DNA of 46,704 nucleotides from an uncultured Eubacteriales bacterium. Its GTDB lineage: Bacteria > Bacillota > Clostridia > Oscillospirales > Acutalibacteraceae. Each line of letters opens with the position of its first letter. Positions within the stretch are counted from its first letter, which is position 1. The position numbers and the translations under genes were made by a program. The notes beneath the pieces were generated by a model, which saw only the letters and a program-made list of their open reading frames with translations, searched no databases and had not been told where the DNA came from. The stretch lies in contig CAYOAW010000002.1 of NCBI GenBank assembly GCA_964402095.1, forward strand, positions 1-46,704, read 5' to 3'. This document shows, piece by piece, positions 1 through 46,704 of this stretch.

Positions 1-1
1 C

Positions 2-625
2 CCGCTTACAATCGGTTTCCCGACCGATGAAGAATTTGATTTTAACATTGACTGTGCAACATCAATCACACAGCGCGGCAAGCTGGAGTATTATTCAAGA
101 ATAGGCAAAGCCACTCCTTCTGGCATGGTTATCGGCAGAGACGGCGAACCGAAGACAGACACAGACCAAATCCTGATTGATTTGAACACCGGCGAAGCGG
201 CTTTGGCGCCTTTGGGCGGCATCGGCGAAGAACTCGCGGGTTACAAAGGCTACGGTTATGCAACTGTTATTGAAGTGCTTTCTGCCGCTCTTCAGCAAGG
301 CAACTACATGAAAATGCTCACCGGTATAAAGGACGGCAAACCTGTGCCTTATCATCTCGGCCATTTCTTCATAGCCATCGATACCAACGCTTTCATGGGC
401 TTGGATGAGTTTAAAAAGACAGCCGGCGACATCCTCCGCGAACTCCGCGCATCCGAAAAGGCCCCCGGCCATGACCGTATCTTTACAGCCGGTGAAAAAG
501 AATATGAAGTCTGGCTTGAGCGCAAAGACTCCGGCGTACCGATTAATGATGCTGTTCAGCTTGAATTCATTAAGGTCCGCGACCAACTCAACCTGACAAA
601 ATACAAATTCCCGTGGGAAAACTAA
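2..625 (+). CDS. Ldh2-family (type-2 malate/L-lactate/ureidoglycolate-like) dehydrogenase, C-terminal part; the 5' end is cut by the window edge
   Basis: The frame is open from nt 2 (PLTIGFPTDEEFDFNIDCATSITQRGKLEYY...). Ldh_2 idiom: KGYGYATVIEVLSAALQQG and HLGHFFIAIDTNAF. Confidence 0.7.
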   Translation, partial: PLTIGFPTDEEFDFNIDCATSITQRGKLEYYSRIGKATPSGMVIGRDGEPKTDTDQILIDLNTGEAALAPLGGIGEELAGYKGYGYATVIEVLSAALQQGNYMKMLTGIKDGKPVPYHLGHFFIAIDTNAFMGLDEFKKTAGDILRELRASEKAPGHDRIFTAGEKEYEVWLERKDSGVPINDAVQLEFIKVRDQLNLTKYKFPWEN

Positions 626-749
626 TAAATTGTAACGCAGATACCGGATTCCGTATATTTGATATCTGCTTTGCCATCCGTCTATACTCTGTTCAGCGGG
701 ATAGCGGACAGTCTCCCTTACAATCAATATAAAGGAATGGTAAATTAAA

Positions 750-1925
750 ATGGACTATGCAAAAGAATCACTTAAACTGCATTATGAATGGAAAGGCAAA
801 CTTGAAGTTACCGCCCGCGCCACCGTTAACAACAAAGAAGAGCTTTCCCTGGCGTACACACCCGGTGTCGCACAGCCTTGCCTTGAAATCCAAAAAGATG
901 TCAATAAGAGTTATGAGCTGACACGCCGTTGGAATATGGTTGCTGTCGTCACGGACGGCACAGCTGTTTTAGGTTTGGGTGATATTGGTCCCGAAGCCGG
1001 TATGCCCGTTATGGAAGGCAAATGTGTCCTTTTTAAAGAATTCGGCGGTGTTGACGCATTCCCTCTGTGTATCCGTTCAAAAGAAGTTGATGATATCGTC
1101 AACACAGTTGCGCTTTTGGCCGGAAGTTTCGGCGGCGTAAACCTTGAGGATATCTCCGCGCCCCGTTGTTTCGAAATTGAGCGCCGGCTTAAGGAAAGAT
1201 GCGATATTCCTATTTTCCATGACGATCAGCACGGCACAGCAGTTGTTTGTATGGCCGCCGTTATCAATGCGCTCAAGTATGTAAAGAAAGATTTGAAGGA
1301 TTGCACGGTTGTCTTCAGCGGCGCAGGCGCAGCCGGAGTCGCAATTGCCAAGCTCTTTATTTCGCTTGGTGTCAAGGATGTTATCATGTGCGACCGCAAA
1401 GGAATTGTCTGTGACGGCGACGACCTCACACCCGCAAAGCAGGAACTTGCGGACTTCACAAATAAAAACCACAGAAGAGGCTCCCTTGCGGACGCTATGG
1501 CCGGTTCGGATATATTTGTCGGCGTTTCGGCACCCGGTATTGTCAGCGAAGCAATGGTAAGCTCCATGAACGAGGGCGCTATTGTTATGGCTATGTCAAA
1601 CCCAACACCTGAAATCATGCCGGACCTTGCCCTGAAAGCGGGAGCAAAAGTCGTCGGTACCGGCCGCAGTGATTTCCCGAACCAGATAAACAATGTGCTT
1701 GCTTTCCCCGGTATTTTCAGAGGTGCTTTGGATGTGCGGGCAAGTGATATAAACGAAGAAATGAAAATCGCTGCGGCGAAAGCCATTGCTTCGCTTGTTT
1801 CGGATGAAGAACTTGCCCCTGATTACATCATCCCGAAAGCGTTTGACCCGAGAGTCGGCAAAACAGTTGCCGCGGCGGTTGCCAAAGCCGCAAAAGACAG
1901 CGGAGTCGCAAGAATTGACGGTTAA
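750..1925 (+). CDS. NAD(P)-dependent malic enzyme (short form, no PTA domain)
   Basis: 391 aa. N-terminus HYEWKGKLEV..LSLAYTPGVAQPC, then VVTDGTAVLGLGDIG and a Rossmann motif FSGAGAAGVA. Confidence 0.9.
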   Translation: MDYAKESLKLHYEWKGKLEVTARATVNNKEELSLAYTPGVAQPCLEIQKDVNKSYELTRRWNMVAVVTDGTAVLGLGDIGPEAGMPVMEGKCVLFKEFGGVDAFPLCIRSKEVDDIVNTVALLAGSFGGVNLEDISAPRCFEIERRLKERCDIPIFHDDQHGTAVVCMAAVINALKYVKKDLKDCTVVFSGAGAAGVAIAKLFISLGVKDVIMCDRKGIVCDGDDLTPAKQELADFTNKNHRRGSLADAMAGSDIFVGVSAPGIVSEAMVSSMNEGAIVMAMSNPTPEIMPDLALKAGAKVVGTGRSDFPNQINNVLAFPGIFRGALDVRASDINEEMKIAAAKAIASLVSDEELAPDYIIPKAFDPRVGKTVAAAVAKAAKDSGVARIDG

Positions 1926-2005
1926 AAAACTGATATAATTCGAAGGGAGTAACATTGATTTCGGTCAAGTTGCTCCCTTTATCATAATAGAACGGAGATT
2001 TTCAC

Positions 2006-2662
2006 ATGATAAAAACACTGATATTTGATATGGACGGAGTTCTTATTGACTCAGAAGAAGCGATAACGCTCGCGGCGCAGGAAGCTTTGAGTTGTTGGGG
2101 AATCAACGCTAAATTTGAAGATTTCAAACAGTTTACCGGCATGGGCGAAAATAAATTTCTCGGCGGAGTGGCAGCACTGTACGGAGCAGAGTACACGCTG
2201 GATATGAAAGATAAAACTTATGAAATTTATGTATCAACAGCAAAAGACCGTGTAAAAGTATACCCCTGGTCCAAAGAAATTCTGAACGGATTAAAAGAAA
2301 GAGGAATAAAAATCGCGCTCGCTTCCGCAGCGGATTACACAAAAGTTGAATGCAACCTCCAGTGTATCGGCGTTAATCCGGACATTTTTTCCGCAATCGT
2401 AACCGGCAGCGATGTCAAACATAAAAAGCCCCATCCGGACATTTTTCTGACAGCCGCAAAAATCGCCGGCTTTAATCCCGATGAAACACTTGTTGTCGAG
2501 GATGCCCTTTCCGGAACAAAAGCCGCAAAGGCAGCCGGAATGCACTGCCTTGCACTGACCACTTCTTTTACTGAAAATTCACTCAAAGAAGCCGGCGCTG
2601 ATTTTGTCTCTCCTGATTTATATGGTATATTTGAACTGATAGAAAGGTGTAATAAAAAATGA
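2006..2662 (+). CDS. HAD-superfamily hydrolase (beta-phosphoglucomutase-like subfamily)
   Basis: Motif I FDMDGVLIDSE; later KPHPDIF and VVEDALSGTKAAKAAGM. The stop overlaps the galM start (ATGA). Confidence 0.8.
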   Translation: MIKTLIFDMDGVLIDSEEAITLAAQEALSCWGINAKFEDFKQFTGMGENKFLGGVAALYGAEYTLDMKDKTYEIYVSTAKDRVKVYPWSKEILNGLKERGIKIALASAADYTKVECNLQCIGVNPDIFSAIVTGSDVKHKKPHPDIFLTAAKIAGFNPDETLVVEDALSGTKAAKAAGMHCLALTTSFTENSLKEAGADFVSPDLYGIFELIERCNKK

Positions 2663-3708
2663 GTGTTGAAAAACTGCCGTTCGGAAAAATCGATGACTGT
2701 ATAGATGTTGAACTCTGGATGTTAAAAAACAGTTGCGGAGCATCCGCCGGGATTTTAACCTACGGCGGCACACTCCATTCGCTCAGTATGCCCGATAAAC
2801 TCGGCCATTTTAAAGATGTTCTGATCGGTTTTGACAGCCTTAAAGGACATTTGGAGCATTCAGCTTACCAGGGCCAGCTTGTCGGCCGGTACGCTAACCG
2901 TCTGGCAAAAGGAGAATTTTTTATAAACGGCAACAAATACAGTGTCACCAAAAATGAAAAAGACACCACCTGCCTGCATGGAGGCGGCGAATTTTCACAT
3001 GCTGTTTGGTCCGCAGAGCCTTCCGGAGAAAGCTCGCTTATACTGAAGTACACAAGCCCGGCAGGTTCAAACGGTTTCCCCGGAAAGCTGAACGCTGAAG
3101 TGGTTTATACCCTTACCGATGAAAACGAGCTTGTCATCGATTTTCGTGCAAAGGCTGACGAAGATACGGTTATCAACCTGACCAACCATGCCTATTTCAA
3201 CCTCGGCGGTTTTGATGCCGGCAATGTTCTGGGGCATATCCTTCAAATTAACGCGGATTGTTTCACCCCGACGGATCTATACAGTATCCCGACAGGCGAA
3301 CTGAGGCCTGTGGAAGGAACACCTTTTGATTTTACTCAGCCCAAACCGATCGGCCTTGAAATCAACGCCGCTTACGACCAGCTTACAAACTGCAAGGGAT
3401 ATGACCACAACTTCTGCCTTAATGAACGCACTCCGGATATTTCCGCGGCGGTCGTTTGGGAACCGGTCAGCGGACGGGTGATGGAAGTCTTTACGGACTT
3501 GCCCGGCGTGCAGCTCTACACGGGTAATTTTTTGAATAATGTCCCGGGCAAGGGCGGCACTGTAATGAATCAATACACAGGCTTTTGTCTGGAAACGCAG
3601 TACTATCCCGACACCCCGAACCAGCCAAGCTTTCCGCAATGCACTTTCAAAGCAGGCGAAGAATTCCGTTCAAAAACATCTTTCAAGTTTTCAACATACA
3701 CATCCTGA
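2659..3708 (+). CDS. galM: aldose 1-epimerase (galactose mutarotase)
   Basis: 349 aa. Motifs GRYANRLAKGEF, LHGG, NLTNHAYFNL and GFCLETQYYPD are typical of the mutarotase fold. Confidence 0.85.
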   Translation: MSVEKLPFGKIDDCIDVELWMLKNSCGASAGILTYGGTLHSLSMPDKLGHFKDVLIGFDSLKGHLEHSAYQGQLVGRYANRLAKGEFFINGNKYSVTKNEKDTTCLHGGGEFSHAVWSAEPSGESSLILKYTSPAGSNGFPGKLNAEVVYTLTDENELVIDFRAKADEDTVINLTNHAYFNLGGFDAGNVLGHILQINADCFTPTDLYSIPTGELRPVEGTPFDFTQPKPIGLEINAAYDQLTNCKGYDHNFCLNERTPDISAAVVWEPVSGRVMEVFTDLPGVQLYTGNFLNNVPGKGGTVMNQYTGFCLETQYYPDTPNQPSFPQCTFKAGEEFRSKTSFKFSTYTS

Positions 3709-3720
3709 ATAAACTTTTAT

Positions 3721-3778
3721 TGACCGCTGACTGTTTTATATATGCTCAATCGATGTATATTAAAACAATCAGCGGTCA
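3721..3778. repeat. long inverted repeat (18-nt arms with 1 mismatch, 22-nt spacer) just after galM; possible terminator or stabiliser hairpin
   Basis: TGACCGCTGACTGTTTTA (3721-3738) pairs with TAAAACAATCAGCGGTCA (3761-3778). No T-run follows. Confidence 0.5.
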
Positions 3779-3903
3779 TTCATCACAAAATATTTTCTTA
3801 ATATTCACAGAAAAGACAAAATTAAAAGTGTATAATATAAATATAAATACTGAACCGGTGCTTTTCCCGAAAGGGATAAATTATATAAAACGGAGTTGAT
3901 TTT

Positions 3904-4593
3904 GTGTCAAACGAAAAAATTCTTGTTGTGGATGATGACACCAATATATGCGAACTGCTGAGATTGTACCTTGAAAAAGAACAATTCAGGGTAGTACTTG
4001 CTCATGACGGCGTTTCCGCGGTCAAGGTATTTCAGGAAAGTCAGCCCGACCTGATGCTTCTTGACATCATGCTTCCTCAACTGGACGGTTGGCAGGTATG
4101 CCGGGAAATACGCAAGTCCTCGAACAAGCCCATCATTATGCTCACCGCAAAAGGAGAAACCTTTGACAAGGTGCTCGGATTGGAGCTTGGCGCCGATGAT
4201 TATGTTGTTAAACCGTTTGACGCCAAAGAAGTTGTCGCAAGGGTTAAAGCTGTTCTCCGCAGAAGCTCAACCGGTTCCGATACAGTTGTTAAAGAGGTTA
4301 ACTTCGATAAACTGAGCATTAACCTTACAAACTATGAGCTTAAGGTGGATGGCAAAAAAATTGATACGCCGCCCAAAGAACTGGAATTAATTTACCACCT
4401 TGCCTGCAACCCAAACAGGGTTTACACCCGGGATCAGCTGCTTGATGAAGTTTGGGGCTTTGATTATTACGGTGACTCAAGGACTGTGGATGTTCATGTC
4501 AAGCGTTTGCGCGAAAAGCTGGAAGGCGTATCTGAAAAATGGGAACTAAAGACAGTTTGGAGCGTAGGATATAAGTTTGAAACAAAGGATTAA
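3904..4593 (+). CDS. OmpR/PhoB-family response regulator
   Basis: GTG start 8 nt after GGAG. Receiver motifs VVDDD, LLDIMLP and LTAKG. C-terminal winged helix VDVHVKRLREKL. Confidence 0.9.
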   Translation: MSNEKILVVDDDTNICELLRLYLEKEQFRVVLAHDGVSAVKVFQESQPDLMLLDIMLPQLDGWQVCREIRKSSNKPIIMLTAKGETFDKVLGLELGADDYVVKPFDAKEVVARVKAVLRRSSTGSDTVVKEVNFDKLSINLTNYELKVDGKKIDTPPKELELIYHLACNPNRVYTRDQLLDEVWGFDYYGDSRTVDVHVKRLREKLEGVSEKWELKTVWSVGYKFETKD

Positions 4594-4596
4594 ACT

Positions 4597-6072
4597 ATGC
4601 GCATAAAGAAAAAGAACACTCTTTTCAGAAAATATGTGTTAATTATTTCCTCGGTGATATTTACAAGTTTTATCATCCTGGGGGGAGCGTTGCTTTTTTT
4701 TATTTCTAAATCATGGGTAACGGAAAAGGATCTTCTTTTAAAAGAAAACGCGGAAAGTATCGCGGGAACCACCAGTGAACTGGTGGAATCGGGTTATATG
4801 CGTGAAAATGAAAACGGTTCCGTCCTGATGATATGCAACACACTTTCGCTGGTATCCTCCGCAATCGATTCGGACATTTATATTACCAACACAGACGGAA
4901 AAGTGATCTACTGCCGTGATTTGCTGCGTGCCGATATGATTGTTATGCCGGGCGGATGCGAAATCCACGGCAAATACAACATTCCGAAGCAAATTATCGA
5001 AAATGCCATCAAAAATAAAGGTTACAATACCGTAAGCGACCTGAACGGTATTTACAGCAGTGATAATTTAGTGGTTGCGGAGCCGATTTTTGCGAACGGG
5101 CAGGCAATAGGCGTTGTTTTTGCGGCACAGCCTATTATTGGTGTGATGGGGCCATATGTGATGTCCATATTGAAAATGTTTGCCTTTGCGTCAATTTTTG
5201 CGCTTGCTATAGCTTTTTTGACCGTTTACTTTATGATATACAGACTGACAAAGCCTTTACGGCAAATGTCTGAAGCTACAAAAAGCTTTGCTTCGGGTGA
5301 CTTCAGTTACAGGGTTCATATTAAAGGCGATGACGAGCTTGCGGAGCTTGCCGGAGCTTTTAACTCGATGGCAAAAGATTTGGCTACTTTGGAATCATCC
5401 AGACGAAGTTTTGTTGCAAATGTATCACATGAACTGAAAACGCCGATGACTACTATCGGCGGGTTCATCGACGGCATACTCGACGGAACGATTGAAGAAG
5501 AAAAACGCAACTATTATCTTGGAATTGTTTCCGATGAGGTTAAGCGGCTTTCAAGGTTGGTGACAAGCATGCTTAATATGTCAAAAATTGAGGCGGGAGA
5601 ATTGAATCTTAAACCGATTCGTTTTGATATCTCGGAGCAGATTTTTAAGACGATGCTTGCTTTTGAGCAGCTTATTCAGAAAAAAAACATTAATATTATC
5701 GGGCTTGACCAAATGCGGAGTGTTTATTTGTCAGCGGATGAGGATATGATTAACCAGGTCATCTATAATCTTGTTGATAATGCGGTTAAATTCACACCGG
5801 ATTACGGTACAATTGAATTATCTTCATGCGAGGAAAGCCAACTGGCCGTCGTAAGAATTAAAAACAGCGGTGCCGGCATATCGTCCGAAGAAATCGGAAA
5901 AGTATTTGAACGGTTTTACAAGGTCGATAAATCCCGTAGCTTTGATGTACGCGGTGCAGGTTTAGGGCTTTATATTGTAAAATCAATTATTGAACTGCAC
6001 GGCGGAACAATCAGTGTAAGCAGCGTTGAAAATCTTTACACCGAATTTGTATTTAAGCTTCCATTAATATAA
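4597..6072 (+). CDS. sensor histidine kinase (2 TM, extracytoplasmic loop, HAMP, HisKA, HATPase_c)
   Basis: H-box SHELKTPMT, N-box DNAVKFTP, G-box GAGLGLYIV. Starts 3 nt after the response-regulator stop. Confidence 0.9.
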   Translation: MRIKKKNTLFRKYVLIISSVIFTSFIILGGALLFFISKSWVTEKDLLLKENAESIAGTTSELVESGYMRENENGSVLMICNTLSLVSSAIDSDIYITNTDGKVIYCRDLLRADMIVMPGGCEIHGKYNIPKQIIENAIKNKGYNTVSDLNGIYSSDNLVVAEPIFANGQAIGVVFAAQPIIGVMGPYVMSILKMFAFASIFALAIAFLTVYFMIYRLTKPLRQMSEATKSFASGDFSYRVHIKGDDELAELAGAFNSMAKDLATLESSRRSFVANVSHELKTPMTTIGGFIDGILDGTIEEEKRNYYLGIVSDEVKRLSRLVTSMLNMSKIEAGELNLKPIRFDISEQIFKTMLAFEQLIQKKNINIIGLDQMRSVYLSADEDMINQVIYNLVDNAVKFTPDYGTIELSSCEESQLAVVRIKNSGAGISSEEIGKVFERFYKVDKSRSFDVRGAGLGLYIVKSIIELHGGTISVSSVENLYTEFVFKLPLI

Positions 6073-6213
6073 TAGAGGTATCATCCACAGATAAAATTTT
6101 CCGCCTAACATTATTTACCGAATGTTCAAATTTATTTCACATGATTCATACAAATTTTTAAACAATACGCGTTATACTAAACTCACAGTTAAACAAATTT
6201 GGGAGGTATACAA

Positions 6214-7830
6214 ATGAACGAAAACGATAATATTCAAAATTCTAACCAGCCTGATGGTTTATCCGGCGATGCACCGATAGAGAGAACTGCAGGCGAACCG
6301 GCCGAAACCGCAGGCCAAACCCCCGGGAATGAAAATGTTTCGGCCGGAAACAGCCGGGAAACAGATACCGGCGCACAGACACAAGGTACACCATATACCC
6401 CACCGTCATATCCGCCGTATACCGGGCAGCAATATACCCAGCAGCACCCGCAACAGCCATATTACTACGGCAATCCGCAGCAGCCATATTATACACAGCC
6501 GCAGTATACAGCCACAGCCCAGTACGGCACAGTCACTCCGCCGCCGCAAAAGGGCAGAAAAAAAGGCACAAAAATATTTTATTCGCTTCTTTCCGTTCTG
6601 TTGGTTTTCGCATTGGTAATCGGCGGTTTCGCTATCGGGAAACATACGGTTGCGACAAGAGGAGAAGATACAACTACCACAACAGCTGACGGTGCGACAC
6701 TCAAAATCAACGATACGCCCGAATCCTCAACCCAGTCAACAAACGCGTCGGGTGCTTTAACCACCGTTCAGGTTGCCAACAAAGTAAAAGCGTCAGTGGT
6801 AGGCATTCTGGTATATTCAACCCAAAGTGTATGGCCGTCATCTTCTTCCGGCAACGGTAACTCTGACTCGGCAACCGGTGAAGGTTCCGGCATCATTATG
6901 GGAACAGACACCAGCGGTAAATATACTTATATTATAACCTGCGCCCATGTCATCAGCGATACAGGTGTGAGTATATCGGTTCAGCTGTCTGACGGCACTA
7001 AAAAAGAAGCTGAAATCGTCGGTTACGATTTGCGCACAGATGTCGGTGTTATTAAAATTAAAATGACAGGTTTAACCGCAGCCGAATTCGGCAACTCAAA
7101 CTCCCTTCAGGTCGGTGAGCAGGTTTTCGCAGTCGGCAACCCGGGAGGCACCGAATTTTTCGGTTCTTTCACCAGCGGCGTTGTTTCGGCCATAGACCGC
7201 CCGATCAGCAGTGAAATCGGTTACACAATGGAATGTATCCAACATGATGCAGCGATTAATCCCGGCAACTCCGGCGGTGCCCTAGTGAATATTTACGGTC
7301 AGGTTATCGGTATCAACTCACTTAAAATTGCAGATACAAGCTATGAAGGCATGGGTTTTGCGATACCCATCAGTTCCGCAAAATCGATTGTTGACAGCCT
7401 GATCAAATACGGTTATGTGCCGAACAGGCCAAAACTCGGTATCACATACTATTCGGCAGACTCGAACCAGTCATACAGCATGATTGTTCAATTGAAAGGC
7501 CTCCCGAGCGGTTCGCTGATAATCAACGAAATCAGTGCCGACAGCAGCCTTGCAAACACCAAAGCAAAAGCAGGCGACCTTATTATCGCGGCTAACGGAA
7601 AAAAACTTGATACAGCAAATGTCTTGCTTGAGATTATCGACAAAGGCAAGGTTGGCGACACCATAACCCTGACGCTATGCAGAGTGAGTATCGCAAACAA
7701 CAACTATCAATTCTCCAACTTTGATGTGAAGGTTAAGCTTGTTGAGGACAAAGGCACCACCGTATCAAGCACGCCGACAACTGAAGCCACTACAGATGTA
7801 TTCAGTTATTTTGAAAACCCTTGGGGTTAA
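6214..7830 (+). CDS. htrA: membrane-anchored HtrA/DegP-type serine protease with a PDZ domain
   Basis: ATG at 6214 follows a GGGAGG RBS. Triad context CAHVI, DVGVIK, GNSGGAL. One TM (IFYSLLSVLLVFALVIGGFAI). PDZ-like C-terminus. Confidence 0.88.
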   Translation: MNENDNIQNSNQPDGLSGDAPIERTAGEPAETAGQTPGNENVSAGNSRETDTGAQTQGTPYTPPSYPPYTGQQYTQQHPQQPYYYGNPQQPYYTQPQYTATAQYGTVTPPPQKGRKKGTKIFYSLLSVLLVFALVIGGFAIGKHTVATRGEDTTTTTADGATLKINDTPESSTQSTNASGALTTVQVANKVKASVVGILVYSTQSVWPSSSSGNGNSDSATGEGSGIIMGTDTSGKYTYIITCAHVISDTGVSISVQLSDGTKKEAEIVGYDLRTDVGVIKIKMTGLTAAEFGNSNSLQVGEQVFAVGNPGGTEFFGSFTSGVVSAIDRPISSEIGYTMECIQHDAAINPGNSGGALVNIYGQVIGINSLKIADTSYEGMGFAIPISSAKSIVDSLIKYGYVPNRPKLGITYYSADSNQSYSMIVQLKGLPSGSLIINEISADSSLANTKAKAGDLIIAANGKKLDTANVLLEIIDKGKVGDTITLTLCRVSIANNNYQFSNFDVKVKLVEDKGTTVSSTPTTEATTDVFSYFENPWG

Positions 7831-7853
7831 TAAATAACAATAACAACAAAAAC

Positions 7854-7874
7854 AGGGGCGGATAATCCGCCCCT
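7854..7874. terminator. hairpin between convergent htrA and the carboxypeptidase gene
   Basis: AGGGGCGGA-TAA-TCCGCCCCT. A T-rich run follows on the minus strand (GTTTTTGTTGTT). Confidence 0.7.
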
Positions 7875-7896
7875 TAACTTATACCCGATTTCATTT

Positions 7897-9258
7897 CTAT
7901 TTGCCTTGAATATCCCGGTAATTGAGAACTCTCAGCCTTTTTCTTTTTCGCCTGTGAAGCCTTGAATACAAAATCAGGCAAGCAAATGCGGCCGCAAATA
8001 GAAATAACACGGCAGCAATTATCTTAAAAGCCACAGTTGAAGCAAGCGAACGGACCAGCGATCCTATAAACAGAATCAAGCTTCTGTCAACATCTTCTCC
8101 GGAAACAAGGGTTATCCGTGTTATTTCCTCCCCTGCATACAATACTCTTGCCTGGGCAATCTCCTGCCCTTTTTTCACCGGAGCATTGATGCTTTCGGGC
8201 ACGCTTTTCTCAACCACATCAATCAGAACACTGCCGGCATTGATCCCGGAAGGCACAAGCGCCAGCACATCTTCTTTCGGCATAAGCTGAACATGGTCGA
8301 CACTCCAGGAAAGTTTTACCGGAACTTCGGATATAATCTGGGTTGATCTCGCAACGGTGCGAAGTTTAATATTGTCAAAAGTCCAGTTAAAAAGCGTTTT
8401 GCAGTCCACTAAAGCACAGTTTTCATTTACACCGTCTTTATCGATATCTTCAAAAGGCGCCTTCATAATAACAGCAAGATAACTGTACCCGTCTTTGCTG
8501 GCTTTTGATATCACGCAGCGTCCTGCTCCCGTGGTTGATCCTGTTTTAATACCGGATGCATATTTGCAATAATAATCCTTATAACCTTCGTTCATCAGTA
8601 AAACCGTACTGTTCAATTTCCGTATTCCGCTTAAATTGGTAGCCGGCACGCTGTAGTTTTCGTTTGAAGTTATTTTAACAAACAGCGGTATTTTCATCGC
8701 TTCCTTGACGATTTTCATCATATCGTTTGCAGTGGTTTTTTGGCCATCTTCATCTAAACCGTGCGGATTTACGAAATGAGTATTCCTGCATCCGATACTC
8801 TTCACATAATCATTCATCATGTCAACGAACTTATCCATATTGCCGGCCACATAATCCGCCAGTACGGTAGCCGCGTCATTGGCGCTTGGAACGAGGAGAC
8901 AATACAGGAGGTTCAATACCGATATTTTTTCTCCCGGTTTCAACCCCACATTAGAGCTGTTGGTCCCGTCCAGCATACGAATGGTATATTCGGGAACTGT
9001 AATGACGGTATTGAGGTTTTTGCAGTTTTTAAGCACAATGGCCGCCGTTATGATCTTTGTAAACGAAGCCGGCGGTGTCACAACATCTGCATTCTTTTCA
9101 AAAATAACACTGCCGTCATCAAGGCTTTCCAATAAAATTATATCGGCATAGTGGGGAATCGTTTCCAGCACCTGGTTATATAAAGCCCGTGCCTGAGTAA
9201 CCGGCACGGCGCAAATAATCAATACGAAACAGCAAAAAAATATTATTGCCTTTTTCAT
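7897..9258 (-). CDS. D-alanyl-D-alanine carboxypeptidase (PBP5/6-type, S11 family) with a C-terminal membrane anchor
   Basis: SxxK (SFTK), SxN (SAND) and KTG (KTGS) motifs. I place the start at MKKAIIFF (9258), preceded by AGGTGG. The ORF-track start at 9387 is upstream read-through. Confidence 0.88.
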   Translation of the reverse strand: MKKAIIFFCCFVLIICAVPVTQARALYNQVLETIPHYADIILLESLDDGSVIFEKNADVVTPPASFTKIITAAIVLKNCKNLNTVITVPEYTIRMLDGTNSSNVGLKPGEKISVLNLLYCLLVPSANDAATVLADYVAGNMDKFVDMMNDYVKSIGCRNTHFVNPHGLDEDGQKTTANDMMKIVKEAMKIPLFVKITSNENYSVPATNLSGIRKLNSTVLLMNEGYKDYYCKYASGIKTGSTTGAGRCVISKASKDGYSYLAVIMKAPFEDIDKDGVNENCALVDCKTLFNWTFDNIKLRTVARSTQIISEVPVKLSWSVDHVQLMPKEDVLALVPSGINAGSVLIDVVEKSVPESINAPVKKGQEIAQARVLYAGEEITRITLVSGEDVDRSLILFIGSLVRSLASTVAFKIIAAVLFLFAAAFACLILYSRLHRRKRKRLRVLNYRDIQGK

Positions 9259-9364
9259 AGACAACCCACCTCTGAATGATGTATTATTAAAAAGTATTAT
9301 ATCAGCTTTGCAGCTAAAAATAAATAGTATAACAGTTTGATTTATTAGTGCGGGGGAAACAAAA

Positions 9365-10057
9365 ATGGTCTTCATAACCGGCGACACCCACGGAGATTAC
9401 AGCCGATTTCAGCAAACAAAGATGAAAAAACTTTCCAAAGGCGACACTTTGATTATTTGCGGCGATTTCGGCTTTATTTGGGATAACAGCAAAGCAGAAC
9501 AAAAGATTTTAAAGAAACTCGGGAAAAAGAAATATAATATTTGCTTTATTGACGGGACACACGAAAATTTTGATTTGCTTTATAAATATAAGATAAGTGA
9601 GTGGAACGGCGGAAAGGTTCGCCATATTTGCGGCAATCTATACCATTTAATGAGAGGGCAGATCTTCACTGTCGACGGCTTGAAAATTTTCACAATGGGT
9701 GGCGGTGAAAGCCCGGATATTGAACTCCGTTATGAGAACAGCACTTGGTCGCGCTTTGAAATCCCGGACAGAGAAGAACTTTTAGAGGGCGCTCAAAGCC
9801 TTGAAGAGGCCGGATGCAAAGCCGATATTATCGTAACACATGAGCCGCCTCAAAAAATTAAAGGCTTCTTAAAACTGAAAGACAGTGATTCTGTCAGAGT
9901 CACCGGACTTAACGCTTATTTTGAAGAACTCAGCAGCTCCTGTGAATTTAAAAAATGGTTTTTCGGTTCCATGCACATCGACAAACATATTTCGAGCACA
10001 CATATAGCTGTATTTCAGCAGGTTGTGAACGCCGAAACGGGAGAACTGCTGAAGTAA
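9365..10057 (+). CDS. metallophosphoesterase (calcineurin-like)
   Basis: Motifs FITGDTHGD, ICGDFG, DGTHEN and VTHEPP. Confidence 0.8.
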   Translation: MVFITGDTHGDYSRFQQTKMKKLSKGDTLIICGDFGFIWDNSKAEQKILKKLGKKKYNICFIDGTHENFDLLYKYKISEWNGGKVRHICGNLYHLMRGQIFTVDGLKIFTMGGGESPDIELRYENSTWSRFEIPDREELLEGAQSLEEAGCKADIIVTHEPPQKIKGFLKLKDSDSVRVTGLNAYFEELSSSCEFKKWFFGSMHIDKHISSTHIAVFQQVVNAETGELLK

Positions 10058-10155
10058 TCCGGCAGTCTTGTTAAGCATCTTTTTTCTCTCATATACTCAG
10101 ATAAATCAATATCATTCCGACTGGGGGCAAATATTCCGATTGACTGTCAAATCGG

Positions 10156-10782
10156 ATGCAAAAAATGGAAAAACTGGGAATAAAATATAAACAGCTGGCG
10201 GATAACCGCAAGTTTTGCATGATGTGGCTGATTATCGGTGCAACCTATATCACGTGGTTCGGTTTCCTGAAAAATCCGCTTTATCATACAGCAAGTGTCA
10301 TCGCGGTTGATCACCGCTTTCTTTTCTACATTTGGATATTATGCACTGTTATGGCGTTGTCGTTAAATGTCAAATATATGTACCGCCATAATGATTATGA
10401 GGGTAAAATAGGAAAAAGGCTGCTTTATGCCAGTTTTATATGTGTTATAATGACAGCTGTGGTGCCGCATGCGATCGGCGGAGTGCGGGGTTATGTCCAC
10501 TGGATCTCGGCGCTTTCGTTCGGAGCTCTTTGCGCGGCCTCGGTTATTCTGTTTTTAATCAGCAAACTCAGTTCCAACCGCAGATATATTTACACACTCT
10601 TTTTTCTTGCCGGCATCCTTGTGCTGATGCTTGTGCTTCTTATGCTTTTCGAAGAAAACGGCGTGATTGAAAGCCTGCCTATGCTGAGCGTTTACACAAT
10701 CATTTTTATGATTAACTACACCGGTGTTTATCGGGATAAATCCGAATCAAAAATTAACGGCGATCCCTTTGCTTTGAATTAA
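10156..10782 (+). CDS. polytopic membrane protein, unknown function
   Basis: About 6 hydrophobic segments and no recognisable motif. The start is uncertain (10156 or 10165). Confidence 0.5.
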   Translation: MQKMEKLGIKYKQLADNRKFCMMWLIIGATYITWFGFLKNPLYHTASVIAVDHRFLFYIWILCTVMALSLNVKYMYRHNDYEGKIGKRLLYASFICVIMTAVVPHAIGGVRGYVHWISALSFGALCAASVILFLISKLSSNRRYIYTLFFLAGILVLMLVLLMLFEENGVIESLPMLSVYTIIFMINYTGVYRDKSESKINGDPFALN

Positions 10783-10844
10783 GCTGAATATTAACAGTAT
10801 TTATAACGCCGGCATCTGCCGATGTTTGCGCTTATTCGACAGAA

Positions 10845-10878
10845 ACAGCCCGCACGATGCTGACACCGTGCGGGCTGT
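10845..10878. terminator. intrinsic terminator between the convergent membrane-protein gene and gdhA
   Basis: ACAGCCCGCACG-N10-CGTGCGGGCTGT, followed by AATTTTGTTTTGCTTTT. Confidence 0.8.
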
Positions 10879-10900
10879 AATTTTGTTTTGCTTTTCGATT

Positions 10901-12244
<1,344 letters not shown>

Positions 12245-12309
12245 TCAAAAAAATTTGGACGCAACCGGATATAATCCGGTTGCACCTGTGGCGTCTTTGC
12301 CTTGCATAT

Positions 12310-12338
12310 ATATTACGCCTTCATGTTTGGCAATGCAA
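12310..12338 (-). promoter_or_regulatory. candidate sigma-A promoter of gdhA
   Basis: On the minus strand, TTGCAT-N17-TAATAT lies about 70 nt upstream of the start codon. Confidence 0.45.
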
Positions 12339-12573
12339 GTATTTTTTTTTATGTTTCAATATTTCGTTGATTTGAACATATTAATGCGATTATTTGGCTA
12401 TTTTTGCAACATTTATTGGTTAGTCTTTCATATTTTGCATTCTTTTGCAATTATTCCGTCTTTTTTTCATCGCTGAAACATGAAAATCGCAGGATATATT
12501 TCGTCGTTTTATTGACTTTTCCTCTTATAAATAATATCATTAATTATATAATTTTGCAGGGCTGTGATAAAAG

Positions 12574-13002
12574 ATGGAGTCATTTATTCAAATCGGACGC
12601 TTCATCCTGCCGTTGCTTGGCGCGGCGGTAATTTTCTACAGCCTGTTTTCATTGTTCAGAAAACGGGGTTTGCCGGAAACAGGAGCATATCTGCAAAACT
12701 CCGCAAACGGCGATCAAATACAGCTTTATAATAAAGAAACCTCCATCGGCCGCGGCAAATCGTGCGATATTGTTTTAAACTATGATACCGTCTCCCGCTC
12801 ACATGCTGTGATTGCACCCTGCAGCAAAGGGTGGTTTATTGTTGACACCCGTTCTTCCACCGGCACTTATGTCAACGGTGAACCTGCGAAAGGCAAAGTA
12901 TTCCTGGAAGACAGGGATATCATCACCCTCGGAGGAGCGTCACTTGTTTTTTATACCGGCGGTGTCAGAGGCGATATTCCCATTGCAAAGAAAGTGACTT
13001 GA
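12574..13002 (+). CDS. small membrane-anchored FHA-domain protein (FhaB/FipA-like architecture)
   Basis: N-terminal TM (FILPLLGAAVIFYSLFSLF). FHA motifs SIGRGKSCDIVL, VSRSHAVI and STGTYVNG. Confidence 0.8.
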   Translation: MESFIQIGRFILPLLGAAVIFYSLFSLFRKRGLPETGAYLQNSANGDQIQLYNKETSIGRGKSCDIVLNYDTVSRSHAVIAPCSKGWFIVDTRSSTGTYVNGEPAKGKVFLEDRDIITLGGASLVFYTGGVRGDIPIAKKVT

Positions 13003-13139
13003 CTGCCGCATCCGGTTAACTGCCGCGCAGAAAACAGTCTAAAAATGTCCCGCAATTCAGCGGCTTGCGGTAACTATTTATTTTGAACAACAGCCGACAC
13101 AGCATATTCAGGGTTCGGTTATACGAAAGGTGATTTTAA

Positions 13140-13952
13140 ATGCAGCATTTTAAATCCGCAAAAAGAATTGTTATTAAAGTCGGCACATCGACACTCACCT
13201 ACGAAAACGGGAAAACAAATATCCGCCGTATGGCAAAACTTGCGACTGTTCTTTCGGATTTGCATAATTCCGGGTTGGAAATCGTGCTTGTTACCTCCGG
13301 CGCGATCGGCGTCGGGGTAGGCAAACTCGGATTGAAAAAAAGGCCTCAGGATACCCCGGGCAGACAAGCTGCCGCTACTGTCGGGCAATGTGAATTAATG
13401 TTTATATATGATAAACTTTTCGGAGAATTCGGTCAGATCATTGGCCAGCTTTTAGTTACCCGCAGCGACATTGAAAACGGCGAACGCAGAAGCAACCTTT
13501 TCAATACATTTGAAAAATTATTTGAGTACGGTGCGATTCCCATTGTTAACGAAAATGACAGCGTCGCCGTTGAAGAAATTGTGTACGGCGATAATGACAG
13601 TCTTTCGGCGAATGTCGCTAAACTGGTTAATGCAGACGCTTTGATCATTTTAACTGATATTGACGGTCTTTTCAGCGGTAACCCGCATGAAGACGAGGAT
13701 GCAAAACTGATTCCCTATGTCGGCGAGATAACCGATGACATCCTGGCCTTGGCCGCCCCGAGTTCTTCAAAGCAGGGCACCGGAGGCATGATAACAAAAT
13801 TGCAGGCGGCAAAGCTCTCAACGGGGGCAGGGATAGATACCGTTGTAATGAACGGCGCGGATCCTGCCGATTTATACAAACTTTTAGACGGACGGCAAAC
13901 GGGTACTTTTTTTGAGGGAAACCCGTCTCCGCCTGTTCCGGAAAAACCGTAA
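13140..13952 (+). CDS. proB: glutamate 5-kinase (short form lacking the PUA domain)
   Basis: Amino-acid-kinase motifs IKVGTSTLT, LVTSGAIG, NENDSV and GDNDSLSA. 270 aa. Confidence 0.9.
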   Translation: MQHFKSAKRIVIKVGTSTLTYENGKTNIRRMAKLATVLSDLHNSGLEIVLVTSGAIGVGVGKLGLKKRPQDTPGRQAAATVGQCELMFIYDKLFGEFGQIIGQLLVTRSDIENGERRSNLFNTFEKLFEYGAIPIVNENDSVAVEEIVYGDNDSLSANVAKLVNADALIILTDIDGLFSGNPHEDEDAKLIPYVGEITDDILALAAPSSSKQGTGGMITKLQAAKLSTGAGIDTVVMNGADPADLYKLLDGRQTGTFFEGNPSPPVPEKP

Positions 13953-14002
13953 AATACAACCGAATCCAATAAAAAATGACCGTTTAGCAAAGGAGTGCAA
14001 AC

Positions 14003-15250
14003 ATGGTATCGGGACTGAAAGAAATAGGCGAAAAAGCTGTAAAGGCGGAAAGAATACTCGCTTGTACGCGCGGCGGTATCAAAGACTCTGCTCTCGCCGC
14101 TATCGCTTGCGCATTGCGCGCTAAGAGCGATGACATCATAGCCGCCAATAAAATCGACCTCAGCAACGGAGATGCAGCCGGGCTGTCGCTTTCCCTGCTT
14201 GACAGGCTGAGACTTGACAAGGGCAGAATTGAAGCGATGGCTGACGGTGTGTGTCAGATAGCGGGCATGGATGATCCTGTCGGTAAAATCATTTCCGGCA
14301 CAACACGCCCGAACGGATTAAAAATTCAAAAAATCAGTGTCCCGCTTGGAGTCATCGCGGTTATTTATGAAGCCCGGCCAAATGTCAGTTCTGACGCGGC
14401 GGCGCTCTGTTTAAAATCAGGCAACGCAGTCATTTTGCGCGGCGGCAAAGAAGCGATCAATTCCAACAAAGCAATTGTACAGTGTATGCGAACCGCAGTG
14501 AAAGAAGCGGGTTTGCCTTCAGATTGCATTCAGTTGGTTGAGGACACCTCCCGTGAAAGCGCAAATGAACTGATGCGGATGAACGAGACCATTGATGTTC
14601 TTATTCCAAGGGGCGGCGCCGGGCTTATTAAAGCCGTTATGGAAAACTCAACCATCCCTGTTATCGAAACAGGTGTCGGCAACTGCCATATTTATGTTGA
14701 CCGCGCTGCCGATATTGACATGGCCGTGAATATTATTTTTAACGCAAAGACCTCCCGCCCTTCTGTTTGCAATGCATGCGAAAGCCTGTTGATTCATAAA
14801 GATATTGCGGAGCTTGCATTGATTGCCATAAATGCAAAGCTGGTTGAAAAATCAGTCGAGATCAGAGGCGATGAAATTGTCTGTGAAATATTGCCTGATG
14901 CCGTTCCCGCCAACGATGATGACTGGGGGAAGGAATATCTTGACTACATTCTGTCCGCCAAAGTGGTATCGGACATTGATGAAGCTATCAGCCATATTGC
15001 CGTTTACGGCTCAGGGCACAGTGAGTGCATTGTTACCAACGATTATGAAGCCTCGCAAAGATTTTTAAACGAAGTGGATGCCGCCGCGGTTTATGTGAAT
15101 GCTTCCACTCGTTTTACGGACGGAGGGGAATTCGGTTTCGGTGCCGAAATCGGGATATCCACACAAAAGCTCCATGCAAGAGGGCCGTTAGGCCTGGATA
15201 ACCTTACCAGTGAAAAATATATCATATACGGCTCGGGTCAGATTCGATAA
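14003..15250 (+). CDS. proA: glutamate-5-semialdehyde dehydrogenase
   Basis: 415 aa. Motifs VIYEARPNV, LRGGKEA and catalytic-Cys context VCNACESLLIH. Immediately downstream of proB. Confidence 0.92.
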   Translation: MVSGLKEIGEKAVKAERILACTRGGIKDSALAAIACALRAKSDDIIAANKIDLSNGDAAGLSLSLLDRLRLDKGRIEAMADGVCQIAGMDDPVGKIISGTTRPNGLKIQKISVPLGVIAVIYEARPNVSSDAAALCLKSGNAVILRGGKEAINSNKAIVQCMRTAVKEAGLPSDCIQLVEDTSRESANELMRMNETIDVLIPRGGAGLIKAVMENSTIPVIETGVGNCHIYVDRAADIDMAVNIIFNAKTSRPSVCNACESLLIHKDIAELALIAINAKLVEKSVEIRGDEIVCEILPDAVPANDDDWGKEYLDYILSAKVVSDIDEAISHIAVYGSGHSECIVTNDYEASQRFLNEVDAAAVYVNASTRFTDGGEFGFGAEIGISTQKLHARGPLGLDNLTSEKYIIYGSGQIR

Positions 15251-15310
15251 ACGATCCGACGGCACGCAATAAAATCAGCCGGTTACCGATACGGCTTTGG
15301 AGGCGCCAAA

Positions 15311-16045
15311 ATGGAAGATAAAACAATAATTGAAACCCGCCACCGTAAAAGGAGACGCCACCGCTGGGCATTCCCTTTAGGTTTGGCAATCATCATTCTT
15401 GCGGTTGTCGGAGCGGTTAATCTCATCAACGCCGGCATCGACGGGATTAAAAATATGACTGACGACAGCAGTTTGAAAAACGAGTACGAAAAATTCCTTG
15501 AGCCGGTTGTGGCAAACGATCCCGATTCTTTTGACGATTTAAGCCGGGCAACCATGTCCCAATTGATAGCTTCTTCGGTTCAAAGGCTTTTTATAGATGC
15601 CGATGAAGGGGAATTTTCGGAATATTATTTTGAAAAAAAGAACGACGACGGAACAACATCCTATGCTTATGCTATTCCCGAGGCAAATGTCGATATAGCT
15701 TTTGAAGAGCTTTTCGGTGACGAGAGAACCCCTGAAAATATGACGGTCGAAGGCGGTTCAATCGCGTTTACTTATGACAGCACCGCAAAAAAGTATATTG
15801 TACCGCTGGGTGACACGCTTCAGGCCTTCAAGCCAAAAGTAACCGACATTCATAAAAAGGGTGATTCCATCATTTTAACCGTCGGATATTACAGCTTGAA
15901 TACCAACTCGGATGACTGGAAGATTGATGATGACGGCAATTATATTCCTCCTGAACCCAACAAATATATGAAAATTACTCTGAGGGACAGGGATGCGGCG
16001 ATACCTTATTATATAGCCGCAATACAGGCAAGCGACGCGAGTTAG
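15311..16045 (+). CDS. hypothetical single-pass membrane protein with an extracytoplasmic domain
   Basis: Arg-rich N-terminus and TM (WAFPLGLAIIILAVVGAV). GGAGG RBS. No recognised domain. Confidence 0.55.
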   Translation: MEDKTIIETRHRKRRRHRWAFPLGLAIIILAVVGAVNLINAGIDGIKNMTDDSSLKNEYEKFLEPVVANDPDSFDDLSRATMSQLIASSVQRLFIDADEGEFSEYYFEKKNDDGTTSYAYAIPEANVDIAFEELFGDERTPENMTVEGGSIAFTYDSTAKKYIVPLGDTLQAFKPKVTDIHKKGDSIILTVGYYSLNTNSDDWKIDDDGNYIPPEPNKYMKITLRDRDAAIPYYIAAIQASDAS

Positions 16046-16091
16046 CAGGTTCTGTTGTATGTTGTTATTATAAACGCAAAGTGAGGTTCCC

Positions 16092-16841
16092 ATGTATTTT
16101 CATGAACCAATCTATGACCTTGATATACTGTCAAAGCACAATCTGCATATTCATACAAACTTTTCAAAATGTGCCAAAGAGAAAATGACGGTTTCAGAAA
16201 TTATTAAAACAGCCGAAACTGCCGGGCTTGAAATGATTGCGTTGACTGACCATTTTAACGATGACATTTCGGACAGTGAGTGCATTGAACGCAATATCTT
16301 TCTGCGCGCCGAAGCTGCGAAGACCGCCGCTGGGATAAGGGTACTGTTCGGCAATGAGCTTTCAGCTTATGCTCCCGGGAAAACACTCGAAAGCCAGTCA
16401 GTCAGGGACATTGTTGATTACAGGCTTTATTCCTGCAACCATTACCATTTGGATTTTTGGGGCCAGCCGGAAGATAAATCCGCCCGCGGATATGCCGAGT
16501 ATTCCATTGCCATAATATCCTCGCTGATAAAATCGGATTTTGCGGACTGTATCGCGCATCCTTTTATCGGCCGTTTTATCAAGCATATTGAAGACAGAAC
16601 GCTTGTAACAAAAGCAATGACTGACAGCGAACTTGGCGACCTGCTTATGCTGGGCAACGCTCATTATACTGCCTGGGAGCTGAATACAGGGGCGATTCTC
16701 GGTGATCCGGAATTCGGCAGAAGACTTTGGAACCTCGGGAGAGAAACAGGCGCGGTTTTCAACTACGGAACAGATTCGCATCGTTTTTCCTTTATTGATA
16801 CAAGCACCTCCCTGCCTGAAATTAAAAAAGTACTGAACTGA
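16092..16841 (+). CDS. PHP-domain (histidinol-phosphatase-like) metal-dependent phosphoesterase, cytoplasmic
   Basis: Motifs NLHIHTNFSKC, ALTDHF, AHPF and GTDSH. Confidence 0.7.
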   Translation: MYFHEPIYDLDILSKHNLHIHTNFSKCAKEKMTVSEIIKTAETAGLEMIALTDHFNDDISDSECIERNIFLRAEAAKTAAGIRVLFGNELSAYAPGKTLESQSVRDIVDYRLYSCNHYHLDFWGQPEDKSARGYAEYSIAIISSLIKSDFADCIAHPFIGRFIKHIEDRTLVTKAMTDSELGDLLMLGNAHYTAWELNTGAILGDPEFGRRLWNLGRETGAVFNYGTDSHRFSFIDTSTSLPEIKKVLN

Positions 16842-16879
16842 TTTAACACATAAAGAAAAATTAATAGTTTGTTAATTGA

Positions 16880-16925
16880 AAAAGCCTGCTTGCAATGTTA
16901 AACTGTATAAGGCTTTTATTTTATT
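16880..16925 (+). terminator. possible terminator after the PHP gene
   Basis: AAAAGCC-N24-GGCTTTT, followed by ATTTTATT. The large loop makes it weak. Confidence 0.4.
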
Positions 16926-16971
16926 GTTTGTATTTGTATCTGCGCAAATCACCTGCAAGGGAGACGAAAGT

Positions 16972-18735
16972 TTGCTGAAGTTAATGAAATTCTTGAAGCC
17001 GTTAAAGTTGTTCGCGGCTTTGACCATAATTTTTTCTCTTGCCCACAGCGGGCTGTCACTGCTCCTTCCAAAAATGCTGGCGTCAATCATAAACAAAGGC
17101 ATAACCGATGAGCGCAAAGGATATATTCTCTTAATCGGTACCTTGATGCTGTTTTTGTCCGCTCTCTCTTTAGCGGCCGCAATAACATCAAACTATTGTT
17201 CCGCACGAACCGCGACAAGCTTCGGCAGAACAGTGCGGAGAGCCGTTTTTTTTAAGGTTGAAAGTCTTTCACAATGTGACATCGACAGTATAGGCACTCC
17301 GTCTTTGATAACCCGCAATACAAACGACATCAATAAAATTCAAGATATGCTTATGACTATAATGCGTACCCTTATCACAGCGCCGATCATGATGATCGGC
17401 GGTGCGGTTATGGCGTTCAGCATGAACAAAGAGCTTTCTTCAATTATGTTTTTTGTTATTCCTTTTGTTATTCTTATTGCGGTAATCGTCGCAAAGATGG
17501 TTATTCCGATGTTTGATAAAATGCAAAAAAAGACAGACTTGCTAAATCAGATGCTGCGTGAAAAACTCGGCGGCATAAGAGTTATCAGGGCTTTCAACCG
17601 CTCAGGTTACGAAGACAACAGATTTAAAAAGGCTAATCTGGATCTTACTTCGCTCGCGCTGAAAATAAACCGCTTGATGGCCGGAATAATGCCCGTTTCC
17701 GTATTGCTGATATTTTTGGTGACCGTTTCTATCGTCGGGATAACAAGCCGGCAGCTCAACGGCCTTGATGCGTCAATTCCCCTTCAAAAACTTCAGATTG
17801 AAAATACCGTCGGCAACCTGCAGGCTTTTCTGGTTTACCTTTTTATGATGATTTCAGCGGTTGCCATGGCAGCGGAAATGTTTATCATGCTTCCGCGCGC
17901 ATCCATATCCGCAAAAAGAATCAATGAAGTTCTATCAATAGAAACAAAAATCATTGAACCTTTAACTCCGGTAATATCCGACAAAAAAGCAAGCAACGCC
18001 ATTGAATTCAAGGATGTTTATTTCTGTTATCCCGGCGCGGAAGCCTCCGTGCTGAGTTCAATCAGTTTTCTAGCGGAAGCGGGAAAAACAACCGCGATTA
18101 TCGGCGGCACCGGCAGCGGGAAATCAACACTTATAAACCTTATTCCGCGTTATTATGATGTCAGTTACGGTTCTATACTGTTAAACGGCATTGATATCCG
18201 CTATATGTCAACGGAAGCGCTGAGGAACCGGATCGGTTTTGTCCCCCAGAAAGCATTTCTCTTCAGTGGTACAATTGCCGACAATCTGCGTTTCGGTAAA
18301 CCCGACGCCACCGAAGAAGAAATGTGGAAAGCGCTTGAAATTGCGCAGGCCGATGATTTTGTCAGAGATCTTAAGGACGGTCTGGACAATATGATTTCCC
18401 AAGGCGGCAAGAATTTTTCCGGCGGCCAGCAGCAGCGTATCGCCATCGCCCGCACAATTATACGCCGGTCCGACTTTTATGTCTTTGACGACAGCTTTTC
18501 CGCTTTGGATTTCATTACCGACGCCAAACTGCGAAAAGCGCTGAAGGAAAGCCTTCACGGAAGTTCTGTCATCATCATCGCCCAGAGGATCGGTACTATT
18601 ATTGATGCCGACCAGATTATTGTCCTTGATGAAGGCAAAATTGCGGGGATCGGAAAACATAAGGAATTGCTGAAAAGCTGTTCGGTTTACCGTGAAATTG
18701 CCCTTTCCCAGCTTTCAGAGGAGGATTTGGCATGA
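16972..18735 (+). CDS. ABC exporter half-transporter (TMD-NBD), degenerate-site subunit
   Basis: TTG at 16972 lies 7 nt after AAGGGAGA (ATG at 16984 is an alternative). Walker A GGTGSGKST, signature FSGGQQQ, Walker B FYVFDD followed by S (no catalytic Glu), switch loop IIAQR (Gln instead of His). Confidence 0.88.
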   Translation: MLKLMKFLKPLKLFAALTIIFSLAHSGLSLLLPKMLASIINKGITDERKGYILLIGTLMLFLSALSLAAAITSNYCSARTATSFGRTVRRAVFFKVESLSQCDIDSIGTPSLITRNTNDINKIQDMLMTIMRTLITAPIMMIGGAVMAFSMNKELSSIMFFVIPFVILIAVIVAKMVIPMFDKMQKKTDLLNQMLREKLGGIRVIRAFNRSGYEDNRFKKANLDLTSLALKINRLMAGIMPVSVLLIFLVTVSIVGITSRQLNGLDASIPLQKLQIENTVGNLQAFLVYLFMMISAVAMAAEMFIMLPRASISAKRINEVLSIETKIIEPLTPVISDKKASNAIEFKDVYFCYPGAEASVLSSISFLAEAGKTTAIIGGTGSGKSTLINLIPRYYDVSYGSILLNGIDIRYMSTEALRNRIGFVPQKAFLFSGTIADNLRFGKPDATEEEMWKALEIAQADDFVRDLKDGLDNMISQGGKNFSGGQQQRIAIARTIIRRSDFYVFDDSFSALDFITDAKLRKALKESLHGSSVIIIAQRIGTIIDADQIIVLDEGKIAGIGKHKELLKSCSVYREIALSQLSEEDLA

Positions 18736-20612
18736 GGAAGAAAGACAGGCTGAACCTTGAGCTGAAAGAAATCAGGGCAAAAAGAAGAGAAAAATACGCC
18801 AGCTATAAGGGCGGGAAAAAGAAACACGGGGAAAAGCCAAAAGACTTTAAAGGGACAGCCCGAAAGTACTTCTCGCTTCTTCTGCCGCATAAATACATCA
18901 TGATTATCGTTTTGCTCGCCGGAATATTCGGCGCCGCGCTGAGTGTCGCAGGGCCGATGGTTTTAGGCGATGTTGTCGACACCATTCAGGCCGAGGTTAA
19001 GCAAAAACTTCTGGGGCAGGAATTAGACCTCACAAAAATCATAAAAATGATGCTTTCGTTATTAGCTATTTACGGCACCAGCTCCGTACTGAATTTTATT
19101 CAAAACTACACCATGGCCGGCATCACACAAAAGGTTGTCTGCTCGTTGCGTGAACGGATAAATGCCAAGCTGTCAAAAATGCCGCTCAAATTCTTTGACA
19201 GCAACTCCAAGGGCGATATTATGAGCCGCATGGTCAATGATATTGACAACATCAGCAATTCTTTTCAAAACAGTATCATTCAAATAGTCACTTCTTTCGT
19301 TACGGCAATCGGCGTTTTCGGATGTATGCTTTATGTGAGTTGGAGACTGACAGGGGTTACATTGGCTATTCTTCCGCCAAGTCTGTTTATCGTGTTGGCA
19401 ATAACCCGGCGCTCGAGAAAACATTTTAAAACTCAATGGGACCGTATGGGCGAATTAAACGGGCATATAGAAGAAATGTATACCGGGCATAAACTTGTCA
19501 AGGTGTTCGGCCGTGAGAACGACGCAATGGCAGAATTCGAAGATATAAATGACCAGCTGGCTCTTGTGAGCAGAAAGGCTCAGTTTATATCCGGTTTGGT
19601 TGGGCCAATGCTGGATTTCTTTGGATATATCGCTTTTATATTAATCTGTGTATTCGGCGGAATAAATGTTATCAACGGAAATATGACACTTGGAGGAATC
19701 ACCTCATTTTATACTTACGCAATGCTTTTCATGCAGCCGATCGTAGCATTGGGTAATATAACAAACCGCCTGCAATCGTCCCTGGCTTGCGCGGAACGAG
19801 TTTTCACCCTTTTGGAAGAAGAGGAGGAAACGCCGGAGAATACTTCTTGTTCGATTGACTCGGCAATAGGAAAAGTTGAAATAAAACATGTTGATTTCTG
19901 CTACAGCGAGGATAAACCGCTTATCGAAGACATGAATATTACAGTCGAACCGGGGCAGCTTGTCGCGATAGTCGGTCCCACAGGCGGCGGCAAGACAACG
20001 CTTGTCAATCTCTTGATGCGTTTCTATGATGTCAAGGCCGGAGAGATTTTAATTGACGGCATCGATATCCGGCTTATCCCCAGAGAAAATCTGCGCAGGA
20101 TTTTCGGTATGGTACTGCAGGATACCTGGCTCTTCAACGGAACGATCCGCGAAAACATCGCTTACGGAAGAGAAGGCGCAACCGATGAGGATCTTTATGC
20201 CGCGGCTGACGCAGCAAGAGTTACACATTTTATCAGCACTCTCTCCGACGGTTTTAATACGATGCTTGAAGAGGATGGCGCAAATATCTCTCAGGGCCAA
20301 CGCCAGCTTTTAACGATCGCGCGGGCTATTCTGGCGGACCCGGCAATACTAATCCTTGATGAAGCGACAAGTTCTGTCGACACACGCACAGAAGTTTTAA
20401 TTCAAAAAGCGATGAAAACATTGATGCAAGGCCGAACAAACTTTGTTATTGCCCACAGGCTTTCCACTATCAGGGAAGCTGATACCATTCTGGTGGTAAA
20501 CAACGGTCATATTATTGAGCAGGGAAAGCATGAAGACCTTTTAAGCCGGAACGGCTTTTATGCCGAGCTTTACAACAGCCAGTTCGGTTTTTATGACACC
20601 GAGGCTGTATAA
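18732..20612 (+). CDS. ABC exporter half-transporter (TMD-NBD), consensus-site subunit
   Basis: ATGA start/stop overlap with the upstream gene. Walker A GPTGGGKTT, Walker B ILILDEAT, switch VIAHR, but a deviant signature ISQGQ. Lys-rich N-terminal extension. Confidence 0.9.
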   Translation: MRKKDRLNLELKEIRAKRREKYASYKGGKKKHGEKPKDFKGTARKYFSLLLPHKYIMIIVLLAGIFGAALSVAGPMVLGDVVDTIQAEVKQKLLGQELDLTKIIKMMLSLLAIYGTSSVLNFIQNYTMAGITQKVVCSLRERINAKLSKMPLKFFDSNSKGDIMSRMVNDIDNISNSFQNSIIQIVTSFVTAIGVFGCMLYVSWRLTGVTLAILPPSLFIVLAITRRSRKHFKTQWDRMGELNGHIEEMYTGHKLVKVFGRENDAMAEFEDINDQLALVSRKAQFISGLVGPMLDFFGYIAFILICVFGGINVINGNMTLGGITSFYTYAMLFMQPIVALGNITNRLQSSLACAERVFTLLEEEEETPENTSCSIDSAIGKVEIKHVDFCYSEDKPLIEDMNITVEPGQLVAIVGPTGGGKTTLVNLLMRFYDVKAGEILIDGIDIRLIPRENLRRIFGMVLQDTWLFNGTIRENIAYGREGATDEDLYAAADAARVTHFISTLSDGFNTMLEEDGANISQGQRQLLTIARAILADPAILILDEATSSVDTRTEVLIQKAMKTLMQGRTNFVIAHRLSTIREADTILVVNNGHIIEQGKHEDLLSRNGFYAELYNSQFGFYDTEAV

Positions 20613-20630
20613 CGGCATACTTACATAAAA

Positions 20631-20676
20631 AAGGACTGCGGTTTGCGATTGTAAAATCGTTTTAACGGCAGTCCTT
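20631..20676. terminator. bidirectional terminator between the ABC operon and the PBP gene
   Basis: AAGGACTGC...GCAGTCCTT, flanked by an A-run on the left and a T-run on the right. Confidence 0.75.
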
Positions 20677-20697
20677 TTTATACACTGTGTTCAAGCG

Positions 20698-22080
20698 CTA
20701 ATCGGCAGCAAGTTCCTGCATCACCCTGTTGGCTATCGGCGCGGCTTTTGCCAAACCTGAACCGCCGTTTTCGACAATAACAACAACCGCCAAAGGCAAA
20801 TCGGTTCGCTGAGAAAAACCTACAAACCAGGCATGGGGTCTTTTATCGCTCCCCACCTCAGCTGTACCGGTTTTGCCGCACATCTGAAGATTCGGGAATG
20901 TGCTGTCGCCGTAATAATTTTCAACATTTGAGCGGAGAAGCTCTTTTAATTTATGGGCGGTTGAACTGTTTATTGTAATGAGGGTTTCCTTATTCAGCGA
21001 GCCTCTTTGCGTAACCGTCTTGGTCGGGCTTACCACTTTGTCAACCAAATACGGAGAAATTCCGCTGCCGCCGTTGGCTATCGCACCCATTAGAGTAATC
21101 ATATGGTAAGGATTAGCCAAAGTGTTATATTGTCCGACACCCGCCCAGCCTAAATCCGAAGAGTTTGCTTTTGCAACAGAGAACCTGCTTTTTTCGATTT
21201 TTATACGGCCCATATAAAACTGTTTGTTAAAGCCCATCGTATTCGCTGTTGCCGTTAGCTTTTCGGTCCCCAATTCAATCGCTATACGGGCAAAAGCGGA
21301 GTTGCAGGACTTATTCATTGCCTCTTCGAAAGTAACAATACCGTGAGTCTTGCTGCAGATGACTACGCCTGTCGATGTTTGAAGCTTGCCTGTACATTTG
21401 AAAGTCCGTGTATATATATCCGGAATATTCTCCACAGCGCAAGCAGCGGTTACTGTTTTAAAAATCGAACCCGGGGTATAAACGCCAGAGAGAAAACGGT
21501 TCAGATATACACCTTCATATTCTTCGCCGGGATCATCGTTGATATTGTCCGGTTTGTTTTCAATATCGTAAGACGGCGAAGAAACCATGCAAAGTATTTC
21601 ACCGGTCTTATAATTGTAAACACCGACGGTTCCTTTCCGGCCATCAAGAGCATTGTACGCCACCTTGTTCGCCTGAGCATCGATTGTCAGATAAATATCG
21701 CTGCCCCTGCCATATTTTTTCAGCTGCCATACACCGTTTATAAAGCTGTAGCCCGACAGTTCCTGTTTATAAGCCGATTGTATTCCTGTTGAAATAAAGC
21801 CCGCGGCGTCGCCGACAATATGAAGCGTCGCTTTGCGCACAGTTCTGCTTGAGTTGTATACCCGCTTGCCGTTTTCGCTTTTCGCCAAAACCTCTCCGTC
21901 GCGATCATAGACCGCACCGGCAGAGACTGTTTGCCCGCCGCTGTAAATATGACGGTTTGCTCTGTTGGAAGCCCATATTCCGCCTTTGACAATAAATGTG
22001 CCGAACAGAAGGAATACGCCGGCAATAAAAGCAAAAACAAGTATATACAGCGCATATGCGCGTTTCGTTGTGTGGTTCAA
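20698..22080 (-). CDS. class B penicillin-binding protein (PbpA-type D,D-transpeptidase)
   Basis: SxxK (SIFK), SxN (SCN) and KTG (KTGT) motifs with an N-terminal TM. The TTG start overlaps the upstream stop (TTGA), preceded by AAGGAGAGAGG. Confidence 0.88.
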   Translation of the reverse strand: MNHTTKRAYALYILVFAFIAGVFLLFGTFIVKGGIWASNRANRHIYSGGQTVSAGAVYDRDGEVLAKSENGKRVYNSSRTVRKATLHIVGDAAGFISTGIQSAYKQELSGYSFINGVWQLKKYGRGSDIYLTIDAQANKVAYNALDGRKGTVGVYNYKTGEILCMVSSPSYDIENKPDNINDDPGEEYEGVYLNRFLSGVYTPGSIFKTVTAACAVENIPDIYTRTFKCTGKLQTSTGVVICSKTHGIVTFEEAMNKSCNSAFARIAIELGTEKLTATANTMGFNKQFYMGRIKIEKSRFSVAKANSSDLGWAGVGQYNTLANPYHMITLMGAIANGGSGISPYLVDKVVSPTKTVTQRGSLNKETLITINSSTAHKLKELLRSNVENYYGDSTFPNLQMCGKTGTAEVGSDKRPHAWFVGFSQRTDLPLAVVVIVENGGSGLAKAAPIANRVMQELAAD

Positions 22081-23351
22081 ACCGCCTCTCTCCTTTCGCG
22101 GTGATCATTTTTCTTTTTCTGCTGCCTGATATTCAATCTGAAGCCGGCGCTTTTAATAAAAGCAAAAAGCGCCCAGGAACAAATCATACTCGATCCGCCT
22201 CTGCTAACAAACGGCATCGTAACGCCTGTCAGCGGCAACAGGTCTGTAACACCGAATACATTCAGCCCCACTTGAAACAGCAGCATGGAAGCCGCAGCGA
22301 CCGCGGTGATCGCATAAAAAGCAGAATTCGATCTTCTGGCGGCGCGTATAGCGTAAACAGCCAAAAAGGCGAATGCGAGCATAATAAACAAGGCGACAAG
22401 CATCCCCCATTCCTCACAAATAACGCCGAAAACAAGATCTGTCGAGGCAGCATATATACTTCTGAGTTTGCCTTGCCCGATGCCCAACCCGAAAAGTCCG
22501 CCGCTCGAGGAATAGATTAATACTCTTGTCTGTTGAAAGCCCTTATCATCAACCGACTCCCAAACATGGCGGTAAGTCTCAAACCTTGCGGCAACATACG
22601 GTCTGAAATAGATAACCAGCATAGCCCCGATAAGAGCCCCGGTGCAAACCAAAAAAATAGTTCTGATATCACCGGAACGCATAAAGGCGATAATGATAAA
22701 TGTAAAGAAAAAAATCAAAGCGGTTCCAAAATCACGCATCAAAAAAAGAGCGCCGATACAAACTACAGCAAAGATAAGGTATTTTGACAGGCTCTTGGTT
22801 GACTGAAGCTTATCCAGCGTAACCGCTCCGACAAAAATAAACGCTATTTTGACAAATTCCGATGGCTGAACAGAAAAACCGCCTACATCTATCCAGTTAA
22901 GCGCTCCGTTAACAACCTTCGCCAAAACCAAATTAACAGCTAAAAGCCCTACTGCCGCAAAAGCGACAGGTGTCCTGAAAAACATGGCTTTATCCGGTTC
23001 ACGCAAAATCAGCATCAGCAGTGAAAAGGCCGCAAGTCCCGCAGCAACCGCAGCAAGCTGTTTGACAGCTAAGTCGTCACTGATACTTGCCGAAATCACC
23101 AGGCTGATACCCGACAGAAAAAAAGCAATCACTTCAAGCTCGATATGCGTGTTCTTCGTTATCAGCCTGCTTAAAATACAATAAATCCATTCAAGCGCGA
23201 TGAAGCCGGTAAAAACCATAAGGAGCGTATAGTTTACCTTCCCGTCCGCAAAAATCACTTGCGAAGCGGAAACGATTTGAAACACTGCAACAAAAAGCAG
23301 CGCAAGCTGCCACTTGTACGTTTTTAATTTTTCCTCAGCTATGCTGCCCAT
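22077..23351 (-). CDS. SEDS-family peptidoglycan polymerase (FtsW/RodA/SpoVE)
   Basis: Polytopic. Motifs DLVFGVICEEWG and LPLTGVTMPFVSRGGSS. Start placed at MGSIAEEK (23351) after GGTGG. Confidence 0.88.
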   Translation of the reverse strand: MGSIAEEKLKTYKWQLALLFVAVFQIVSASQVIFADGKVNYTLLMVFTGFIALEWIYCILSRLITKNTHIELEVIAFFLSGISLVISASISDDLAVKQLAAVAAGLAAFSLLMLILREPDKAMFFRTPVAFAAVGLLAVNLVLAKVVNGALNWIDVGGFSVQPSEFVKIAFIFVGAVTLDKLQSTKSLSKYLIFAVVCIGALFLMRDFGTALIFFFTFIIIAFMRSGDIRTIFLVCTGALIGAMLVIYFRPYVAARFETYRHVWESVDDKGFQQTRVLIYSSSGGLFGLGIGQGKLRSIYAASTDLVFGVICEEWGMLVALFIMLAFAFLAVYAIRAARRSNSAFYAITAVAAASMLLFQVGLNVFGVTDLLPLTGVTMPFVSRGGSSMICSWALFAFIKSAGFRLNIRQQKKKNDHRERREAV

Positions 23352-23380
23352 ATTACCACCGCATTTCGTTTCCCACAGAT

Positions 23381-23414
23381 TTACAGGGGATGGCGATAAA
23401 GCCATCCCCTGTAA
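23381..23414 (-). terminator. perfect 14-bp stem / 6-nt loop hairpin between the flavoenzyme operon and the SEDS gene (no U-tract)
   Basis: TTACAGGGGATGGC-GATAAA-GCCATCCCCTGTAA. Confidence 0.5.
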
Positions 23415-23448
23415 TCATACAACGAATTACGAAAACTGTAAACCTGTT

Positions 23449-25176
23449 TTACTTCTTTATGAAATCTCTTTTTTTGTCCTCCGGCAAATCCAGCCCCAGT
23501 GTTCCGCCCGGATTCATAAGATTGTCGGGATCAAAATGCTTTTTAAGCGCACGGTAGATATCCATTTGATTTTTTCCGATCTGTGCCTCAAGCCACGGCG
23601 CTGTCATTTTGCCTATACCATGGTGATGGCTCATCGCGGCGCCGTATTTCTGGATATTGTCCATAATACCCTGCTGATATTGAAGATACTCATCGATTTC
23701 ACTCATTTTAGCCTCAAATATGAAGTAGAGGTTTGCGCCTTGAGGATAGAAGTGGGACATATGGGTCATGCATATCGTATGGGGGCGGCTTTTACAGAAA
23801 GCACGCACGCCTTCATAAACCGGCATAAAGTTGTCCCAGTTGACAGAGCACTCAAGGGTGTCAAGCATAAGCCCGTAATCCCCCATATCCTCTCTCAAAT
23901 AAGGATCGGTAAAGCGCCCGTGTTCCCAGCCTTTTGTAACAAGCCCGGTTGTATACATAGCTCCATATTTTTTGCATATTCTTTTAATTTGATTTTTCAC
24001 ATTTTTGCTGAAATGCTCTTCGCCCTCAGTAAAGCCAAGCATTAAAACTCTGCTTCCATCCTCAAAACCTCTTGCTTTCAATATCTTATCAATCGGTGTG
24101 TCTGCAACGCCGTAAAGTCTGAAAGCAACAGCGGTTTCCTCCGGGTCGGAAAGTCGGAATACAGAAGGAAATCCGAATTCGCCCTGCATCACCTCACGCG
24201 CAGCATCAACACCGTTTTGCCAGGTTTTAAATACAAAGCTGAATCTCTTCCTGTTTTCGGGCATATATTTAAAAATACGCAGAGTCACATGGGTAAGAAT
24301 CCCGAAAGTGCCTTCGCTGCCCATCATAATTTCATCAATTGAAGGGCCGGTTGCGTTTGCGGGAAATTCGTCACTCTTGATAATTCCGGCCGGTGTAACA
24401 TATTCCTGGCTGAAAACAATATCCTCAATTTTGCCGTAATAACTGGAATTCTGGCCGGCTCCTCTTGTCACTACCCATCCGCCAACCGAGGAATATTCAA
24501 AGCTTTGCGGAAAATGACCGCAAGTATAGGCACGACTGGCCTTTAAAGTTTCGACTGCGTTATTCAATGTTTTTTCAAGGTCGGGGCCGCTCATCCCCGC
24601 CTCAACCGTAATGGTCTGGTTATGCTCGCTGAAAGCGATCACCTTGTTGAAATTCGGCCGCATATCAAGGGACACTCCGCCGCAAACGGGTTCAACTCCC
24701 CTTGTAACGGAGGACCCTCCGCCATAAACATATACAGGAATTTTCTGCTCGCAGCAGTACGCCACAATTTTAATGATGTCCTCCCTGCTGCGCGGGTATA
24801 GCACAACATCGGGCAGATTTTCAACAATACCTTTTCGAAGCCTCATCAAATCAATCATTGTTTTTCCGTATGCGACGGACAGGCGGGTATAGTTGTCTGT
24901 TTTTACATTCTCCGCACCGACAATTTCTTTGAACATATTGATTTGATTTTCACTCAAACGGCTCGGGCAATCAAAATCAACGGTCTCCAATCCCATTTCC
25001 TTTTTCTCTTTAAAATCCTCATCGGTCATCTCAAAAGTTTCTTTCATAAGCTTGTAAAGCTTTGAGTTGGGAGCTTTAAACGCTGTCGGGCCGCCCCACT
25101 TTAAAATGGAACGGTAGGATTTGCCGGGCGCCTGCTCATGATACCATTCGGGGGTAAACTCTGTTTTCTTTGCCAT
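23449..25176 (-). CDS. FAD-linked oxidase of the alkyl-dihydroxyacetonephosphate synthase (AGPS)-like type
   Basis: ATG at 25176 lies 8 nt after AAGGAGA. PCMH FAD-binding block (PDVVLYPRSREDI..VYVYGGGSSVTRG). C-terminal SHHHGIGK. N-terminal ILKWGGP resembles the AGPS WNGWG region. Confidence 0.7.
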   Translation of the reverse strand: MAKKTEFTPEWYHEQAPGKSYRSILKWGGPTAFKAPNSKLYKLMKETFEMTDEDFKEKKEMGLETVDFDCPSRLSENQINMFKEIVGAENVKTDNYTRLSVAYGKTMIDLMRLRKGIVENLPDVVLYPRSREDIIKIVAYCCEQKIPVYVYGGGSSVTRGVEPVCGGVSLDMRPNFNKVIAFSEHNQTITVEAGMSGPDLEKTLNNAVETLKASRAYTCGHFPQSFEYSSVGGWVVTRGAGQNSSYYGKIEDIVFSQEYVTPAGIIKSDEFPANATGPSIDEIMMGSEGTFGILTHVTLRIFKYMPENRKRFSFVFKTWQNGVDAAREVMQGEFGFPSVFRLSDPEETAVAFRLYGVADTPIDKILKARGFEDGSRVLMLGFTEGEEHFSKNVKNQIKRICKKYGAMYTTGLVTKGWEHGRFTDPYLREDMGDYGLMLDTLECSVNWDNFMPVYEGVRAFCKSRPHTICMTHMSHFYPQGANLYFIFEAKMSEIDEYLQYQQGIMDNIQKYGAAMSHHHGIGKMTAPWLEAQIGKNQMDIYRALKKHFDPDNLMNPGGTLGLDLPEDKKRDFIKK

Positions 25177-25193
25177 AATACAGTCTCCTTTTC

Positions 25194-25547
25194 TCAAACT
25201 TGTTCCATGTTTGCCGTTGCGACAATATCCGCTCCGAAAACATCCGGCAAAACGATATCGCCGACATGCAGGCGCTTTTCAACCCGCACATTTTTTATTA
25301 TCTTCATCGCCTCAAGCATTTTGCCCTTTGGAATTTCAGCGCTTGTTTTAACGGGAAGCCGCGGGAAATCCTCAAACACAGTCCTGACGGTAGTGGTCAG
25401 TGAACGTGTAGGATTGGTCAGCTCTGTTTTCGCAAATTCGGCACCTTTTTTGCATTGCGCGCCTTCAACTTTTATTTCTTGCCCTTCGTTTTCCACTGTC
25501 ATGCGGCAGCCGTTTGGGCAGACAATACAAGTCAGATTCATTATCAT
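25194..25547 (-). CDS. DUF1667-type small Cys-rich protein (third subunit of GlpA-type clusters)
   Basis: LTCIVCPNGCRMTVE...AQCKKG. The start is ambiguous (GTG 25550, ATG 25547 or ATG 25541). Confidence 0.75.
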   Translation of the reverse strand: MIMNLTCIVCPNGCRMTVENEGQEIKVEGAQCKKGAEFAKTELTNPTRSLTTTVRTVFEDFPRLPVKTSAEIPKGKMLEAMKIIKNVRVEKRLHVGDIVLPDVFGADIVATANMEQV

Positions 25548-25559
25548 CACCGCTGCTTT

Positions 25560-26399
25560 CTAAAATTCGTATTCCATACTGTCGTATGACACAAGAAATC
25601 CCTTTTTTTCCGCTTCCGGTACAAATTCATCGTAAGTGACAAGCCCGTTATGTGAAAAATGGTGCAGGCACCATACTGTTTTATCATCTGCAACACCGAT
25701 TTCCAGCAAACGGTTTTTAACTTCGGTACAGGTATCAATTCCCATATGCCCCTGCCTGTAATTAAAAACACAACCGGTGCAGTCAAGCGAAACAAAATCA
25801 AAATACGGTTTTGTCCGCTCCAAATATTCCCAGGTATCCTCAGGAAAATAACCGGTGTCATGCGCATAAAGCAATGTCTTCTTCCCGTCGCTGACAGCAT
25901 AAAAAACCGGCTCCAGTTCCCTGGCATGGTCAGCTTTCAATGCGGTTGCTATATAACCGCCGGCTTCAAAAGGCTCGAAAGGTTTCACGCGCTGAAACCG
26001 GACATTGGCTTTTTCATCAAGCCGGTTGTCCTCAATGATTCTGACAATCCCCTCTCCGCTTTTTTTTGAAGCGTAAAAGGTCAGCGGTATATGGCCATTC
26101 GGGGTTTTCGGATATGCGAAACAGCCTCTGCGCATATCGATATCAAGCGGATAAAGGTGGTCCGGATGCGCATGGGTAATAAGGCAGTGCTGAACCTCTT
26201 TTAAATCCAGCCCGTAATTTAAAATATGCAAGTAGGTATCGGCAGGGAAATCAATCAGCAGTTTGTCGTCAATCACTGCCTGCGAACGGGTTCGAATATT
26301 CCGTCCCCCCGCTTCCGCGGATTTTTTGCAGACATCGCAAAAACAAAAAAGCGCGGGCACCCCTTCCGCGGCGGAAGTGCCGAGATATTTTATCTTCAT
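25560..26399 (-). CDS. PhnP-like metallo-beta-lactamase-fold phosphodiesterase
   Basis: N-terminal GTSAAEGVPALFCFCDVC (CxCxxC), HxHxDH as THAHPDH, later DCTG and HHFSH. ATGA overlap with the upstream gene. Confidence 0.7.
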   Translation of the reverse strand: MKIKYLGTSAAEGVPALFCFCDVCKKSAEAGGRNIRTRSQAVIDDKLLIDFPADTYLHILNYGLDLKEVQHCLITHAHPDHLYPLDIDMRRGCFAYPKTPNGHIPLTFYASKKSGEGIVRIIEDNRLDEKANVRFQRVKPFEPFEAGGYIATALKADHARELEPVFYAVSDGKKTLLYAHDTGYFPEDTWEYLERTKPYFDFVSLDCTGCVFNYRQGHMGIDTCTEVKNRLLEIGVADDKTVWCLHHFSHNGLVTYDEFVPEAEKKGFLVSYDSMEYEF

Positions 26400-27655
26400 G
26401 AAATATCCTCCATAGTCAACTTAATCTCATTTATTGTATCCTGTTTCGGTTCGAAGCTCAAGACTTCCATCTCGGACGGGAGCAGCCTGTTGTATTTTTT
26501 TGAAAGTTCTTTTTGGCCGTTGACAGCAATTTCCGTTTTCTTTTTTCGGCAATCCTCCCTGCTGCGGAAATAAACGGTCAAAGGGCCCTTCTTATTAACA
26601 TCGTAATATTGGGGAACTTCATAAAGGAAATCATTGCTTCTGTATTGTATCTTGATTTTTTTTGTTTCGCCGGTCTTATATTCGGCTGCCGAGCGTCCCG
26701 CCAAGAATCCGCTTTGCGAAACATAGTCGACCAGATCATTGACATGCAAGGCATTGCCGCAGGAGAAAACGCCCGGTACGCTTGTCATGAGCGATTGGTC
26801 GACAAAAGGCCCCTTCGTAGCGCTGTCAATCTCAATACCGAGCGACTCGGCGATTTCATTTTCGGGCAGCAAGCCGACAGAAAGGATCAGCGCGTCGCAT
26901 TCAATCATCCTTTTGGTTGACTCAATAAACCTAAACTGCTCATCAACGCCGCAGACCTCAACCGCCTCCACTCGTTTTTCCCCGATTACCCGTGTGACAG
27001 TGGTGGAAAGATGCAAAGGAATATTAAAATCATCAAGGCATTGGCTGATATTTCTCGAAAGTCCGGCCGGCGCATTTTTAATTTCATAAACGCCTTCGAC
27101 GCTTGCCCCCTCAAGGGTTAGTCGTCGCGCCATAATCAAACCGATATCGCCGCTCCCGAGTATAACGCATCTTTTTGTCGGCATTTCTCCCATAATATTA
27201 ACAATATACTGGGCTGTTCCTGCATTGAATATCCCGGCAGGCCGTTCGCCTTGAATAAATACCTGTCTTGATGTTTTTTCACGGCAGCCGCAGGCCAGCA
27301 CAATTGTTTTTGAATGAATGAATTGCATACCTTCCGCACTCTGCAGCAGCAGTTCAAAACTGCTGTCCGGCATCCTCTTCACCTCATTGACAAATGCATT
27401 CGTAAGGCAGGTGATGCCAAGCGAATAAAACTCCGCTAAAAACCTTTCGGCATATTCAGGGCCTGTAAGCCTTTCTTTAAAATGGACAAGCCCGAATCCG
27501 TCATGGATACACTGTTTCAGAATTCCTCCGAGTTTTTTTTCGCGCTCAATCAGCAAAACATTCGCGCCGCTTTTGCTGGCTTCAACAGCGGCAGCCAAGC
27601 CCGCAGGTCCGCCGCCAAGAATTGTAACATCATATTGTTTGCCTGGATTGTTCAT
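26396..27655 (-). CDS. NAD(P)/FAD-dependent oxidoreductase (pyridine nucleotide-disulfide oxidoreductase fold), GlpA-partner type
   Basis: Two dinucleotide motifs, ILGGGPAGLAAA and ILGSGDIGLIMA. 419 aa. Confidence 0.8.
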   Translation of the reverse strand: MNNPGKQYDVTILGGGPAGLAAAVEASKSGANVLLIEREKKLGGILKQCIHDGFGLVHFKERLTGPEYAERFLAEFYSLGITCLTNAFVNEVKRMPDSSFELLLQSAEGMQFIHSKTIVLACGCREKTSRQVFIQGERPAGIFNAGTAQYIVNIMGEMPTKRCVILGSGDIGLIMARRLTLEGASVEGVYEIKNAPAGLSRNISQCLDDFNIPLHLSTTVTRVIGEKRVEAVEVCGVDEQFRFIESTKRMIECDALILSVGLLPENEIAESLGIEIDSATKGPFVDQSLMTSVPGVFSCGNALHVNDLVDYVSQSGFLAGRSAAEYKTGETKKIKIQYRSNDFLYEVPQYYDVNKKGPLTVYFRSREDCRKKKTEIAVNGQKELSKKYNRLLPSEMEVLSFEPKQDTINEIKLTMEDIS

Positions 27656-27704
27656 TATATCACTCCCAATAAGGACTGTTCGATTGCGCGGCGGCTGCCG
27701 GCCG

Positions 27705-29402
27705 TTATCCGCCGAAAACTATATTGGACCCTTCGCCGTTCTTGGTAACTTCTTCCGGTTTCATACCGGTCTGTTCACATATAATCTGCATAACCAGCGG
27801 CGAACAAAATCCGCCTTGGCATCTGCCCATTCCGGGGCGTATTCTGCGTTTTATGGCATCGATTGAAACGGCAGGCAAAGGCGAATTGACGGTGTCAATA
27901 ATTTCGCCCCTGCTGATCCCCTCGCATCGGCAAACGACAATTCCGTAATCCGGATTTTTTTTGATTGCTTCCTGTTTTTCCTCCAAAGTAAGCTTCGCCA
28001 TAACAGGCGAGACCCTTCGGTTCGGATTGTACTTTATATTTGGAACAACCTTCATTTCCCGTGCTAAAATTTCGCGGCTGATCTCCGCTGTTCTTTCCGC
28101 AATAGCGGGTGCCGCGGCAAGCCCCGGTGACTGTATCCCCGCGGCATGCACAAGATTATTTTGCCGCTCCGATTTTTCGATAATAAACTCTTCCTCATAG
28201 GTTGCAGCTCTGATACCAGCAAAATAAGTAATCACATCCGCTTTTGAAAAACCTTTTATCAAAGGCAAGTGCTTGTTTAAAACCGCATCCATGTTGTTTT
28301 TATTGGTTGAAAAGTCTTCCCTGAGAGGCTGCTCGTAAGCGTCCGGTCCAACCAGAACATTCCCGTCAATGGTTCGCATAACTCCGCCCCCTTTTGTATC
28401 AGAGGTTGCAGCCGCAAGGCCGATAAGCCCCATGGAACGGGTTACCAAAAGACCTTTTTTCTTGTCTAAAATCGCACATTCTCCCTTACGCGGGTGAATC
28501 GTAAAAAAACGGTCATCCGCCATCCCGGCAATCTTGTCCGCAAAAACTCCGGCCGCATTTATAACAAGCTTGGGCCTCACAGTACCCCTGTTTGTTACAA
28601 CACCCGTAATTTTCCCATTTTCAACCTCCATTGACTGTACGATTGTTTCCAGCGAAATTTTCACTCCGTTTTCAACAGCATTGTCAGCCAAAGCAACCGT
28701 CAGTTTGTACGGCGAAAGCACACCGGAGGATGGATACTCAAAAGCGCCAACAGCCTCATCAGTAATATTCGGTTCAATTTCCTCAAGGCGGCGGCGTGAG
28801 ATTTTACGGCCTTCAATACCCAAAAGTTTCTCACGTCTTGCAAAAACAGGCAATAAGAGCATTCCGAAAGCCTTGCTGGAAAACAAAACAAGGCTTCCGT
28901 ACCTTTCAAAAGGTACAGATAACTCCCGGCAAAGTTCAGTGTACAGGTAATTGCCGCGCACATTCATCTCGCCCCTTAGTGTGCCGGGGTGTGATGCAAT
29001 GCCGGGATGAATCATACCGTCATTGCGGGAGGAAGCGTGCATTGCAACATCGCTTTCCTTATCGACCAGCAGAATATCAAGCGCTGATTTTGAAAGCTCG
29101 CGTGCAATAGAACATCCAATAACCCCGCCGCCGATAATTAAAACATCCGGTTTCAGTTCCGCAAGAGATTCATCTGTTTTAGAAGGTTTCTTTATATCGG
29201 GTGCAGTAAATCCTTTTAGCGATATATCATTCACAACCGCTTTATATCCGAATTTCGCCGCAATTTTACCCGCTTGAACAATTTTCTGCCAATCGTCAAG
29301 TTCGCCCTCAAGGCGAACCGATTTTCTCCATTCGGAGCATTCGATGCTTTGAAATCCCTTTTTTATGAGTGCTTTCTTAATACTTCCGGTTTTGTTCTCC
29401 AT
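27705..29402 (-). CDS. FAD-dependent (DAO-family) glycerol-3-phosphate-dehydrogenase-like flavoprotein with a C-terminal BFD-like [2Fe-2S] motif and an extra ~85-aa N-terminal domain
   Basis: ATG at 29402 lies 8 nt after GGAGG. Motifs IIGGGVIGCS, SSRNDGMIHPG and VCRCE...GMGRCQGGFC. Confidence 0.8.
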   Translation of the reverse strand: MENKTGSIKKALIKKGFQSIECSEWRKSVRLEGELDDWQKIVQAGKIAAKFGYKAVVNDISLKGFTAPDIKKPSKTDESLAELKPDVLIIGGGVIGCSIARELSKSALDILLVDKESDVAMHASSRNDGMIHPGIASHPGTLRGEMNVRGNYLYTELCRELSVPFERYGSLVLFSSKAFGMLLLPVFARREKLLGIEGRKISRRRLEEIEPNITDEAVGAFEYPSSGVLSPYKLTVALADNAVENGVKISLETIVQSMEVENGKITGVVTNRGTVRPKLVINAAGVFADKIAGMADDRFFTIHPRKGECAILDKKKGLLVTRSMGLIGLAAATSDTKGGGVMRTIDGNVLVGPDAYEQPLREDFSTNKNNMDAVLNKHLPLIKGFSKADVITYFAGIRAATYEEEFIIEKSERQNNLVHAAGIQSPGLAAAPAIAERTAEISREILAREMKVVPNIKYNPNRRVSPVMAKLTLEEKQEAIKKNPDYGIVVCRCEGISRGEIIDTVNSPLPAVSIDAIKRRIRPGMGRCQGGFCSPLVMQIICEQTGMKPEEVTKNGEGSNIVFGG

Positions 29403-29476
29403 CTTAATATCCTCCGTTTTCAACGGTCATCATTCAAAAGTGCGATGCAGGAACTTTTCAGATACTATCTATTATT

Positions 29477-29494
29477 CGGAACGGAAAGCCGTTC
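29477..29494. promoter_or_regulatory. palindrome GGAACGG-N4-CCGTTCC in the operon leader (candidate operator or RNA hairpin)
   Basis: Perfect 7+7 inverted repeat read directly from the sequence. Confidence 0.4.
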
Positions 29495-29509
29495 CCTGCA
29501 ACTCATTGT

Positions 29510-29525
29510 TATTCGGTTGTCCGAA
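29510..29525. promoter_or_regulatory. palindrome ATTCGG-N4-CCGAAT next to both promoters (candidate HutC/GntR operator)
   Basis: Perfect 6+6 inverted repeat. TTATTCGG also recurs at 29471-29478 and 29508-29515. Confidence 0.4.
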
Positions 29526-29528
29526 TGT

Positions 29529-29557
29529 CTTGACATCATTTTATCACTGTGGTATGC
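29529..29557 (+). promoter_or_regulatory. candidate promoter of the GntR gene
   Basis: TTGACA (29529-34), 17-nt spacer ending TGG, then TATGCT (29552-57). Confidence 0.55.
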
Positions 29558-29565
29558 TTATGTCA
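29537..29565 (-). promoter_or_regulatory. candidate promoter of the five-gene operon
   Basis: On the minus strand: TTGACA (29565-60), 17-nt spacer ending TGA, then TAAAAT (29542-37). Confidence 0.55.
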
Positions 29566-29634
29566 AGAATATTTTCCGAGAATCCGGTTATACACGCCGG
29601 GATTTCCTCATTCAGCTAATCGAAGGTGACAGCC

Positions 29635-30372
29635 ATGTTGAACAGCCAAACCCGCCTTCCCTTGTATGTGCAGGCAGAAGACTATATTAATGAATTAATC
29701 GACTCAGGGAAGTATCCCCCAAACGCCAAGCTCCCTACCGAGAACGAGCTGATGTCGCTACTTCATGTCGGGCGCGCCACTGTGCGCGCAGCGCTGGCTG
29801 AGCTGGAGCATAACGGCAGAATTATAAAACGGCACGGTATCGGCACTTTTGTCTGCAAGCCTGAACCGTCCTACAGTTTCGAACCGCTTGTGTCCCTTTC
29901 GTATTCTTTAAAGCAAATGGGCCTTGATATAACCAACAGAATACTTTTGAATACCTTGGAAACCCCGAAAGGCGATTTGCTCAAGGGCTGGGCCAAAGAG
30001 ATGAAAATCGGCCACATCAGACGCCTCAGAATTGCCGCCGGAAATCCGGCAGCCGTCGAAGACGATTATTTTATCCCCGAACTGTATGAAGCAGTAACCC
30101 GCCTTGAGCCTTCGCAGTCTATAGCACACACCGTTCTTTCCTACCCCGATATCAACATAAACAAAGTTGAACTCAGTATTGTCATCCGCAAACCGGAACC
30201 TGAAGAACGGGAATTGCTGAATTTGGAAAGCGGCAAAAAAGTTGCCGAAATGGTGCGTTGGATTTACCGCAGTTCAAGCACCGTTCCGGTAAATTTTGTC
30301 CGGTTTGTCATGCCGGAGGACCTGATGGGCGCTTCATTTTGGGGGAAGCACGAATCCTCCGCATTAAAATAA
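29635..30372 (+). CDS. GntR-family transcriptional regulator, HutC subfamily (UTRA-type C-terminal domain)
   Basis: wHTH LPTENELMSLLHVGRATVRAALAELEHNGRIIKRHGIGTFV. About 245 aa. ATG at 29635 after GAAGGTG. Confidence 0.85.
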   Translation: MLNSQTRLPLYVQAEDYINELIDSGKYPPNAKLPTENELMSLLHVGRATVRAALAELEHNGRIIKRHGIGTFVCKPEPSYSFEPLVSLSYSLKQMGLDITNRILLNTLETPKGDLLKGWAKEMKIGHIRRLRIAAGNPAAVEDDYFIPELYEAVTRLEPSQSIAHTVLSYPDININKVELSIVIRKPEPEERELLNLESGKKVAEMVRWIYRSSSTVPVNFVRFVMPEDLMGASFWGKHESSALK

Positions 30373-30443
30373 CCTCTTCAGCATTCATTTTAAACTTTTT
30401 TGGCAAATAAACCGGTTTTTGCAAATGTTTTTTATAAAATTGC

Positions 30444-30472
30444 TTGACTCCGCTTAAAAATAGTGCTATTCT
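30444..30472 (+). promoter_or_regulatory. candidate promoter of rpmG-secE-nusG
   Basis: TTGACT-N17 (ending TGC)-TATTCT. Confidence 0.5.
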
Positions 30473-30561
30473 ATCTATACCTCTCAAGGAGGGTTATTTT
30501 TTTGTGCCCTGTTTTCCGAACAGAGGGAGGCCTAAAATCCGAAATCAATGGAGGTGCCGTT

Positions 30562-30711
30562 ATGACTGTCAAAATTACCCTTGCCTGCACCGAATGCAAG
30601 CAACGCAACTACAACACATTCAAGAACAAAAAGAACTCACCGGACAGGTTGGAGATGAACAAGTACTGCAGATTCTGCAAGAAGCATACTCTCCATCGCG
30701 AATCTAAGTAG
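30562..30711 (+). CDS. rpmG: 50S ribosomal protein L33 (zinc-ribbon form)
   Basis: 49 aa, [17 protein letters not shown]...[24 protein letters not shown]. Confidence 0.92.
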
Positions 30712-30727
30712 GCGGGAGGAAAACAAT

Positions 30728-31162
30728 ATGGCTAACAAGGACAAATCCGAGGCCGCCGCAAAAGTCGCGAAGGCAGCAAAACCCCAAAAGGTAAAAAAGC
30801 AAAAAGAAGGCCAGGACAGTATTTTTGCCCGTATAGGCAAAGGTATTGCTAAGTTTTTCAAGGACTTTAAGGGTGAAATTAAAAAGATTGTCTGGCCTGA
30901 AAGACAAACGGTTATTAAAAGCACAGGAGTCGTTCTCGCAGTGGTCGCTGTTATCGGCGTTATCATTTTCGGAATTGACACCGGGCTTACCAAATTAATC
31001 GAATTGTTATCCAAAGCGGCAACAGATTTTGCAAACAATAACGCAACAACCGTTGCCGAAGCAACAACAGCGGTGCAGACTACTGCGGCAGCCGCAACAC
31101 AAGCCGCGACAACTGCGGCAAAAGTATTGACAACTGCAGTTGCGACTACAATCGGCGGCTGA
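30728..31162 (+). CDS. secE: preprotein translocase subunit SecE with extended Lys-rich N-terminal and Ala/Thr-rich C-terminal tails
   Basis: Position between rpmG and nusG. Core FFKDFKGEIKKIVWPERQTVIKSTGVVLAVVAVIGVIIFGID. Confidence 0.85.
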   Translation: MANKDKSEAAAKVAKAAKPQKVKKQKEGQDSIFARIGKGIAKFFKDFKGEIKKIVWPERQTVIKSTGVVLAVVAVIGVIIFGIDTGLTKLIELLSKAATDFANNNATTVAEATTAVQTTAAAATQAATTAAKVLTTAVATTIGG

Positions 31163-31184
31163 TAAAACTCGGAGGAGGAGAACA

Positions 31185-31748
31185 ATGGCAATGCCTGTTG
31201 ACTCCAGGTGGTATGTAATCCATACCTATTCGGGCTACGAAAACAAGGTAGCAAACAATATTGAAAAAATCGTCGAGAACCGCAAGATGCAGGAACAGAT
31301 TCTTGAGTTGAAGATTCCGACCGAAACTGTAACCGAGATTAAAGACGATAAAAAGCGCGAGGTCGTACGCAAGTTATTTCCCGGCTATGTTTTGGTTAAA
31401 GTTGCCGTAACGCTCGACAAAGACGACAGACCCGCTATGAGCGATGACACCTGGCTTGTCATACGCAATACAAGAGGTGTGACCGGTTTTGTCGGCCCGG
31501 ACAGCAAACCTGTTCCGCTTTCCGATGAGGAAGCCCTTAAAATGGGCATTGAAAAGAAAAGCATCGAAGTCAGCTATAAAGTCGGCGATGTCGTCAACAT
31601 CGTGGATGAAATCTTCGACGGATTTTCCGGCACTGTCGAAGAACTTGATTTAGAAAAGAATCAGGTGCGTGTCAGGGTTTCGGCCCTGTTCGGCAAAGAA
31701 ACTATCGTCGAGCTTGAGCTTGACCAGGTAGAACCGGTCGTAAAATAA
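31185..31748 (+). CDS. nusG: transcription termination/antitermination factor NusG
   Basis: NGN WYVIHTYSGYENKV and KOW GDVVNIVDEIFDGFSGTV. ATG after GGAGGAGGAG. Confidence 0.92.
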   Translation: MAMPVDSRWYVIHTYSGYENKVANNIEKIVENRKMQEQILELKIPTETVTEIKDDKKREVVRKLFPGYVLVKVAVTLDKDDRPAMSDDTWLVIRNTRGVTGFVGPDSKPVPLSDEEALKMGIEKKSIEVSYKVGDVVNIVDEIFDGFSGTVEELDLEKNQVRVRVSALFGKETIVELELDQVEPVVK

Positions 31749-31785
31749 CCCTTTATTCTGTAATTTGCGGGGTTTCCCGTTTAAA

Positions 31786-31835
31786 TTATGCCCGCTTCGG
31801 CGTGCGGAGCTTCGGCTCAGCGTGGGAGGAGCGAA
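31786..31835 (+). promoter_or_regulatory. structured leader candidate upstream of rplK (two UUCG-loop hairpins)
   Basis: CGC-TTCG-GCG and GAGC-TTCG-GCTC hairpins. Repeated GCGTGCGGAG / GCGTGGGAGG. Confidence 0.3.
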
Positions 31836-31906
31836 TTTCAAAGGTTATGCTTTTGTAAAGTTCAGTTCCGCCATTTACCACATTATTATGGAGGTGCAAA
31901 AATTCT

Positions 31907-32335
31907 ATGGCACAAAAAGTTGTTGGCTTTATCAAGCTGCAAATCCCTGCCGGAAAAGCAACCCCGGCACCGCCCGTAGGACCTGCTTTGGGTCAGCACG
32001 GCGTTAACATCATGGCATTCACGAAGGAATTCAATGAGCGTACAAAAAATGATATCGGGCTTATTATACCCGTGGTCATCACTGTTTACGCTGACCGTTC
32101 GTTTTCCTTTATTACCAAAACACCGCCTGCGGCAGTCTTAATAAAAAAGGCTTGCGGCATTGAGAGCGGTTCTGGCGTACCCAACGTCACAAAGGTTGCG
32201 ACAATCACCGGTGAGCAGATAAGAAAAATCGCCGAACAGAAAATGCCTGACCTCAACGCGGCCAGCATTGAATCCGCTATGTCTATGATAGCGGGCAGCG
32301 CGCGCAGCATGGGTGTCACAGTAGTCGACGATTAA
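31907..32335 (+). CDS. rplK: 50S ribosomal protein L11
   Basis: [28 protein letters not shown]. Confidence 0.95.
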
Positions 32336-32391
32336 AGCTCCCGGGTGGGAGGAAGAATCCGATTTTACCACATGATTGGGAGGAAAAACTA

Positions 32392-33093
32392 ATGAAACAC
32401 GGTAAAAAATATAATGAAAATGCGAAGCTTGTCGACAGAGCCAAGCTTTATGATCCCTCGGAAGCACTTGAATCGGCTATAAAAACAGGAACGGCAAAAT
32501 TTGATGAAACCGTTGAAGTTCATATCCGTTTGGGTGTTGACTCCCGCCATGCGGACCAGCAGGTTCGCGGCGCCGTAGTTCTTCCTAACGGAACGGGCAA
32601 AAAAGTCAGGGTCGCTGTTTTCGCTAAAGGCGACGACGCAAAAGCAGCCGAAGCCGCAGGGGCGGAAATAGTCGGTGACGAAGACCTTGTTGCGAAAATT
32701 CAGGGCGAAGGCTTTATGGATTTTGATGTCGCTATAGCGGCTCCGAACATGATGGGCCTTGTCGGCCGTCTCGGTAAAATCCTCGGTCCGCGCGGCCTGA
32801 TGCCCAGCCCGAAGGCAGGCACAGTCACACCGGATGTTGCCAAAGCTGTTACAGAAGCCAAGGCCGGTAAAATTGAATACAGGCTTGACAAAACCAACAT
32901 CATTCACTGCCCTATCGGCAAAGTATCTTTTGGCCCCGAAAAGCTGAGTGAAAACTTCAATACGCTTATTGACGCGGTTATCAAAGCGAAGCCGGCTTCA
33001 ACCAAAGGGCAGTATATCCGCTCCTGCGTTGTTGCTTCAACTATGGGACCGGGCATCCGCATCAACCCGTCAAAACTTGTTGTTATCGCATAA
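32392..33093 (+). CDS. rplA: 50S ribosomal protein L1
   Basis: 233 aa. Motifs [14 protein letters not shown] and [12 protein letters not shown]. Confidence 0.95.
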
Positions 33094-33125
33094 AGTTTAT
33101 TATATCCGCCTGAACAAAATAGTAC

Positions 33126-33157
33126 TTGACAGGGTTTAAGCCTTGTGTTAGTATAAT
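33126..33157 (+). promoter_or_regulatory. candidate promoter of rplJL
   Basis: TTGACA-N17 (ending TGT)-TAGTAT, overlapping TATAAT. Confidence 0.5.
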
Positions 33158-33159
33158 AA

Positions 33160-33300
33160 AGCTGTTCTAACCAAAGACAGCAGGTGCGTCTTTTGATGCG
33201 TAAGGTTTATCCGCCTGCCGAGGACCGGAACATACAATGCGCTTTTACGCAAGAATGTATGTTTTACCCTTTCCGCGGTTAAACGGGAAGGGTTTTTTCT
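33160..33300 (+). promoter_or_regulatory. L10-type ribosomal-protein leader with an attenuator terminator
   Basis: About 200-nt leader before rplJ. Hairpin ACATACA...TGTATGT (33228-33263), then a 10-bp stem ACCCTTTCCG/CGGGAAGGGT plus TTTTTT (33266-33298). Confidence 0.6.
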
Positions 33301-33368
33301 TTGGTATAACCCGGCAGACCCCACGGAACGCATATGCCGTTTCGTATAAACAAATTGGAGGTGAATTC

Positions 33369-33902
33369 ATGCCAAGCGAAAAAGTTTTAGAGCAAAAAAT
33401 GAAAGTCGTCGCTGACCTTTCGGAAGTCCTGAAGTCGTCCTGCGCAGGCGTGCTTGTTGATTACAAGGGCATCACCGTTGAAGATGACACAAAACTCCGT
33501 ACTGATCTGCGCAACGCCGGTATCCGTTATTCCGTCGTTAAGAATACTCTCTTAAGCCTCGCGGCTAAAAACGCACAGCTTGATAATTTGGACGAGGTTC
33601 TTTCCGGCACGACAGCTATTGCAACAAGCAAAGACGATTATGTTGCGGCCGCCCGCATTCTTTCCAAGTTTGCGGATACCCACAAAAACTTCTCGTTAAA
33701 GAGCGGTTTTATTGACGGCAAAGTTATAAGCACCGATATGCTTACAACCCTTGCTAAACTTCCCTCGCGCGAAATATTGCTTGCAACCGTATGCAATGTT
33801 TTCAACGCGCCCATCGCCGCTTTTGCCCGCGCTATCCAAGCTATTGTGGATAAAAACGGTGAAAGCTCATCCGCTCCGGAAGCAGTTCCGGCAGAAGCAT
33901 AA
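33369..33902 (+). CDS. rplJ: 50S ribosomal protein L10
   Basis: ATG after GGAGGTG. Motifs GITVEDDTKLRTDLRNAG and YSVVKNTL. Confidence 0.93.
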   Translation: MPSEKVLEQKMKVVADLSEVLKSSCAGVLVDYKGITVEDDTKLRTDLRNAGIRYSVVKNTLLSLAAKNAQLDNLDEVLSGTTAIATSKDDYVAAARILSKFADTHKNFSLKSGFIDGKVISTDMLTTLAKLPSREILLATVCNVFNAPIAAFARAIQAIVDKNGESSSAPEAVPAEA

Positions 33903-33934
33903 AATAATTTAATAAAAATTTGGAGGTAACAAAA

Positions 33935-34315
33935 ATGGCATCCGAAAAAATAGCTGCAATCATCGAAGAAATAAAGGTTCTCACCGTTCTCGAACTTTCC
34001 GAGCTTGTAAAGGCTGTTGAAGAAGAATTTGGCGTTTCCGCGGCAGCGGCAGTTGCGGTAGCGGCACCGGTTGACGGCGGCGCGGCAGCAGCAGTTGAAG
34101 AGCAGACAGAGTTTGATGTTATCCTCGCTGAAATAGGCGCGGAGAAGATCAAGGTTATCAAGGCTGTCCGTGAGCTCACAGGCCTCGGCCTTGCAGAAGC
34201 AAAAGCAGTTGTTGACGGCGCTCCCAAAGCTGTTAAAGAGCAGGTTTCCAAGGAAGATGCGGAAGCCGCGAAAGCCAAGCTTGAAGAAGCCGGCGCGAAA
34301 GTTGAGCTTAAGTAA
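33935..34315 (+). CDS. rplL: 50S ribosomal protein L7/L12
   Basis: Ala-rich hinge and C-terminus [30 protein letters not shown]. Confidence 0.95.
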
Positions 34316-34440
34316 TTTCACCTTTACGAGTTATAATCACGCGATAAACGAGTGGTATGCACAAGCCCTAAAAGGGCATAATGCTGGTCAGTGCCTTAAG
34401 GCACATCGAAACGATTCGCCAATCGCATTTCTTTCTCGGG

Positions 34441-34466
34441 CAGCCGCTTAAGCGGCTGTCTTTTTT
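34441..34466 (+). terminator. intrinsic terminator ending the rplJL transcript
   Basis: CAGCCGC-TTAA-GCGGCTG, followed by TCTTTTTT. Confidence 0.85.
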
Positions 34467-34497
34467 CCGTAAACAGATTTATGTATTCTTTGAGGGA

Positions 34498-34507
34498 GAT
34501 TTGATCT
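34498..34507. repeat. left copy of the 10-bp direct repeat GATTTGATCT flanking the AT-rich gene
   Basis: An identical decamer recurs at 37015-37024, 9 nt after the vWA-protein stop. Confidence 0.3.
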
Positions 34508-34523
34508 GTTGTTATATATTCTT

Positions 34524-34565
34524 GCAACTGATTTCTTATATATTCTTCAGTTGCTTTTTTATTTT
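34524..34565 (+). terminator. second terminator-like hairpin
   Basis: GCAACTG-N17-CAGTTGC, followed by TTTTTTATTTT. It is embedded in the direct repeat TTATATATTCTT (34512-23, 34536-47). Confidence 0.5.
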
Positions 34566-34661
34566 GCCCTACTGTATCCACAGAATAACCTCTACACTAA
34601 AAGTGCCTGTTTCCATATTTATACTTTAAATTTGCATATTTTAGGGCGAACGAAATTTTTA

Positions 34662-34690
34662 TTGACAATATTATTATCATTGTTTATAAT
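34662..34690 (+). promoter_or_regulatory. consensus sigma-A promoter of the vWA surface-protein gene
   Basis: TTGACA-N17-TATAAT, an exact consensus. Confidence 0.65.
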
Positions 34691-34714
34691 AATTTAAGAC
34701 ATGGAATATTTCTA

Positions 34715-34784
34715 TTTTTGTTCTGTCGAAGATTTCAGCACCCTTTTATTTATTTTAATTTACAAATCTTTCGCAGAACAAAAA
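34715..34784 (+). promoter_or_regulatory. long imperfect inverted repeat (about 20 bp paired) in the ~170-nt leader
   Basis: TTTTTGTTCTGTCGAAGATTT (34715-35) pairs with AAATCTTTCGCAGAACAAAAA (34764-84): 11 perfect bp, then 4 and 5 bp separated by single-nt bulges. Confidence 0.5.
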
Positions 34785-34867
34785 CATATGAAAGGATGAC
34801 TGCTGATGTAAAGAATTTGCATTTATTACAGTACTTCGTCATCCAAAAAATATATGGAGGAACAATT

Positions 34868-37006
34868 ATGAAAAAGCATCTGAAAACCATAATCTCACTA
34901 TTTTTAGCGATTGTCATGTTTACAATGGTTTTTCCCTATGCATCTGCAATAGAATATCCCGAAACGAAACTACAAACCATCTTAAATTCAATCAAAACTG
35001 ATTATTCTCAATCACTTAAAGACAAGATTTCCGATTTAATTTATGATTCGGATTATTCTGATATCATCTCCTCTCCGACTCTCAGATGCTATGCAACCAA
35101 CGGAAATTCAAAGTCATGGCCTATAAGCAATGCCGATAGTTATGGAGTTTCTGTAACAGACAGAGGAAATATTGTAAAATGGGGTTGGGGTTCTGCTGGT
35201 TGCATGTCATATGCTTGCTTTTTCACATATTCTGTTTATGGATCAATAGGAACAACTACAGAAAAAGTAAATCTAAATGATTCAAATATTGAAAAAGTTA
35301 AAGAATTGTTTACACTGAATGCTCAGCCGGGCGAACATATTCGAATAAACAACAAACATTCGATAATTTTTCTTAACTACGGAAACGATCCATCAACAAA
35401 TGAAGAAGGCTTTTACTATTGCGAATATTGGGGTGGTGGATCATATGACAGCAATACAAAGACCTGGTCTTTTAGCAGTACTAATGACCAATATAATATT
35501 AGCTTTGTTTCATACAGTAATTTTATTAAAAAATATAAAGGAATAGATTTTTATATTTATAACGCTTATGAGTCTTCGTCATTCGCAACCGATACAAACA
35601 ATGAAACAAATCCAGCAACAATTACAAGAGATATTGTTTTGGTTTTGGATGTTTCCGGCAGTATGTCAGGTACAAAAATCGCAAACACAAAAACAGCAGC
35701 CAAAAGTTTTGTCAACCAAATCATAAGCAGTACGACGAATACCCGTATTGCTCTTGTAAAATATGATTCTTATGTGTCAACGGTCAGTGATTTTACTAGA
35801 GATGGAACAGCATTAACAAACGCAATAAATTCACTCTCTGCAGGAAGCAATACAAATATCTATGGTGCATTAACTCAAGCAAGTTCACTTCTTGATGCTG
35901 GAACAGCTAAGAAAAAGTCAATAGTTCTTATGACAGATGGTGAAGCAAATGAAGGAACCTATACCTCATCAGGGACACGGCTTGCACATGATGGTTCAAA
36001 TTTTTCTGTTACCTCCTATGGTGCCGCGATATATGACCTTACAAAAGATTATAAAGAGGTAAAAGGTTATTATATTTATACTCTAGGATTTGGATTATCA
36101 ACCGGTTCGACTGCATATAACTTATTAAAAAACATTTGTTCTGTTAATTCGGCAAGCGAAGATAAATTCTGGTCTGTATCATCCAACAATGTTAACGACT
36201 TAACTATTGCGTTTGATGATATTGCCGGTTCTAACACCTCAAACAAAAGTATCCGAATAGTAATTGATTGTCCAATTGATGTTTCAATTGCTTATAACGG
36301 TTTTGCAATGTCCAGCATAGGCCTTACCGGGTCAACAAGCTCAAGCTTCGGTTCAATAACAGCTACCGGAAGCGGTATTGATAGAAATATCGAACTTAAA
36401 CTCGCTTACCATGAGGATTACATTTTAGAAATAATTGGTACTGACACCGGAACGATGGATCTTAAAGTTGAATACACGAGCGGTGATGTAACCACACATA
36501 GAACTTTTATTGGTGTTCCTGTAACAAATAAAACAATTATAACAACATCCAATACTGACTATAGGGCTGACTTTGCTTTATATGTTGATAAGGAAAATGA
36601 TGGCAGAATTGATTCTGGCTGGGAAGCCGCAGTAAATGAAACCGTGAGAGTTAAGTCAGATGACATCGTTGAACAGCTTTATCCCACAAATTCATCACCG
36701 CTTGGAGTATTTGGTTTTGACTGCAGTGATTTAGCTCTTATTTTTAAAGAATCTCGAAAGTTAAATATCATTTCAGGTGCTCCCGAAAACGGCAGTGTGC
36801 AATGGTCAACTTCGAACAAGTCTGTTGCAAAAATTGACAACGGCGTAGTTACTGGTAAAGGTACCGGTTCAGCTGTTATCACAGCGAAAGCTCTCGATGA
36901 AAACGGCAAAGAGCTCAGTATTGCAACTTGCAATGTCACAGTAAAATTAACCTGGTGGCAGTGGATTTTAAAAATCCTTTTGTTCGGTTGGATTTGGTAT
37001 TATTAA
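34868..37006 (+). CDS. secreted multidomain protein: N-terminal Cys/His (papain-fold-like) domain, vWA domain, beta-rich middle, Big_2 domain, C-terminal Trp-rich hydrophobic anchor
   Basis: ATG after GGAGG. Signal peptide MKKHLKTIISLFLAIVMFTMVFPYASA. GSAGCMSYACFF...NKHSIIFL. MIDAS DVSGSMSG...LMTDGEANEG. Big_2 idiom VQWSTSNKSVAKIDNGVVTGKGTGSAVITAKA. Ends LTWWQWILKILLFGWIWYY. Confidence 0.8.
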   Translation: MKKHLKTIISLFLAIVMFTMVFPYASAIEYPETKLQTILNSIKTDYSQSLKDKISDLIYDSDYSDIISSPTLRCYATNGNSKSWPISNADSYGVSVTDRGNIVKWGWGSAGCMSYACFFTYSVYGSIGTTTEKVNLNDSNIEKVKELFTLNAQPGEHIRINNKHSIIFLNYGNDPSTNEEGFYYCEYWGGGSYDSNTKTWSFSSTNDQYNISFVSYSNFIKKYKGIDFYIYNAYESSSFATDTNNETNPATITRDIVLVLDVSGSMSGTKIANTKTAAKSFVNQIISSTTNTRIALVKYDSYVSTVSDFTRDGTALTNAINSLSAGSNTNIYGALTQASSLLDAGTAKKKSIVLMTDGEANEGTYTSSGTRLAHDGSNFSVTSYGAAIYDLTKDYKEVKGYYIYTLGFGLSTGSTAYNLLKNICSVNSASEDKFWSVSSNNVNDLTIAFDDIAGSNTSNKSIRIVIDCPIDVSIAYNGFAMSSIGLTGSTSSSFGSITATGSGIDRNIELKLAYHEDYILEIIGTDTGTMDLKVEYTSGDVTTHRTFIGVPVTNKTIITTSNTDYRADFALYVDKENDGRIDSGWEAAVNETVRVKSDDIVEQLYPTNSSPLGVFGFDCSDLALIFKESRKLNIISGAPENGSVQWSTSNKSVAKIDNGVVTGKGTGSAVITAKALDENGKELSIATCNVTVKLTWWQWILKILLFGWIWYY

Positions 37007-37014
37007 GTGCTTCT

Positions 37015-37024
37015 GATTTGATCT
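37015..37024. repeat. right copy of the direct repeat GATTTGATCT
   Basis: See 34498-34507. Confidence 0.3.
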
Positions 37025-37146
37025 CTTAAAAATGTCAATAAAACCTTTTCAAAAATTTTAATAATATTAAAAAGATGAATTAAGTTAATATGCATCTTAT
37101 TGTTAAATTTAGAAAATGATAAAACATTTCATTTAAGCGTATCAAG

Positions 37147-37180
37147 TCCCCTGCCATTTTTAGTTGCAGGGGATTTTTTT
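37147..37180 (+). terminator. intrinsic terminator after the vWA gene
   Basis: TCCCCTGC-N11-GCAGGGGA, followed by TTTTTTT. Confidence 0.8.
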
Positions 37181-37190
37181 GTTCCGATTC

Positions 37191-37219
37191 TTGCATTTTG
37201 AAACCGAAAGGGATATAGT
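37191..37219 (+). promoter_or_regulatory. candidate promoter of the secreted PHP gene
   Basis: TTGCAT-N17-TATAGT. Confidence 0.45.
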
Positions 37220-37251
37220 AAATATTGTAAAAATGAAGGGGGCTTATCCAA

Positions 37252-38607
37252 ATGAAAAGAACTGCCAGAAAAATGCTTGCCGTCATGATTTGTGTAAGCA
37301 TGATCCTCCCGATAGGCTTTACCGGCGCCGGCGCCGTGCAAACCGCTGCCCCTGCCGCGCACGACTACACTATTATAAACCCCTACAAAGATGTCAACTG
37401 GAATACCTGGAAGCAATATAAAGCCGCTCTGCATACCCATACCATTGCCAGTGACGGCGCATCGAACCTGGACGAAATGGTGGAAAGCCATTACGCCCTG
37501 GGCTTTGATATTTTAGCAATAACCGACCATATGATCACAAATAAAGGCTGGAATGTCATGCCTCAGCTTGTTCCGTTAATGACCGCCGCAAAAAAAGAAA
37601 GGAACGCCGGCAGAACTGTTGTTCCGCTGACAGACGCGCGTTACCGGGAAATTCTGACCGGCGCAGACAGAGGCGGACGCGGTATGCTTGATGTTCCTTT
37701 CGGTGTAGAGCTTAACGGCGCGGTTCCCCGCGATACGCATGTCAACGGTCTGTTTGTTAATTACGGGCAGGGCCTGCTGGGCGTTTCCGGCGACTATGAA
37801 ACCCCTGTAAGGGAAAACGGAAAACTCGGGGGAATAACTTTTCTCAACCATATCGGCAATTTTACCGAAGCCTGGGATAAAAGAGACCCCGGTATCTCGA
37901 AAGATCCAAAATATGTCAACAAGTTTGCCCGGATTTTCTTGGACTATCCCTCCTGCATAGCAATGGATATTAACAGCGGGGAGGATGCCCACACGCCTTA
38001 CGACAGAATTCTTTGGGACGAAGTGCTGCAAAAAACAATTCCTAACGGCAGAAATGTTTCGTGCATCACCTTCAGCGATTCCCATGGAGTCGACCAGAAC
38101 AACCGCGCTTTTACTTTGATGATGGAACCTGAAAATACCGTAGCAGCTTTAAGAACCTGTCTGGAAACCGGCGCGTATTTCGGTGTCAGCACCCATGCCA
38201 GATATGAACTCGGCGATGAATTCAACGGCACCGGCCCAACCCCGGCTGTAACGAAAGTCGATGTAGATCAAAACGGTGACAGTATCACACTTACCGGCAT
38301 CAACTATGACAAAATCACCTGGGTTTCAAACGGAAACATCATTGCGAATGGCGAAACAATCAGACTTGACGCCTGTGATGATTTAGGTTGCTATGTCAGG
38401 GCTTATATGACCGGGCCTGGCGGTATCTGCTACACACAAGCCTTCGTTATCACAGCGCCGGATATTAAATGGGATGTGCCTTCAGTCCCCAAAATAACGA
38501 TTGATTACAGCCAAATCTTAAGAGCGTTGGTAACCGTTCTTGACAAACTGCTTTTCAGCAGAAGCATTGCCGTAAAGCTCTTCAAACATTTTGCTCTTGG
38601 AATTTAA
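37252..38607 (+). CDS. secreted PHP-domain metallohydrolase
   Basis: Signal peptide MKRTARKMLAVMICVSMILPIGFTGAGA. PHP motifs ALHTHTIASDG, AITDH and FSDSH. Confidence 0.7.
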   Translation: MKRTARKMLAVMICVSMILPIGFTGAGAVQTAAPAAHDYTIINPYKDVNWNTWKQYKAALHTHTIASDGASNLDEMVESHYALGFDILAITDHMITNKGWNVMPQLVPLMTAAKKERNAGRTVVPLTDARYREILTGADRGGRGMLDVPFGVELNGAVPRDTHVNGLFVNYGQGLLGVSGDYETPVRENGKLGGITFLNHIGNFTEAWDKRDPGISKDPKYVNKFARIFLDYPSCIAMDINSGEDAHTPYDRILWDEVLQKTIPNGRNVSCITFSDSHGVDQNNRAFTLMMEPENTVAALRTCLETGAYFGVSTHARYELGDEFNGTGPTPAVTKVDVDQNGDSITLTGINYDKITWVSNGNIIANGETIRLDACDDLGCYVRAYMTGPGGICYTQAFVITAPDIKWDVPSVPKITIDYSQILRALVTVLDKLLFSRSIAVKLFKHFALGI

Positions 38608-38619
38608 CTGTTATTCAAT

Positions 38620-38651
38620 AGGGGATTGCTTCGCTTTTGAGGCAGTCCCCT
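38620..38651 (+). terminator. terminator-like hairpin after the PHP gene
   Basis: AGGGGATTGC...GCAGTCCCCT (one G-U pair), followed by TTTAAAAAAA. The U-tract is short. Confidence 0.5.
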
Positions 38652-38669
38652 TTAAAAAAAGATATATAG

Positions 38670-38681
38670 ATCTGTATTTTT
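38670..38681. repeat. 12-nt direct repeat ATCTGTATTTTT, copy 1
   Basis: Identical 12-mer at 38789-38800. Confidence 0.5.
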
Positions 38682-38788
38682 GCCCCACAGCCTTTGGGCT
38701 GCGGGGCAGTATTCGTTGCAGCAAATACGGTTAACTGTTTATCTTCGGCTGCAGATACGGTGATAACCTTGTTTGCCGATAAAAATAT

Positions 38789-38800
38789 ATCTGTATTTTT
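38789..38800. repeat. 12-nt direct repeat ATCTGTATTTTT, copy 2
   Basis: Identical 12-mer at 38670-38681. Confidence 0.5.
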
Positions 38801-38908
38801 ATCGCGGATTAGTATTATAAATACAAAAAAATATATTATAATATATTTTTAAGGTACTGTATCAGCTAAAAGAAGAGTATCAATTTCAACAAACAGAAAA
38901 GAGTAACT

Positions 38909-40585
38909 ATGGATCAAGTCAAATTTTCAAGCATTTCGATTTCGGACGATTTAAAGCGCAGCATAACCGAGATGGGTTATGACGAAGCTACTTCAATTCA
39001 GTCGGAAAGTATTCCGCTTATTTTGGAAGGCAGGGACATCATCGGGCGCAGCCAGACAGGCAGCGGCAAAACTGCCGCATTCGCATTGCCTGCAATTGAT
39101 ATGGTTGATACTTCCGTCAGCCGTAAAATTGTGCAAGTGTTAATTTTATGTCCGACGCGTGAACTTGCACAGCAAGCATCCAATGAAATAAAGAAATTCG
39201 CAAAGTATAAAAATGGGATCAATGTTGCCGCCATTTATGGCGGCGAGCAGATCGGGCTTCAAATAAACAGCTTGAGGCAAGGCTGTCAGATTGTTGTAGG
39301 CACGCCCGGCAGAGTAATGGACCATTTACGAAGAAAAACTTTGCAGCTTCATAATATAAAAATGGTTGTCTTGGATGAAGCCGATGAAATGCTTAATATG
39401 GGATTTGTCGACGATATCGAAACAATTTTATCCGAAACACCGGATGACCGCCAAACAGTCTTATTCTCGGCAACCATGCCGGCCTCTGTCTTGGCAATAA
39501 CAAAGAAATTTCAAAAAAATCCGCAAATGGTTGAAATAAAGCAGGCACAGAAGACCGTTTCCACAATCGAGCAGTTCTTTTTCAACTGCCCGAAAGGGCA
39601 AAAAACAGCAGCATTATGCCGGTTGCTGGAATATTACAAGCCAAGTTCAACCATTATTTTTTGCAACACAAAATTGATGGTTGATGAGCTGATTTTGGAG
39701 TTGAAAAAATCCGGTTACCATGCGCAGGGTCTGCACGGGGATATGCGGCAATCAGCCAGAACTCAGGTCATGAACCAGTTTAAAAAAGGGCTCTTTGATA
39801 TTCTTGTAGCCACAGATGTTGCCGCCCGCGGAATAGATGTGGATGATGTTAAAATCGTTTTTAATTATGATTTGCCCGCAGATGATGAATACTATGTTCA
39901 TCGCATCGGCAGAACCGGCCGTGCCGGAAAATCCGGGCAAGCCTTCACACTGATCCAGGGAAACCGGCAGCTGTCGCAGCTGAAAAACACGATGTGCTAT
40001 ACAAAATGCAACATTATACAAAAGAGTCTGCCAACCTTGCCGGAGCTGATCAATCAGCAGACAGCTGTACTGTGCGCCGAAATTTCAGCCTTTATGGAGA
40101 AAAATGATTTCGCCCCATATATTGCTGCCGTGGAGGGGCTTATGGGCGAAAAATATACCGCGGCGGACATAGCAGCGGCAATGATTGCTATGAATACTAA
40201 ACAAAAAGTACCGTCGGAAGATTTTCCTGCCGGTTTTAATGAGTTTGATATGAAAGAAGAACCCTTTGGCAGGCAGCAGCGGAATACGGGAAGAAACGGA
40301 CAAAAGAGTAATGGGCAAAAAAGCCTTCCGGGCTTAAAAAAGCGCGAGTACAATGACGAGAATATGACCGGTGTCAGGATTTCCATCGGAAGAAAAGACA
40401 GAATTACGCCAAATCATATTCTGGGAGCGGCAGCCGGTGAAACGGGCCTGCCCGGAAAGGTTTTCGGAGCTATATCGATTCAGGACACTTACTCGGTTAT
40501 TGATGTCCCAAAAGAGCATAAAAAAATCGTGGTTCAGAAGCTGAATAAGTCCAAGATAAACGGCAAATTTATCACCGCGGAGTAA
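38909..40585 (+). CDS. DEAD-box ATP-dependent RNA helicase with a DbpA-type C-terminal RNA-binding domain
   Basis: Motifs SQTGSGKT, VLDEADEML, SAT and HRIGRTGRAG. Basic linker, then the GVRISIGRKDRITPNHILGA...INGKFI domain. Confidence 0.9.
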   Translation: MDQVKFSSISISDDLKRSITEMGYDEATSIQSESIPLILEGRDIIGRSQTGSGKTAAFALPAIDMVDTSVSRKIVQVLILCPTRELAQQASNEIKKFAKYKNGINVAAIYGGEQIGLQINSLRQGCQIVVGTPGRVMDHLRRKTLQLHNIKMVVLDEADEMLNMGFVDDIETILSETPDDRQTVLFSATMPASVLAITKKFQKNPQMVEIKQAQKTVSTIEQFFFNCPKGQKTAALCRLLEYYKPSSTIIFCNTKLMVDELILELKKSGYHAQGLHGDMRQSARTQVMNQFKKGLFDILVATDVAARGIDVDDVKIVFNYDLPADDEYYVHRIGRTGRAGKSGQAFTLIQGNRQLSQLKNTMCYTKCNIIQKSLPTLPELINQQTAVLCAEISAFMEKNDFAPYIAAVEGLMGEKYTAADIAAAMIAMNTKQKVPSEDFPAGFNEFDMKEEPFGRQQRNTGRNGQKSNGQKSLPGLKKREYNDENMTGVRISIGRKDRITPNHILGAAAGETGLPGKVFGAISIQDTYSVIDVPKEHKKIVVQKLNKSKINGKFITAE

Positions 40586-40603
40586 AAATGCAACAAAAAA
40601 AGA

Positions 40604-40635
40604 GGCTGTCTCATCATCAGAGGCAGCCGCTTTTT
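40604..40635 (+). terminator. intrinsic terminator of the helicase gene
   Basis: GGCTGTCTC-N7-GAGGCAGCC, followed by GCTTTTT. Confidence 0.75.
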
Positions 40636-40799
40636 AGTTTACAGGTTAAATCATTCGTTTTTGAATCAATAGCTCTATTTGAGTCGTCTGCGTTGTCTTA
40701 AAGTACACATACCCGGCTTTGTATAAAATTATTGCACCTAATAATATAATCAGAGTTTGCTACTAATTTTTTAGTTATTTGCCAGCTATGCTAAAATAA

Positions 40800-41168
40800 T
40801 TAAATATTAAACACAATACTGTCCACCATTGCTTTAATATCCGCATTGGTATTATAGCATTTGCCGCACATTTGAATTCTAATCTGCTCGCCGTTTTTAA
40901 CCGCCGAGTAAAACGACTGCTCTTTACCATAGGCTGTATAGGTAGTTGTGTAAAATTTCAATCCGCAAATCTCAGTTTGAATGATCGGCGAGCCGTTATA
41001 TTTTTGCGCAAGTTCTTCCAATAACTTCTTATCCTCTGCTTCGTTGAAATTATTGGCATGGACCTGAATCTGAAGAATTTCACCTGTCTTGCTTATAATC
41101 TGAATACCATCCGGAACATTCCTTTTCTCCCAGTTGTCTGCCAGCGTAATTTCGAATTTTCCCATCAT
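40800..41168 (-). CDS. hypothetical 122-aa cytoplasmic protein (orphan by eye)
   Basis: GAGG RBS 5 nt upstream. AT-rich surroundings. No motif recognised. Confidence 0.55.
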   Translation of the reverse strand: MMGKFEITLADNWEKRNVPDGIQIISKTGEILQIQVHANNFNEAEDKKLLEELAQKYNGSPIIQTEICGLKFYTTTYTAYGKEQSFYSAVKNGEQIRIQMCGKCYNTNADIKAMVDSIVFNI

Positions 41169-41437
41169 AAATACCTCACATTCAAATCATTACGGTTTGC
41201 TGCGATGCTTTTTATTATGTCCGAGTCAAAGAAATATTTTCGCCGGTCACTTAACCTTTTCACTAAAGTTTTAATAATTATTGAAATATTTTGTATATTA
41301 TATCACTATATAATTCTTTTGTCTATCTTTTTTATAAATAGTTTGAGGGGATGAAAATTCGACAATTATTTTGCCGAACATTCATCCCCAAAAAATGAGA
41401 AGTTAATTCTATTTCGTATTATTTTATATGCCCGGTT

Positions 41438-42838
41438 TTATTCCGCAAAAGCGCAAAAAGCCTTATACGCCATATATACATCGAGCTTGGAAACAACCTC
41501 ATAAGGCGAATGCATTGAAAGCACAGCCACGCCGACATCTACGACATCCACATTAAGATTCGCGATATATTGTGCTACCGTTCCGCCGCCGCCCTCATCC
41601 ACTTTGCCAAGTTCGCCGACCTGCCAGATTATTCCGGCGTCATCAAACAGTTTACGGACTTTGCCCATAAACTCGGCGCTCGCGTCCGAGGTTCCGCTTT
41701 TACCGCGGCTTCCTGTATACTTTGTAACGACAATGCCCTTATTTAGATATGAGGCGTTCATTTTTTCGTGAACTGACGGAAAAGTAGGGTCAAACGCTGC
41801 GTTTACATCAGCTGAAAGGCATTGGGAACGGCTGAGGATATCGCGGCCTTCCAAGCCCTCCTGCTTAGCGAGATCCTCTATGAAGTATTTCAGATATGAT
41901 GAGTTCAGCCCGGTATTGCCATCACTGCCCGTTTCTTCTTTATCCGTTAAAACGGTCACAACTGTAACTTCCGGCGCCTTGCACTCAAGGGCTGCTATAA
42001 GTGACGGATAGGCGCAAACCCTGTCATCATGGCCATAAGCACCGATCATACTGCGGTCAAACCCGATATCCGATGCACCGAACGCGGGTACAAGCTCCAG
42101 CTCGGCGCTTAAAAAATCCTCTTCGATGATACCGTACTTATCATTTAAAAGTTTTAAAACATTCAGTTTGACAAGATCACTGCCCTTGTCGCTTCTAAAA
42201 GGACGGCTGCCTATTAATATATTTAGTTCTTCTCCCTTTATTCCCTGCGAAAGCGTGCGCTTTGCCTGCTCCGCACCTAAATGCGGCAAAAGGTCTGTGA
42301 TGACAAATTTCGGTTCACTTTCCTTTTCGCCGATGCTGACTTGAAGAGATTTTCCGTTTTTAAGTATCATAACACCATGCAGTGATAACGGTATGGCGGT
42401 CCATTGGTATTTCTTGATTCCGCCGTAATAGTGCGTTTTAAGCAGCGCGAGCTCGCTGTCCTCATACAACGGTACCGGCTTCAGGTCAAGGCGCGGCGCG
42501 TCAATATGCGATGCAACTATCTTAACGCCCTCTCTTAAATTCCTTTTACCAAAAACAGCCAGAATAATTGCTTTGCCGCGGTTTATGGTATAAATTCTGT
42601 CACCGGCTTTGTACTTTTTGCTGCTGCTGAAAGGGACGAATCCGGCTTTCTTTGCGGCTGCTTGAGCAAAAGCTGTTGCTTCGCGCTCGGTTTTGCATTG
42701 GCTTAAAAACTTCTTGTACCCTTCGCAAAACATATCTGCTTTTTCAATTTCATCGTCTTGAAGGATTTGCGCGGCATTTTGCGGATTCATGCAAAGCTTT
42801 TCTTTTAACAGGTCAGCCGCCGATTTTTCCTCACACAT
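41438..42838 (-). CDS. M18-family (aspartyl/aminopeptidase I-like) zinc aminopeptidase
   Basis: 466 aa. Motifs VASHIDAPRLDLKP, GAYGHDDRVC, DKEETGSDG and SMHSPYE. AAGGAGAG RBS. Confidence 0.75.
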   Translation of the reverse strand: MCEEKSAADLLKEKLCMNPQNAAQILQDDEIEKADMFCEGYKKFLSQCKTEREATAFAQAAAKKAGFVPFSSSKKYKAGDRIYTINRGKAIILAVFGKRNLREGVKIVASHIDAPRLDLKPVPLYEDSELALLKTHYYGGIKKYQWTAIPLSLHGVMILKNGKSLQVSIGEKESEPKFVITDLLPHLGAEQAKRTLSQGIKGEELNILIGSRPFRSDKGSDLVKLNVLKLLNDKYGIIEEDFLSAELELVPAFGASDIGFDRSMIGAYGHDDRVCAYPSLIAALECKAPEVTVVTVLTDKEETGSDGNTGLNSSYLKYFIEDLAKQEGLEGRDILSRSQCLSADVNAAFDPTFPSVHEKMNASYLNKGIVVTKYTGSRGKSGTSDASAEFMGKVRKLFDDAGIIWQVGELGKVDEGGGGTVAQYIANLNVDVVDVGVAVLSMHSPYEVVSKLDVYMAYKAFCAFAE

Positions 42839-42880
42839 TTTTATCTCTCCTTGAATATAATTTTCACTGCCGTTTCGGTT

Positions 42881-43483
42881 TCATGCTTTTTCGTTTATCA
42901 GAGCCGTAAGTTTTTCGACTTCCGTTTGGACTTTTGATGGCGGATAGGCTCGCAAAACAATATCGGCTTTTTCTGTATATTTTTTTTCATCAAGCTGCGC
43001 TCGCATTCTTTTCAGCGTTTCCGGCCGGCTGAGTCCGTCCCGTTTCATAATTCTGCCGAGTCTTATATGTTCGGGCGCTGTTACCACCGCGATAATATCG
43101 CACAGCCCGGCTATGCCGCTTTCAAGCAAAGCGGCGGCATCGATTACCACTGCTTTTTCGCCCCGTTCTTCAGCCGCACGAATGATTTCAAGCGCTTTTC
43201 CGGTAATTGCCGGATGCGTTATATCATTCAGCTTTTTTGTCATTTCCCGTGAAGCGAAAGCGCGTGAACCAAGAAGTTTCCTGTTCAAATTCCCGCCGGC
43301 GTCAAGGATATCGGCTCCGAATTCCTCCGCCAGTTTTTTAAGAACCGGGGAACCGTTTGCTGTAACATCCCTTGCCAAAACATCACCGTCAACTACAAAA
43401 CAGCCTTTTTCCTCAAGCATGCCGGCAATGGTGCTTTTGCCGGCTCCGGTTTGGCCGGTAAGACCTATAATAATTGTTTTCAC
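42881..43483 (-). CDS. coaE: dephospho-CoA kinase
   Basis: P-loop IGLTGQTGAGKST. About 200 aa. The GTG start overlaps the sua5 stop (GTGA). Confidence 0.85.
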   Translation of the reverse strand: MKTIIIGLTGQTGAGKSTIAGMLEEKGCFVVDGDVLARDVTANGSPVLKKLAEEFGADILDAGGNLNRKLLGSRAFASREMTKKLNDITHPAITGKALEIIRAAEERGEKAVVIDAAALLESGIAGLCDIIAVVTAPEHIRLGRIMKRDGLSRPETLKRMRAQLDEKKYTEKADIVLRAYPPSKVQTEVEKLTALINEKA

Positions 43484-44511
43484 AATTCAATCACCTCGAA
43501 TGAAGCAGCCCGTAAAAGCCTGTTGTAAACAGCAAGGCCAAGACCTGAAGCAATGGGGCATCTGGCATAGACCTTGTCAGTCCCGGGTATTTCATCCACC
43601 GCACGAAGCGCGCCAAAAAGCTTTTGCGCCTGTTCGGCAGGTACATCCTCACGGCCGTAACTGACTGCCCGGACTGGCATCATCCGGTCCTCACCGTCGA
43701 AACAAAGGACTGCGGCAGACTCTGATGCGTTTTCTTTTACGAAATTAATAAAAGCCTCCAGAGAACCTTTAAGGATAACCACCCTTGCTTTGGGTGCATA
43801 GTGCTTGTATTTCATCCCGGGGGACGAAGGCTTTTCACCCGTTGCAAGTGAGCTGAACACAGCAGGATCAATGTCGATTTTGCCGAGTACTGCCTTAAGC
43901 TGCTCCGGTGTAATCCCGCCCGGCCTTAAAAGGCAAGGCGTTTTATCGGCAAGAGATATCACCGTCGATTCGACCCCAACCGTACAAACTCCGCCGTCGA
44001 TTACTGCATCGATTTTTCCGTTAAGATCGTTCAGCACATGTTTAGCAGAAGTTGGGCTCGGGCTCCCGGAAACATTCGCGGAGGGCGCCGCCAACGGCAA
44101 TCCTGCCGCTCGAATCAGTGCCCTTGCAATCGGATGCGAAGGCATACGGACAGCCACGGTGCTAAGGCCTGCGCTGACTTCAGCCGGAATAATGTCTGAT
44201 TTAGGCAGAATAACGGTTAAAGGTCCCGGCCAAAAGGCTTCAGCAAGTTTTAACGCCGCTTCCGGAATATCTTTTACAAGAGGATACCATCCGCTGAGTT
44301 CGCTGATATGTACAATAAGCGGATTGTCCTGAGGGCGGCCTTTTGCCTTGAATATCTTTGAAACAGCATTCCCGTCAAGAGCATTCGCCGCAAGGCCGTA
44401 CACTGTTTCGGTCGGAATTGCCGCTATGCCTCCGTTTTGGATGATCTTTGCTGCGGCATTCAGCTGCTCTGTATCCGCTGCGGTTTTAATTGTAAATATT
44501 TTTGTTTGCAT
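43480..44511 (-). CDS. tsaC: L-threonylcarbamoyladenylate synthase (Sua5/TsaC long form)
   Basis: YrdC-domain motifs IPTETVYGLAANA and APSANVSGSPSPT, plus a Sua5 C-terminal domain. Confidence 0.88.
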   Translation of the reverse strand: MQTKIFTIKTAADTEQLNAAAKIIQNGGIAAIPTETVYGLAANALDGNAVSKIFKAKGRPQDNPLIVHISELSGWYPLVKDIPEAALKLAEAFWPGPLTVILPKSDIIPAEVSAGLSTVAVRMPSHPIARALIRAAGLPLAAPSANVSGSPSPTSAKHVLNDLNGKIDAVIDGGVCTVGVESTVISLADKTPCLLRPGGITPEQLKAVLGKIDIDPAVFSSLATGEKPSSPGMKYKHYAPKARVVILKGSLEAFINFVKENASESAAVLCFDGEDRMMPVRAVSYGREDVPAEQAQKLFGALRAVDEIPGTDKVYARCPIASGLGLAVYNRLLRAASFEVIEL

Positions 44512-44592
44512 ATTTTCTTCCTGCTTAATTTATAGCAAAGCCTCTTTCAAGGAAAATCTCTTTCCGCGGCAAAGGCGCAATCCCGCCGAATT

Positions 44593-45660
44593 TTATTCGG
44601 CCTTCAGTTTCTCGGCTGTATCCGCGGTGATAAGGGCATCAATGATTTCATCCAAATCCCCGTTCAAAATTGATTCCAACCGGTAAAGCGTAAGACCGAT
44701 ACGATGATCGCTCACACGGCCCTGAGAATAATTGTAGGTACGGATTCTTTCGCTCCTGTCCCCTGTACCGACCTGGGACTTCCGTTCACCGGCAATGGCA
44801 TCCGTCTGCTTTTGCCGCTCGGCATCGAGCACCCTGGAACGCAGAATTTTCATAGCTTTGTCCTTATTTTTATATTGGCTGCGCTCATCCTGGCATTCAA
44901 CTACTGTGCCGGTCGGAAGATGCGTTATACGGATGGCGGAATCGGTGGTATTGACATGCTGCCCGCCCGCGCCGCTGGAACGGTAGGTGTCAATCTGCAA
45001 ATCACCCGGTTTTATATCAATATCCACTTCTTCGGCTTCGGGCAGGACGGCAACTGTTACGGTGGAAGTATGAATTCTGCCTTGGCTTTCCGTTTCAGGC
45101 ACACGCTGTACCCGGTGTACACCGCTTTCAAATTTAAAGCGGGAATACGCTCCCTCGCCTTCAATCATAAAACTTATCTCTTTAAAACCGCCAAGTTCTG
45201 TCTCGTTGGCATTAAGTATCTCGGGCTTCCAGTGTTTTGTTTCGGCATACATTGAATACATACGGAAAAGAGTGCCGGCAAAAAGAGATGCTTCCTCTCC
45301 CCCTGCTCCCCCTCTGATTTCAACAATAACATTTTTATCGTCATTCGGGTCAACCGGAAGCAAAAGAATTTTCAGTTCCTTATGAACTTTCTCAAGCGCC
45401 TCTTTCGAACTGTCAAGTTCTTCCTGAACCATTTCGTGGAAGTCTTTGTCAAGCCCGCCGCCGTCAAGCAAAGCTTTTGCTTCTCCCATTGTTGCTAGAA
45501 CAGAATTGTATTCCCGGTATTTTTCGACAACAGGTGTTAAATGCTTCGATTCCTGCATAAGTTTGCGGTATCTGCCCATATCAGCCATGACAACCGGATC
45601 GCAGAGTTCTCTGTTTATTTCCTCGAATCTTTCTTCGACTTTTTTCAATTTTTCAAGCAT
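44593..45660 (-). CDS. prfA: peptide chain release factor 1
   Basis: [11 protein letters not shown] (GGQ) and [14 protein letters not shown] (PxT). GGAGG RBS. Confidence 0.95.
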
Positions 45661-45707
45661 ATTGGCCTCCGTAATGATGTGAATCGTTTGAATAAAACTG
45701 TCGGAGG

Positions 45708-45899
45708 CTAACCTTCTTTTTCTTCCCGTAATATCTTTTTTATATTTTTTTCAACCTTTACGCGGGGAACCATAACCTCTCTGCCGCAGCCTTCGCAGCG
45801 GATACGAAAATCCATCCCTATACGCAGCACATCAAAAAGGTTGCTGCCGCAAGGATGGGTTTTCTTCATCATTAATTTATCGCCGACACGGACATCCAT
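45708..45899 (-). CDS. DUF951-family small zinc-ribbon protein
   Basis: 63 aa, KKTHPCGS...RCEGCGRE. Confidence 0.75.
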
Positions 45900-46011
45900 T
45901 GTTTCGCCTCCGTAAAGGTACCGATATCACCGTTTTATTAAGATAAATTATATCATAACTCCTGCCTAATGTATACTTTCGCGCTTTAATTTAGGACGAA
46001 ATGAGCGAAAA

Positions 46012-46040
46012 CAGGCCGCCGAAACTGTTTCGGCGGCCTG
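46012..46040 (-). terminator. intrinsic terminator of the upstream surface-protein gene
   Basis: Perfect 13-bp stem CAGGCCGCCGAAA-CTG-TTTCGGCGGCCTG, with TTTT following on the minus strand. Confidence 0.8.
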
Positions 46041-46071
46041 AGCTATGGTTCGTTCAACAGGTTTCGCGCGG

Positions 46072-46704
46072 TTATTTTTTATCCCAAAACATTTTATAAA
46101 AATTAACCAGAACAGATTTTTTATATACGGTCCCGAAATTATCAGTCCACTCGGCAGTGATATAAGATGATCTCGGCCCTTTCCCTGTGTTGGTAATCAT
46201 TCCGTTTTGATCAATCACAACAGAGGCATTATCGGATGTCCATTTCACGCCGGTAGAATTATTGCTGTAAGTTACAAGATCAAGCTTTAATGAAATATTT
46301 TTGTAATATTTGAACAACCCTACCCTGTAATTATAGACATCTCCAAGTTCTGTGGTTCTGTATTTGATTTTTGTGAAACCGGCTAATGTTGTAAATGATT
46401 TTTGTGTACTTGTACGCTCGTCTTCTCCGCCGATCTTAACAAACACTTTAAAGTAATAGGTGGTGCCGGGTTTAAGCTTGTCGGAAAAGTTAAACGACAA
46501 GGATGAAACCGATCCGCTGATAGTTTTTGATATTGTTTGGTCAAGTATTCCGTCGCTTGTACCGTAATGTACTCCGTAACTTTCAATATTGTTTACCGTT
46601 TGCGACAGCGACGCGGTTATGAGGGCATCCGTATAAGTGATATTCGCAAATGCCGCGTATGTAATACTGGTTACGGGATTCTGGCCTGTCGTTTTAAAGG
46701 AAAT
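46072..46704 (-). CDS. C-terminal part of a large surface protein (FN3/Ig-like repeat plus a Big_2-like domain); the 5' end lies outside the window
   Basis: I checked the frame codon by codon from 46500 to the window end and found no stop. KPGTTYYFKVFV (FN3-like) and VKWTSDNASVVIDQNGMITNTGKG (Big_2-like). Confidence 0.65.
   Translation of the reverse strand: MSFKTTGQNPVTSITYAAFANITYTDALITASLSQTVNNIESYGVHYGTSDGILDQTISKTISGSVSSLSFNFSDKLKPGTTYYFKVFVKIGGEDERTSTQKSFTTLAGFTKIKYRTTELGDVYNYRVGLFKYYKNISLKLDLVTYSNNSTGVKWTSDNASVVIDQNGMITNTGKGPRSSYITAEWTDNFGTVYKKSVLVNFYKMFWDKK

Follow-up and report, generated by a model that had tools for sequence, protein, structure and literature searches.

The five-gene flavoenzyme operon of the window, i.e., the whole 46,704-nt stretch of an uncultured Eubacteriales genome (gut Clostridia) analysed here, represents one lineage's version of a three-function module that is widespread and uncharacterised. 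All functions given to the operon and the module are ones that we infer: the module would combine an entry enzyme making a glycerol-3-phosphate (G3P) monoester, a G3P-dehydrogenase (G3PDH)-type flavoprotein and a flavoenzyme resembling alkyl-DHAP synthase (AGPS). In the window and the narrow lineage around it, a PhnP-fold metallo-phosphodiesterase stands where a kinase usually is. The reading tentatively preferred, with somewhat less than even confidence, is that 1-O-radyl-glycerol-3-phosphate is converted to radyl-DHAP, from which the AGPS-like enzyme would free an alcohol and DHAP; the operon may thereby be an oxygen-independent route for the breakage of glyceryl ether lipids.

Gene content of the operon

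The original prediction described five packed minus-strand genes with a divergent HutC/GntR gene, a layout that was confirmed when ORFs and junctions were checked. Its domain calls were all correct in Pfam profile searches, in which every match of the six genes exceeded the gathering score:

27705-29402/29423, minus strand: DAO + Fer2_BFD flavoprotein, FAD dehydrogenase subunit (Pfam)
26396-27655, minus strand: Pyr_redox_2 flavoprotein, "NOX" subunit of a GlpTk-type complex (Pfam)
25560-26399, minus strand: Lactamase_B_2 (MBL) protein, PhnP/PqqB-fold phosphodiesterase type (Pfam and fold)
25194-25550, minus strand: DUF1667 small subunit of the dehydrogenase complex (Pfam)
23449-25176, minus strand: FAD_binding_4 + FAD-oxidase_C, AGPS-like FAD enzyme of 575 aa (Pfam and PDB matches)
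29626-30372, plus strand: GntR + UTRA, divergent HutC-type regulator (Pfam)

At an ATGA, the stop codon of NOX overlaps the start codon of MBL, the remaining intergenic gaps are 49, 9 and 17 nt, and an AAAGGAG ribosome-binding site precedes the ATG start of the AGPS-like ORF. The operon is flanked by ftsW/pbp2 and rpmG-secE-nusG-rplKAJL; since ftsW starts 43 nt past the last operon gene with no terminator-like site between, the transcript may extend beyond the operon. No glpK, glpF or any transporter gene was detected in or beside the operon (window ORFs and flanks), and GlpP is not present in the window.

By its sequence, the 575-aa protein is AGPS-like and has an intact catalytic set. It matches Dictyostelium ADPS (2uuu) at 1.2e-73 and mammalian AGPS (4bby) at 3e-60, against only 1e-19 for D-lactate dehydrogenases (D-LDH), and it groups apart from D-lactate/glycolate dehydrogenases, in agreement with the assignment originally made. 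Residues R341, R428, Y484 (and Y477) and H517-H519 align with R352, R447, Y508 and the HHH loop of ADPS; in alignment A1 there is no variation at R341, R428, H517 and H519, and conservation is 90% or more at Y484, Y477 and H518. The catalytic residues of ADPS have been listed previously (PMC3509576). This is also the best-conserved protein of the cluster (87-63% identity to its orthologues, above all other members). With eukaryotic AGPS/ADPS (EC 2.5.1.26) and the Myxococcus MXAN_1676 operon it shares a VAO-type fold, a best-hit relationship and the Arg/Arg/Tyr/HHH catalytic residues, and it can be aligned with ADPS in its N-terminal region, whereas in its genomic setting it is joined by a G3P dehydrogenase together with a kinase or phosphodiesterase instead of an acyltransferase, FAR or SDR. 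In a rough neighbour-joining tree without support values, the window-type proteins fall outside the clade of Dictyostelium ADPS and acyltransferase-linked bacterial genes, and it is this separate clade that is marked by PlsC-acyltransferase and SDR neighbours.

The DAO/BFD, NOX and DUF1667 genes reproduce the three-gene architecture of the characterised G3PDH complex of Thermococcus kodakarensis (G3PDH + NOX + DUF1667/"MOX"), found also in glpK-linked clusters of Thermotoga, C. perfringens and P. thermosuccinogenes (10.1101/2024.02.29.582781; PMC7282089). Unlike that GlpTk-type complex, the window trio is not linked to glpK, glpF or GlpP and is interrupted by the MBL gene, and in the present system the trio always has an AGPS-like gene after it. 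The dehydrogenase also differs, as it lies below the cut-off of every curated G3P-enzyme model (222.7 bits against 460 for the NCBIfam type 2 G3P oxidase) and bears a BON-like N-terminal domain; its top PDB match is Mycoplasma GlpO (4x9m, 3e-32). Pfam scores were 220 bits for DAO, 41.5 for Fer2_BFD, 103.7 for Pyr_redox_2 and 92.9 for DUF1667. The N-terminal extension of ~70 aa, kept across phyla, is probably a divergent BON-like domain: 11 of 16 orthologue fragments match Pfam BON (best 1.5e-6), a profile built from them matches OsmY (8rjx) at 1.8e-4, and the window's own fragment is sub-threshold (0.026; 15 bits vs 27). The DAO protein is labelled glycerol-3-phosphate dehydrogenase in some sources.

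For the MBL protein an intact PhnP-type metal site and fold are predicted. All of 25 homologues keep CxCxxC, HxHxDH, H158, D181, H247 and H250 unchanged, and the leading structural matches of its AF2 model (pLDDT 92.6) are PqqB (4z7r) and, second, PhnP (3g1p), at TM 0.72-0.79 for the two, followed by YhfI, RNase Z and Apyc1. It had been called PhnP-like, which stands for fold and motifs and fails for family membership (53 bits for TIGR03307, cut-off 272; Lactamase_B_2, 57 bits). With PhnP, the phosphoribosyl 1,2-cyclic phosphate phosphodiesterase of C-P lyase, it shares the MBL fold, the N-terminal CxCxxC zinc site and HxHxDH, but identity is 22% and phn genes are lacking.

Conservation of the module across bacteria

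A neighbourhood survey covered 80 GTDB loci, of which 54 well-flanked species-representative loci were used for counts. The AGPS-like gene adjoins a G3PDH-type flavoprotein gene in 46/54 loci (trio in 31, GlpD type in 15), an adjacency spanning Clostridia, Spirochaetota, Thermotogae, Bacteroidales, Chloroflexota and Desulfobacterota. The NOX gene follows the DAO/BFD gene in 31/54 loci, and DUF1667 accompanies the trio in 29 of these 31. Trio and GlpD-type enzyme substitute for each other beside the AGPS-like gene, which is also fused to GlpD (four 50%-identity clusters; fused ORFs in L097 and L102) and occurs alone in ~8/54 loci, including 75%-identical relatives (L001-L003). Many bacterial phyla keep the pairing of AGPS-like enzyme and G3PDH, for which no function has been characterised, and no paper describing an AGPS-like/G3PDH module was found in the literature.

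The five genes plus GntR occur together again in L004, L005, L012 and L093 (proteins 59-87% identical). Given this recurrence, and that of the trio and AGPS-like core across phyla, the arrangement is not due to chance. Strong co-conservation with the trio, as originally envisaged, applies to the AGPS-like gene and not to the MBL gene, which is in the cluster only in the window and these four loci (0/80 GTDB AGPS-like loci) and, judged by neighbourhood, is a lineage-specific insertion outside the conserved system. Its relatives at 53-58% identity do lie in unrelated contexts, as had been considered, whereas the five genes recur in the window's own lineage; since the MBL family is mostly found in unrelated contexts, its link to the pathway comes from one lineage.

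Most loci also encode a kinase, either an orphan FGGY protein (not GlpK) or a DAGK_cat lipid kinase, so that the lack of a kinase noted earlier holds for the window's lineage and not as a general feature. The orphan FGGY kinases reach 151-159 bits against the GlpK model (cut-off 590) and score highest with the xylulokinase model, yet below its cut-off, while DAGK_cat/YegS_C lipid kinases were found in 10 metagenome loci and L023. The kinase role is swapped between these unrelated families. L024 and L066 have a genuine GlpK gene close to the cluster in addition, so the FGGY kinase of the cluster is not the glycerol kinase. No kinase was detected within the 8-10 kb flanks of the MBL-bearing loci.

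Recurrent neighbours encode FadR_C/FCD-GntR, TetR, DegV, acyl-CoA synthetase, GDSL lipase, 4HBT thioesterase and SRPBCC proteins; of these, DegV, acyl-CoA synthetase, GDSL lipase and the regulators of FadR-like and TetR type count as lipid-related. No transporter recurs among the surveyed loci. The genes upstream of the cluster in L006 include one for a GDSL lipase and one of family GH30 (PF14587, Glyco_hydr_30_2).

The M. tuberculosis genes Rv2249c (glpD1)-Rv2250c-Rv2251 (flavoprotein)-Rv2252 (diacylglycerol kinase) match the module in gene order and in comprising a GlpD-type dehydrogenase, local regulator, lipid kinase and flavoprotein; they differ from the window in that GlpD takes the place of the trio, a lipid kinase that of the MBL protein, and the regulator is not a HutC-type GntR. 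The link between this gene order and the AGPS-like family comes from L170, an environmental locus where GlpD and an AGPS-like gene occur with a kinase passing the PRK11914 DAG-kinase model. Rv2251, annotated only as "flavoprotein", is presumably AGPS-like, by analogy with L170. In M. bovis BCG the orthologues of these four genes are co-induced (PMC4564863).

Predicted ether-lipid cleavage and alternative readings

The preferred route would begin with 1-O-radyl-sn-glycerol-3-phosphate, the radyl group being most likely 1-O-alkyl/alkenyl from ether lipids or plasmalogens. Most bacteria would phosphorylate free radylglycerol with an orphan FGGY kinase or a DAGK-type lipid kinase, whereas in the window the PhnP-fold metallo-phosphodiesterase would act on a head-group-bearing or cyclic-phosphate form, e.g., a lyso-ether phospholipid. 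The BON-domain DAO/BFD-NOX-DUF1667 complex would oxidise C2 to give 1-O-radyl-DHAP, and the AGPS-like enzyme, through AGPS chemistry (C1 enolisation, flavin N5 adduct, C1 substituent exchange), would expel the alcohol and take water (or fatty acid), yielding DHAP for glycolysis and fatty alcohol. The HutC-type GntR, bound to a conserved palindrome, would repress the operon until an intermediate builds up. Glyceryl ethers would be cleaved at their 1-O-alkyl bond, the same result as with alkylglycerol monooxygenase (AGMO), a di-iron, O2-dependent enzyme; the proposed route would need no O2 and has no homology to AGMO. AGMO is membrane-bound and, according to PMC9192799, the sole enzyme able to split this bond; it is a tetrahydrobiopterin-dependent monooxygenase (PMC3617469).

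Cleavage is supported by the AGPS-like identity and intact catalytic set, G3PDH adjacency, GlpD fusions, kinase swapping, lipid-related neighbours and lack of a recurrent transporter, as well as by the BON-like domain, the MBL metal site, the BCG co-induction, the confinement of PlsC/SDR neighbours to a different AGPS clade, the genuine GlpK in L024 and L066, and the kinase-free flanks of MBL-bearing loci. It is weakened by the putative alkoxide release with water as acceptor and by the direction of catalysis, the only AGPS-family reaction known to us (acyl-DHAP + fatty alcohol to alkyl-DHAP) being the reverse of that proposed. Further points against it are the tree without support values, the FGGY kinases, for which we know of no action on lipids, the FCD-type GntR regulators, whose usual signals are small carboxylates, the sub-threshold BON match in the window protein, the solitary AGPS-like genes and the single lineage behind the MBL link.

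The original interpretation is partly supported: an ether-linked glycerophosphate substrate gained support from the lipid kinases and other lipid-related neighbours, and between breakdown and synthesis of ether lipids, left side by side before, breakdown is favoured. Synthesis is the main rival and seems unlikely. It would bypass DHAP acyltransferase via lysophosphatidate oxidation: 1-acyl-G3P, obtained by the kinase or phosphodiesterase from monoacylglycerol or lysophospholipid, would be oxidised to 1-acyl-DHAP, the AGPS-like enzyme would work forward with fatty alcohol to give 1-alkyl-DHAP, and the same NAD(P)H-linked complex may reduce this to 1-alkyl-G3P. No residue needed for the known AGPS reaction is lost, the genes for lipid kinase, DegV and acyl-CoA synthetase nearby suit lipid remodelling just as well, bacteria to our knowledge generally lack GNPAT, and several host phyla (Thermotogae, Desulfobacterota) make alkyl glycerol ethers. 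However, fatty-acyl reductase, acyltransferase and alkyl-DHAP reductase are not linked to the cluster, the clade with PlsC and SDR neighbours that groups with eukaryotic ADPS is a separate one, and local GntR/TetR/AraC repressors with entry kinases or phosphodiesterases typify inducible catabolism or salvage.

Still less probable is that the same three steps serve a non-lipid 1-O-substituted glycerol or other polyol (e.g., glycosylglycerol from deacylated galactolipids, tetritol, pentitol), the AGPS-like enzyme removing or exchanging a polar substituent beside the new keto group. FGGY kinases usually use soluble sugars or polyols, as the xylulokinase score would suit, HutC-type regulators usually sense sugar phosphates, and the genes upstream in L006 fit as well; against this, ~130 loci showed no recurrent gene for sugar transport, glycosidases or sugar catabolism, DAGK_cat lipid kinases replace the FGGY kinase elsewhere, and the DegV, acyl-CoA synthetase, FadR_C and BON signals indicate lipids. 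The claim that this is not ordinary glycerol catabolism was upheld: a GlpTk-type G3PDH paralogue that shares its operon by chance with a generic hydrolase and an FAD-linked oxidase unrelated to it is the least probable reading, despite the Thermococcus architecture with its glpK-linked relatives and the naming of the DAO protein. Cross-phylum adjacency, GlpD fusions and top conservation do not suit a passenger gene, the linked kinase is not GlpK and coexists with a real one, glpF, glpK and GlpP are absent from the window, and the DAO protein misses all G3P-enzyme cut-offs. Recycling of glycerophosphodiesters or teichoic acid, also suggested originally, gained no specific support, and the AGPS-like enzyme would be superfluous for it.

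Regulator and predicted divergent promoters

The regulator (GntR 64.8 bits, UTRA 45 bits) is likewise encoded divergently from the operon in L004, L005, L012, L093, L006 and L008; in other lineages FCD/FadR_C-type GntR, TetR or AraC regulators take its place. Two features lie between the divergent genes:

29528..29568, no strand assigned: back-to-back divergent promoters within the imperfect inverted repeat TCTTGACA...TGTCAAGA (consensus matches)
29512..29525, no strand assigned: palindrome TTCGG-ttgt-CCGAA, candidate GntR operator just downstream of the operon -10 box

The promoters, predicted from consensus matches rather than transcript data, are TTGACA-17-TAAAAT on the minus strand (29566-29538; 11/12 consensus matches, extended TG) and TTGACA-17-TATGCT on the plus strand (29530-29558). 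The repeat that covers them has 20-nt arms, and the -35 and -10 boxes are kept in L093, L012 and L004. Among the window and these three loci the palindrome, TTCG(G/A)ACAACCGAA, has one variable position while the flanking sequence diverges, which makes it a candidate operator for the GntR repressor.

Operon layout and identity of its enzymes

Five packed minus-strand genes with a divergent regulator, as originally predicted, were recovered in the six-frame ORF listing, the junctions being read directly, and the Pfam matches of all six proteins exceeded the gathering scores.

27705-29402, minus strand: DAO + Fer2_BFD flavoprotein (DAO/BFD protein)
26396-27655, minus strand: Pyr_redox_2 flavoprotein
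25560-26399, minus strand: Lactamase_B_2 protein (MBL protein)
25194-25550, minus strand: DUF1667 protein
23449-25176, minus strand: FAD_binding_4 + FAD-oxidase_C protein (AGPS-like protein)
29626-30372, plus strand: GntR + UTRA regulator

The stop codon of the Pyr_redox_2 gene and the start codon of the MBL gene share an ATGA overlap and the remaining gaps measure 49, 9 and 17 nt; a scan of the region detected no convincing terminator between the five genes or after the last one. This last gene starts with the ATG at 25176, preceded by AAAGGAG, and encodes a product of 575 aa with a VAO-type two-domain fold (108 bits for FAD_binding_4 and 116 bits for FAD-oxidase_C). In phmmer searches against the PDB it matched Dictyostelium alkyl-DHAP synthase (ADPS, 2uuu; 1.2e-73) and mammalian AGPS (4bby; 2.8e-60), versus 1e-19 for D-lactate dehydrogenases, in agreement with the prediction of an AGPS-like protein rather than a lactate/glycolate dehydrogenase. 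The catalytic HHH loop of ADPS aligns to H517-519 of the window protein, and ADPS R352, R447 and Y508 align to R341, R428 and Y484, the ADPS numbering assuming an inferred +3 offset of the PDB chain. These three residues matter in the Dictyostelium enzyme according to mutagenesis (PMC3509576). Within the alignment of AGPS-like proteins (A1, 35-64% identity), R341, R428, H517 and H519 do not vary, and conservation reaches at least 90% for Y484 and H518. About 128 residues stand ahead of the FAD domain, residues 64-128 aligning to ADPS 74-137; ADPS itself has a specific N-terminal domain, which includes a gating helix, as well as a hydrophobic C16 tunnel.

The DAO/BFD protein is closest to glycerol-3-phosphate (G3P) oxidases/dehydrogenases, yet it scores below every curated cut-off (222.7 bits against 460 for the type 2 G3P oxidase model and 128 against 553 for GlpA). 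Its combination with Pyr_redox_2 and DUF1667 proteins in one operon is the architecture of the GlpTk-type G3P dehydrogenase complex of Thermococcus and differs from E. coli-type GlpABC, in which the partner subunits are GlpB and GlpC (CCG-domain Fe-S). The Thermococcus-type complex normally adjoins glpK (10.1101/2024.02.29.582781; PMC7282089). Neither glpK, glpF nor GlpP is present in the window, and the predicted lack of glpK, glpF and an operon transporter was confirmed for the gene content of the entire 46.7 kb. The trio is split by the MBL gene in the window's lineage only.

The DAO/BFD proteins of these clusters carry a conserved N-terminal extension of ~70 aa (29193-29402, minus strand, in the window). 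The window's 84-aa N-terminal fragment alone gave no match in Pfam, the BON signal requiring 16 orthologue fragments plus a profile: PF04972 (BON) matched 11 of the 16 fragments (best E-value 1.5e-6; the window's own, 0.026) and the profile of the fragments matched OsmY at 1.8e-4. On these comparisons the extension represents a divergent BON-like domain, which is unusual for a cytoplasmic flavoprotein dehydrogenase; BON domains probably bind membranes or phospholipids.

Concerning the MBL protein, the residues of its CxCxxC and HxHxDH motifs (C19, C21, C24, H76, H78, D80 and H81) are invariant, and the best fold match of its structural model (pLDDT 92.6) was PqqB, followed by PhnP (3g1p) and then by YhfI, RNase Z and Apyc1. 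Its motifs and modelled fold place the protein with the PhnP-type metallo-phosphodiesterases. The proposed PhnP likeness therefore stood for fold and motifs but not for orthology, which was rejected: the TIGR03307 score was 53.4 bits against a cut-off of 272.25, and phn genes are absent from the window.

Gene neighbourhoods, fusions and the mycobacterial cluster

Among related loci fetched for neighbourhood comparison (L-numbers), the close relatives L004 and L005 contain all five genes as in the window, L006 has the trio and the AGPS-like gene with a GDSL lipase and without the MBL gene, and in L008 and L009 the trio is followed by an FGGY kinase and then by the AGPS-like gene. The AGPS-like gene stands alone in L001-L003; in L001 it is 75% identical to that of the window and is directly preceded by a prophage-like block (1-9500) with a sheath initiator, a holin, an M23 peptidase and a serine recombinase.

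A pattern scan of GTDB species representatives with a diverse alignment yielded more than 596 AGPS-like relatives, of which the best 80 (50-76% identity) were taken; these belong to Clostridia, Spirochaetota, Thermotogae, Bacteroidales, Chloroflexota, Desulfobacterota and others. Neighbours were counted from phmmer-labelled ORFs in the 54 loci with enough flank. The DAO/BFD-Pyr_redox_2 trio adjoins the AGPS-like gene in 31/54 loci (29 of them with DUF1667), a GlpD-type (DAO + DAO_C) G3P dehydrogenase homologue in 15/54 and an FGGY kinase in 30/54. The remark that the operon has no kinase is true of the window and, within their 8-10 kb flanks, of the MBL-bearing loci, but not of the GTDB loci at large. 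Judging by its model scores, the cluster FGGY kinase is not GlpK (151-159 bits for the GlpK model against 590; 244-255 for xylulokinase against 380), and genuine GlpK genes are additionally located nearby in L024 and L066.

The MBL gene was found next to the AGPS-like gene in 0/54 loci, so that the expected conservation of this pair with the trio was not observed. Within the operon it occurs only in the window and in L004, L005, L012 and L093 (59-66% identity to the window protein), which share the ribosomal-gene flank of the window, and no kinase was found within the 8-10 kb flanks of these four loci. The retention of the insertion over substantial divergence, together with the ATGA overlap, suggests translational coupling. 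Relatives of the MBL protein at 53-58% identity are encoded in unrelated contexts, either alone (L010), beside a GDPD gene (L011) or elsewhere (L095). In L094 (7142-10167) a HutC-type GntR gene accompanies an MBL and Fe-ADH unit, the MBL protein being 58% identical, which could be a separate small pathway sharing the phosphodiesterase family; this unit adjoins teichoic-acid-type glycosyl/glycerophosphotransferase genes.

Among 1.8 billion representatives, a search made without a profile revealed AGPS-like::GlpD (DAO + DAO_C) fusions of ~1100 aa in four clusters (P0270, P0272, P0274 and P0298), and fused ORFs of this size are also present in L097 and L102. NUDIX::AGPS-like fusions (P0247 and P0263) were detected as well, in which the phosphomonoester could derive from a nucleotide-linked precursor. 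A 1124-aa ORF in L076, composed of AGPS-like, carbonic anhydrase and SDR pieces according to Pfam, probably reflects faulty ORF calling; it was left out of the fusion evidence.

Metagenome loci were also retrieved with the fusion alignment. Downstream of their AGPS-like-GlpD pair, 10 have a DAGK_cat/YegS_C lipid kinase and 5 an FGGY kinase, with a PhoD-like phosphodiesterase added once (L107, 13064-15412, after AGPS-like-GlpD-FGGY, in a locus with an AraC-type regulator). A 783-aa ORF in L116, a TARA scaffold that also has an AraC-type regulator, is a candidate counterpart of this PhoD-like gene. In the Bacillota genome locus L023 the order is TetR, trio, AGPS-like and DAGK_cat kinase. Divergent GlpD and AGPS-like genes were observed in L170, L153, L156, L161 and L174, L156 and L161 also have a TetR gene close to the cluster, and the kinase of L170 passes the curated model of the Rv2252-type diacylglycerol kinase. 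This arrangement matches the uncharacterised mycobacterial glpD1-Rv2250c-Rv2251-Rv2252 cluster; in Mycobacterium tuberculosis the order is Rv2249c (glpD1), Rv2250c (regulator), Rv2251 ("flavoprotein") and Rv2252 (DAG kinase), and M. bovis BCG induces the orthologous genes together (PMC4564863).

Proposed route and alternative functions

Altogether, the loci show a unit composed of a G3P-type dehydrogenase, an AGPS-type enzyme and either a kinase or a phosphodiesterase, in which each part can be exchanged for a non-homologous enzyme with the same function. AGPS chemistry works on C1 of a DHAP derivative. Transporters and sugar-catabolic genes do not recur around ~130 related loci in which the flanking ORFs were clustered; recurrent or adjacent genes encode DegV proteins, acyl-CoA synthetases, GDSL lipase, 4HBT thioesterases, SRPBCC proteins and Fe-ADH, and FCD/FadR_C-type GntR and TetR regulators. 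Two Clostridia have a gene of the DegV family (fatty-acid-binding, FakB-like) as the immediate downstream neighbour of the AGPS-like gene (L016, 11847-12968; L039, 11815-12717). Both the accessory gene content and the lack of a recurrent transporter suggest a substrate that is lipid-like or endogenous.

Because these three observations (swappable unit, C1 chemistry and lipid-like or endogenous substrate) converge, we tentatively favor, on sequence evidence, a route in which phosphorylation or unmasking would give 1-O-alkyl(alkenyl)-G3P, the dehydrogenase would convert 1-O-radyl-G3P to 1-O-radyl-DHAP, and AGPS chemistry in reverse would release DHAP and ROH, a fatty alcohol. R would most likely be alkyl or alkenyl, as ester-linked chains need no such route. 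There is a fair chance that the module represents a new pathway for oxygen-independent cleavage of glyceryl ether lipids in gut Clostridia/Spirochaetes, sediment Chloroflexota/Desulfobacterota and mycobacteria, with the window variant entering via its PhnP-fold phosphodiesterase from lyso-ether phospholipids or cyclic phosphates. In the simplest reading, this phosphodiesterase would stand in for the kinase as the step supplying the phosphomonoester, and the PhoD and NUDIX variants found elsewhere point in the same direction.

Plain glycerol catabolism was rejected as the main reading, as had been anticipated, and plain G3P oxidation with passenger genes, set beside the recurrence of the three-part unit, is improbable. 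Ether-lipid synthesis, with lysophosphatidate oxidised to acyl-DHAP, appears unlikely: acyltransferase (DHAP/glycerol-phosphate), fatty-acyl reductase and alkyl-DHAP reductase partners were detected neither in the window nor in the trio- or GlpD-linked loci, PlsC and SDR neighbours are confined to another AGPS clade, and a rough neighbour-joining tree groups Dictyostelium ADPS with that PlsC/SDR-linked set, not with the G3P dehydrogenase/kinase-linked clades. A PlsC-acyltransferase::AGPS fusion (P0346), which came from the same search as the GlpD and NUDIX fusions, looks biosynthetic, GNPAT-AGPS-like. The module itself could alternatively serve AGPS-dependent bacterial ether-lipid synthesis without a DHAP acyltransferase. 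A non-lipid 1-O-substituted glycerol or another polyol as substrate is quite unlikely, considering the lipid-like or endogenous nature to which the neighbouring genes point.

The sn-1 ether bonds of glycerolipids resist lipases, and anaerobic habitats such as gut, rumen and sediments are rich in plasmalogens, host/dietary plasmanyl lipids and bacterial alkyl glycerol ethers, the latter serving as geochemical biomarkers. The conserved G3P dehydrogenase plus AGPS-type module gives a specific candidate, open to experimental test, for the turnover of ether lipids under anaerobic conditions. If true, ether cleavage would provide a function for M. tuberculosis Rv2249c-Rv2252 and for a large orphan FGGY subfamily, and AGPS chemistry would be in use well beyond eukaryotes and myxobacteria. 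The module is undescribed in the literature searched (open-access papers and preprints on DUF1667, bacterial AGPS operons, FGGY plus AGPS, anaerobic ether cleavage, Rv2251/Rv3107c and bacterial ether-lipid catabolism); alkylglycerol monooxygenase (AGMO) is still named in reviews as the only enzyme cleaving the ether bond (PMC9192799), and the animal alkylglycerol kinase, which is unrelated, was identified only recently (PMC13596139). What is unfamiliar is the conserved combination, not the families that compose it, and the window holds a further variant of this combination.

Regulatory region and flanking genes

The regulator belongs to the HutC subfamily of GntR proteins, with an N-terminal GntR winged helix (64.8 bits in Pfam) and a C-terminal UTRA domain (45 bits). 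The best promoter-like sites of the operon region are two back-to-back ones in the intergenic stretch 29403-29625, and a palindrome, TTCGG-N4-CCGAA (29512-29525), is located directly downstream of the operon -10 box. It has one variable position in L093, L012 and L004, in which the surrounding sequence diverges, and is a candidate operator of the GntR regulator.

Genes for FtsW/RodA and a PBP2-type transpeptidase (20698-23405, minus strand) follow on the same strand, 43 nt past the operon. At this junction (23405-23448) a terminator-like site is absent and the promoter-like match is weak, and transcription may possibly run from the operon into the ftsW/PBP2 genes; the same gene order is present in L093. 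The remaining genes of the window are housekeeping genes (ribosomal proteins, nusG/secE, pbp2/ftsW, ABC exporters, gdh and others). Judged by the names of homologues, the bacterium belongs to the gut Oscillospiraceae/Eubacteriales. The G+C content falls to 0.374 at 34001-36000, versus ~0.45 elsewhere, a stretch covering the start of a gene for a VWA-domain protein of 762 aa (34718-37006).
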